This document shows positions 1 through 64,000 of a DNA stretch of 64,000 nt, one piece after another; position 1 is the stretch's first letter; every line of letters starts with the position of its first letter. The translations under genes were made by a program, and so were the position numbers. The stretch lies in contig CP154954.1 of assembly GCA_039621445.1 (NCBI GenBank), positions 7,451,425 to 7,515,424 on the forward strand, read 5' to 3'. Source of the stretch: Euglena gracilis (lineage: Eukaryota). The notes beneath the pieces are model-generated. The model was given only the letters and a program-made list of their open reading frames with translations. It made no database searches and was not told the origin of the DNA.

Positions 1-13
1 TAACTCGCACGAC

Positions 14-3000
14 TCACTTGAAAAGCTGGACAAAGAACGTGGCGATCCCGATGAACACCAGCAACAGACAGGCACACAGTGGCTGGGACGTGGATGCGGA
101 GAGGCCGGAATTTGCTCTGCCGCTCATGACTTGCGAGCAGGGTATTAAAGAGGGGGGGAGGGGCAGGGTTGTAAGGGAATCTCTGAGGGGGGGGGGGGAG
201 GGGGACCCCCCTTCCAAAACTAGGGGGGGGGGGACCCCCGTCGTACCTCCTCCAGTTTTCGGTCGCCAAAAATTTCGGCCGGTTATTTGGGTCAAAAAAA
301 ATCAAACTTTCTGAAATTTCTCAAAAATGGCGGGGAATCAGAGGAAATGCAAAGAACCAAATTGAAGCTTTGAAAATGCCCTATTTAACAGCATTTTGAC
401 ACATTTGATTTTCACGCAATTCCCCGCCTGCCCCAAATTACGGTCATTTTTCGTCATTTTGCAAACTACTTCTTTTTTTCGCAAATGTGTCAGTTTCATG
501 AGTGTGGTGGATACTTGCACCCAGTGGGCCTCTGGATGGATTTAACAATCGGGGGAAAGCGTTATGTAGCGAAATTCCAAAGCTTTGTTCTTCTCTTTTT
601 GATGGCCAAGCTTCTATAATTCACACCCAGATTTTTGTCATTTTCGGCCATTTTCAGCCATTTTCGGCCAATTTTTTCGAAAGGTGGGGGGGTAAAATTT
701 TCTTATAATCCTTTCATACCATCAATGCATTTGATCATTCACGCAGTGCCTGTTGATGTCCCATACGCCCCTCCCAGGAATCTGTCTCCGGGTGCTGCAA
801 AAAACGTCAGGGTACTCCAAAATGTTGGTGAAACGACAATTCCTCGGGCACACTTTCCCTTAGAATGGGTGCACACATATGATATATGATTCCAGCCACC
901 GTGGTCTGCAGGCGCTGGAGTAGCAGGCCAGGATGGAGTTGTACTGGTAGCCCGTGGGCATGTCGGGCATGTCCATGTCCATGCCCGCCATGGACGCCAT
1001 TGCGTCCGTCATGTTGGGCATCGGACGCAGAGACTTCCATTCAAGAGCGCAGGGGATCCGGCAGGGGGTTGGGACATTGAGCACTTTCTTAGAAAACCAA
1101 TTATTAGAAGAAGCGTCCGTGGGGCTCAAATCTTATTAAAGCAGTCTCTGGTTGCCAGCCACGAGAGGTCGCTGGACTGCATGTCCTGGAAGCCTAAGGC
1201 ACACGTGGCGAGGCCGACCCCGTAGGTCACGTTCCCGAAGAAGCGGTGGAACGTTGCCCGCACCGCCGATCCCGATCAAAATTTGAAAAATTCCGGGTGA
1301 TTTCTCTGCTGAACGCTTTCCCACACAGGAAATGGAGATGGCGGAATCCCCCAGCGGAATTCCGACAGCTGGGTGACAGGTGATGGCTGGAAAAAAAGTG
1401 TGGTGGTCGGATCGGGGATCCAATCTGGCAGACTGCCGCCTGTAAAAAAATTTGGCATTTCAGCCAGGGGGTTGGATGGATCTGGCTCAGGTGAGCAGAT
1501 CCATCTGAATTGGAAAATTGTTCGAGGGATGAGGTCTATTTTACAAGTATCTCACTTGTCAGCATTTTGGCAGCATTCCCTAAAACCTCCGGCCAGCTTG
1601 CTGAGCTGGAATCCGACGTCGTGTCACAAAACCCAGCGAAACCTGGGATCTGGGGCGGGTCAGAAGGTCACACGAAAGATAGACGGAAGACCCCACCGCC
1701 ACAGAATCCCATTTGCCCCCCCCCCCCCCGGGACCTCTTTGCCCCAAACTGACATATTAAACTGACACAAACAATTAAGAGGCTTCAATAATTTGTGCCT
1801 TACTAACAATACATCAAACAGAAAACAATTAAACCAAACCATTTCATTGCTTATGTAATTCAGAGTTCGGCGGCATAGGTGCGCGTGCGCAGACAAACAA
1901 ACGAATCGTCACGAGATGGGTGGTGGCCCTGCATCGTTGCTTGACCTGCTCATCCTTGACGAGAACAAAAACAACAGCACCTCAACGACAAGCCACTGCA
2001 GCTGCTGTGGGAAGCTACACAGCAATTTCACTAACAGCACCATGATCAGCGGTGATGAACTTCCTGATAATGGGTTTTTGGCCAGAACAGAGTGAAATCA
2101 CTTCGGATAGGTAGGTTTGTGAATCAAGTCATGCATGCAGTTTCTCTCTGGACCGGATGCAAAAACTACGCAAAAAGTGGTTTTGCATGCCACCTAAAGT
2201 TACTGCAGAACTATTGATCTCACTGGTGGAAATGCATGAAACCTTGGTGACAAATGTTGAAGCTCAAAAGCATTAAAAATACAACTGTGAATTAAAAAAA
2301 ATGCAAACATCTTGAAGGAAACGCGCATTCGACTGAACAGAACCTCCCTCGTTTGACACCACCGTGCGTGGCAGTGGATTGCTCCCAGCAGCTGGAGGAT
2401 CTACAACACAGATTCACTTCGTGACAGATTTTGGACCAGCCAAGCGCCATGCCTGAAAATTTTAAGTGCTTTCGGCCGATTCTGACTAGGTCGAAAGGGT
2501 GGGTGGGTGGGAGGATATCCTGTGTGCCCTGCCCCCTGGGGGGTGGGGTCACACGGGTGTTGAATGAATCCATGGTCCACAACGCGAGGAAGGCAATGGC
2601 CACCCAGGAGTGGGGGGTGTACACCGGGTAGTTCGGGTAGACGTTGTCGCCGTTCTGGCGCTTGTAGGAGACGATGGCCACCAGCCCCCCGATGGCGCAC
2701 CCCAGGCCGGCCAGGTGGAAGACGGCGTGGACGGCCCTGCGCGGGAGCACCGAGTGGATCCGGGCAGCCCTGGAGGAAAACGAATGCCAGAGGCCACTGC
2801 CCAGCCTTCCTGTTTACGCCTGCCAACCCTATACTCTTTCTCCCAACCATCGATCCAACCAGTCAGCCATCCAGCCATCAATGATGCATGCAGCCAAATC
2901 CTTTCATTCTCCAACATTTTCTTTGTTGAAATATTTTCCTCGTTGAAACCATTTGAAACATTTTCCTCAACTCCCCCCAAAAATAATTTTCCCAGGGGTA

Positions 3001-4827
3001 CACATTTAGGAATGCGAAATTATGGCCAGGAGTAATTAATATTTGGGGCATATATTTTTCAAACTAAAATACGCAAAATCTAAACAAAAAATAAATTATA
3101 ATAACATCAAAACAGGCATTCGCATTATTTCCAAGTCGTGTGGATTGTTGACACTTCATTTTAATATTTTAGCATCCCCAGACTCGAAAAAAAAGTTCCT
3201 CCGTGTCCAGCTGAGAATGGGACTTGTAATGAATTTCCAGACAGATCCTGTTCCAAAAAAAAAAACACCCCAAAAAAGTCAAAAAAGGGCATTTAACCGC
3301 AGCGATGTGAACCGCAGAAGCTTGGTCCCACTCCAACCGACCTGCTGCAGCTTGAATGCGGAAGACATTCCGAGTGCCTGTGTCAACCCCGACCTCAATA
3401 CTGGCCAGCCTCCCATTCAGCGTTGCCACAGCACAGCCACGTCGAGGTGGGGGCGGCATACTTGGAGGCAGCTCGGGGAACCGGCAGAGGCCCGAAAAGC
3501 GGAACGGAATAAACGAGGAGGGCCTCCTGCATGCAGATCGGAACAAGGCCCCAGCCAGTCATCCACCAAACATCCAAAAAAAAGTTCAGGAACGATACAA
3601 CAATAAAAGTATGCTGGCGAAAATTCTTATGTCGGTGGCAACCACTTCGGAGAATTATGCGTGAACTCTAAAGTGCAGGACATACAAAAAATTGCCATAG
3701 ACAAAAATGGTAAAATTATTGAAATTCCCCGATATTTTCCCATAATAATCGACCGGTTTGGCTTCTCGAATCCTTCGTCTGTGAGGCTCAGCTAGAAACT
3801 GATTAACGTAACCCAAAAAAATCACATAAAACTTGGAAAGTATTTGACCTTTGATACAATTTTCGATGTTCTGTGACGCGCCCCTTCCCTTCACCATACG
3901 ATTTTCCAAAAAAACGCAGTCGCACTTGAGACCCATTCGCCGCACATTCGCGTTGCAACATGAGCCATCGGTAGGGGGCCTGGGCAGCACAAAGACGACC
4001 ATCAGCACGGCGTGCAGGCCGAAGAGGCTGGAGGCGTCGAGCCCGACGCCCCCCTCGGCGTTGAACACCCACATGAAGAACAGGGCGAGGAAGGGCACGA
4101 GCAGCAGGCGGGGCAGCGCCCGCCTCAGGCCAGCGTTGGTTGGGCGTCCAAGACCAAAAACCACCCCAGGGCAGGACAAAGCAACCCCCCGCCCATTGTT
4201 GGGATACACTGGAAATAACTCAGGGAGCCCCCCCTCGGGGAGGAACATTTTTGTCAAATTGGGTCAAATATGGAGACAAATATTTGGCGCTTTGGCACCG
4301 AAAAAAGTCAAAAAGGCCATTACTTTGCAGGGGACCCACACAATTTACTCGCGATGTTTTTTGGTGACTGGCACCGAACGTTGGTCTGGTCCACAGTACC
4401 CACCGCCACCAATGCCATGGTCGGGAGGTTGGGGGTACTTCTGGCTGGCCCCCTGTGGAGTCGTAAAAGGTTTTCTGCAAAAATGCAACAAGAAGAGAAT
4501 TAGCCTAACCAAATGCAAAGGCGTGTGGAACAAGGTATTCTACAATTCTGAAAACTATTTCATTCCTTTCAAAACAGGAACACTCCTGCACCATCGTGTC
4601 ACTGCATTATACCCCATAAATAAACCGATAGTGAAATTAGAAAAAAAAAGTCAATACACCGGACACTGATATAAACAAGAGTGAAACACAGAAGGACGGG
4701 AGTGGAGCACACCTTCGGGCCACTTCCCCACCTCAGGTTGTGGCTCTTCCGGGTACACGTACACCTCGGGCGTCGGTGTGAAATACTCCGCCTGCCCAAC
4801 CTCCGAAGCCGGTGCGGCAAACTGCAT
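14..4827 (-). CDS. Cytochrome b561 family (6-TM di-heme ascorbate-dependent/metal reductase), tandem copy 1, 9 exons
   Basis: Manual exons: 4713-4827, ~4393-4452, 3986-4149, 3462-3539, 2578-2736, ~2345-2401, 1154-~1270, 907-1022, 14-69. Spliced product reads ...LFGLHAVLMVVFVLICMQEALLVYSVP...ASKAVHAVFHLAG...YTPHSWVAIAFLALWILQLLG...ATFHRFFGNVTYGVGLATCALGFQD...LLLVFIGIATFFVQLFK*. Four His sit at the b561 heme-ligand positions, and ALLVY and xxHSW motifs are present. The exon 1/2 phase and the exon 6/7 junction are unresolved. Confidence 0.88.
70..906 (-). other. Nonconventional (non-GT-AG) intron, b561 intron 8
   Basis: Starts GAC-CACGGTGGCTGG and ends CCAGCCACTGTG-TGCCT, a 12-bp terminal stem with one G-U. 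Removal gives the in-frame sequence YSSAC-S-LLLVF. Both ends are conserved in all three copies. Confidence 0.85.
1023..1153 (-). other. Nonconventional intron, b561 intron 7 (131 nt)
   Basis: AAC-CAGAGACT ... AGTCTCTG-CGTCC, a perfect 8-bp stem with CAG at +4..+6 and CTG at -8..-6. In-frame SWL-A-MPNM. Confidence 0.85.
2737..3461 (-). other. Conventional GT-AG intron, b561 intron 4
   Basis: AA|GTATGC ... cgCAG|G gives ASK-AVH. Donor and acceptor are conserved in all three copies. Confidence 0.8.
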
Positions 4828-4839
4828 TCTTAACAACCC

Positions 4840-4870
4840 CTGCGAAGCGTTGGGGGCGGGGAAAAGAGGG
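4840..4870 (-). promoter_or_regulatory. Putative spliced-leader trans-splice (or 5' UTR) acceptor of b561 copy 1
   Basis: Pyrimidine-rich tract tcttttccccgcccccaacgcttcgCAG ends 12 nt before the ATG. Equivalent AG at 16584-16585 (copy 2) and 26821-26822 (copy 3). The trans-splicing interpretation is inferred from euglenozoan biology. Confidence 0.55.
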
Positions 4871-7030
4871 GCCGCACTTCCCCAGCAGTGATGGGTACGC
4901 GCACGCGGGGTGGGAAATGGGTGCCAGGGAAAGTCAAATCGCGTCATGACTGGAAACTATCGGGGAATCGGCCACCATTCAGACCTCCAGCGTATGGCAC
5001 GGCAAGGAGAAAACCAAGGGATTGTGGCAAATCGGTACCCTGTCATTTTTTTCAGTCCCCCAGGTTTGACCCAGAATTCAGCAGTTTCCTACGGGAAGAG
5101 TTTCCTCCGGTAGTAGCATATCGCTGCGTATCATGCGGTGAGAGTTTGTGTGTCTGTGCATGTGGTTAGTGGTTTTATGTGGAAGTTTGAGGGAGTTGGG
5201 GGGGGGTCTTTGTGTGTACATTGTTCCACCCCGACGTCGTACCGCTTCACCGTCAGCTGGGAGGGGAACGCCTTTCCTTTTGAACAGAAGAACAGGGGCC
5301 AAGGATACGACACCCCCTTCTGTTTCCTATGGTTTTGTGTGTGTGTGTGTGTCAATGACTGATCTTGTTTTGAACCCAAAGCCTTCACTTCAAGGAGTAG
5401 TGTATGATCCGATGAACCCTTCCCAAGCACAGCTGCTTCAGTGTAGGTTGGTTGTTCTATTTTGTTGTGGTACACTCCTCAGTTTCGACCTGAAACACCT
5501 TTAGGGAAAGGCCCCTCATCTGGCACCTCAAACACATTGGAATGCAGGAGGCCAATGTGTTGGCATCACCGAGAAATTCTACTTCTCATATATCGCCCCG
5601 GGTACTGACCAGCTGTTTACTTATAGCCCAAGAATCAGTACGACTTTATTACAAAGGCGTGCAATCTAACTATAAAACCTCCCTAAACCAAGAATATGGA
5701 GGAGGCATTTGACTGGTCTCTTCCGTTTTCCTCCAGGATTTTTCGTCCTCCATTCTGAATTATCCATTCAGTTTTGCAGTTTTCTGCACTTTGCGATGCG
5801 CACCAAGCAACACCTTTCTCTACAGCTGACGAGACTCGAGACCTTTCCTGCTGCCCGTTTGCATTTCAAAAAAAACGTGCACTGGCACGGTGTGCCCCTC
5901 TCCATCCGTGGCTGCTGCATCCCAAAAACAACCCCCGATTATTATCACTTTGGACTCACCTTCCAAACAGGCCGCTCGCCACCCTGACAAAATTGTTTGA
6001 GGTATCCCGACTGTGTGGGCCCAGGTGCCTCACATCCGGCTTCCTCGGTTTGGGGATGGTGCCACATTAAACCATTGCACCTTCAGTCCGTCTGTGTGTT
6101 TAATCTCTAGCACGAGGCACCAAGAGGCCCAGGATCCATGTCAAAACATCCTTGAGGTTGCGGCAGCTCGCCAAGGCTGGCGCACTCCCGGGCGTCTCTA
6201 TCCTGCCGCCTCACCAGTTTTCCGTCCATGCTCAGCAACTCACCCGAGCGGCATATCTTCCCAACCATCGTTTGACCTTCTTCACCCTCCCCGGTCCTCT
6301 TGCGACCACCGCAGTCCCAGCCAAGTCCGGGTGTCCTGGCCTCGGGCTTTTCCCTGGCTGCGTGGCGAGGGCTGGCCTAAGCCCGGCCAGGTTTGGGACG
6401 GTCCATCGACATTTGAAGAAATTCAGGTCTGGGTCCACCTGAGCCTGTTTATGACGCGCAGGGCGATGCTAGCACAAACCAACAGACGCTGGACTGTGGG
6501 TCTGGGCTTGGGGAGGCTGCTCCCGACCCCACCGCCAGCCACACCACCGCCAGAGCCGGCGATATAGGACGGCTCGCGCGAGTGCAGCCCAGGGCTACAC
6601 GGGGGCGCTGGCCTCCATCATAGTACGTGGCCGAAGCCAGTACTGGAACTGGGCAGTGGTGCGAACTGGGATGGCGGGGCTCTTCCACAAACACTGTGCG
6701 ATTAAAAAAAAACTGCATGCGACGTCATAGCACACGAGACCACACTGGACCATCCGCTGCGGAAATTTAACTGCTCAGAGAAACACTTCCTCTCCAATTC
6801 TTCATCCAAAGACCGAGGTTCTTAGCCTCTGACGAGAGAGAGGCAATTTCACTTTATGGGGGACTAAATGGGGGGGATGTGACACTCGGCCAGCACAAAA
6901 AGACAACACAAGCAGATCTCTCGCCAAATCATTTTGTTGATTTGTTTTTGTTATAAATTGTTAAAAATTATTTGGTTTTAAAGACATAAAGACACAGGTG
7001 GGTTTAACTGTGATGACGGGTGGGTTAATG

Positions 7031-7197
7031 TATCCTATCTTGCTCACTTCGTGCCCCCCCCCCGGGCAATTGTCGCGTGACAAATCGGGCAGCACGGGCG
7101 GTGAAAATTTCCCGGGGTGACAATTTGGCCGGCACAGAGGGGGGTGACAATTGCCCGGGGGCGTCAATTGCCCGGGGGGGGGGGGGCAGGTGGGATA
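7031..7197. mobile_element. Short MITE-like inverted-repeat element (interrupted counterpart at ~18507-18952)
   Basis: GC(n)GGGCAATTGTC ... CAATTGCCCG(n)C, with internal GGGGTGACAATT subrepeats. Confidence 0.55.
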
Positions 7198-9453
7198 GAT
7201 AGTTGGCTGTTTAGAAAAGTCATAATCCTTCACCACTTGATGTGCTTCCTGCGAATGCCTGATTGCCCACGAAGACAAGAGATGCCAAGAAAAACCAATT
7301 TTCACCCCCTGGCTTTGAACTTCGAAGGGATTTCAAGACGCTCCGGCGAAATTCTTGGTGGAAACATTGGTGGGGGCCATATTTTTCAGGGATGACCTCT
7401 ATCGGCATTCGCTGCGTTCAAATGAGGATAACTTTCATTTTAACGAGAGTTTAGAAACCCTATCAACTTTGACCCCAGACATTTTGCGAAACGACCGAAA
7501 ATTGGATTGGCTTTTACAAGCTCTCGAACCCAAAATTTTGCCAATTGACAAAGGGTTGCCTTTTGAAGAAGTTTTGATGGAGATGGAGAAACTATGGCCA
7601 CGGTATGAAAGCGATTTGACGTTACGTTTGAAAGTCAAGAATGTCAACCCCCTTCAACCCCCCGAGTGAAGTTCAACGCCTTTTGAAGTCAGATGTGCGT
7701 GGAGACTGAGCACCTTAAAACATTATCCAAAACACAAGTGGGTTTTGTTTTTTGTTCGAGTTTTACTTTCCTTGAGCGAATTAAATCATAAGCCGAGGGA
7801 CCATTTTATCATTCTACAGAAAATAAAACGGATTTTTTTGTACCCCCCCCCACTGGAAGTCTGGTTGGTGTACAATCTGAATGACCCCGCCGCAGGAGGA
7901 CACAGCTAGCACACAACCAGCTGTGCCGGACGGTGACTCGAGGCGCCTGCAGGCGTTCGTTGCCAGGCACATGGGAAACAGCGGCTGGAGACGATAATTT
8001 TTTACACTACCTCGCAGGCTTGATTCCAGCCTTCCAAAATAACATCATCAAAAGAAATTTCTTTGGCAATCCAGGAATGCCGAAATGCAAAAAAAATATC
8101 AGACACATAAATTTTCCCACAAAATAATAATAATAATAAGAACACCCCAAAGAAGACCTGCCAAAAAATAAAAATAAAAAAAAGAGCTCACATAACGTAC
8201 CCAGTGACAACATCAAAACCTTGTTGTTCAGTGCACGTTGGAAGAAAGCATTGAGGAAATTGTTTTTTGAAGAATTTCCTTTAAAAAAAATTGTGCAACA
8301 ACGTTCAGTTGAGCACGTTCAGTGTGCTAAATTAATGTTATTAATTAAAAAAAAACTGGGACACTGCAAAATTATAAGAAAAGATGGTTTTAGAAAAAAA
8401 TCGAAGAATATGCTGTGGAATAGGAAGTTCTTTCAAGGTAACAACAAAAATAAGATTTTTTCAAATCCCAGAACGGTTGAGCATGTGCCATGGTCCAAGA
8501 ATCTAAAGACCTGAAGATTCGGAACAAAAGACTCACCGACCCACAACTGGGCTGTTGAGTGGTGCAAAGCTTGGGCTAGGGTGGCTTTGCTGTCCAGGAG
8601 TACTGAATGGGAAAATGCAGACAATGTGGTTTTCAAGGACCCTGACGTACACCAGAAACTGGCAGGCTGTTGCTTAAGGACGCCGGGGGGGGGGGGGTTC
8701 CAGTGACCAGCCATTTTGCTAGACACTGGAAAAAATGGAGCAGCTGGACCCCCCTCACCCCCACTGGGGGGGGGTCCGCTGATTACGTGATCGTCTCCCG
8801 CAATTTTGGCCAGCGGAAATCCTTAATTTCTAATTCCACAAAAAAAAACATAAAATATAATATATCCAAAAAATGAGAAAACAACTGTCTTGTGTCGAAC
8901 GCTTCCTGGGCCTTTTCTTTTTAGTATTTCCCCCCCAAAATAAGCAAACTGTCGAGGATTTTTTGGGGTTATCCTGTCCCCCAATTTGTGATGGAGCTAA
9001 AACGATCAAAAACTCTATTGCAAGAATGCTGTACACTGCATAAACCAATCGAACGTTCGTTATATTCTCAGATCCTCCCAGAATGAGGAATCAGACAGAG
9101 AGCTTGGAAACAATGAGCAAAACCAGGCTAAAAATGTGGTTGGGCTTCTGGTGAAAAAACCATCCCTGAAAATAGCGGGAAACATAAGAACGATCTTAGG
9201 AATCTGGCCTTTTGACCTGATCAGTGGCCCATGAAAATAACCTTCCGATCTTCCTTCCAACACCATCCGTGCGATCCACACATAATAACACTGTGGGTGT
9301 CAGCAAGGCAGTGTGCTGGTCGGCCCAAACTTTCGGCAGGGAAATGACAATAGGGGTGGCAAGCGAGGCAGGCATCAGCCTCCAGCAAGAGAGAGGGGAG
9401 GCGGATCACTTAAGCACAGAATGGGAGGCAAACAAATCATCAACTCGCACGAC

Positions 9454-12400
9454 TCACTTGAAAAGCTGGACAAAGAACGTGGCGATCCCGATGAACACCA
9501 GCAACAGACAGGCACACAGTGGCTGGGACGTGGATGTGGATGCGGAGAGACCGGAATTTGCTCTGCCCCTCATGACTTGCGAGCAGGGTATTAAAGGGGG
9601 GGGAGGGGTAGGGTTGTAAGGGAATCTCTGAGGGGGGGGGGGAGTGGGGGGGACCCCCCTTCCAAAACTAGGGGGGGGGGGACCCCCCGTCGTACCTCCT
9701 CCAGTTTTCGGTCGCCGAAAATTTAGGCCGGCTTTTTTAGGTCAAAAAAATCAATTTTTCTGAAATTTCTCAAAAATGGCGGGGAATCAGAGGAAATGTC
9801 AAAGAACCAAATTAAATTGAAGCCCTTAAATTCCCTGTCTAACAGCATTTTGATTTTGACGCAATTCCCCGCCTGCCCCGAATTCCCCCCCCCCTGTCCA
9901 ACGACCAGGTTCCTGAAACCCCCGACCCGGGGGGGGGGTCGGACACCACCCCAACATACAATACCCGACCGGGTCGTACCACTAGGTCCTACAATACGGT
10001 CATTTTTCGTCATTTTGCCAAAATTTCACGTTGAGCCTCAAAAGAGCCCGAAAATATACACCCGGAAATTTTTTTGCCCACGCAGAAGAGGGGGAGGGAT
10101 CCCTCCCTTCCAAAACTAGGGGGGGGGGGCGATCCCCCGTGGGGGGTGAGCTGTGGAGCTTCCTTGTTCGGACCCCCAGGTGCAACGGGCCAGACAAACT
10201 TTTGGTTTCCAAAGTCCTTCCAGTACAACATCTAGCTCGGCACAAAAAGTATGCCTGGAGAAATATTTAATACGAGTAATTAGGCAGGGAGAAGCAAACT
10301 ACTTCTTTTCTTCGCAAATGCGTCAGTTTCATGAGTGTGGTAGATACTTGCACCCAGTGGGCCTCTGGATGGATTTAACAATCGGGGGAAAGCGTTATGT
10401 AGCGAAATTCCAAAAGCTTTGTTCTTCTCTTTTTGAAAACCAAGCTCCTACAATCGACACCCAGATTTTTGTCATTTTCGGCCATTTTCGGCCATTTTCA
10501 GCCATTTTCGGCCAATTTTTCCGAAAGGTGGGAAAGTAAAATTATTTTATACTCCTTTCATATCATCAATGCATTTGATCATTCATGCAGGTGTGAGCAA
10601 CAAATAAAGCAAACACATCCAAAAAAATTCGTTTGGAACGAATGCTCAGGGATTAAAGAGGTCAAAGAAATTTTTGTTGCAATATGGCAAAGTTTTGGAA
10701 ATGAGCTTCTTTTGTCTGAAATTATATCAACTCCAACCGGAATCCACGAAAATTTGGCCTTTTATTTTGAACGACAACCACAAAGAAACTTTTGAGCAAA
10801 ATAAAGACTCGAAAAAAAATTGCAAAATTGCAACATATTTCTTTCATTTTCGGCCATTTTCGGATTGATTTTGGGACCCCCACCTGTAGAGCCCAAAATT
10901 TGATTTTGAAAGGCCATTATCGGGCATTTTTTAATAAAAATGCCTGTTGATGTCACATACGCCCCTCCCAGGAATCTGTCTCCGGGTGCTGCAAAAAACG
11001 TCAGGGTACTCCAAAATGTTGGTGAAACGACAATTTCGCGGGAACACTTTCCCTTAGAATGCGTGCACACAAATGATATATGATTCCAGCCACCGTGGTC
11101 TGCAGGCGCTGGAGTAGCAGGCCAGGATGGAGTTGTACTGGTAGCCCGTGGGCATGTCGGGCATGTCCATGTCCATGCCCGCCATGGACGCCATTGCGTC
11201 CGTCATGTTGGGCATCGGACGCAGAGAGTTCCATTCAAGAGCGCAGGGGATCCGGCAGGGGGTTGGGACATTGAGCACTTTCTTAGAAAACCAATTATTA
11301 GAACAAGCGTCCGTGGGGCTCAAGCAATCTCTGGTTGCCAGCCACGAGAGGTCGCTGGACTGCATGTCCTGGAAGCCTAAGGCACACGTGGCGAGGCCGA
11401 CCCCGTAGGTCACGTTCCCGAAGAAGCGGTGGAACGTTGCCCGCACCGCCGATCCCGATCAAAATTTGAAAAATTTTAAAAAAATTTAAACCCACACAGG
11501 AAATGGAGATGGCGGAATCCCCCAGCGGAATTCCGACAGCTGGGTGACAGGTGATGGCTGGAAAAAAAGTGTGGTGGTCGGATCGGGGATCCAATCTGGC
11601 AGACTGCCGCCTGTAAAAAAATTTGGCATTTCAGCCAGGGGGTTGGATGGATCTGGCTCAGGTGAGCAGATCCATCTGAATTGGAAAATTGTTCGAGAGA
11701 TGAGGTCTATTTTACATGTATCTCACTTGTCAGCATTTTGGCAGCATTCCCTAAAACCTCCGGCCAGCTTGCTGAGCTGGAATCCGACGTCGTGTCACAA
11801 AACCCAGCGAAACCTGGGATCTGGGGCGGGTCAGAAGGTCACACGAAAGATGAAGACCCCACCGCCACAGATTCCCATTTGCCCCCCCTGGGACCTCTTT
11901 GCCCCAAACTGACATATTAAACTGACACAAACAATTAAGAGGCTTCAATAATTTGTGCCTTACTCACAATACATCAAACAGAAAACAATTAAACCAAACA
12001 ATTTCATTGCTTATGTAATTCAGAGTTCGGCGGTATAGGTGCACGTGCGCAGACAAACAAACGAATCGTCACGAGATGGGTGGTGGCCCTGCATCGTTGC
12101 TTGACCTGCTCATCCTTGACGAGAACAAAAACAACAGCACCTCAACGACAAGCCACTGCAGCTGCTGTGGGAAGCTACACAGCAATTTCACTAACAGCAC
12201 CATGATCAGCGGTGATGAACTTCCTGATAATGGGTTTTTGGCCAGAACAGAGTGAAATCACTTCGGATAGGTAGGTTTCAGAATCAAGTCATGCATGCAG
12301 TTTCTCTCTGGACCGGATGCAAAAACTACACAAAAAGTAGTTTTGCTCCTAAAATTACTGCAGAACTATGAAAATGTGCAAAATTGGGCAAAAAAAAATG

Positions 12401-15400
12401 TGCAAAAAAGGTGCAAAAAATTAAAAATGTGCAAAACTGGGCAAAAAAAATGCGCAAAAAATGCGCAAAAAAAATGGACAATGTGCAAAAAATGGGGGGG
12501 ATTGCAAAAAATGCGCAAAAAATGCGCAAAAATGCGAATTTTTGAAAAATTGACAAAAATGTGCAAAAAATGTGCAAAAATGCGAAAAAATGCGAAAGGC
12601 ATTTCCCCCCTGCTTACTCACAATCCATCAAACAGAAAACAATCAAACCAAACAATTTCATTGCTTATGTATTTCAGAGTTCGGCGGCATAGGTGCACGT
12701 GCGCAGACAAACAAACGAATCGTCACGAGATGGGTGGTGGCCCTGCATCGTTGCTTGATCTGCTCATCCTTGACGAGAACAAAAACAACAGCACCTCAAC
12801 GACAAGCCACTGCAGCTGCTATGGGAAGCTACACATCAATTTCACTAACAGCACCATGATCAGCGGTGGTGAACTTCCTGATAATGGGTTTTTGGCCAGA
12901 ACAGAGTGAAATCACTTCGGATAGGCAGGTTTCTGAATCAAGTCATGCATGCAGTTTCTCTCTGGACCGGATGCAAAAACTACACAAAAAGTGGTTTTGC
13001 ATGCCACCTGAAATTACTGCAGAACTATTGATCTCACTGGTGGAAATGCATGAAACCTTGGTGACAAATGTTGAAGCTCAAAAGTATTTAAATACAACTG
13101 TAAATTAAAAAAAATTCAAACATCTTGAAGGAAACGCGCATTCGCCTGAACAGAACCTCCCTCGTTTGACACCACCATGCGTGGCAGTGGATTGCTCCCA
13201 GCAGCTGGAGGATCTAAAACACAGATTCACTTCGTGACAGATTTTGGACCAGCCAAGTGCCATGCCTGAAAAATTTTTAAGTGCTTTCGGATTCTGACTA
13301 GGTCGAAAGGGTGGGTGGGTTGTTGACCCTCACCTTCGGGGGAGGGGTCGTGGGAGGATAGGTTTTGGTGGGTGGTTTGGGGTCCGAGGAAAAGGTCCCC
13401 CCCCCAAATGCCACCCACTCACCCAACCACTCTCGAAAACCCAACCACCCCCTGGAAATGGCAGAACAGAAAGACCTGGTGGGGGGGTACCCCACCCACC
13501 CACCACAGAATTTCCACAATTCCAGGAAAACAGGGAAATTTTTTGAATTTTTTTTGAAAAATGAACCAAAAATAAATAAAAATTTGATGGAAAACCACAT
13601 ATTTTTTCACAAAAATTTTAGGTTTAAACCTTGGTAGATCTTAGGAGGTGGTGAAAAAAATACAGGTCAAAAAATTGAAACCAAGCTATGGCACAATCAA
13701 ATTTTACTGAAATTTTTTCTCTTGGAAATTTTTGGATTTTCAATGGCGTGTTTTTTATTCAAAAACCTCTCAGAATCAAAATTTTGAGAAACTGTTGAAA
13801 CTTTGGGTTTTGGGGAGGACCCCCTGGGGGGTGGGGTCACACGGGTGTTGAATGAATCCATGGTCCACAAAGCGAGGAAGGTGATGGCCACCCAGGAGTG
13901 GGGGGTGTACACCGGGTAGTTCGGGTAGACCTTGTCGCCGTTCTGGCGCTTGTAGGACACGATGGCCACCAGCCCCCCGATGGCGCACCCCAGGCCGGCC
14001 AGGTGGAAGAAGGCGTGGACGGCCCTGCACGGGAGCACCGTAGGGAACCAGAGAAAAATGAAGGCCATAGGCCAAAAGCCCACTGCCCAGCCTTCCTGTT
14101 TATATTTGTTCCTGCTAGCCTGACCGCCTGCCAACCCTATACTCTTTCTCCCAACCATCGATCCATCCCATCAATGATGCATGCAGCCAAATCCTTTCAC
14201 TCTCCAACATTTTCTTTGTTGAAATATTTTCCTCGTTGAAAGAATTTGAAACATTTTCCTCAACTCCCCCCAAAAATAATTTTTCCGGGGGTACACATTG
14301 AGGAATGCGAAATTATGGTCAGGAGTAAATAATAGTAATATTATTCAGGAGTAAAAAATATTTGGGGCATATATTTTTCAAACTAAAATACGCAAAATCT
14401 AAACAAAAAATAAATTATAATAACATCAAAACAGGCATTCACATTATTTCCAAGTCGCGTGGATTGTTGACACTTCATTTTAATATTTTAGGATCCCCAG
14501 AATCGAAAAAAAAGTTCCTCCGCGTCGAGCTGAGAATGGGACTTGTAATGAATTTTCAGACAGATCCTGTTTCAAAAAAAACACCCCCAAAAAGTCAAAA
14601 AAGGGCATTTAACCGCAGCGAAGTGAACCGCAGAAGCTTGGTCCCAGTCCAACCGACCTGCTGCAGCTTGAATGCGAAAGATGTTGGCGGTCTGGGCGTG
14701 TGTGTCAACCCCGACCTCAATACTGGCCAGCTTCCAATGCAGCGTTGCCACATCACAGCCACGTCGAGTTGGGGGCGGCATACTTGGAGGCAGCTCGGGG
14801 TACCGGCAGAGGCCCAAAAAGCGGAACGGAATAAACGAGGAGGGCCTCCTGCATGCAGATCGGAACAAGGCCCCAGCCATTCATCCACCAAACATCCAAA
14901 ACGACTTTGGGGAACAAAGAGAAGTTGGAGAGCGATACGACAATGAAAATGTGCCTGAGAAGATCCTTAATTCGAGGATCAGAGGATTGTGTGTGATCTC
15001 CAAAATGAATTCATGGTAAATGGTAAGGTTACTGAAATTCCCCCATATTTTTCCATAATAATCGACCGGTTTGGCTTCTCGAATCCTTGAGGCTCAGCTA
15101 GAAACTGATTGACGTAACCCAAAAAAATCACATAAAACTTGGAAAGTATTTGACCGTTGATACAATTTTCGATGTTCTGTGACGCGCCCCTTCCCTTCAC
15201 CATGCTGTCCAAATACGATTTTCCAAAAAACGCAGGCGCACTTGAGACCCATTCGCCGCACATTCGCGTTGCAACATGAGCCATCGGTAGGGGGCCTGGG
15301 CAGCACAAAGACGACCATCAGCACGGCGTGCAGGCCGAAGAGGCTGGAGGCGTCGAGCCCGACGCCCCCCTCGGCGTTGAACACCCACATGAAGAACAAG

Positions 15401-16571
15401 GCAAGGAAGGGCACGAGCAGCAGGCGGGGCAGCGCCCGCCTCAGGCCAGCGTTGGTTGGGCGTCCAGACCAAAAACTACCCCAGGGCTGGATAAAGCAAC
15501 CCCCCGCCCATTGTTGGGATACACTGGAAATAACTCAGGGAGCCCCCCCTCGGGGAGGAACATTTTTGTCAAAGTTGGTCAAATATGGAGACAAAATATT
15601 TGGCGCTTTGGCACCGAAAAAAGTCAAAAAGGCCATTACCTTGCGGGGGACCCACATGGCACTTGGAGGGAACCCCTCGGAGGGGGGGGGGGGCTGTCTG
15701 GCGGACCCGCCCACCCTACCCCGTCCCCCAGGGTCCAACCTTTAAAAAAAATCCCTGCATAACTAGGGAGGGTGGCGCTGGACATGAAGGAGATGGGAAC
15801 AGCAATGGGGGAGAAATCAATAATATCTCGCTAAATCAAGCGGATATCAATGGCAAAAAATTTGAAACAATATCTCACAAACAACACAAAATCATGTTCT
15901 TTGAAAGAATTTAAAAATGGGTCAGGACGGGGTGGCCCTGGGAGATGGGGAAGGAGAAAATTACATTGAGTATTACTGCATTTGAAATCACCAAATATTC
16001 GTAATTGGGAAAATATATTATGAGTTTTCTTATAAATAATATGGAGAAATATGTCAATTTTCTTTTGAGAAAAGCACATGCAACAATTTACTTGCGATGT
16101 ATTTTGGTGACTGGCACCGAACGTTGGTCTGGTCCACAGTACCCACCGCCACCAATGCCATGGGCAGGAGGTTGGGGGTACTTCTGGCTGGGCCTCTGTG
16201 GAGTCGTAAAAAGGTTTCTGCAAAAATGCAACAAGAAGAGCATTAGCCTGTCCAAATGCAAAGGCGTGGGGAACAAGGTATTCTACAATTCTAAAAACTA
16301 TTTCATTCCTTTCAAAACAGGAACACTCCTGCACCATCGTGTTGCTGCATTATACCCTACAACCAAAATTAATTTGAAATAATAATAAAAAAGTCAATAC
16401 ACTGAGACACTGACACAAACAAGAGTGAAACACAGAAGGACAGGAGTGGAGCACACCTTCGGGCCACTTCCCCATCTCAGGTTGTGGCTCTTCCGGGTAC
16501 ACGTACACCTCGGGCGTCGGCGTGAAGTACTCCGCCTGCCCAACCTCCGGTGCCGGTGCGGCAAACTGCAT
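9454..16571 (-). CDS. Cytochrome b561 family, tandem copy 2
   Basis: Same exon set as copy 1 (MQFAAPAPEV..., GLHAVLM, QEALLVY, AVHAFFH, TPHSW, TFHRFFG, Met-rich exon, FFVQLFK*). Introns are longer because of insertions and a local duplication. Confidence 0.87.
11959..13028. repeat. Local ~410-bp direct duplication separated by an AAAATG(T/C)GCAAAA array
   Basis: 11959-12369 is repeated at 12613-13028. The spacer 12370-12612 is the A-rich array ending TTTCCCCCCTG. The segment is single-copy in b561 copies 1 and 3. Confidence 0.85.
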
Positions 16572-19500
16572 TCTCAACAACTCCTGCGAAGCGTTGGGGG
16601 CGGGGAAAAGCGGGGCCGCACTTCCCCAGCAGTAATGGGTACGCGCACGCGGGGTGGGAAATGGGTGCCAGGGAAAACCAAATCGCGTCATGGCTGGAAA
16701 CTATCGGGGAATCGGCCACCATTCCGACTGCCAGCGTATGGCACGGCAAGGAGAAAACCAAGGGATTGTGACCCTGGCAAATCGGTACCCTGTCATTGTT
16801 TTCAGTCCCCCAGGTTTGACCCAGAATTCAGCAGTTTCCTACAGGAAGGGTTTCCTCCGGTAGTAGCATATCGCTGTGTATCATGCGGTGAGAGTTTGTG
16901 TGTCTGTGCATGTGGTTAGTGGTCTTATGTGGAAGTTTGAGGGAGTTCGGGGGGGGGGGTCTTTGTGTGTACATTGTTCCACCCCGACGTCGTACCGCTT
17001 CACCGTCAGCTGGGAGGGGAATGCCTTTCCTTGAACAGTGGCCAAGAATACGACACCCCCTTCTGTTTCCTATGATTTTGTGTGTGTGTCTCAATGACTG
17101 CTCTTGTTTTGAACACCAGCCCTCTCTTCAAGGAGTAATGTATAATCCGATGAACCCTTCCCAAGCACAGCTGCTTCAGTGTAGGTTGGTTGTTCTTTTT
17201 TTTTTGTGGTCCACTCCACAGTTTCGACCTGAAACACCTTTAGGGAAGGCCCCTCGTCTGGCAACCTCAAACACATTGGAATGCAGGAGGCCAAAGTGTT
17301 GGCATCCCCGAGAAATTCTACTTCTCATATATCGCCCGCGTACTGACCAGCTGTTTACTTATAGCCCAAGAATCAGTACGATTTTATTACAAAGGCATGC
17401 AATCTGACTATATAACCTCCCTAAACCAAGAATATGGAGGCATTTGACTGGTCTCTTCCGTTTTAACTCCAGGATTTTTCGTCCTCCACTCTGCATTATC
17501 CATTCAGTTTTGCAGTTTTCTGCACCTTGCGATGCGCACCGAGGAACACCTTTCTCCACAGCTGACGAGACTCGGCCTTTCCTGCTGCCCTTTTGCATTT
17601 TGAAGAAAAAAAAAACGTGGGATGCTTTCTGGGGTCACCTTTCTGGCACACTCCCGGGCGTCTCTATCCTGCCGCCTCACCAGTTTTCCGTCCATGCTCA
17701 GCAACTCACCCGAGCGGTATATCTTCCCAACCATCGTTTTTCCTTCTTCACCCTCCCCGGTCCTCTTGCGACCACCGCAGTCCCAGCCAAGTCAGGGTGT
17801 GCTGGCCTCGGGCTTTTCCCTGGCTGCGTGGCGAGGGCTGGCCTAAGCCCGGCTAGGTTTGGGACGGTCCATCGACATTTGAAGAATGTCCACCTGAACC
17901 TGTTTATGACGCGCAGGGCGATGCTAGCACAAACCAACAGACGCTGGACTGTGGGTCTGGGCTTGGGGAGGCTGCTCCCGACCCCACCGCCAGCCACACC
18001 ACCGCCAGAGCCGGCGATATAGGACGGCTCGCGCGAGTGCAGCCCAGGGCTACACGGGGGCGCTGGCCTCCATCATAGTACGTGGCCGAAGCCAGTACTG
18101 GAACTCGGCAGTGGTGCGAACTGGGATGGCGGGGCTCTTCCACAACCACTGTGCCATTAAAAAAAAAAACTGTATGCGACGTCATAGCACACGAGACCAC
18201 ACTGGACCATCCGCTGCGGAAATTTAACTGCTCAGAGAAACACTTCCTCACCAATTCTTCATCCAAAGACTGAGGTTCTTAGCCTCTGACCAGAGAGAGG
18301 CAATTTCACTTTATGGGGGGCAAAAGGGGGGGGGGTGTGAAACTCGGCCAGCACAAAAAGACAATACAAGCAGATCTCTCGCCAAATCATTTTGTTTATT
18401 TGTTTTTGGTATAAATTGTTAAAAAAATATTATTATTAAAATTATTATTATTATTAAAGACATAAAGACACAGGTGGGTTTAACTGTGATGACGAGTGGG
18501 TTAATGTATCCCATCTTGCTCACTTCATGCCCCCCCCCCGGGCAATTGTCGCGCGACAAATCGGGCAGCACGTGGGGGTGGTTGACAATTTCCCGGGGTG
18601 ACAATTTGGCCGGCACAGAAGGGGGCGTCAACTGCCTGGGGGCGTCAATTACCCACCAATGTAAGCCACATTAAAACCAAATGACCAAAAACACCATCAA
18701 AAACGCAATTGAACAAGCAAAAATGCAGCTATGGTTGTGAGCATTTGGTATGCAAAAGTTCACAGCACGCTGTAGCAAAATAGCAGACCAATCGAGTCGT
18801 GTCGGCGATCAGAAAATTCACAGACATCTTCTGTGTGGGGGGAGGGACAAATTGGGCAGCATAGAGGGGGATGACAATTTCCCGGGGTGACAAATTGGCT
18901 GGCACAGCCAGGGGTGACAATTGCCCGGGGGGGGGGGGGGGCAGGTAGGATAGATATTTGGCTGTTTAGAAAAAGTCATAATCCTTCACCACTTGATGTG
19001 CTTCCTGCGAAGGCCACATTCGGGCTGATTGCCCACGACGACAAGAGACGCCAAGAAAAACCAAATTTTCACCCCCTGGCTTTGGACTTCGGAAGGATTT
19101 CAAGACGCTCCGGCGAAATTCTAACATTGGTGGGGGCCACATTTTTTAGGATGACCTCTATCGGCATTCGCTGCGTTCAAATGAGGATAACTTTCATTAA
19201 AACGAGAGTTTACAAAACCCATCAACTTTGACCCCAGACAGTCAGATGTGCGTGGAGACTGAGCACCTTAAAACATTATCCAAAACACAAGTGGGTTTTG
19301 TTTTTTGTTCGAGTTTTACTTTCCTTGAGCGAATTAAATCATAAGCCGAGGGACCATTCTATCATTCTACGGAAAATAAAATGGATTTTTTGTACCCCCC
19401 CCACTGGAAGTTTGGTTGGTGTACAACCTGAATGACCCCGCCGTAGGAGGACACAGCTAGCACACAACCAGCTGTGCCGGACGGTGACTCGAGGCGCCTG

Positions 19501-20998
19501 CAGGCGTTCGTTGCCAGGCACATGGGAAACAGCGGCTGGAGACGATAATTTTTTGCACTACCTCGCAGGCTTGATTCCAGCCCTCCAAAATCACTCATCA
19601 AAAGAAATTTCTTTGGCAATCCAGGAATGCTGAAATGCAAAAAAGATGATCAGACACATAAATTCTGCCCACAAAATAATAATAATAAGAACACCCCAAA
19701 GAAGACCTGCCAAAAAATAAAAAATAAAAAAAGAGCTCACATAGCGTTCCCAGTCACAACCTCAAAACCTCAAAACCTCGTTGCTCAGTGCACGTTGGAA
19801 GAAAGCATTGGCGAAATTGTTTTTGAAGAATTTCCTTTAAAAAAAAATTGTGCAACAACGTTTTACAAAGCTCGTTCAGTGTGCTAAATTAATGTTATTA
19901 ATTAAAAAATAACTGGGAGACTGCACAATTATCAAAAAGGATGGTTTTTAAAAAAAAACTCGAAGAGTGTGCTGTGGAATAGGAAGTTCCTTTCAAGGTA
20001 ATAACAGAAAAAATATATTTTTTCCAAATCCCAGAACGGTTGAGCATGTGCCATGGTCCAAGAATCTAAAGACCTGAAGATTCGGAACAAAAGACTCACC
20101 GACCCACAACTGGGCTGTTGAGCGGTGCAAAGCTTGGGCTATTGGTGGCTTTGCTGTCCAGGAGTACTGCATGGGAAAATGCAGACAATGTGGTTTTCAA
20201 GGACCCTGACTTACACCAGAAACTGGCAGGCTGTTGCTTAAGGACGCCGGGGGGGGGTTCCAGTGACCAGCCATTTTGCTAGACACGGGAAAAAATGGAC
20301 CAGCTGGACCCCGCTCACGCCCCCCCTGGGGGGGGGTCCGCTGATTACGTGATCGCCTCCCGCAATTTTGGCCAGCGGAAATCCTTAATTTCTAATTCCA
20401 CAAAAAAAAATTAAATATTATCCAAAAACGAGAAAACAACTGTCTCAGACGCTTTCCTGGGCCTTTTCTTTTTAGTATCCCCCCCCAAATAAGCAAACTA
20501 TCGAGGATTATTTGAGATTATGCGGTACCCCAGTTTGTGATGGAGCTAAAACAATTGAAAACTCTATTGCAAGAATGCTGTACACTGCATAAACCCATCG
20601 AACGTTCGTTGAATTCTCAGATCCTCCCAGAATGAGGAATGAGAGAGCTTGGAAACAATGAGCAAAAACAGGTAAAAAATGTGGTTGGGCTTCTGGTGGA
20701 AACACCATCTCTGAAAATAGCGGGAAACATAAGAACGATCTTAGGAATCTTGCCTTTTGGCCTGATCGGTGGCCCATCAAAATAACCTTCCGATCTTCCT
20801 TCCAACACCATCCGTTCGATCCACACATAATAAAACTGTGGGTGTCAGCAAGGCAGTGTGTTAGTCGGCCCAAACTTTCGGCAGGGAAATGACAATAGGG
20901 GTGGCAAGCGAGGCAGGCATCAGCCTCCAGCAAGAGAGAGGGGAGGCGGGTCACTTAAGCACAGAATGGGAGGCAAACAATTCATTTACTCGCACGAC

Positions 20999-23900
20999 TC
21001 ACTTGAAAAGCTGGACAAAGAACGTGGCGATCCCGATGAACACCAGCAACAGACAGGCACACAGTGGCTGGGACGTGGATGCGGAGAGGCCGGGACTTGC
21101 TCTGCCCCTCATGACTTGCGAGCAGGGTATTAAAGGGGGGGTGAGGGGCAGGGTTGTATGGGAATCTCTGAGGGGGGGAAGTGGGGGCCCCCCTTCCAAA
21201 ACTAGGGGGGGGGGGACCCCGTCGTACCTCCTCCACTTTTCGGTCGCCGAAAATTTCGGCCGGTTTTTTAGGTCAAAAAATCAATCTTTCTGAAATTTCT
21301 CAAAAATGGCGGGGAATCAGAGGAAATGTCAAAGAACCAAATTAAATTGAAGCCCTTAAAATGCCCTGTCTAACAGCATTTTGATTTTCACGCAATTCCC
21401 CGCCTGCCCCAAATTACCCGCCCCCCCCCCCCTTGTCCAACGACCAGGTCCTGGGGGGTGGTCGTACCACTAGGGGCCAAAACAAAAACAAAAGCCAAAA
21501 AAGGTGCAATTTGATAACGGTGTCGGTTGCCAGGTACGTTCATTTTTTATTTTTCATTTTTCTGCCATTTTGCCAAAATTTCACGTTGAGCCTCAAAAGA
21601 GTCCTAAAATACACCGGCAGGGAGAAGCAAACTTCTTTTTGATGGCCAAGCTCCTATAATTGACACCCAGATTTTTGTCATTTTCGGCCATTTTCGGCCA
21701 TTTTCAGCCATTTTCGGCCAATTTTTCCGAAAAGTGGGCAGGGGGGGGGGGGTAAAATTATTTTATACTCCTTTCATACCATCAATGCATTTGATCATTC
21801 ATGCAGGTGTGAGCTTTCCTTAGAATGGGTGCACACATATGATATATGATTCCAGCCACCGTGGTCTGCAGGCGCTGGAGTAGCAGGCCAGGATGGAGTT
21901 GTACTGGTAGCCCGTGGGCATGTCGGGCATGTCCATGTCCATGCCCGCCATGGACGCCATTGCGTCCGTCATGTTGGGCATCGGACGCAGAGAGTTCCAT
22001 TCAAGAGCGCAGGGGATCCGGCAGGGGGTTGGGACATTGAGCACTTTCTTAGAAAACCAACTATTAGAACAAGCGTCCGTGGGGCTCGAATACCACTAAA
22101 ACAATCTCTGGTTGCCAGCCACGAGAGGTCGCTGGACTGCATGTCCTGGAAGCCTAAGGCACACGTGGCGAGGCCGACCCCGTAGGTCACGTTCCCGAAG
22201 AAGCGGTGGAACGTCGCCCGCACCGCCAACCCCAATCAAAATATGCAAAATTCCACGTGAATTCTCTGCTGAGGGCACTTAAAACCCCACACAGGAAACA
22301 CAGATGGTGGACTCTGTGTGTGGAATTCCGGCAGCTGGGGGACAAGAGTTGACTGGGAAAAAAAATGTTCGGCGTGTTAGGAATCAAATAGACTCGCAGA
22401 CCGCAACTTTTTTAACTTTTGGCACTTCAGCCCGCAGAGAAAAAAAGGTCAAATGGCCAGATCCATCTGAATTGGAAAATTTCAGTGGAAAAAGAGGTCG
22501 GCAAATTCCCATTTGCCCCACGCCCCCCGGGACCTTTTTGCCCCAAACCTTCCTGGTAATCAATGGGATTATCAACAGCCTGGGAATAGCAAACTGGCTC
22601 CGGCATGCGAGGGGCCAGTGGGCTACCCCCCTTACCCAACATCATCACCACCAGTCAGTGAGTTGCGGCCAACTGTTGAAAAAAATGTAAATTCTAACGT
22701 CGAATGCTCACTTTTTGGATTCTAAAATTCTGATAAAAAAAAACTCACAGGTGCAATGTAGCACATTTTAGAAATGCAAAAAAAAAAGGTTCCTTGAGTT
22801 GAATCCGACATCTCAAGTGCACGTACATGAGGGATCCCACCTGGACATTCAATTGGGGACTTCCAACGTGCCCTTAAATGCGGAGATTGACAAGAGTCAG
22901 CTGACTTGAACGTCTACCCATCCCAGCAAATGAACTAAGACAAATAACCAACAGACATCAATAAATTGTGCCTTATTCGCAAAACATCAGACACAAAAAT
23001 CTTTAAACCAAATACTTTCATGTTTCTGTAAATCCGAGTTCGGCGGCATTGGCGTACGTGCGCAGACAAATAAACAATATCGCCATGAGATGGGTGGTGG
23101 CCCTGCATTGTTGCTTGATCTGCTCATCCTTGTCGAGAGCAAAAACAACAGCACCTCAACGACAAGCCACTGCAACTGCTATGGGATGCTACACAGTAGT
23201 TTCAGTTACGGCACCATGACCAGTGCTTCCTGATGATGGATTTTTGTCCAGAACGGCGTGGAAATTGTTTCGGATAAACAGGCTTGTGGATCAAGTCATG
23301 CAGTTTGTCTCCGAAACCAAAAACCACAAAAAGCTCAAAAGCTTTAAAAACGCAACTGTGAATAGGAAAAAAAAAGGAATGCAAACATCTGAAAGAAAAT
23401 GGGCATTCGGCTGTACAGACCTCCCCCGTTTGACGCCGCAATGCGTGGCAGTGGCTTGCTCCCAGAAGCTGGAGGGTCTACAACATAGATTCACTTCGTG
23501 ACACCCGGGGGGACCTTTCCGCCCACCAAAACCCATCCACCCACCACCCCCTCCCCTGAAGATACTTCCAAAATCCAGCCAAAATCGGCGGAAAATACTT
23601 TTCTCGGCATGGTCTTTGGCTGAGCCAAACTCTGCCCCATAGAGCACCCCACTCACCCCGGGGTGGTTCGGCGCCCCAAATCACCCACCCACTCTCGAAA
23701 ACACACCCACCCTGGGGTCACGCAGGTATTAAATGAATAAATGGTATATGAATCTCTGGTCCACAAAGCGAGGAAGGCGATGGCCACCCAGGAGTGGGGG
23801 GTGTACACCGGGTAGTTCGGGTAGACGTTGTCGCCGTTCTGGCGCTTGTAGGACACGATGGCCACCAGCCCCCCGATGGTGCACCCCAGGCCGGCCAGGT

Positions 23901-26808
23901 GGAAGAAGGCGTGGACGGCCCTGCGTGGGAGCACCAGATGGAAGGCCAAAAGCTCACCACCCAACCTGTTTGTTTTTGACCGCCTGCCTGCCTTCTTCCC
24001 TTATTTCCAGCCAGCCATCCATCCATCCATCAAATCAGCCAGCCTTCCAGCCATCCATGATGCAAGCAGTCAAATTCTTTCATTCTCCAACCCATTTTTG
24101 ACGCATTTCCTTTTACCCCCCCTCAAAATATACCCAAAGGTATATATTTGGGCATCCAGAGTTGGGGGCCAGGGGATATAATAAACCCCCCCGAACAGAA
24201 GCGCGGGGCCGCTAGAAGCGCAGGGTTCAAAAAAAAAGCGCACCCCCGTCGCCGATGGCGGCGGTCCACTACAAGCGTCCCCCCATTTCAATGGAATTTC
24301 TAATGGAAATTAACAAAATTCGCGCAGGGAGGGTCCAAATAGAAGCGCAACTCTGGCCGCCGAAGGCGCCGGTCCGCTATAAGCGCACCTGAGCTTCTAT
24401 GCGGAAAAGGGAAATGAAAAGAGGCCATAATAAAAGAGGCCCTATCGGATAATTGGTAGGTTTCAACAGTACAAGAAATGCCCGTGCCACTCAGTCTTTT
24501 GCTGAAGGACCCTGGGGTCAACTGGCCAGCCATTTTTACTTCACACTGCAACGAAGCCAGTTGCTAGAACTCTCGGGGGTCCCCTGACTCAAAAAAAAAT
24601 TTCCTCCGCGCCAAGCTGGGAATGGGACTTGCAATGAATTTTATGCCTGATTCTGTTCGAAAACAAAAATCAAAAAAAAATCACAAGATGGGCATTTTTT
24701 TTTGCAGGTGCTGCGGTGAAAAAAAAATTTCCGGTGCCAAGCGCTTTACCGGTCGCTGGACCAAAAATTCCCTCTAGCCCAACTAGCAGAGCACTTTTGG
24801 GTCTACTGGGATTTCCACAAGACAAACCTGGACTAACTGCAGTCGAGCCCCCCCCCTTGGGATTTGGTAGATTTCAACAGTACAAGAAATGCCCGTCCCA
24901 CTCAGTCTTTTATTGAAGGATCCTGGGGTCCACTGACCAGCCATTTTACTAGACACTGGCAAGAAGCCACTTGCTAGACCTCCCGTGGTCTAGCAAGGGG
25001 CCTCTTTCCCCAACTCGAAATTGCCGAAGTGGGAAATGGGACTTGTAATGAATATCATGCCTGACTTTGGTCCCATGGTCCCATTCCAACCCACCTCACT
25101 GCAGCTTTGACTGCGGAAGACGTGGGGGTTCTGCGCGTTACACAACACCCGTGTTAAGCAATCCCGACCTCAATACTGGCCAGCCTCCCATTCATCGTTG
25201 CCACATCACAGCCACGTCGAGGTGGGGGCGGCATACTTGGAGGCAGCTCGGGGAACCGGCAGAGACCCGAAAAGCGGAACGGAATAAACGAGGAGGGCCT
25301 CCTGCATGCAGATTGGAACAAGGCCCCAGCCAGTCATCCACCAAACATCCAAAACAATTGTTGGGGAACAAAAAGAAGTTGGGTACGATACGACAATGGA
25401 AATGTGCCGGCGAAGGTCCTTAATTCGGAAACCAACACATGGCATACGAAAAAAACTACCACAGACAATAATGGTAAAATTACTGAAATTTCCCCACATT
25501 CGCGTTGCAACATGAGCTGTGGGGGGCCGGGGGCCTGGGCAGCACAAAGACGACCATCAACACGGCGTGCAGGCCGAAGAGGCTGGAAGCGTCGAGCCCG
25601 ACGCCCCCCTCGGCGTTGAACACCCACAGGAAGAATAGGGCGAGGAAGGGCACGAGCAGCAGGCGGGGCAGCGCCCGCCTCAGGCCAGCGTTGGTAGGGC
25701 GTCCAGGACCATCAGGATACACTGGAAATGTGGCCATATCAGATAAGTTTTTTTTTAAGGCCGGGCAGACCATTTTGGGGGGTCGAAAATTTTGATGCCT
25801 TTGCACCGAAAAAAAAGGCCAAAAAAGGCCAGAACCTTGTGGGAGACCCACAAGGCACTTGGAGGGAACCCCCCGGGGGAGGGGCTGTCCGGCGGACCCA
25901 CCGACCATGCCCTGTCCCCCAGGGTTCCAACCTTTGAAAAGTCCAGAAAATTTATGCATAACTAGGAAGGGAGGGAGGCGCTGGACATTAGACAATTGGG
26001 GAAAAAAAGTGGGGAATAAATCAACAATATCTCGTTAAAACATTCTGATGCCAATGACAAAAATGATAAAACAATGCCTGACAAAAGGACACAGGAGAAT
26101 ACTCTTTGAAAGAATTTGAAAACCATGGATCAGGACGGGGTGGCCCTTGGAGATGGGGATGGAGGTATTTACATTGAGTCTTACCGTATGTTAAAAAATC
26201 ATCAAACATACATAAGCTGGAACATGTTATTTGTGTTCAAATAAATAATACAAATAAGCACGAATATGTTAATTCCGAACACAAATAAACATGAATATAC
26301 CAATTTAAAACAACACACGCAATTATTTGCCTGCGGCATCTTTGGTGACTGGCACCGTACGTTGGTCTGGTCCACAATGCCCACCGCCACCAATGCCATG
26401 GGCGGGAGGTTGGGGATACTTCTGACTGGCCCTCTGTGGAGTCATAAAAGGGTTTCTGCAAAAATACAAGCAGAAGAGAATTAGCCTGTCAAAATGAAAA
26501 CGCACGGGGAACAAGGCATTCTACAGTTCTGAAAAATATTGCACTCCTTTCAAAACAGGAACGCTCCAGCACCATCGTGTTGCTGCATTATACCCTACAA
26601 CCAAAATTAATTTGAAATAATAATAAAAAAGTCAATACACTGAGACACTGACACAAACAAGAGTGAACACAGAAGGACAGGAGTGGAGCACACCTTCGGG
26701 CCACTTCCCCATCTCAGGTTGTGGCTCTTCCGGGTACACGTACACCTCGGGCGTCGGCGTGAAGTACTCCGCCTGCCCAACCTCTGGAGCCGGTGTGGCA
26801 AACTGCAT
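20999..26808 (-). CDS. Cytochrome b561 family, tandem copy 3 (5' half more diverged)
   Basis: Same exons. Exons 7-9 are near-identical to copies 1 and 2, while introns 2-6 are clearly diverged. ATG at 26808, TGA at 20999. Confidence 0.87.
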
Positions 26809-27535
26809 TCTCAACAACCCCTGCAAAGGGTTGGGGGGGGGAGGATATCACAATGGCACACGCGACGCAGGGGCACTGGAAACGTGCTCCTGCCAGGGAC
26901 GCGCCAAAATGTCATCAGGACAAGAAATTATCGGGGGATTCGGCAACCATTCCAAACAATCAGCGTATGGCATAATGTGCAAGGAGAAACCCAAGGGATT
27001 TCGATCCTGAGTGGGCGCGACACCCTTCCATTTTTTGCATTCCCCCAGGTTGGACCCAGGTCAGAGTAATTTTTTTTTTGAATTAATAACAAAACTTTGC
27101 TACCCAATGGAATTTTAAGCATAAGCCGATTTTGGTCAGCACAATTTTCAAGATGGGATTTGTGCCATGCTGAAAATCTGGCCAAACTCTGAAAACATGT
27201 CTCGCGACCGGGGGGGGGGGGGTCGTTGGACACGTGGGAGGTAAGGGGCAGTCAGAGCACCTTGATTGCACACAAAGAGATTTTGGGTGCACAGCACCGT
27301 GACAAGGGGGCCCAGATGAGCTCGCGGAGATGGTTGGTTTCGCTCAGGTGGCCAGCCCCCCTCCGCCGCCAGCCCGCAGGGCTGACGCCCCGGCGGCGAG
27401 CGAGGGGGGCCTCGCAACGCTTTCGACGACGCACTGAGCCGCGCAGTGCGGGGCCGGGGCCCGGAGGAGCCCCGGGACAAATGGGCGGAATAACTACAGC
27501 GGGAGGGGGAGGGTTGGGTTCAGGGATGGCGACGG

Positions 27536-30500
27536 TCACGGGGGAGAGGCGGGCGGTGGGTCATCGGTCAGGGCCACTCGGCCGCCGGCCGGTTGTCAAT
27601 ATCCATGGGAACAAGGCCAGTGCCATGCAGCCAGAAATGGAGTTCTTCAACGCTTGACCACTCTGGCAAATGACTGCCCAGGCACGAACCCCCTCCCACG
27701 CCGGGGACAATAAAACATGAATTGGGATTTAGGTTGATACGGTCAAAGGGTGAATAGTATACACAATTCATAGCTTTGGCAAGTCCCATGCCCACCCAAC
27801 CATCATCATAAACCCCCAAAAATATGTAATTGCTCCCGGCCAAACACTAAAAAAAAGTTTCCTGTGCTGTCTTGGCCACAATCAGATGACATCCAGCTTA
27901 TGAATCACACCCATCATCCAATGAAAGAAAAGGTCGCATCTTGTGCCTTCCACGTCCACCGTCCCTCAGCGGTCGGCGGCCAGCAGCCCAGTGGGTGAGC
28001 CGGCCCGCCTTGCTGACGAAAGCTTCCACTCCTCAGATCGCACGGTGGTGGTGAGGCAGAACTCCACGCCATGGCGTTCATCCAGCCTGCCCCTCAGCTG
28101 TGACTAGGGGAGCTGAGGGGCGGGGGCGGGGGGGGCGGGCGACGGAAAACCATCACTGAAGAGTTGGCTGTTGAGCTGAGACCCAACTCGACAGGAGTTT
28201 TGGTCCTGTCGAGTTGACATGGCTGACATCTGGGCTGGCCAGGGGCAGGGCACAAAAAAAACATCATTCATCAGCAACAACCGAAAACCCCCGACAGAAG
28301 GGGTCATATGCGCCCCCCAACCTACAACCCCCAACCAGGTGGTAATCGCACGACTGGGTGCCAAAAACAACCTAAATTTCAAAGCCACCTGCAACGGCCC
28401 TTACCCTGCACTCTCTGGCTGGGGAGTGGAGGAAAGGTGTCTCAGGGCACAAGCAGCTACGGCCGCCAACAACAGCCTCTGAGTCCCCACCTTTGCTTAC
28501 CATTTTGGGGTTTTTCTATACAATTTTTACAATTTTTACAAAATTTTCACAAATTGTGAACTAAAAAATGCAGAGTACAAACGCCAACAATGGAAACGCA
28601 CCTATTAACTGTGCATTGTTAATAGGTTCGCTTCGGGGACTGCAGAATGCAGACGAAGTCGCTACATCGACAGAAAAATTTTTCTCACAAGGTTTGGGTG
28701 GCCGTCATTTTTTGTGTTTTCCTGTGAGCCGAATTTGCGAAACACAAAGAGCGAAACACAAACATAAAAGGATACTGAAATACGATCCGAAAAGGCCGAA
28801 TACTCTGGCATAATAGTTCCACAATGCAGCCCCAAGGGGTAGCGTGCAAGCATGACAAACTGGCAGGTGCGCGACAATGGCAAGTAACGCCCTGCCCGGT
28901 GTCCCGGGTCACGGCGGCGTCGGACTGGCCGAAGGGCGTGGCGAACTGCTTGCGCAGCTGCTGCATCTCATCCACCGTGTGCTCCGCCTCGTACGCCGCC
29001 CGTGGCAGAGGGCGGCCCAGGTGGTCCCCTTGCCCCAGCGGCACTCCACCGGCACACACACAAACACACACACACACACACATCTGATACAATGCATATC
29101 AATTCAAGGTCAGAATAATTCCCCACAACACCTGGAAAAAATGAACTTGATATGGGTCCATTTGCCAAGAAAATTGTGAATACAAAACGATGGACCTTCA
29201 AGCATTGTTTGCCACAAAAGATTCCATGAAGCGGAAGCTGCAGCAATGCAAAATTTTCACATATGCAACCATGCCCCTGCTCCAAATGCCGACAAAACTC
29301 ATTTCATTGCAGTGCGTTGCGCCTGTCTGCCACCCCCTGGCCATGAGGTTCGCGCGCTGCAAGCAGGGGAATTCTTAAAGACTTTGCAGGGTCAGCCGGT
29401 ACATTGAGAGACTAAAAACTGCTGGCTGGAACCCCTCCAGAGGCTCCAGGGAAGACTGCCAGGCTCGTGGAACAAACATAAATCCCCCAGAAAATTGGGT
29501 CGGAAATTTAGGAATCTGCCGTGGCCCAAAGGGTGAGGCATTGCATCCCAAATTGAGGTTGGTTGATTGGGTGTCGGGTCAGCAGCTAGCCGAAGACCCC
29601 TTTCCTTAAAACTAGCTTGTTTGATTCTTTTGGCCCTGAAGACATAAAAGCCATCGTTTTGAAAGTGAAAATTAAAAGAATCCACAACAAAAAAAAACCT
29701 GTGATTTTAGCGGGGAGGTCATATTTGCCAGTGGACGACAAAAGAGTGGCCAACTGCCTGTGAGGTCAAACCGGACCGGTAATTGGCCACATTTTGGCAA
29801 AACACACAAAGCCATTTTCCATAAGTTTCTTTCATAAATTCATTCATCGCTTTGCAAGAAAATGGGGACACAGCCTCATTTCAACCCCCTGCAGCCCTTG
29901 GGAGCTGTTGGCTCGGGGAAAAGGTGCTAAATGGCTGGCCCCAGGGTCGGTACCGGCTGAGAAATCCCCTGGCCCGAGGTACCACCGCTTCTCCGCTTGG
30001 TCCTGCACTGCAGCGTACGTGTTGCCCATCATTGCGATGAGCAGGTTGTGAGCAGGCGGCTGTAACTGTTCCCTGGAAGGGGGGGGGGTTCGGAGTCAGG
30101 CTTCTTTTTAACCACGGGGGAAGGGGGGTGCCTTGTGCGACTGGGTGCCTGCCCATAGCAGTCCCCCCAGGGTGGGGGTTGGCCCCGGTGTCTGGTGACC
30201 CAGACAAAATGCCCTCGAAATGGCATTTTCGAGCTGGGGGGGGGGGGGGCAAAAATGCAACCAGGGATCCCCACACGTCCGTGCTGGCCGAGGCCAAAAT
30301 GTATCCGTGATTTTCCGTGAATTTCAGTGATTTTCCGTGAATTTCCGTGAATTTCCTGTTTCCGGAAAAGGTCAAAGGCCACATTCCATTCTGCACTGGA
30401 GCCATATTTGGGCGGTTGTGGCAGCAGATCGTTTCTCCATAATATAGTCCTGGAGATCCCCCAGTTCCTATTCACACCAGTATATGAAAAAAAAAAACGT

Positions 30501-33500
30501 ACAGGAGGGGAAAAAACAACCTTTTGTCCTTGAATTTTTTTGGATTGCCCCTAAATGGGTTGCCAAAACCCTGTCAGCAGACCGATATAGCGATTGACCC
30601 TTCCGCATGCAGCCTGGGCGGGAAGGTGGAAAATCATAAAAACCAGACGCCCTCAACTTGTGTGTATTTTTGGAGAACACCTCTGATGCTCTCGAGGTCC
30701 AATTTTGTGACCGGGAGACCAGAATGGAGGAAAACGGCCACAAAATCATCTGTGATTGTCTGGGTGAGGTTTCGCTTAATTCACCGACTCCCAAAAATCC
30801 AACTGCTTCAGTGGAGTGTCCTGGCTAGGAAGAAAAATTACAAAAAAATGAATTGGACGACATTGTCTGTTTGGAAAGGCAGAGAATAAGCAAAGCATCC
30901 CATTAAAATGTGTCTGCACAAACAAAACACATTCAAAAAAAGACCAAAATTTTTTTCCCGAACCCTCCTCCTCATCCGTGAATTTCCGTGATTTTCCGTG
31001 ATTTCCGTGAAAATGGCCTTCCGCCCATTTCCGTGATCCTCCGTGAATTTCCGTGAATTTCCTTTTCAGGACGTGTGAGGATCCCTGATGCAACCCACCC
31101 CAAAATTCGATCCTCCCGAACGAGCCTGCCCAAACCCCCACCCCCTAAAAAGAAGCCTGCTCAGAGTTCATGGGAATGCCCGAATAGCTTCCCAGAGTTT
31201 CTCAGTTTTTGGTTGCATCCAGTGCCTCCTTGAGTGTTTATCTGGGGGGAGGGGTTTGGTTCAACGTCACTTGAAATATGAGTGTAAAAAATGCAAAATA
31301 CAAAAATACATGCAATAAAAAAAGGAAAGAAACTGAAGAACGAGCAGTCTGCCTGGTTCAGCAGCAGGATTACCACCAGAATTATATACGGGAGCAGGTC
31401 CATGGTGGATTGGGATATGGGTCTATTGCCCACGGGTCGCTTCTGCTCCAGTGTTTGCCAGACTCTCACAGTCACAGCTTAAAAAAAAAACTCACGACAA
31501 GGCATGGAGATGACGTCATGAGAAATCAGATGGTAGCAATGGACAAAAAACCACAGCCAGCCTGCAACTTGCACACCCATGTGACCTGGGCAGCGTGAAC
31601 AGCAGCTCGATGAGCAGCATGCGACCCCCGGTGAAACGCTCGTTGTACTCCTTGAACGGGAAATCGCCCACCAGCCCCAGCAGCACCAACTGCCGTCAGC
31701 AGAGGGTAGAGAGAGCCTACCGGAAAAAAAAATGGAATCAGATTGGACCGTGCACCCTTTGGGGCCCTGTGGGTAAGCCTGAAAGAGTGGAGCAGAATAC
31801 TTGAAATCTCGCTGGAGCATAAAACCCTTTGGTCAACCAAAACACCTGCCAGTCGAATAAAAGAGGGATATAATATAATAATATAATAATACAATAATAT
31901 AATAATATAATAATATAATAATACAATAATAAAATAATATAATTATATATTTCTGTTGTGTGTGTGAGAGAGAGAGAGAGAAATGGTAAACTACTATATG
32001 TTCATTCATAAATATTAATTCGTCCTCGCTTGCCCTGATAGTGCAGCCTAGGCGACTGGGGGGGGGGGGTGAATGGTTGGTGTGCTTTGGGAAAAAAAAG
32101 TGGTTGCCCCATCCCACACCCTGGACACAAGCGCTCCGCAAAGGCGTCGAAGCCGCAGTGCTCCGCGCTGGAGGTCAGCATGTGGAGCGACATGGTGAAG
32201 CCGAACAGCACGGCGAGGTTGACGGAGAGGAAGCGCCGGAGGTCGCCGCCTGGACCTGGGTGCCCACCCCCACGGCCCTGCCCTGCCGGTGTACTGGCCG
32301 ACCTGTTTGAGTCAAAACCGTTGGAATGTCGGGGCCCAATCACGAAACTGTCAGGGGCATTGGCAACGGCCACCTTGTCACGGGGAAGTTGTCAGGGTCC
32401 CTGGTATCCTCCCTAATCGGTCGTTATACGGGGGATCGCTTCCAAGCTGATCACTGTGGATGTCCTTCCACACCCGGGCCAGCCCGTACTGCACCATCTC
32501 CTTGATCATGATGACGAAGGGTCCCGTGGACCGGAAGCCGAGCAGTGACAGGGAAACTGCGGCTTTGAAAAGAAATACGAAGGCGAGCACCGCCATTCCA
32601 CAACTGCACGGCCTGGAAGGGCGGACCACCACCTGCTCATCACAGATCCACACCCCTGCGTAAACGAAGACCGACACAAACAAACACTGACATCAACCCA
32701 TCGCAGCACAGCCTCGTACATCGTCACCTAAAAATCGATCAAAAAATGGCGAAGCGCTCTGCACAGGAAGAAGAACACATGCAGCCAGCCAGTCAGAGCG
32801 GCAAAGGCGGCAGTGACATCAACCAGCATTGGCTCTTCCGCGAACCGCGCGCAGCAAGACCTGTGCAGGTGATAGTCCCTGCTTGCCCTTACACCTCCGA
32901 TTTGGACAGTGCTATATATTTTGTCTGCAGGAGAAGAATAAAAACATGTTTTGCCATCACCATTGAATTGCATTCAATTGATTGAAGAAAATACAAATAA
33001 AAAAACAGAAAAAGAAAACTGAAAATTTTAACAGAAAAGAAAATAAAGGGGGGAAATCATTGAGAAAGAATGAGAGGGGAAATGGGAAATTACCAAATCG
33101 ACACCCAGTGCCTTCAGAGGGACTAAAAAACAGTCATTTCTTCAATTGCAAGAGCTTCTCCCTCAATGCGAACTTCTCCCTCCTCCCTGTTACTACAGAA
33201 CCCGATGGTCGCGCTGGGCGGAAAGCCAGGGAGGCCAGGTACAGGCTGCGGAACACATTGCCCAGCGCCGCCTCCACCGACGCAGCGCCGTGGGTCTCCC
33301 GAGCAGGGAGGCGTCAGGGGGGGGGAGGGTTGCTGGGCACCCACGGGACACCCTCTGCCTGAGGGCTGAACAATTAGGCAAGGGGGGGGAGGTTCTCTGA
33401 ATGCCCACGATGCACTTCTCGTTCTCCAGCTGTGACAAATGGCCAACTCTGCCCTGGTTTTAAAGGTTGCGATGCAATACTCGGAATCTGCACCCGCACG

Positions 33501-36500
33501 ATTCGCTGAGGTGCATCGGGCCGTTGGGGCCGTTTTTTTTGACAAGGGATCGTTGGATAGCCGCTGGGAGGCTGCAGGGTGGAGAGGAAAGGGGAATTGA
33601 ACGATGAGTCCTGGCCCGAATTGGCTATTTCCGCGCCGTGACCACACTCGTGAAGGCCCGTACGTCAGCACGGGCTTATGTGCTTGTAGAAATGATAATT
33701 CCAGCTGAACAATTAATAACCAAATCCACAAAGGGTAAAAACAAAAATCATAGGTGCTCCGGAAAGCGACCCATCAACAACGGGATGGGGAGAGGCCAGA
33801 AGTCTCCCTCGGCGACACGCAGTCTGGATGGGCGACAGCTCCAGGCGAACCAGCCTGCCCGCCACATGACAGGCAGCAGGGCAAGCAGCTCCAGCATGCG
33901 GATGACGAGGTTGGCAAGCGGGTGGGCCTAGACCAGAGCTGCGAGGGGGGGGGGGGACTCTCAACTGAAGAGGAATAAACACACTGTGCACCATCAAAAA
34001 GGAAAACCAACAAAAACAGAAAAATACACCAATTTTTTTTCAAAAGTTTTCAACTCATCTCTCTGTGGCTACCGCTCCAGCCTGAATGGTCCTCTGGGCT
34101 GTGACCGGCGCAGCGATAATGGTTGGCGCGCAGGGTAATCCGTGACAAACAGCTACTTCTGTGACTGAGTCCACCAGCAGTCATATGAAGAAGTGATTCG
34201 GGCTGAGGAGTAATCCAAAATCTGACGTGATTCAGGATCGCTTTGCCAGCCATTCCAGATCGCAACTTTAACAAAAAAACATTACATTTATGCACACAGG
34301 GCCTTCCAAAGGAAGCCTCCTCTGGCCGAGACAGCAAACCAAAGAGGTTGCTACGCCAGCGAGATCAACATTGGCAGTTTTTTTGTTTGTAAACAAGACA
34401 CCCAAGAAATTTCGGAGTGGGTTTGCTCAGTGTACTTTCATTGACAAACAGCGTCGGAGGTCCCCTGGACGGGCACGATGCTGGCGGCGGTCCAGGCCAG
34501 CACAGTGCCGAGGGCCACCGCCAGCTTCCGGTAGAACATCCGCTGCCCGAACGCGTCCCACTTCTTGTCCAGCACCTGCCGCACCTCCGCACTGACCACG
34601 AGGTCCAGCCGCGGCGCGTGGCCCCGGAGTTGGTTTAGGGCTGGCTAAAGATGCCGGCTCAGACGTGGACACAGGTCTACTTTGGGATGCTCCTTCCGGC
34701 GCTGACTGGTGCAAAGCTTTTGTCTGCAGGTGACACAGACCGAAGGTAAACAAACAAACTCTGATGTAAGGTTTAAAAAAAACTTTGTAAACCACCATGT
34801 GCCAAAAAAAAAAACAGTCAAACTCCAGTAAACCCCCCAAATGATAACCAGGTTTTGAATAATGCTGAGCTCTTAATGAGATTTGAACGTAATGGAAGGC
34901 CGAAGAGACTAGCATTGCAAATTTTGCACAATTTATAATTTACAAATGACACACTTGCAAATTTACGGTGACTTTCAGAGATTTCAGTTTGACTTTTTTG
35001 ACCTGTTTTTGACCGAAAGTCCATGGGTTTCGGGCCAAAAACGGGGCGCTGGCGTGTCAGAAAACGCTCATTTTCGGATCAAAAACAGGTCTTCCGGGTC
35101 CGGGAGGCCAAAAAAACATCAGGTTTTTTAAACTTTTTTTTACCAAAGATGCCCCCCAAAAAAATTGCCACGCCAAAACGAGCCAAAACTGTACAAAATG
35201 GCCAAAATTGATTTTAGACTGAGCTCTTATCCCTTTATGGGTACCCCTGGGGAAAAGGGGGGCAGACCCCCCCCCCCCCGCCCTCCCCGAACCCCGCGGG
35301 GTTCGGGCAACCTCGGGAACCGGCGGATTACCATGATCCCGCCGGGTTCCCGGAATTTTTTTTTTTCGCGAGCTACTGGATTTCTAATTTCCGAATCACC
35401 CAGACCCAAATAGAAGCCCTTAAAGTGCCCTACCCAACAGTACCTCGATTTCTCCACATAATTGTGGCTGATTTGACCATTTTGTACAATTTTGGCCTAT
35501 TTTGAAGAGCATTTTAGGCCATTTTTGGGTAAAAAAAAAAGTCGAAAAAAAAATCGAAAAAATGTTTTTGCCCGAAGCGATGATTTTCTTGCCTCCCAGA
35601 CCCGGAAAACCTGTTTTCGAGCCAAAAATGAGCGTTTTTCGACACCCCCCGCCCCCTGTTTCTGGCCCGAAACCCATGGAGTTTGGGTCATTACTGGTTC
35701 AAAACAGTCAGAAAATCCAAGAAAATGGGTATGGGGAACATGGGGGGGGGGGTAACATTTCAGAAATAACTATAAAATCACTGAAAGTTACCGTAAACTG
35801 CAGGTGTGCAATTTATAAATCATAAATTACACGAAATTTGCAATCTTTTCGGCTTTCCATTACGTGTCCATCAAGATCTCAGCACTATTCAAAAACTGAT
35901 TTTCGGGTCGATTTTTGACTTCGAAAACTTTGCCCAAATAATAACCCACCAAATAATAAACCTCCCCCTGGACCACGATTTCGAGTGTTTAAATAATAAA
36001 CTGGGGTTTACCTATATTATTTTTTTGCATTATGCCGACATTTTTTGTGTCAAAAAATGCTAAAAATGTGAGCAAAAAAAGACTTACGCGTGCCAACCGG
36101 AACCACTTTACTTGCTCCACGTGACGGGGGATGCGGCTGTCTGCGAGTTTGAGGCACTGTGTAACAGGGCCAGGCAGGGGGGGGATGGGCATCCATCTGT
36201 GGGTAAAATACAATCCGGCCGGCAACACCCAAATCAGGATGTCGAAAAAAAAAATCAAAAACAAAATATGTATAGAAATGTATTGAATTATAAACACATA
36301 CATGCGGGTATGTGTGTGTGTATGTGTTCGTGTGGGTGGGTGGGTGGTGTGTGTTTGTGCGTGGTCATGTGTCAGGCTTCCTTTTAAGAACGGGGGGGTG
36401 CCCGAGGTTTCGATATAAAGGCAGATGGGGGGTCCACAAGGACCCCCCTCCCTATGGTCTGGGACCCCACCTGAACAATGGCACGGTCCGGGCGACCGAT

Positions 36501-39500
36501 TTTCACACTCAAAATGGCCAAAAAAGTGCCACTTTGTCACTCTTTGGACAACAATTTTTCAAAATTGCAAAATTTTTTTCGATGGTAAGCACCGAAAATT
36601 TTGGCCTTTCAGGGGGGGGTAACCCCCCCGGGGTTGGTCTGGACCCACCCTGGCACGCGCCCACTCAGGCCCAGGGGGGGGGGGGGTGGAGGACAATCCC
36701 GACATAAACCCCGTACGCCCTCCTTATACCTGAGCCTGGGGTACCCCCACCCCTGGGGGGGGGGGGGAGGCGGTCAGGGGCCCACTTTGGGGTTTCAATT
36801 ACCCTCCTGGGGGGGGGGGGACCCACCTACTCCCCTTAAAAGTTAAAATCAGGCAGTACTGTTGTCAATATTTGAATACTTTGTTCGCAATTCCACCATT
36901 GACATCTAAATAATAATTGTTTGCCATTCCTTTGTTGTCATTCATTTGAAAAATTGAACCTTATATTTAAAATATCGCATTCTGTGTTTGTTTTTTCAAG
37001 CCTTACCAACTGTTGTTTAAATCATCAACACATAACAAACATTATTCCAGTTTTTGGTTACCGGTACCTTTGTGGTGTGTTCATGGTCAGGACCAAAGTC
37101 AATGAAAGAAATCTAAAAAAAATTGTTCCCCAAGCCTGAGTGGGATTTTGGGCCCCTGAACATAGACAAGCAATGGCAGTCTTCACGGCTACTCCCGTCT
37201 TCGTGTCAATGAACGGCTGCTCAAGGCCTCCAAGGGGAAATAGCTTGCAGGTGATGGGGTCAGCCTGGGATGTCGTGGTTTAGGTCCAGCACCTTCTTTC
37301 CAGGACCCAGTGCTTCCAAAGGTCCATTTGAGGGAGGGGCAATTATGGGAGGGGGTCCAAGGTTAGGCGTAAAATCCTTACCTGGCGGGAAATTGGCAAA
37401 GAGTTTTTGTAACCCAAAGAATGTTGTTTTTGCATCTGTTGCTAGAACATCAAACATTTTCACTGTGTTTCCGAATGGGCTTTTGGGACAATAATCAGCG
37501 ATTTCTCCCACATCATCCTGGTGCTTCGCTCATTTAGTTGATGTCTTAAATGAGGGGTTGATTCTGGACTTTTATTTGGTCAGCCCAGGACGTCTTCCTT
37601 TCGTGGCGGAGGTCTACTTGGTTCATGGTCCATGTCTGAATGTCCCTTCGACTTAAACGTACCTCCTGAAAAATCATGTCTTCAAATATTTTTTTCCAAA
37701 AAATACAGCTTTTTCATGTGTTGAAATTGGCATTGCAAGAGAGATACTGTTTTGCAATGGAGAGAAAACGCCTTTTGGGATGGTTCCAGCAAGAAACTCG
37801 GGCAGATCTCCTGACACAAACAACATAAAAACTCCCCATGTTCCCCCCATCGGTCGACTTTTGCTGCTTGACAAATGAAAAGCACACGGGGGTGGACAAG
37901 AGCAGTGCCAATCATCCAGGCAGTAGGTGCACTGCGTGGGGGGTTGTGAAAGCAAATTTTTCACAGAGCGTCAAAAATTCTCATTGGTTTTTGTCTTTCA
38001 CAGACCAGAGGATCGATTTGAGTGGATACCTCCTCAGGCGAGTGTTTAAAGCGTCCAAAGCTGTACAGGGCCATAATCCCATGCAACGACGGAGGACTTC
38101 GCCAGGATGTGCTCCGGTCAGCCACCGGAAGGCAGATGTTGATGAACCGCATGCTTTTCAACGCTGTTCGCCAAGCTACCTACCCCCCCCCCAGGTCGAC
38201 TGTCACCTCACAGGGTCGGCAGGCACAGGGGACGCTGACAACTTCCAATCATGACAGGTTGGCCGTCCTCAGCAGCTGTCTCTGTATTTCTTGCAAGGCT
38301 GTTCCTGTGATTTTGGTGCTGTTCCTCTCGGCATCACAAACGTCTGGTTGGCTGTTGAACCAAGTGGGGCAGTCATACCCCCCCCCCCCCGGGAAACTGT
38401 CACCTGACAGGTTGGCCAGTACCGAGGACCCTGACAACTTCCTATACTGACAGGTTGGCCAGTACCAGGGACCCTGACAGTTTCCCGGGCGGGACCCTGA
38501 GAGTTTCCCGGGTAGGGCATTTCAAGGGAAAGTCAATGAAAAATGACCCTGGCAGGTTGGCCGGTACCGGGGACCCTGACAACTTCCTATACTGACAGGT
38601 TGGCCGGTACCGGGGACACTGACAGTTTCCCGGGCGGGACCGTGATCAGGCACCTATGGTCACTTCCCATTTTGGTGCACTGGTCGGCCCTAGTCGGCCC
38701 TGGTCGGCCCTGGTCGGCCCTGGTCGGCAAATAGTCGGCCATAGGTGGGGGTATCCTTCACAGAAAAAATGTGAAGGGATGCAATGATTTCCTGAATTGT
38801 CTTGCCAAGATCAAGAGGAAGTGCCCCATAAGGCCTCCACTGGCTCCCCAAAAGCAACCAAAATGACCTAAAATGGCTTGAAATAACCAAAAATTACCCA
38901 AAAAACGCCAACAAAATCCACAAAAGATTGTGAAAAATGACCCAAAATTACCAAAAGGGCGCAAAATGGCCACAATGCCATAAAAAATGCTCAGATTGAC
39001 CCAAATTAGCCCAATATTTGCCAAATCAGTGACAAATAGCCCCCAAATTAGCAAAAACTGGTCCATAATGGCCAAAATGGGTGAAAAACTGGAGATTTGT
39101 GAGAAAATTATCCAAAAACTGGGTTTAGTCCCCCAGGCAACCATCAGGCACATCCACACAAAATCCTCGTTGCTCACACTTTGCATCGGCCACACTACAA
39201 AAGAGCATGCAGCAGACAGGGAAGCACAGAGTCAGTCACGGTGAGGTGAAGGTTAATGTCAGGGTCAAGGTGACAGCACTGTCAATGACAGCGTCACTGG
39301 GCCTCTGCCCTCTCGAGCTTGTCCAAAAAACACCCCTGGCACACTGCCACGCGGGTAGGGGGGGGGGGGCAGGGCATCCATCGGCTGCAGCTGTTTGCTG
39401 TACACAAGGCGGCTTGCGACTCGTGCAGGAATCAGGCACACAAATACAATAGGGGCACTGGAAGGGTACTGCGCAGCTTCCTCCACACTTCCCGGGGGTC

Positions 39501-42500
39501 CCGCTTCTTGGCCTCCAGCCAACCTTCCTCGACATCCAACTCGCGACTTTGTGTATTAAATTCGCGGCTCGTTGGATGCCAATCCTGGCATCCAACAATC
39601 AGGGGTGCACAGTATGCACACCCCTGCAAGCATCCTCGGATTCACATGCCCCACAAACATCCATGGATGCACATGATCATGCACATGCGTACAACCGCGA
39701 CCACAGTCGCCCGTTTATCCCACAACTTAAGTTTCCCCCCATAACCTCCCTCTCCCACTGGAGCATCCACTCCAGGGAGTCACTCAGGAAAGGCCAGACG
39801 AGCCAGGGAGGAACACAGCACCAATGTGGAGGCTGTACACAGGTATGCAGCAGGGGCACGATACCTTCGGCTCCAGGGGAGTCACACACCTCCCGGAGGG
39901 GGACGGAGACAGACAGAGGGAAAGCTGCCGAATTCCTTCATCCATTCCCTTCGGTCGGCCAACCACACGCAAGTCGGCCCTGGTCGGCCCTGGTCGGCCC
40001 TGGTCGGCCGTAGGTGCCTGACCGTGACAGGTTCTCGGGCATGACAGTTTCCCGGGGGGGGGGGTAGGTATGAGGGGGTTGGCTGAACCGATGCGGCGGT
40101 GGTTGTCGTCGGGGGGGGGGGGGGAGGCAGACGACCTCCACCGGCTGGGCGGAACATGCGGTCCTGCCCCATGGCGGCGGCGAGGGCGAGGGGGGTCAGC
40201 CCCTCCGCGTTGAAGAGCCGCCGGACGTCCACTGCGGAGAGCCCCTGGCGGGCCCAGGCTGGTGCTGCTTCGCCTCCGTTCCAGAAGGCGGCCCCCTGAG
40301 GGCCGAAAGCCCCTGAACAAAAAACTGGGGTAAGTATTGCACAGCCAAACTGCGTGCCGCTGCGTGTGCCCACACATGTGACGTGCACAACTTTGCAGTT
40401 GAGTGACGCGTGCAACCAAGTTGGCGAGAACAACTCAAGATGATTCGTACATATTTCTTGTTGTGGGTTGAGACGGAGAAACAAGAGACGAGATGGGTGT
40501 GATTGCATCAGACGCACAGCGATTGGGACCACAAGGGGCCCAGAGAACGACTGAAGGTGGAAGTTAATCATAACACATCAAACAACGCCCTAAACATATG
40601 CCTGGATGGTTCAACGTGTGCCTTACCATGGAGGTAAAGCATTCAACATACTACCGCGCGTGTTGGGGTCCCAAAACGGAAAAGAAAGCAGCAGGGAAGT
40701 GATAAACCTTGGGACCTGAAGACCCAAAAACGACCAAGAAAAATGACGAAGTCGACGAAGAAAAGAAAAAACATAGAACACCTTTCAACCCTTCTCAGCT
40801 GGGTAATAATGCTGTTGGCAAAGACAACCTGAACGGTACATTTCCTCCAGTACGAAGTCGGGGGTAACCGCCCCACCTGACTCCCAAAGATCGAGCCATT
40901 GGATGCTGAGAAGCAGAGCATCCCCCCACATCTCGGGGGAGCGACAGCATCAGTCCCTCCAACAGCTGACGGATCGACATATTCGGTGAAAAATATGAAA
41001 CGTCCAGGGCCCAAATGGCGTCTCCTTTCGGGTGCATTGAAAACGACGCTTGAGTAGTTTCTTGGTTAGGGCTGTGCAAAGCTTCACCACAAAACTCTGG
41101 CCTCTAGACATCCAAAGAAGAACAATGCATGAAGACAGGGGCAGGGGAGGCGGCTGGGTGTAGATGTCCGGCAGCTCAGCCGCAGGGACAGCACCCAAGC
41201 AGCAAATGAGAAAAGTCAGTGTTTGCGTGGGTGGGTGGGGCAGCGTGTGAATCGGGAGGTCACGATCCCAGCAGTTGATTTTGCAGTGGGTTTGGTGGGT
41301 CACACGTGGTCACACGTGGTCACACGTGGTCCACGGGTTCACAATGGGCCTGCATAACAATTTTTTGCCTGAAATAGTTTCCGGTGCCAAAACCGGGGGG
41401 GGGTCGGTAAAAAAACAAACCCCCCGAAAAGGTTTTCGGTTCATGATTGAGTGACTGTATGGTTGTGGCCCACACCAGACAAACAAAGAGAGCCCCTGGC
41501 CGTGGATAACTGCGAGGTGGAGGGCGGTGTTGCCAAAGCGGTCCACAGTGGTGATCGATCGTCAGAGGGAGGATGGGCCCGCCACCAAAAATTCACCAAC
41601 ACCAACAACCTGCTGCCCCTTGTTGAATCTTGCATCCCGCCGAGGTTGCTTCCATGCCGTTGTTGTTGTTTTTTCAAGCAATAAAAAAATGGTAATGACC
41701 TCTTAAAAATCATTCCAGAAAATTGTTTGAAAACCTAGCAAAAATGAAGTCGCTGAATCTCGGCCAAAACTGGAAAACTGCAGGAAAAAATAATTTGGAA
41801 TGGAATCGCTGGAACAATGTCAATGCATCCAATTTCGGGGGAAAAAATCTAATTTTCCACTTTTTGGTTTTGAGCCAAGTCCCATGTAGGGATGGCACTT
41901 GAACCGCCCTTGGAAAGAAATGCCTCAAAAATCTGGAGCACTGGCCCAGAAGAGAATTCAATGAAAAGGTGGGTGCTTTCTGACACAGAACAGCACAGAG
42001 GAGTTTCTGCTGTGGTTTATCTGTCACCCTGGTTTCATTCTTGACGTGGTGTTGTTTGAGGCGGCGCGTCGTGCGCCGGGTGGCAAGGATGCACCGCAAG
42101 ATGTCCACCTGGTTGCTGGCGGCTGCGAAGAGGAGCGGGTACCGGGAGTCAGGGAGTGTGCTTCTTGGCCTCTTTCTTCTCTCCACAGAAAGCCTGAGTT
42201 CAATCCAAAATTCCACCATTGAACCTGGTACAGGCTTGGGTCGGACACCAGTTTGCCCATCATGCAGAGAGTCGATACTGGAACACTGAGTTGCAAAACA
42301 GACTGTTCTCTTGGGACCAACCCTGGCGTATGGCAAGGAGGACAGCACAAAGGGTGGCAACTGCCCACCCGTAGATGAAGGTCTCCAAGCTTCACAATGG
42401 GTACCCCACCTGCTGGGTACCCCACTCTACCCCGCATATTTTGAACCTTGTCGTGGCTGTCGCTGTCGTTGTATACGGTGTGTAGTGTGGGGTCTGTGCA

Positions 42501-45500
42501 ATGTGGTAATGTTCGGCTTCATTATTTCAGCAGCATTTTGAAACCAAACAACAGCATTTTGAAAACAAACCCCATGTATTCAAAAAACCTCATCAATTTC
42601 TGAGCATCTCCTTTGCTTGTGGCCATATGACCGGCTTCACCATTTGTTGGTGATAGAAAAGCGTCTCGTCCCTGCTGGCTGCAGCTGGCCACAAACCAAG
42701 GAAGACTAATACAACAAAGAAAAACACCCAGGGGATCAATATGTGTCTCGGAATATATGGGGGGATGGCCCCTTGTGATTGTTGAAGATATCCCCATTGC
42801 AAAGAGTATATGTCCGATGGCTGTTTTGCCAATCACATTAACAAGCAGCCACAAATTTCTCACTTTGGACGGCCTCCCGGTAGATTTTGCCCCACTTACA
42901 AATGAAGTCTTTTGCAGCGACAACTTCCTCATTTGTGAAACATCAACGGATGAGCAAACCATTCTACATACAGCACGGTGAAAAGTGTGCCCAGAGGTCA
43001 CTCCCTGGCTCCCCAAAGTACACGTCCCCACTTGGGGCGAAGAACGAGCCGGTGGTCTCCGCATTAAGCAGCTCCGGGTCACACGCATGTTATTGCCGAA
43101 GGGTCCAGGTCATTCTCCATTTTCACTTCCAAAAGCAAAAAAAAAATCTCCCAGAATTCAGGTTCGTTTTCTGTCCGATTTCATTCACTCCATTCTCGCC
43201 AGAGTGGGGTATGCTAGTTATATGCCATCGGTTCCTGGGTCAATTCTAAAGCAAACACGCACCAAATATCATCGAACGGGAGAAAAGGGGCGACTTTCGG
43301 CAATGATATGGCCGCGATTCAGCAGCCAGCGCACCAGCTCCACGTCCTGGTGGATAATGGCAATGTGCAGGATGTTCTCCCCGCTGTATTCCCCCTCCCC
43401 GTACACCGACGTCAATTCCAGGGCGACAATCCGGGAGGGAGGTGTCGCACGCACACGCACATTCAACCCATGCACCGGGGTTTCAATTCTCGGGGGGCGG
43501 GGTTACTGTGGCCAAAGGGCAAAAGCGGGTAATGCTTCTATTTGGGGAACTATTCCGGGCACAGATGCTTGAAGACCTCTTGTTACAGACTCTCTTATCG
43601 CAAAACAAACGAGGTTGCTTTTTTGGACCTGGGAAACAACTTCCTGAACCCCCCTCCACCAAGACACCAACTTTGGGGGGGGGACATCTCTGTCTTCAAC
43701 AGCCATACAAGAGCAGAGAGCAATGCTGACTGGCAATTTCCTGGAGGACCCAGCCCGCTGAGCATGACAATTTCTCCTGGGTGGGGGGCGAACCAGGTGG
43801 AAATCACTTCAATTGGCTGCTGCATTTCGCAGACTTCCAGAGCAGAGGGTGTCAAGACGGACGGGTGGATGGCGAGTGGCTGGAACCGGAATGCAGCCCT
43901 GGGTGCCAGTTGGGGGTACTCCTCAACCAGCATCTTGCCGATCTCCGTCTGCCGGTACAGGAAGGCGATGTGGATCGGGTTGGCCCCCACCGCGTCCCAG
44001 GCAGGCCGCACGCCCAACACGCACTGCAAAATTCAGGGGGGGAAATCGTTTCGGGTGGCAAATGGAGCGCACCGCATGGCCCTCGCCGCCTGGGCGGGGC
44101 GGGTCAGCACGGAGGGGTCCTGCTGCGCCAGCCGCCGCACGGCGTCCCGGCGGCCCTCCTTGATGGCCCAGTAGATGCCCTCGCTGGCAGGCAGCTGCGC
44201 GCTGGGGGACCATCCAGCCCAAACCCGGATTTTGCCGGTAAGACCCCGGGGAGCTTGGGACTTTATCGGTCACTGGACACACCCACTGGCTGGACTCCCC
44301 TCTCCCAGGGGTGGGGGGGGGGGGGGGGCCAGGTTTTCCCCAACCGGGGGAAAAGGGGGGTGGAACCGGAGACTTGGACATATTTTCTCGTCGATTTTGT
44401 CCAAAAAATACAGGTTCTGGGGTCAAAAAATTTCCGGCCACTGGTGGGGACCCATTTTTGGGGGTGATAATTTTGGGGTCGAAAAAGTTTCGGCACTTCA
44501 CCGCGAAAAAAAAAAGGGCCAAAAATGGCCAAAACCAGGCCTCCGGCGGGACAAAGACCTTGAAGCTACCCCCTTGAGGGAGAAGGGGGTCCGGCAGAAC
44601 CACCCACCCTGCACCCTGGGGGTGCAACCTTGAAAAAATTCCTAGCTGGCACCCGAATTTATGACAATCAAGTCGGCTGAAATTTGAGGGTTAATGCTGC
44701 GCTGTAGGGTCAGGAGACTTTTACTGCAATGACCAAGGTGTAATATAAAGCAAGGAAGCCTAGACAACAACGTTGATTTTTCGCGGACAGCGAAAAAGCT
44801 CAGACGTTACCAACTTTGTCCATTCCCACATTTGTGGGTCATTGGAGCAGAACGTTCATTGAATAGAGTTTAGAACGTGGCACGACATATCCAAAATACA
44901 TTTACTGAACGCAACCACAGACACCCCCCTTTTTAAAGCTCATCTTCTCTGGGAGGCTGATTTTGCATGTGTTAAGAGAAATTTTCAGAGAAATTTCTCA
45001 AAAATTCGGTATTTTAGAAACTTCTGAAAGTCTGATTTGGTGAAATATTGTTGGTTTTTTCCAAATGCTTGCGAGTTCAACAGTTGACTTCTGAAAATAA
45101 GGGGAACCTTTTACTTTCTGCACGAAGTGCCGTGTCACTTTTGCAATCAAAATTTCCCTCCTCTCTGAACCCTAAGAGAGGTGACGATTACTTCGCTTTG
45201 ACTAATACACGGAAAAACACACACAAAAAAAAACAGGAAGCAAGAAAAGACATCATGCAAAGCAGAAAGATACATTCTGACAAATGGATTTACTGTTCAT
45301 TTGGAGAATATTGACTTACCCTTACACTTACCCTTATCTTGGCCTGCGGCCCAGAGGGGGGTGGAGGGGTTGCTTTCTAATCCAAAACGCACACACACAA
45401 ACACACAACCACAACCATTAACCTTTTTGAAATGAAAGAGACATCAACTTCTCCCAAAGAAAGAAGAAACTGGCATTCTGGTGGGGTAAAAACATTCACT

Positions 45501-46923
45501 TTTCGCATGTGGTCGGCAGTGGTGAAATTATCGGCAAAAGCTTGAGATGCCACAGAAGGGCATATTACTGGACGACACCATGTGACGCTTCATCCCAAAT
45601 GCAAACCCGCGTATGCTGTGCATGGAAAATTCTTCGCAATAAATTCACTAATCGCCAAAAGTTATTCACGTTAGCCTTGAACTCGAACCGGGCGGCAGTG
45701 GTCTGGGTCTGGTGCATTCGCTGCTGGTCACTCTGGGAGCGGATCCCCTGGCGTGTTGGGAGCTGCAGAAAAGAGTGGGCCCATTCCATTGCTTATCGAC
45801 CGCCTGGGGAATGGGCTCACTACAGCCACTACCCCCCAAAAAACTCAGAATCTGCTGTTTTGAGTGCTCCCGGATATTTCTTAACGCTATTCCAAAACAA
45901 AAGCTATTCCAAAAACAACCCACTTTTTGCCATATCTGCCAGACGAATGAGATTGGGGACAGAGTGAGGAGGCCAAAACACCCACACCCTCCGAAAAGAA
46001 CCCGTGTCTCTGCGCTGAGGAAATGCCCCACTAAGCATCTGGTGTGAATGGGACCGTCGGCGTAGAGTGGACAGGAACGGGCAGAGACATCCACCACCGA
46101 AGCACGCGACTTCTCCATAAGGCTCACTTTCACAAAAAAAACTGCGAATTGTGTGTTTGTCCTTGAAATCACACACCCACGAAGTGGGTGGATTGGCAAA
46201 AGAAACGACCATATCCGCCAAATTGTTCAAGGCACCATGAAAATGACACACAACACACGGTTGGAAACATGCCCTAACTTACCGGCCCCCCCATGGTCAC
46301 TTTCCAACCATCACTTTCCACCCTCCCCCCAGAGGGTCAGTCAATCTTTCCACTTGGCCGAAAATAGGCAAAAATCAAAGGGTTTTGTCCAAAGATCCAA
46401 AATAAATTATCTGCATGGTTGGCAACTTCCAACCCCCGGGGGGGGGGGGGGTCTGGAGCCCAAAAAAAAACAACAACAACCAGGAACTCTGAAAAATAAT
46501 CAATCACCCCTGACGGGAGGGTGTTCCCATCCCTTATGTGTTTCATTTCCGCTTTTCGGCTTTTTTGTCGTTTTTATCAATTTTGGCTGGCAAAACGGCT
46601 TTTTCGCTGTTTTGCCAACGGCGAAATGGCTTATTTGCCGTTTGCCAACAGCGAAACAACTTTTTTGCCGTTTTGCTGACGGCTAAACGGCTTTTTCGCC
46701 GTTTTGCCGAAAAGCCGTTTTGAAACAAAAGGGCTTCTGATGGGTGGGAACAGGGGGTCGGCCACGTTATGCCATGATTATGATGCCACCTTAAGAATGG
46801 CATCATCGAAATCACTCCGGAATTGAAATACGTATCAAACCAACCTCTTGTCTGACCATCAGGGGGCGGGGGCCGAACCACGCTCGCTGCCAGCGATCAG
46901 TTGTGCTGTCGAACAAACGGTGG
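27536..46923 (-). CDS. TRPV-like ankyrin-repeat transient receptor potential cation channel, paralog 1
   Basis: Exons placed by hand include 46845-46923, 45649-45762, 44096-44194, 43905-43996, 43314-43413, 43011-43080, ~42036-42143, 41502-~41545, 41160-41177, 40835-40859, 40151-~40280, 38067-38113, 37162-37255, 34471-~34640, 33814-33927, 33220-33298, 32765-32846, 32486-32543, 32127-32244, 31592-31694, 31359-31389, 29975-30047, 29343-29358, 28898-29000 and ~28010-28064. Motifs: ankyrin repeats (GANPIHIAF, YSGENILHIAI, YFGxYPLLFAA, DRFGNTALHLAV, NAEGLTPLALAA), WDYGPITCKLFPL, VRQVLDKKWDAFG, GPFVIMIKEMVQYDLRRF, pore LLGLVGDFPF, S6/TRP box LLLNLLIAMMGNTYAAVQDQAEKRWYLERA. Start, stop (27536 or 27914) and a possible exon near 36.1 kb are uncertain. 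Confidence 0.88.
30097..31159. mobile_element. Non-autonomous hAT-like TIR element (~1.06 kb)
   Basis: Perfect 14-bp TIR CAGGCTTCTTTTTA / TAAAAAGAAGCCTG. Flanks TTCGGAGT and CTCAGAGT match at 6/8 (degenerate 8-bp TSD). Subterminal GAATTTCCGT tandem repeats near both ends. Confidence 0.7.
31868..31945. repeat. AT-rich (ATAATATA-type) minisatellite
   Basis: Directly visible tandem ATAATA(T/C)A units. Confidence 0.9.
34850..35895. mobile_element. Foldback element with long imperfect inverted arms (~350-400 bp)
   Basis: 35021-35108 is the reverse complement of ~35591-35679. 34852-34980 mirrors ~35775-35893. Confidence 0.7.
38378..40064. mobile_element. TA-flanked TIR element (Tc1/mariner-type MITE-like) carrying a nested insertion
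   Basis: TA-C(n)GGGAAACTGTCA ... TGACAGTTTCCC-G(n)-TA. Internal repeats GACAGGTTGGCC(A/G)GTACC. Confidence 0.65.
38647..40020. mobile_element. Nested hAT-like element (1374 bp)
   Basis: TIR CAGGCACCTATGG / CCGTAGGTGCCTG. 8-bp TSD ACCGTGAT / ACCGTGAC. Subterminal GGTCGGCCCT decamer arrays at both ends. Confidence 0.8.
43414..43904 (-). other. Nonconventional intron in the TRPV-like gene (representative)
   Basis: ACC-CAGGGCTGCATTCCGG ... CCGGATTGTCGCCCTG-GAATT, a 16-nt stem with two mismatches and one G-U. In-frame YPQL-A-TSVYG. Confidence 0.85.
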
Positions 46924-49231
46924 CGTTGCAAGGGAAGAAAGGGGGGCGAAGTCAAAGGAATTTGATGATAGCTACAAAGGCCCATGCGTCTAATGACTTC
47001 ATTTTTGTGACATCACCTTTCATCAACACAGGGGGTGGACCACCCCCTGAGTAATGGCATTGCCAAAAAAGATTTTCGGCTTGGCACAGAATGGCGAAAT
47101 TTTTCGCACCCCAAACACGACCCAATATGCAGGTTTTTTTTAGAACATTTTTTGGACAAAAACTGGTAAAAAATGTTGATAATTTTCGGTTGTACAATTG
47201 ACCTTTTGGGAGTTCAAATACCCCCGGGCTGGTCTGGAAGATCCCTCAGTGTTGGTCAAGGAAGGGGGTCTCGAACCCTGCAAGTGAATATGATCTGTTC
47301 AGTTGAGCAATGGTACTGGGCCAGGAATAATATCTTATCAAATCAATCATCAGATTATTTTTGAAACAAACTTTGTGAAAAAAACGAAGTTTAAGAAGAA
47401 AAACAGTAGTCACCGAGCAAATGAATTGCGGGGGGGGGGGACTTCAAGCACCTATGGTCGTCCAGAATCCCAAATCCAGTCACACCCAATCACGCCGAGT
47501 CACGTCCAGTCATGCTAACCCCCCTTTAAAGAAAAATGAAAGCTGCCGGGAATGGTTTTTTCAGCCGCAAACCTCCTAAAAACTGAGTTTTTCTTGGGCA
47601 AATTTTTGAGACAAACCATCGTCAAAAAAAAAGAGGTCATTTTTGAGACCAAATTTCCCATTTTGGGTTTTGGGGTCATTTTGGCAGTTGCATTTTCACA
47701 ATTCCTTGACTTAACCCCCCCTTCATTGACAAAACCGATCAAGCACCTCTGGACACCTCTGGTCTCCTATTCCCCAGCATCGCCTTTTGAAGCCAGTGGT
47801 GTACCTTCAATACCTGCATCCACTCCAGTCTGCATCGATCGTCGAGCCACCATCCATTCAATGCTGCATCCCTTTTACTGTCATCCATTCACATACCAGC
47901 ATCCATGACGTCCATCCAATTACCTGCATCCTCCCCGTTAAATCCACTTCCTGTATCACTGCAGTTCCTGCATTCACTCAAAAAACTGCAGCTCGTTGTC
48001 CTTGGGAGGGAAAGCGGGGGCAGCAACTACTTCCCCTGGTCCTCGGGAATGGACACTTTTGGAAAAGAAAGAGGGAAAAGAAAGCGGATGACCCAAAACT
48101 GTCTTTAGGGGTCCTAAAGCCCAGTCACAGAACCCACTGTTCAGATGGGAGGGGTCATCTCTTCCACCCCTTTTTTTACCGGGGGATAGGTCCCCTGGCC
48201 TGTGTCAAGCTGACTTGAACACTTACGACATGACTGGGCATGACTGGGCGTGACTGGGAGTGACTGGGCGTGCTTAGCTCTGACAATAGGTGGGAAACAG
48301 GGCAGAACGGGATGGCCTGGTGGGGGAGGATCGTCGACCCCCTCCCCACCCACCACAGCATTTTCACAGAAATTTTTCTTAGGGGTCAAAAATTGGTGCA
48401 CCAGAAATACCGGAAGAGGTGGGGGGTGGTCGGCCCACCAAACACCTTGGCTGTTTGGCCGATTCCCGGTCTGCCCTGGTGGGCACCTCGATACAAGTCA
48501 CTGCCCGTCCAGGAACCGATGGGAGAATAGGCGGGTGATCATCGGAGTGACGAGGGGGATATCCCACACGCTGTCTGGCGGCTCGCAACTGTGGGGGCAA
48601 CCTTCCCCAGTAATACTCCCCCATACAGGGGTCAACCATAGATTCACTTTTGTGACCCCCCGGGGGGCACTTTTTCCCAGGCCTAAACCCCACCCACCCA
48701 CCCACCCAAAATCCAGCCAAGGTCGACAAAAAGCTGAACATTTTTTTCTGGGCGTCATTCAGCTGTGAAAAACCCTGCCCCATAGCGCACCCCACCCCCC
48801 TGGGGGGGGTTCAGGCCCAACCCACCAACCCACTCTCAAAACCCCCCGGGGGGTCACAGAGGTGTTAAATGAATCTATGCACCCGACCCACCCGACCCTC
48901 CCCCAGGGTGAGGTGCTGGGTTTGGTGCATAGGTAGGTGCACCGGCTGTAAAATGAGCCTGGTGGGGGAAAACGTTACCAGACAGGTTGGCCAGAACCGG
49001 GGGTCCAGCTTCCGGGGTGTGGGGAATTTACTGAAGAATTCAAATGGAGTTGACCCCGATAGGTTGGCAGGCACAGGGGGGGATTCGGCAGCCGGGCGAC
49101 CAGAGCACTCAACCAGAGCCCCGATGCACCGCAACTCGGGGCCTCGGTTGAGTGCTGCAAACTGCGCCGCACACAAAAACATTTGCATGTTTGCCTGTGG
49201 GGGAGCTTGGGCCGCCGTTCTCCCCCTGCGC

Positions 49232-52200
49232 CATCATCTGCCGCATCCTCCAGAGAGACACGCGGCCACTACTGGACGCAGCGCCTTCCATGGCAGCCCT
49301 GAACGGGACGCGGCCAATAAAAAGGTGAACCTCTGTCTGTTCCCGTCCACACCTCTCCTGCCTGTCAATCAAGTTGATTGGGTTCTTGATTTCAGTTGCC
49401 ATCACCACGAATTTGGACAGAAACGTTTTCGACTTTTTCAAATACACCGATCAGCCCACTTCGGGGCTGTGCTTTTCCGAACAAGGCGAACTGGCTCATA
49501 AAGGTGATGAACTGGGGCATGCTGGGCAACTTTGCCTCATGGGGAGTCAGCCGCCTCTGTAAAAACCCCCCTAATAGAAGCGCAGAGTCGCTACAAGCAC
49601 AGGGTCCAAAAAAAAGCGCCAAAAGGCGGCAGTCCGCCACAATCGCACCCCCCCCCCCTGATGGGAGTTCGAAAGGAAATCAACAAAAATCGCGCAGGAA
49701 GGGAAATAGAAGCGCAACCCCCGCCGCCTTCGGCGGCGGCCCGCTACAAGCGCTCCTGTGCCTCTATTAGGGGGGGTTTGCACATGAATTTTGTCTCCTG
49801 CATGAAAGGACCTTTTTCGGGCAAAGGCTCATCAAAAAGAAATTACTGCCAGTTACTTCAATATACAATTCATTTTCATCAATTTTTTGGAGGAAACTCC
49901 TAAAATACAACCTGATTCCCTATTTTCTTGGCATTATTCTTAGGGTTGCCAAGCGGCAGTGCCAGCCATGTCCCGGCCAATGCCTCCTCAGCCGCCTCCG
50001 TGCCGGCAGACCGGGGCCGGCTGACCGTCTCCGCCCCGGCGGACCGCGGGCGCCCGAAGGGGGGTAGCCCACTGCCGCCCTCCCCGTGCCACAGCGCCGC
50101 GGGGTCCCCGCCGCTCCCCCGCCGCTCCCCGTCACAGTCGTCCGCCGACGCGGTTGCAGTCATTGGGGTTGCCACCAGAGAGTCCTCCGACGATATGCCC
50201 TCAGAGGGAGGGGGCAAAGTATTTCCCTCCCCTCCTTGTCCAAAAACCACCAACAATTTGTCTCTGACTGTGGGAGGGGTCGCCAAAACAGCTGAGTTCG
50301 CCTCCGACCAAAGGGGGTTGGGGACAAGCGGGTCTGCAAAAAATGGCCCCAGATGGGGCCACATGGCCATTGTGTTGTGGGACAATTTTGGGGGGGGGCA
50401 TTTTTTTGTCTGTCACTGTTTGACCATTTTTGACCATTTTTGGGGGTTTTTTTTGCCAAACTTTGGCAACATCAATTTGGTCAAATTTGGATGATACGAG
50501 ATCATCTTCGGGAGGCAGTGGACTGTTATCATGCTATGTTTGTCAGGAAGCTTATCAGAAAAATGGAAATGAAAAAAAATCCAGAGTAAATCACCCAATT
50601 CTGCAATTATTGAACATCGTGGACAAAACGATCACATCTGACTGCTGTCGTTGGGCGCTGGTAGTTGGACAGGCCCGGTCGTTGGACAAGGGGAAATGGA
50701 AGCAGAAGCAGCCCCCTCATTGGCTGCTTGGGGTGCAACCGCCCACACGGGGCCCCCCTCCACCCTCTGGGCGAGGCTGCTGACAAGCAGAGAGCCAAAC
50801 ATCGCCTCCGCCAGGTCCAGGTTGGGCCCAGCCAGGCCCCTTTGTCTGGGCTCAGTGTATCGCTTGGCGAATTCCGGAGGTTGGGTAGCTGTCCCCCCAG
50901 AAAATTGGCCAGTGGTGGGGACCTTGACAGTTTCCCAACGGGGCAAGCTGAAAGGTTCTCAGGCACGGCCATGGTACCCCGCCCCCCCCCCCCCATGTCC
51001 AACAACCGGTCCTCTGTCTCTGTCCTCTGACCGGGGGGGGGGGGGGGGGGGAGGTCGTTGGACACGGGGTCGGGGAAAAAAAAATTGCCGAAACCCCCCA
51101 AACAGGTCAAAATTTTCCTTCCGGCGCTTCGCGCCCTCATTTCCAGCCCTGTCAACAAATATTTACTCAAATAGCACCCAAAACTGGCAACCTTGGACGA
51201 TTTCGTTGTGGATATCCGTCAAGAGAACATGCAAGGAAAGTGCAAACCATCTTCACTCCATCATACAACCTAGGAAACACCTGAAAATGTCACGGTGGAA
51301 TGTTGGGAGTGTTGTGAAAATCCTTCAACAACCGCAGGAAAAAACAAAACTCCCTGGAGGGAACATTTCAATGGACAATGGGCTGCGGGGTAGAGGACAA
51401 GGGCGGATAAAAAGCCTTTCAGGGCTGGCAAACCTCCGGTTTTCGCACTTCTGCAAAAAAAAAACATCAAACCTCCGAAAAGGTGTCCTTTGACCGGGGG
51501 GGGGGGTCGTTGGTCATGGAGTATAGGACCCAGCTTTGAAAATTAAGAATTAAGAAACCAAAATGTGAGTAGAGACATATCCCCCGCCTTCCAAATAAAC
51601 TACCCCCCCACCCCTATGTCCAACGACCCCCCTATATTTTCCCCAAGTGCTTTCAGAGGCTGGTAGAAGATTCTCTGCTGCCTTTGCACTTTCATGAAGA
51701 CAAGAAAACACACATAGAAAGCCACAAAAAAAAGTGCCAAGAATGGCTAAAAAAGGCCAAAAGTTCAAAAATTATGCAGTCACACCTCTCTGGACAAGGA
51801 TGAATATTGTGGCAGCCTCTGGGTTTTGTAACCACATATGTAAGGACCTTGGACCTGGGACGACGATATGCTCAAATAGCCGATCACCCAACCATGAGCA
51901 GTCATGCCCAGTCATAATACTGTCCGGGGCCATAAAACCTTTTGGGGTTTTGACCCCGGCACAATACCTATCAGGGTCCTCAATCCCAGACATGCCCAAA
52001 CACGCCCACTCACGTCCACCCACGGCCAGTCACGCCCAATCGTTTCACATGTGTTTGGCAACAGGAGATACATAGCTTTAAGCACTGCTTTTTTCGCAGG
52101 GTAGCAGATAGGGAAGGCGATCAATGATACCAGACTTTGGAGTGTGGGCCAAATGGTATAAAAAAAAGCCTGCCCACCTTGATGTCCCTGGCTGCTGAGC

Positions 52201-52943
52201 TGCCTTTGGAAACAACCAACAACCAACGACCAATAATTTGGACCTCAATGTGAATCACCACTTCCTCAATTCATGACAACGTTTCAAGCTCCTCCGAGAA
52301 CTAGCTCCTAAATCACCACGGTGAAAAAGTTACAGGAATATCAAATTAAAAATACATAATGGGAAATATAAACAAATACATTATTGGCATAATTAAATAA
52401 TATACATGATTCAATTCGAAAAATTAATTTACCTGAATTTAAAAAAAGAATAAAACAAACAACATATGGCCTATGAAATATTGGCGTATGGATAAAACAA
52501 TAAGCCTTGCCGACAGCCACATGTCTTTCAGCGCCAGTGACAAAGACAGCCAAGGGCCGACGGCGGTGCCACCGTATCCCCCGCCCCGGCCGGCGTCGCC
52601 CTCGACCTTACCTCTCCCGGTGGCCCAGGCAGCTCATGGCCGTCCCTCAGGGCCACCACATGCACCGCAGCCCTGTTCTCCGGCAGACACACCGGCTGGG
52701 CCTCAGGCTCTGCGGGCGGCTGTACGATCTGGGGCCCTCTCAGACTGCTGCACGGGAGTTTGGTCAGCTGCCACACACGCGCGCATGCGCACATTCGGAA
52801 ATAAGGACATGCCCACAGACAGGGAAAAACAAACACCTGCACACGTACACACATGCACATGCACGGACAGTCACACGCACGCAGGCACTCACACTCACGA
52901 ACACACACGCATGCGCGTGCACACACAGACACTCACGCTCGCG

Positions 52944-52985
<42 letters not shown>

Positions 52986-55900
52986 TGCACACACACACAC
53001 ACACACCGCAGGTGCACACACTCCCTCTGCTTCTCTCAAAGACGCTCCTCATTCTCCCCCCACATTGCCCCACCTCTGTTCCCAGCAATGCACAGCAGCC
53101 TGTTCTCTGTGACGACATCGGCTTGGTTTAGTAGGTCCCCTGTGGGGACCACAGGGTGGTCGTTGGTGGATGGCTGCCATACTTGTTTGGAGACTTTGGC
53201 TAAAAGGGAGGACAAAGGTTCCAAGACGACCGATCGTAAAAGATGGAGGCAGGAGAGAGTTGTTCAGAGGGGTCAGGGTGAACGACAAATTAAAATCTGC
53301 ACAAACATTGCCTTTGTGCAGAAAAACAATAGACCAGAAAGACTCCCATCATAGCAGATGGGGGTGATCAGACTCTGAAAAGAAAGCTCTCCATCCATTC
53401 CTTGCCAAAAATACATCAGATCACATTTTCATTTAAGGCAAAGCATATATCTGGCACACACACACACACACACACATGAGTCAGTCCCGGGGGGGGGGGG
53501 GGCAAGCACAGCTCCCAGCGGGTGGCGCCTCGACCGTATCTGCCGGGTCCACAGACTGTACCGGTGGCGTGTACGACCACCGGGGAGGGCGGCAGCCCCA
53601 CACCATTGAGAAAGGGACCGTACGCCGTTTCCGCTGCTTACACTGATGGCCTCTCCACACCGCCAAATGGACGATGGACAGGCTTCAACAAAAAAAAAAC
53701 CACCTCCCCCTTCCCCGCAGGGGAAACCGTCTCTAGGCAACGGCAGTGAGAAATTAGGCCTCTGTGAAAACAAAGCAGCAAATAAGGGACCACACATCTT
53801 GGGGGTACAGATCAGAGAGGCCCAAATGCCATCCCCCCCCAGCCTGACGTGCGTTAGTGCGGGTCTGCAACGGCAGATGTGCACGAGAAAAACAGCTGGG
53901 CAAAATAAATCCACAATTTCCATTCCACCGGCTTCCATCATTGGCCAGCGGAGGGACCGTTTGGGGAAGGATGGTGCGGTGCTTTGCTGTGGGGTACTGA
54001 CCTCTCAGGCTGCTGGAAGGTGTCGAAGGATGAAGGGCTGACACAGAAACCTAAATGACACAAAAAAATAAAATAAAGTAAAGATTTTGAGTGCGCACAT
54101 TCGTGATAACAAGCCTAAAAACATGTTTTTCAACTCAATGTTTCATTTCAACGTTCTTAAAAAAAGTTCTCAAATAGTTTTCAACTTCATCAAATAATGT
54201 TAGGAAACAGGTCAGCAGACACAAAAATTCCCATGAGTGGGATGGTAGAGGACAGTTTCCAATGGCCGGGAAAGGTGTCAGGACACCCAGAAACCAGACG
54301 TTTTCCAAAAAAAACAAATTAGAAAAGCAAGAGCAAACTCGAGTAGGAGGGGTACAATCTCAAAAATGCATACTGCATTCCTGCGCTCTGTTTCAAAAAA
54401 GACCACTTCACTTGGGGAGAGGCTGGTAGCGACGTTTGAATTGCGGCATCTTTTCTCAGGGGCGAGGTGGGTGGGACCGCTGGGCGTTTCCTCGGCCCGA
54501 GTGTTTGCAGTACAAACATCCCACTCCTCCCCGATCGGATGCCAAGAGGAAGGATCGGGAATCCGATGAGCAGGTCAATACCAGTTAACAGATAGATAGA
54601 TAAAACCTTCAAAAGGGGAGGATTCTGGTGGAGGGGGAGCACAAATAGAGTGGAGGCAGGAGTTCTGGCCAAATAACCAATGACCTGAAGCTGTCCCCAA
54701 AAAAAAACACTCCCCCCCCCTTGCGGTGGGTGGTGAACCACCCACCCACCCACCCACCCAAAACCCAGTCAAAATTGGCCGAGAACACTGAAAAATATTT
54801 CTGGCCTGGCATTTGGTAAGGCCAAAATCTGACCCATATGGCACCTCCCACCCCCCGGGGGGCCCAGAGGCACACCCAGCCACTCTCGAAAACACACCCA
54901 CTCACTCACCCAACCCCTGGGGGTATGGGGTCAGATGCATATTAAATGAATACATTCGCTTTGGTAAATGTTTGGCAGTTCACCAACATTTTTTTTCCTG
55001 CTGTGATTTCTGTCCACCCTGTAAATGCCCCCAAATAAGACCCCCAAAATTGTCATCTTCTGCAAGCAAACCCAAAAGAAGACTTTTCATTTTGTTGCTT
55101 TGGGTGGGTCAGATAATATTTTGCCATAAATTTTGGGCTGTATTTATTTCCAACACCCTTTTATATGAAGCTTGGACCCAAAATGGTCAAAAACGGCTGG
55201 AAAACAGTTTAAAATGACTTAAAAATGGGGGGGGGACTGCATAAACGTTGGAGACATAATAATCTGAATTCGTTCAGTTTTCTCAATTAAAAGCAGGGGG
55301 GAAATAGCGTCCGTTGAATACCAAATTCTACCAAAAAATGATTAATGAAACTAAAGATAATTAATGAAACATTATTATTACTTTGATATTTTTATTATTT
55401 ACCTTTATTTGTCCACCCAGCTTGGGGCCATTTCCTCGGTCGGTCAGAAAAAATCAAACCGAAAAGATTTCCCGCTGGAGCAACAATTATTTTTTGGAAT
55501 TTTTGTTGGGAAATTGGGTATTCTTTTTTTTTTGGTGTGGGGGTCCTGTCTCTGATTTTTGGGAGTCTTCTTTTGGAAAATGCATTAAGCCGGCGCGGCA
55601 TACAACCGAAAACAAAACAACAGTTCAAGATTAATCACGGGGAGCTGGCAGGCAGGCCCAGCCTCGGGTGAGATCATCGCCTGGACGTTGGAAAGGGAAT
55701 GCAGCGGCTAGGGTCAGGGGTCACATAAGAACTCAAAACATTGTGCAAGTGTGGCGAGCTGGTGAGTTGATGAATTGGGTTGCACGCGTGCTTGGAAAAA
55801 AGGGCGTCCATTTCAAATTCCACTCCATTCAAGCAGAAATAAATGCCAAGGCACCATTTGTATGGCAAAACTACCCGTAAACCCCCCACCCTAATAGAAG

Positions 55901-56818
55901 CACGGGTGCGCTTATAGCGGACCGCCGCCTCCGGCGGCGGGAGGTGCGCTTCTATTTGGACCCTACCTGCGCGATTTTTGTTGATTTCCTTTAGAAATCC
56001 CATGAAAATGGGGGGTGTGCTTCTATTTGCACCCTGTGCGTGTAGAGGCCCTGTGCTTCTATTGGGGGGGGGTTGAGAAACTCCATTATGGGCTTTCTTG
56101 GCATTTCTGCCGTGAGTCAATTGCATAAATACGGTTTGATAAATTGGCTGGCATAGAGGGGAGGGACAATGTGGGGAGAGGGGACTACAGACATACACCT
56201 TGTAAATAGAAATAACACATAATAAATATTTTTTACAAATATTATATCTGCACATAAGAACACAAGACGCCGTATGGTCAAGGTTTTCTGAGGGTGGGGG
56301 TTCCCAAAAGGAACACCCAGTCCAGCATGGGACTCGGGGGGGGGCAGACCCTGGCCATCTGAAGGTGTCTCCAAAGTTGTTCTGGAACAGGCACGTTAGC
56401 GCAGACACATTTCTTCGGCATACATATTGTACCCCCTGTGTCCAACGTCCGGTAACCCTATCCTCCACGGGGGGGGGGGGGTGGCTGGACAGTGGGTTGT
56501 GACCAACAAAGGGTGTTCTCTGACGGGGCGGGGGTGGTCGTTAGACAACGGGTCTAAAAACGTCGGATGGCAACTGGGAACCTGCTGAAAATAAAAACGG
56601 TCAAATTTTGGGCAATTTTGGAAAATTTTCGCTCGAAAAATGCCAGGAATGGCATTTTGGCAGATTTTAGGAACAAAAAATTTCAGCCCGGCGGTGCTTG
56701 TCAGAATTTTGTTTCTACAAGGCCAGTTGGCATTATTGGTCATGTCGGAATGCTGTCTTCGGCTCGTGTCCGAAATCCGAAATTCTTTCAAAGGGATAAC
56801 TTGAGGGCATTGACACAC

Positions 56819-56890
<72 letters not shown>

Positions 56891-58383
56891 GAGCAAAAAT
56901 CCTCAATCAAGAAAAGCAATGACAACCCCACTCTCTGCCCCAACTGCTGGCGAACAAATGCGATGCGCAGGCCGTTCTCACGGAACCCTGTATGGAGGGG
57001 GCGGCGCAGTGCGTGGTCCGGTGGCGACGGCACTGACGGTGCTGCTGAGGCTGCGACGTAGGGGCTGACGCCGTTGCAGTGTGGCCGCCCCGCCAGGAGG
57101 GACCGGTAGCCGTTGGCGGCTGCGGGGACGGGATGCAGGGGGCGGCCGGGGAAGAGGTCCGGGCTGGGCAACGGCTCCTCAACCCAAACCATTCCGACTA
57201 TTTCTTCGACGCTGTATGGTGGCCATAAACCCGATACCGACATTCTTGACATCAAAAATCAGCAAAAAAAAAGTATTTGGCAATCTGGGCTTGGGGGATA
57301 GGGGCGGAAAAACAGGTGAAAGCAGTTGCGCGGTCAGGGCGGTCAGCCAGTTCACGGGTGGTGGCGAGGGCAAGGGTGAGAGCCAGGGCCAAGAGGGCTG
57401 CGAGGGAGAAATCGGCATTAAAACAAAGGGGAAGGAGCGTGGCAACCAGCACGGCACAGGCTTGACACCCTTGGCACTTACCCACACACACACTCGCGCA
57501 CACACATACACAGAAACACGCGCGCGCACACACTTTGTTTGAAAACAAAAAAATACTTGAAAAAATGAAAACAGAAAATAAAAAAGGTACTATTGAAAGA
57601 ACACACATCACAGCAAGAAAGTTTGCCAGGGCGAATAACTCCGGACTGCCACAATCGCCCATCCGGGGCCCGAGGGGCCGCGGCCCCTTGCGCCGGTGCC
57701 GCCGCAGGGCGACTTCCAGCTGGCCCCGCAGGTCCTCCGCCTCCATCTCCGCCGCCGCCAGCCGCGCACAGAGCGCCGGCAACTGCTTAAGACGCACTTC
57801 CGCCGTCCGCAGCAGCGCCGCCAGCCCCCGCAGCTGCTCCCCGAGGTCCGCCACGGGGGGCGGCGCGGGCCGACACTCCACACTCTTGGCCGTCATTCCT
57901 TGGGCGGGGGGGGGGGGGCATAATAGTACACATTTTGTGCCAAAAAATTCAAATTCCTTGAACGTTGAAGAGTGCCTTGGAGAGAATTCGGGGCATTTCT
58001 TTTTGCCAAGTATGAACATTATGCCCAAAGAAACCTTCCAGTCCTCAAAAAGCTGGCGCGGGGAACGCGGCAACTCCGCGGCGTTGACAGGTTGACGCCC
58101 CACCGTTTGCCTGGCACACCCTGTGGCTGGCGCCAACAGCACAACGTGCTCGGTGGGGTCCCGGGCAGGGACGGCTCCGGGGCGCCGGCCTCGCCGGCCG
58201 CGGTGCGGGCGAGGCAGCGGGCGAGCTGCGCGGTGAGGGCCGCGAGGCGGGCGCCGTGCAGCACCGCCTCGGCCCGCCGGGCGAGGGCCGGGCGGGGGTC
58301 CCCCTCGGAGGGGTCGGCCACAGGGCGCGGAGGACATCAGTGGACCCCGGACGATGGACCCCCCGCACCCCTCCCTGGCACAT
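49232..58383 (-). CDS. Multi-exon coiled-coil plus Pro/Ser-rich low-complexity coding region; either a separate gene or the N-terminal extension of the TRPV-like gene
   Basis: GC-rich open exons: ~58155-58315 ([35 protein letters not shown]), ~57665-57866 ([48 protein letters not shown]), ~56940-57185, ~54420-54545, ~53100-53200, ~52612-52748, ~50700-50780, 49979-~50200 and 49232-49298. Candidate ATG at 58383 follows acceptor cttcccaCAG (58399-58400). No family recognised. Confidence 0.55.
49563..49779. mobile_element. Dispersed ~200-235 bp MITE family (other copies at ~24183-24400, ~55879-56074, ~60852-61088)
   Basis: Ends AAC(n)TAATAGAAGC ... G(C/T)CTATT(A/G)G(n)TT. Shared core AAGGAAATCAACAAAAATCGCGCAGG. 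Copies occur in both orientations. Confidence 0.75.
56813..56888. repeat. (CA)n microsatellite; further CA/CG-rich tracts at ~52840-53005 and ~58500-58600
   Basis: Directly visible. Confidence 0.95.
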
Positions 58384-58755
58384 TGGCTCCCTATTGGGCT
58401 GTGGGAAGCACATTGCCTGCCAAATTGGACCACCCAGGCTGTTGGGGCGAAATTGTCGGCGAATGTCGGTGGAAATTGTGTTTTCCGGCACACAAGAAAA
58501 CACACTCAAGTATGCACACACACGCGTGCGCGCGCACACACACGCACACACACGCACACACAAACACACACACACACGCGCGCGCGCACACACACGCACG
58601 CTCGCGCGCAAGCAGACACGCCACATGAACACCAAGACAAGCAGGCGCGCAGGTAATACACCCCCACCCACCCACCCACCCACAAAACCTACATAACATG
58701 CCTCATATGGCCCAAAATAAGCAATTGTAGCCAAAATAACATACTAGGGGAGAGC

Positions 58756-59232
58756 AGGGGGGGATTGATATCGGAAGCCTTCGGAAAAATTGCGGAAAAA
58801 TTGCGGAAAAATTGCGGAAAAAATTGCGGAAAAAATTGCGGAAAATTGATATCGGGAATATATGCATTTCTGCTTGAGGGGACTTAGAAAATTTTCAATT
58901 GTGAGGTTCATAACACCGCAACACCCACGTCGATGCAGGCGAGCACAAATCAACACGCTTGATATTCTTTGCACAGGTAGGACGCACCCAATCCTGTGAA
59001 CAGTGGCAACTGGATTTGGGAACGTTTGTAGAAGTGTTCCTAGGTCAGCATGGCATTCACATGAAATGCAGGTGCCAGCGACACAATAGCGAGACGGTGA
59101 GCCGCACAAATTCAAAGAATGGTGTCATCGGAAAAACTGCAGAAATTGCGGGAAAATTGCGGAAAATTGCGGAAAATTGCGGAAACGGAAAATTGCGGAA
59201 AAATTGCGGAAAAATATCAACCCCCCACCCCT
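58756..59232. mobile_element. Non-autonomous TIR element with a 9-bp TSD (Mutator-like by TSD length)
   Basis: Perfect direct repeat GGGGAGAGC at 58747-58755 and 59233-59241. Imperfect TIR AGGGGGGGATTGATAT / ATATCAACCCCCCACCCCT. Subterminal AAAATTGCGG arrays. Confidence 0.75.
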
Positions 59233-60631
59233 GGGGAGAGCCAAACTTTGCCCTCTCTGACCTGGTTGGCCATGCAACAGACCCGCAAGGTGGCTGCACC
59301 GTGGAGGTCGGGGCTGCGCACCTGCAAAAGAAGGGATAATAAAGATGATATTTAAAACACACAATGTGTATTATGAAAAGGTAGAAAACATGCGCACCTA
59401 CCGACTCCGGAAACTGACGCCTGACAGGACCACCAGTGTTGGGCGTTTAGAAAAATAAATGCATTTTGGTGCTCACATTGGCCAGTACTGGGAATACTTC
59501 GGGACCCCGTGTGTGTTTCGCAGCGCGCGTGGCACTGCATGCACTGCGTGGTAGAGATTGGTGGTAACCTAAAGCATGTCGGAGTGGTCAGAAGAAGTAG
59601 CTACGCTGAGGCCAGCGGATATCTACACAGCTTTGGTGGAGGGCTATCAGGGACGCCCAAAGGGGAGCCGGTGGCGTGTCGGGGTGAGTGAGGTTGGACC
59701 CAGCCACTGTGCATCCGGGCAGTGCAGCAACGGTTGGTATCGGGGCTCAGAAGCCGAGTAAGGATAAGCGCTTGGATGGGGGGAGACAGGATGGACTTAC
59801 GGGCAGTGGCTCAGCACTTGGGCCGAGGGCGAGGCAAACTGAACCCAAATCTGCAGGGGTTTGCCATTCAGGATTTGATGTGAACAAACCAAGTCCAAGG
59901 GAGTGCCCAGGACAACACTTCCTTCGCGGCTCCTTCGTCCTCCTTCCGTTTGCTTTCCACACTGTTTTGGCACCTTGGTTGTGTTGCAGCTGTATTTTCA
60001 GGAAGTGGTGGTGGAACCCATTCTCCAAAAATCGTGGCAAAAATACGGCTGGTGTGGGAAACGAAAGAATGCCAATCCAGACTCCAGACAACTGTCAGAA
60101 ATCCGACTCTCCTGCCTGAGCTCACCCCCACACACACATATTTATGTAGATACCCTAGGTTCCGATGATGCAATGTACGTCCTGTGGGACATACCTGCCT
60201 GGGTATGGTAAAACTCGGCAACTGCAAAATTTTTTCAAAAACTGAAAATCATTCAGCTCACAACAAGTATTAATTTTTATCGAAAATCATATCGCTTATC
60301 AAAGGCAAACCTTAGAAAAACACTTCAGAAATACCACGCATTCAGCACCTCGCATCGCAAACATCCTGAAAATCTGAAGCTGAATTACCCGTCGAGCCAC
60401 ATTGCTTGTCGGATATGTCCTAAGAAGTGCCATGTGAACTGGTGGTCCAAGCTGCGGCGCTGCTGCATAAACCCGCAACGATTTCCTGCCTGCAGGTCTG
60501 GGTCAAAAAGCTGGCTGTAGAGAACCCCTTCGCCCCAACGCTCCCCCTGGGCTAAAGCTTTAAAGAGTCATTTCGGCAAACTCACTGCAGACACATTCAC
60601 TGTTGGGCATCGTCCACTGTTTGCTACCTAT

Positions 60632-63545
60632 TCAACAGCTGAAGCGGTCAGACGAGAACAAAGAGGGTCGCCGCGGTGTCTTCCATTCCTCGGAGCGCGG
60701 GGACAGGCCACCTCTCATCCCGGGGGCAGGCGACCCAAACCCCGTCGTCTCCTCTCATTGATCCCCCAGTGAACATGCAGGTGTTTGCCAGTGTTCGCAT
60801 TCGTCAACAAACCCATGGTCAGTAGTCATTCCGGGGCCCATTCTATCAAATAACCCCCCCCCCCTAATAGAAGCACGGGTGCGCTTATAGGGGACCGCCG
60901 CCTCCGGCGGCGGGGGGTGCGCTTCTATTTGGACCCTACCTGCGCGACTTTTGTTGATTTCCTTTAGAAATCCCATCAAAATGGGGGGTGCGCTTGTAGC
61001 GGACCGCCGCCTTCGGCGGCGGGGGGTGCGCTTTTATTTGGACCCTGCGCTTGTAGCGGCCCCGTGCTTCTATTGGGGGGGGGGGTTTAAAACATTTGTG
61101 TGCATTGCGTTCTGTTGTACGTGTCATGTCGTATACGTTTTTCCCGGAATGTGAGCAGGGTGGCTTTCTTTCCACTCACCGGAGGGGGGAAAAGCCACGG
61201 CCTGCGGCAGGGTGGTGGTCAGGCAGAACTCGGTGTCCGGCGTCACGGCGGCGTCGGGCTGGCCGAATGGCGTGGCGTACGCCTTCCGCAGCTCCTGCAT
61301 CGCCTCCACCGTGTGCTCCGCCTCGTACGCCGCCCGGGGCAGAGGACGGTTCCGCCCCAGGGCAACCAGTGAGGGGGGCAGCAGGATGTATGCATTCAGG
61401 TATCAGTTGCAAGTCTTTTTTTTTTGGAGTTTGTTACCATGGTTCATTGATTCTGCTTGTTTGTTTTTTTTTCCTTACGCAGGAATGCACTCATTCATAA
61501 ATATTTTTATTCAAAAATATTCCCATACCCAGAGAATTTCTGAGGTTATTAGAAGGAATAGGGTTAGGGTTAAGATTTCATCCCCAATGGTTGCAACCAT
61601 CCCGCTCATCGTTGCTATATTTCCCTCTACAGGGTACACAGCGAACCCAAAGAGTCGCCCAACCAGGGTTAAAAGCATGGGGGGACCCGAGCGAGGCGCC
61701 GAAGGCGCCGAACGAGGGTCCTCCCATGTGTATTAACCCTAGTTTGGCAACTCTTTGGGGCAGCTGGTACCCTGTAGGGGGGAATTTTTCCACGCGTTTT
61801 AAAAGAAACATATTTTTTCTTACGCAGGAATGCATTCATTCATAAATATCTTTATTCAAAAATATTCCCATACCCAGAGAATTTCTGAGGTTATTAGAAG
61901 GAATAGGGTTAGGGTTAAGATTTCATCCCCAATGGTTGCAACCATCCCGCTCATCGTTGCTATATTTCCCTCTACAGGGTACACAGTGAACCCAAAGAGT
62001 CGCCCAACTAGGGTTAAAGGGGGGGGTAACAGTAGGAGGAGGTTCGAGCTCGAACGGTCGAGTTCGAACCTCCTCGAACGTTTTTGACCCCCCCCATTCG
62101 AGGGGGGGCTTAAAATCCTCCTCGGACGACCTCGACCTTCGAGGAGGATCTCGAACCATCTCGAACGACATTCGAGGAGGATCGAAATCCTCCTACTACT
62201 GTCCATCCCACTACCGTAACCCTCCCGGGCCCGGGACCATATACATAGGAGGAGGATCGAGATGTCGTTCAAGGTAGTTCGAGGAGGATCGAGATCCTCC
62301 TCGAAGGTCGTTCGAGGACGATCAAAATCCTCCTCCAATGTCGTTCGAGGTCGTTTGAGGAGGATTTTTTAAGCCCCCCCCCCTCGAAGGGGGGGGCTCA
62401 AAAACGTTCGAGGAGGTTCGAGCTCGAACCTCCTGCTACGGTAACCCACCCCCGGACGCCCCTCCCTCTTGGGGGGGGGCAGGGCAGAACGGGAAGGCCT
62501 GGTGGGGGGGGGGTGGTCGACCCCCCCACCCGGCGGGTGGGGGGGGGTCGACCCCCCCCCACCCACCACAGCATTTTCACCAATTACGGCCAACGGGGAT
62601 GTTGGCCGGGGGAAATTTTAGAAACTTTTTTTGAAAACGAACCCAAATATACATGATTTTTTGATGGAAAACCACACTTTTTCACAAAAAAAATCTCAAG
62701 AATCTCAGGTTATAAGATGGTAGTTTTTAGGAGGGGGGTAAAAAAAAAATGAGGCTCAAAAAAAATGGACAAAATTTTGGCACAATCCATTTTTACTGAG
62801 ATTTTTTCTCTTGGAAATTTCTTTGATTTTCAATGGCTTTTTTTGCATCAAAAACCGCTCAAAATCAAAATTTCGAGAAAATGTTGATATTTTGGATGGT
62901 GTGAAAAAATGGGGTTTTGGGGGGGGTTTGGGGGGGGCCTTGTGTATGGGTCCCAAAATGGGTCAAAAAAAAAAAACACCCAGCGCCGAAGGCGCCGTGA
63001 AAAAAATTTTGGGTCCAAAAATCGGTGCCACCAGAACAACGGGAAGAGGTGGTGGGGGGGGGGTCGACCCCCCCCCCACCCACCATGCAGGGGGTGGGGG
63101 GGGTGGTCGACCCCCCCACCCACCACCCTGGCCGCGAGGCCGTTTCCCGTTCTGCCCTGGGGGGGGGGGGGGCACCGACCTTCCCGTCCCATAACTGCAT
63201 AAATGTACACCACAAGCCATCACCATGGCTTCCAGATTCCTGTTAAACCCTGTGCTCCAGCAGCACCCATTGGTCAACCTTGGGGAGAACAATTCACCTT
63301 CTTCTGGCAAACAAAAATATGAGTTTTATTGCACCCCCGCCTCAGATCTTAACACAGCATCCTTTTTCCACGGTTGTGTGTCCACGTGTGCGTGTATGAT
63401 TTGAGGCAGGAAAGGCCGCCTGGGCATGAGGTTGGCCCGCTCGAGGTACCACCGCTTCTCGGCCTGCTCTTGCACCGCAGCGTACGTGTTGCCCATCATG
63501 GCGATGAGCAGGTTGAGGAGCAGGATGACAACCAGAATAATGTAT
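60632..63545 (-). CDS. TRPV-like channel paralog 2, 3' exons only (gene continues beyond the window)
   Basis: Exons 63426-63545 (YIILVVILLLNLLIAMMGNTYAAVQEQAEKRWYLERANLM), 61209-61334 (AAYEAEHTVEAMQELRKAYATPFGQPDAAVTPDTEFCLTTTL) and 60632-60698 (RSEEWKTPRR...FSC*). Highly similar to the C-terminus of paralog 1. Confidence 0.85.
61475..62018. repeat. ~200-bp direct duplication around a hairpin cassette
   Basis: 61475-61673 is near-identical to 61820-62018. The segment ~61620-61785 forms an inverted repeat. Confidence 0.85.
62030..62441. mobile_element. Tourist/PIF-Harbinger-like MITE (412 bp)
   Basis: TAA on both sides (62027-62029 and 62442-62444). TIR CAGTAGGAGGAGGTTCGAGCTCGAAC / GTTCGAGCTCGAACCTCCTGCTACGG. 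Inverted similarity extends over 100 bp, with TCGA-rich subrepeats. Confidence 0.8.
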
Positions 63546-64000
63546 GGCAGCAGGCCCAAAGGGGGATGTGTACACATATACAGCAGCGCTGAGAAAAGTG
63601 ACCCCCTTTCCATGCCACTATACCCTCCCCTAAAAGAAGCCCAAATTTGCTGGAAACATCCAGGGGTCTAAGTTCGGCGGGTGTGATTTTGTGTTTGCAT
63701 GATTAACACTGACCTAAAAAATCATGATGCTTTTTTGGTTTCACAAGAGCAGTTAAAATCCTTTATTGCATCAAAGTGCAAATCGGTGTGAAGATTCATA
63801 AGTTTTTTGGTCTCAAAAATTCAAAATATCTCGATTTTATCAATATGTGCCTAAAATTTGGATACGAAATGAAACACCAGGAAAAATTTCCACCCAGTGC
63901 GCTTAGGGGGGTCTTAAATTCGGATGGTGGGTTACTCAGCTCTCTCAGTTCAAAAAGCATGCAAAGCATGACCCAAGCTGGTTGAAAAATTCATCACTAA

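Follow-up and report, generated by a model that had tools for sequence, protein, structure and literature searches.

Two tandem TRPV-like genes

The minus strand of the window, i. e. the whole 64-kb stretch of Euglena gracilis DNA analysed here, carries two tandem TRPV-like genes, paralog 1 (P1) and paralog 2 (P2). They have the same orientation and sequence comparison gave 89% identity of their exons. With blastn, P1 28897-29015 aligned to P2 61231-61349 (89.1% of 119 nt) and P1 29972-30056 to P2 63439-63524 (89.5% of 86 nt); tblastx matched P1 30047-29976 to P2 63514-63443 with 23 of 24 residues. The P1 exons, joined at the coordinates of the original prediction, form an open frame colinear with P2 across 82 codons, with 73 of 82 residues and 219 of 246 nt identical. 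This colinearity and the shared intron positions in the same phase confirm that the two loci are paralogous at the compared exons.

The shared exons gave a dN of 0.056 and a dS of 0.362, which indicates constraint on both P1 and P2. A search of the two shared introns for homology between P1 and P2 found similarity in the last 15 nt and none in the interior. Given this dissimilarity and the dS of 0.36, the duplication is not very recent.

Four cDNA-derived proteins, P0001-P0004, served for comparison (three EukProt transcripts of Euglena gracilis and one JGI protein). The closest Euglena transcript is P0003, with P1 exon alignments at 50-94%, and membership in the TRPV type was assessed on it. 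In Pfam, P0003 hit Ank_2 with an E value of 9e-16 and Ion_trans with one of 2.5e-4, the Ion_trans score of 20.8 being below the Pfam cut-off of 25. In the PDB, its region from the ankyrin repeats to the pore matched chains of TRPV6, Inactive and Nanchung (E 1e-34 to 1e-39). By sequence, P0003 would thus combine ankyrin repeats with a six-helix pore domain downstream of them, and it resembles TRPV proteins. Ankyrin Pfam domains and Ion_trans are common to P0003 and TRPV channels (TRPV5/6, insect Nanchung/Inactive); in contrast to these, P0003 is much longer at its N-terminus, by about 520 residues. Among proteins of 22-70 aa the P2 exon found no candidate for a product of P2 itself, and the P1 terminal ORF found one candidate, which was not significant, among proteins of 24-79 aa. 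P2 is probably expressed.

Exon-intron structure of the two paralogs

The 3' part of P1 has the following structure (all minus strand, in the order of transcription):

31390-31591, intron at the shared position L/YII, phase 2; GCC-CAG...CTG-CTCCC/G fits the code
31359-31389, exon of 31 nt (..YIILVVILLL); ORF and tblastn to P0001-P0004
30048-31358, intron 1, P1-specific nonconventional (LLL/NLL), 1311 nt; AAC-CAG...CTG-CTCAC/A
29975-30047, exon of 73 nt (NLLIAMMGNTY..RWYL + G); tblastx/tblastn, RNA joint with right side at 29975
29359-29974, intron 2, P1-specific nonconventional (WYL/ERA), 616 nt; GGC-CAG...CTG-CTTGC/A, RNA joint
29343-29358, micro-exon of 16 nt ((E)RANL(M)); RNA contigs of runs X1 and X2
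29001-29342, intron at the shared position NLM/AAY, phase 2; GGC-CAG...CTG-CCACG/G, RNA joint
28898-29000, exon of 103 nt (AAYEAEH..TRDT); blastn, tblastx, protein matches, RNA
28065-28897, intron 3, P1-specific nonconventional (DT/EFC), 833 nt; GGG-CAG...ATG-GCGTG/G
27966-28064, terminal coding exon and stop (EFCLTTTVRSEEWK...); protein matches

The corresponding part of P2 (minus strand) is:

63426-63545, exon of 120 nt, unbroken at the sites of introns 1 and 2; translation, protein matches
61335-63425, intron at the shared position NLM/AAY, 2091 nt, repeat-rich; GCC-CAG...CTG-CCCCG/G
61208-61334, exon of 127 nt, unbroken at the site of intron 3 (..PDTEFCLTTTL); translation, protein matches
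60698-61207, P2-specific intron (TTTL/RSEEWK), 510 nt, not in P1; CCG-CAG...CTG-TCCCCG/C
60632-60697, terminal coding exon and stop; protein matches

Thus the last ~110 codons hold six intron positions: two shared, three in P1 only and one in P2 only. The four paralog-specific introns fall within about 330 nt of coding sequence. At the shared positions, as predicted originally, both genes are interrupted in identical phase; the split falls after the second base of a codon, that of L (followed by YII) in one case and that of the Met in NLM in the other. With the P1 intron at L/YII joined out, the predicted junction yields ..FT-L-YIIL, as in P0001.

P1 is interrupted at 30048-31358, 29359-29974 and 28065-28897, and P2 reads through at these sites (63426-63545 and 61208-61334). 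The minus-strand translation of P2 runs ...YIILVVILLLNLLIAMMGNTY...WYLERANLM within one ORF and ...AAY...DTEFCLTTTL within a second. Across LLL/NLL, WYL/ERA, NLM/AAY and DT/EFC, all four cDNA-derived proteins are contiguous. Intron 1 has AAC at both borders, and P2 is uninterrupted at the matching 63514-63517. The second P2 segment had been placed at 61209-61334; it agrees within 1 nt, the difference being a slide by one G. The borders of the P2-specific intron likewise slide by 1 nt, and its far side is placed by the C-terminus of P0001, which matches P2 60697-60635 in 20 of 21 residues. The predicted pairs of filled and empty sites after the duplication are real, yet there are four instead of three, as 60698-61207 adds one. 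That intron turnover was rapid is not established, given the dS of 0.36 and shared introns alike only at their last 15 nt. Strain- and species-specific nonconventional introns have been described before, and paralog-specific presence was to be expected from that work. The extra intron of P2 and the nested build of intron 1 (see below) are new here.

The repeat-rich P2 intron 61335-63425 contains internal repeats and, at 62480-63159, an element with CAGGGCAGAACGGGA ends.

Splicing code, pairing of intron ends and RNA

Nonconventional introns make up 71.8% of the introns of E. agilis (PMC12501133). For Euglena, Nomura et al. 2025 (PMC12501133) determined an experimental code, 5'-N3CDG...CH'GN5-6/R, in which CDG is CAG, CGG or CTG and lies exactly three bases in. 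Introns 1-3 are nonconventional, as had been proposed: none is GT-AG and all three start with N3-CAG. The ends are AA..AC (intron 1), GG..GC (intron 2), GG..TG (intron 3) and CC..CG (P2-specific intron), i. e. none is GT/GC-AG. The 5' side conforms in all four (AAC-CAG, GGC-CAG, GGG-CAG and CCG-CAG, respectively). At the 3' side, introns 1 (CTG-CTCAC) and 2 (CTG-CTTGC) have CTG plus 5 nt and the P2-specific intron has CTG plus 6 nt, whereas intron 3 (ATG-GCGTG) has ATG where the code has CTG and is thus one base off. The downstream exon starts with a purine after introns 1, 2 and 3 (A, A and G); after the P2-specific intron it starts with C in the N3/N6 register and with G after the one-base slide. 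Introns 1 and 2, the NLM/AAY intron in both copies and the L/YII intron of P1 fit the code, as do, further upstream in the same gene, 8 of 10 introns verified by RNA. The three intron coordinates of the original prediction are exactly those registers that match the published code.

Pairing of intron ends was assessed as the duplex between the 22 nt at the start and the 22 nt at the end, compared with 2000 random 22-mer pairs. Pairing was weak for intron 1 (-11.9 kcal/mol, equalled by 15.6% of the random pairs). It was stronger for intron 2 (-18.1 kcal/mol, 2.2%), intron 3 (-16.0 kcal/mol, 3.9%) and the P2-specific intron (-19.3 kcal/mol, 1.1%), and the ends of the shared P1 intron 29001-29342 form a duplex of -31.8 kcal/mol. 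Altogether, seven of eight intron or element ends tested pair more strongly than 96-100% of the random 22-mer pairs. In the helix of intron 3, CAGGGCGTT/AACGCCATG, 8 of 9 bases are paired. In the minimum free energy fold of intron 2 both ends are paired with each other; the fold as a whole is not unusually stable (z -0.87), so that only the ends matter. An Rfam search of the window gave no match.

For expression, 19 runs were considered, whose RNA status is a guess, none being on record as RNA, and in which 8-23% of the words were present. The predicted borders of intron 2 were recovered in RNA contigs of both contig runs (X1 and X2) as a joint 29000->29975 with a depth of 125 in X1 and 150 in X2. 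This joint carries 16 letters, which are the micro-exon 29343-29358. It demonstrates removal of intron 29359-29974 together with the shared intron 29001-29342, with the micro-exon kept. In the interior of intron 3 (bin 28167-28833), X21 and X24 had no raw reads and the contig depth was 2.4/0.5; the bins on either side had 26/13 and 48/39. Introns 1 and 3 probably have their borders exactly where drawn, as indicated by the code, by RNA depth and by colinearity with the cDNA-derived proteins.

Elements nested in the introns

Three elements inside the paralog-specific introns were delineated (no strand assigned):

30097-31159, inverted repeat, layer 2 of intron 1; 14/14 bp, CAGGCTTCTTTTTA arms
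30262-31087, MITE-like element of 826 bp, layer 3 of intron 1; terminal inverted repeats of 19 bp (18/19)
60851-61089, MITE of ~230 bp in the P2-specific intron; copies in the window, inverted ends of ~20 bp

On the minus strand, layer 2 reads GAG-CAG...CTG-ACTCC/G, which fits the code, and its ends form a duplex of -25.0 kcal/mol; its 8-bp flanks match in 6 of 8 positions. The MITE-like element has the 7-bp direct repeat ATGCAAC on both flanks, i. e. a target duplication, and gave two matches where 0.06 were expected. RNA contig depth over 30168-30834 was 343-699, compared with roughly 30-90 in the adjoining bins, which suggests many copies of the nested element. Copies of the MITE in the P2-specific intron lie at 24186-24400, 49566-49776 and 55878-56072 (80-95% identity). 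Introns 1-3 themselves have inverted ends, but no other copy of them was found within the 64-kb window; the identity of their 8-base flanks is 3-4 of 8.

Origin of the paralog-specific introns

We favour gain of the paralog-specific introns, at a probability of roughly 0.6, mainly from published precedent. The four introns would have arisen by insertion after the duplication, and they would be excised by the nonconventional pathway, with pairing of the ends bringing the junctions together and with release as circles, as in published work. Insertion after duplication seems most likely because sequence that bears the code would be spliced wherever it lands. In the tubulin genes of phototrophic euglenids, Milanowski et al. 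2014 (PMC3935182) counted 15 events in which a nonconventional intron was gained. A strain-specific gapC intron is described by Milanowski et al. 2016 (PMC4770533), and in Nomura et al. 2025 (PMC12501133) natural and synthetic introns were spliced out of a foreign site.

Alternatively, the ancestor had all six introns, and P2 lost three precisely and P1 one. We regard this as a distinctly weaker candidate than gain, though one to be taken seriously. Either recombination with a reverse-transcribed copy of the mRNA or deletion between the short direct repeats of the intron borders could have caused the loss. Introns 1 and 2 adjoin and could have vanished from P2 in one cDNA-mediated conversion tract, the border repeats (AAC/AAC, GGC/AGC and GGG/GAG) could mediate exact deletion, and a dS of 0.36 allows time for several events. 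However, the pattern is interleaved (kept, twice lost, kept and lost again, with one reciprocal case), so that no fewer than three independent exact events in two genes are required. The ancestor would also have needed consecutive exons of 16, 24 and 31 nt, and the intron counts published for euglenids (Milanowski et al. 2014, PMC3935182) speak for gains of nonconventional introns.

That some intervals are misdrawn, i. e. that intron 3 uses another 3' site or is retained, or that the 3' end of P1 is partly decaying, is improbable. Intron 3 has ATG as its 3' motif, and in Nomura et al. 2025 (PMC12501133) a test intron was no longer spliced after single changes of CTG; yet 38.8% of the nonconventional introns of E. 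agilis break the strict code anyway (PMC12501133). Use of an alternative site, in frame and 12 nt upstream of the 3' border, would add four residues, but at that site only 3 bases pair, compared with 8 of 9 at the drawn register, and the alternative exon begins with C, which the tests in PMC12501133 disfavour. The border at 28065, in contrast, restores ..DT-EFCLTTT, an exact match to the four cDNA-derived proteins. Unspliced contigs do span 28064/28065, at low depth (4.35); against retention, no raw reads fell within 28167-28833 although both flanks are covered. Least probable is an artefact of assembly or homology, with loci that are allelic, chimeric or non-homologous at these exons. No point in its support was found; P1 and P2 are part of one unbroken, N-free sequence, in the same orientation, with 89% exon identity and shared intron positions in the same phase. 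Nor is P2 a cDNA contaminant, because it keeps introns of its own.

Border repeats were also considered as a sign of gain. The first three intron bases equal the first three of the next exon at 7 of 9 positions in introns 1-3, as against 9 of 24 in upstream introns (n=8). As a signal of age this repeat is weak, because it is 3/3 also at the shared NLM/AAY intron of P1 and is partly the known junction consensus. A comparison of 8 border bases in the four specific introns gave 16 of 32 (hand count). Insertions into introns do occur at this locus, i. e. the MITE with target duplication in intron 1 and the second MITE in the P2-specific intron. A metagenome scan for an outgroup, in which 80 of 115 relatives were kept, gave at most 37% identity over 139 residues and no euglenid orthologs.

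Two further candidates were discarded. In-frame SGEWK within the P2-specific intron was considered as the remnant of a second terminal exon, which would point to gain by duplication, but its local alignment score of 15 was matched by 1380 of 2000 shuffles. Copies of exon ends in introns 1-3, as expected for gain by duplication, were equalled by 45 to 327 of 500 shuffles.

Comparison with known systems

The introns described here share with other euglenid nonconventional introns (PMC12501133, PMC3935182) the non-GT-AG ends, CAG at +4 to +6, a downstream purine, borders with short direct repeats, a wide range of lengths and a high number per gene, and in most cases also CTG at -8 to -6 and pairing of the ends. 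They differ in that intron 3 has ATG for CTG, that the spacer of the P2-specific intron is 6 nt long and the next exon begins with C unless the border is slid by one base, and that intron 1 has a weak outer helix plus two inner code-compliant inverted-repeat layers. Intron 4 of gapC in Euglena agilis ACOI 323, which is taken as a recent gain (PMC4770533), is likewise described as present in one gene copy and not in close relatives, with direct repeats at the junctions. That case is a comparison of strains with repeats of 8 nt; here tandem paralogs with a dS of 0.36, four sites in ~330 nt and border repeats of 2-3 nt are compared.

The origin of Euglena nonconventional introns, and likewise the apparatus for their removal, is still called unclear in the Discussion of Nomura et al. 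2025 (PMC12501133). Tandem paralogs with four filled and empty sites provide matched target sites before and after. In addition, the locus offers a 16-nt exon between two nonconventional introns, a one-base code breaker (intron 3) and an intron of nested code-compliant layers (intron 1). These P1 and P2 introns suit the published knock-in assay directly.

Introners of Micromonas, Aureococcus, Amoebophrya and Polarella (PMC11282704) resemble the introns here in having inverted ends and target-site-like repeats, in creating introns at new sites and in being insertions that the host removes at the RNA level. Unlike introns 2 and 3, which are single within 64 kb, introners are described as recognisable multi-copy families, and their removal is spliceosomal.

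A tentative interpretation, which we consider possible rather than probable, is that the nonconventional introns of this locus are inserted hAT-like MITEs with CAG...CTG ends, and that the fixed spacers of 3 and 5 nt together represent an 8-bp target duplication. By this, the RNA cut would remove the element and one copy of the duplication and restore the message as it was before insertion, and intron 1 would be a stack of three insertions. Flank repeats of at least 6/8 were present in 3 of 43 CAG...CTG inverted repeats, compared with 39 of 3370 with other ends; as a general trait of CAG...CTG inverted repeats, 8-bp flank repeats are thus suggestive but not strong. The window would then also display intermediate states, in the form of CAG...CTG elements sitting inside introns. 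Four such elements have 7-8-bp flank repeats (30262-31087, 30097-31159, 38647-40020 and 48298-48478), and three of them satisfy the code on the transcribed strand.

Tandem paralogs and their exons

The window (0 N; G+C 45-56%) carries two TRPV-like paralogs on one strand, with P2 upstream of P1. A tblastn search with the related proteins P0001-P0004 yielded a P1 model of more than 20 small exons on the minus strand, from ~44180 down to 27966, and for P2 a model of the 3' part at 63545-60632, also on the minus strand.

3' exons of P1 and P2
31389-31359, minus strand, P1 3' exon
30047-29975, minus strand, P1 3' exon
29358-29343, minus strand, P1 3' exon (16-nt micro-exon)
29000-28898, minus strand, P1 3' exon
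28064-27966, minus strand, P1 3' exon
63545-63426, minus strand, P2 3' exon
61334-61208, minus strand, P2 3' exon
60697-60632, minus strand, P2 3' exon

In a protein search with the 40-residue P2 exon, 10 proteins (24 candidates) had E <= 1e-3. The best three matches, each with 98% identity, were the EukProt Euglena gracilis entries EG_transcript_44968, _25325 and _820 (P0001-P0003). P0003 (1152 aa) has ankyrin repeats and an ion-transport domain and matches the solved chains of TRPV6, Inactive, Nanchung and TRPV5/1/3/4 with E down to 1.7e-39; on these grounds the label TRPV, assigned originally from the DNA, is fair. None of the matched proteins is identical to either copy in the window, thus the family numbers five members or more.

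A 417-codon open frame on the minus strand at 57255-58505 is a candidate for the initial coding exon of P1; its segment 57977-57681 is similar to P0003 residues 169-257 (34% identity, E 2e-7). If so, P1 would be ~30 kb long and lie directly downstream of P2. Positions 1-27100 are occupied by a unit of ~10.2-10.8 kb, arranged head to tail ~2.5 times (e.g. 883, 11077, 21843), translated pieces of the copies being 75-100% identical; this array ends ~900 nt downstream of the P1 stop codon.

Filled and empty intron sites

The original prediction was that three introns are present in P1 and absent from P2: intron 1 (30048-31358, LLL|NLL), intron 2 (29359-29974, WYL|ERA) and intron 3 (28065-28897, DT|EFC). 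Nucleotide and translated comparison and the open reading frames bear this out, as the three intervals break P1 precisely at sites that are continuous in P2. Without them, P1 is colinear with P2 across 82 codons, with 73/82 residues and 219/246 nt identical, and reading from the upstream exon into each of them leads to a stop codon. Over the same codons dN is 0.056 and dS 0.362, thus both genes look constrained. The two positions that had been called shared, L|YII (P1 31390-31591) and NLM|AAY (P1 29001-29342; P2 61335-63425), have the same phase in both genes: the break falls behind the second base of the Leu codon that precedes YII and of the NLM Met codon.

Of the C-terminal 21 residues of P0001, 20 are matched by 60697-60635, which places a P2 intron (60698-61207) between TTTL and RSEEWK, where P1 is uninterrupted. 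Within ~110 codons there are hence four filled/empty pairs, three filled in P1 and one in P2, together with the two shared positions. Such a presence/absence pattern is ordinary for Euglena, yet it offers a well-defined test bed. Nonconventional introns confined to one lineage, species or strain, border repeats resembling target site duplications and a MITE hypothesis have already been published (Nomura et al. 2025; Milanowski et al. 2014, 2016; PMC12621601); the P1/P2 locus adds a fairly dense case, in tandem paralogs, to this known kind.

Intron class and splicing code

Knock-in tests by Nomura et al. 2025 (PMC12501133) define the code 5'-N3CDG...CH'GN5-6|R, with pairing beyond both trinucleotides, a signature present in 61.2% of E. 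agilis nonconventional introns.

Ends of the P1-specific introns
Intron 1: 5' AAC-CAG, 3' CTG-CTCAC|A; full fit to the code
Intron 2: 5' GGC-CAG, 3' CTG-CTTGC|A; full fit to the code
Intron 3: 5' GGG-CAG, 3' ATG-GCGTG|G; 3' trinucleotide one base off

The NLM|AAY intron fits the code in both paralogs, and so does the L|YII intron of P1. The P2-specific intron fits too, its spacer being 6 nt long and the next exon opening with C, or with G when the border is shifted by one base. From the RNA, 10 of the 15 joints listed were compared with the code; set aside were two whose sides are separated by extra letters, one that spans a 16-letter micro-exon, one within a high-depth repeat and one opposite-strand joint at poly-G/C. 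Eight of the 10 fit fully; of the remaining two, one keeps CAG but reads CTA, and the other departs from the code. Among the introns tested, none had GT-AG ends.

Compared with 2000 random pairs, the first and last 22 nt paired more strongly than 96-100% at 7 of 8 ends. The outer pair of intron 1 did not: its -11.9 kcal/mol was reached by 15.6% of random pairs. In the minimum-energy fold of intron 2 both ends are paired together.

RNA evidence

The 19 runs guessed to be RNA contain 8-23% of the window's words. RNA from two contig runs (X1, X2) and two raw RNA-seq runs, all with the same species label, was mapped on 27500-47499, and many junctions upstream in P1 were confirmed by all or most runs. 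Among the joints listed, intron 2 is the one of introns 1-3 with a removal joint. This joint, 29000 to 29975, has depth 125 in X1 and 150 in X2 and carries 16 letters between its sides, equal to 29343-29358. It thus demonstrates that intron 2 and the shared intron 29001-29342 are both removed, and it reveals the 16-nt micro-exon, whose letters in the RNA are those of P1 and differ from P2 at three bases. For intron 3, the bin 28167-28833 had 0 reads in the two raw runs and contig depths of 2.4 and 0.5, with 26/13 and 48/39 in the flanking bins. Over intron 1, the RNA depth comes mostly from a repeat and is uninformative.

RNA joints in P1 contain further micro-exons of 16 nt (between 40860 and 41501) and 13 nt (between 33298 and 33824) besides that at 29343-29358; several P1 exons thus appear to be shorter than 20 nt with nonconventional introns on both sides. 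Exon 34453-34611 differs from P0003 at just 2 of 47 residues, and nearly every RNA read has G instead of A at 34591. This indicates that reads of another family member map there and that the depth seen on conserved exons does not belong to P1 alone. At 35267-35288 and 44308-44330 hundreds of raw reads stop in C or G runs, and an opposite-strand joint connects the two sites; the signal is probably due to G/C-rich repeat copies or a library artefact and not a transcript feature of P1.

Gain or loss

The original prediction read the locus as rapid gain or loss of nonconventional introns after a gene duplication. This stands except for the word rapid and for the direction, which the comparison of P1 and P2 does not give. 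P0001-P0004 are cDNA-derived, and a metagenome scan for a euglenid ortholog found none, the best match having 37% identity.

We favour gain of the specific introns, with a probability of roughly 0.6. Their pattern is interleaved and reciprocal between the two genes. Moreover, bases 1-3 of the intron equal bases 1-3 of the next exon at 7/9 positions in the P1-specific introns versus 9/24 in eight upstream introns; over 14 introns this 3-base repeat amounts to 21/42 against 25% by chance (binomial P 4.5e-4), which is partly the known junction consensus. Published work also argues for gain: 15 nonconventional-intron gains in tubulin genes (Milanowski et al. 2014, PMC3935182), a gapC intron that is specific to one strain and carries 8-nt direct repeats (Milanowski et al. 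2016, PMC4770533), and splicing of natural and synthetic introns placed at a foreign site (Nomura et al. 2025, PMC12501133). That the specific introns instead reflect loss seems to us less likely, though several observations speak for it. Introns 1 and 2 adjoin, exact deletion could be mediated by the border repeats, and a dS of 0.36 allows time for several such events. The interiors of the shared introns have lost all similarity, hence the events need not be recent, which is also why rapid was dropped.

Elements within the introns

Intron 1 is layered. Its outer pair encloses an inverted repeat (30097-31159) with perfectly matching 14-bp arms and 8-base flanks that agree at 6/8. The innermost layer is an 826-bp element (30262-31087) with 19-bp inverted ends (18/19) and the 7-bp direct repeat ATGCAAC on both sides. 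Its pattern occurs twice in the window versus 0.06 times expected, and RNA contig depths of 343-699 suggest that it is multi-copy. As derived from the sequences, both inner layers also match the code when read on the transcribed strand. No further copy of intron 2 or intron 3 was seen in the 64-kb window, and both are covered by low-depth contigs only (2.8-7.4). The P2-specific intron holds a different MITE of ~230 bp, found at three further places in the window (80-95% identity).

Copies of the ~230-bp MITE-like element (~20-bp inverted ends: a C run, then TAATAGAAGCACGGG)
24186-24400
49566-49776
55878-56072
60851-61089, in the P2-specific intron

Elements of the hAT type make 8-bp target duplications and have YARNG-type ends. 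A tentative and on balance doubtful interpretation is that the code's constant spacers (3 + 5) correspond to the 8 bp that a hAT-like MITE with CAG...CTG ends duplicates at its target, in which case splicing would undo the insertion precisely. In the window, flanks matching at >=6/8 were found for 3/43 inverted repeats with CAG...CTG ends versus 39/3370 with other ends, which is limited support. By hand count, only 16/32 flank bases match in the four specific introns, and one further element has a 7-bp duplication. We found no literature linking Euglena introns to hAT elements, and the available part of PMC12621601 holds the general MITE idea only.

Inverted-repeat elements with CAG...CTG ends also lie at 38647-40020, 48298-48478 and 62480-63159. 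The latter two have a common end sequence (CAGGGCAGAACGGGA) and thus belong to one family. The element at 38647-40020 lies within an RNA-verified P1 intron, has 8-bp flanks matching at 7/8, and the RNA contig depth of its region is 1800-8800.
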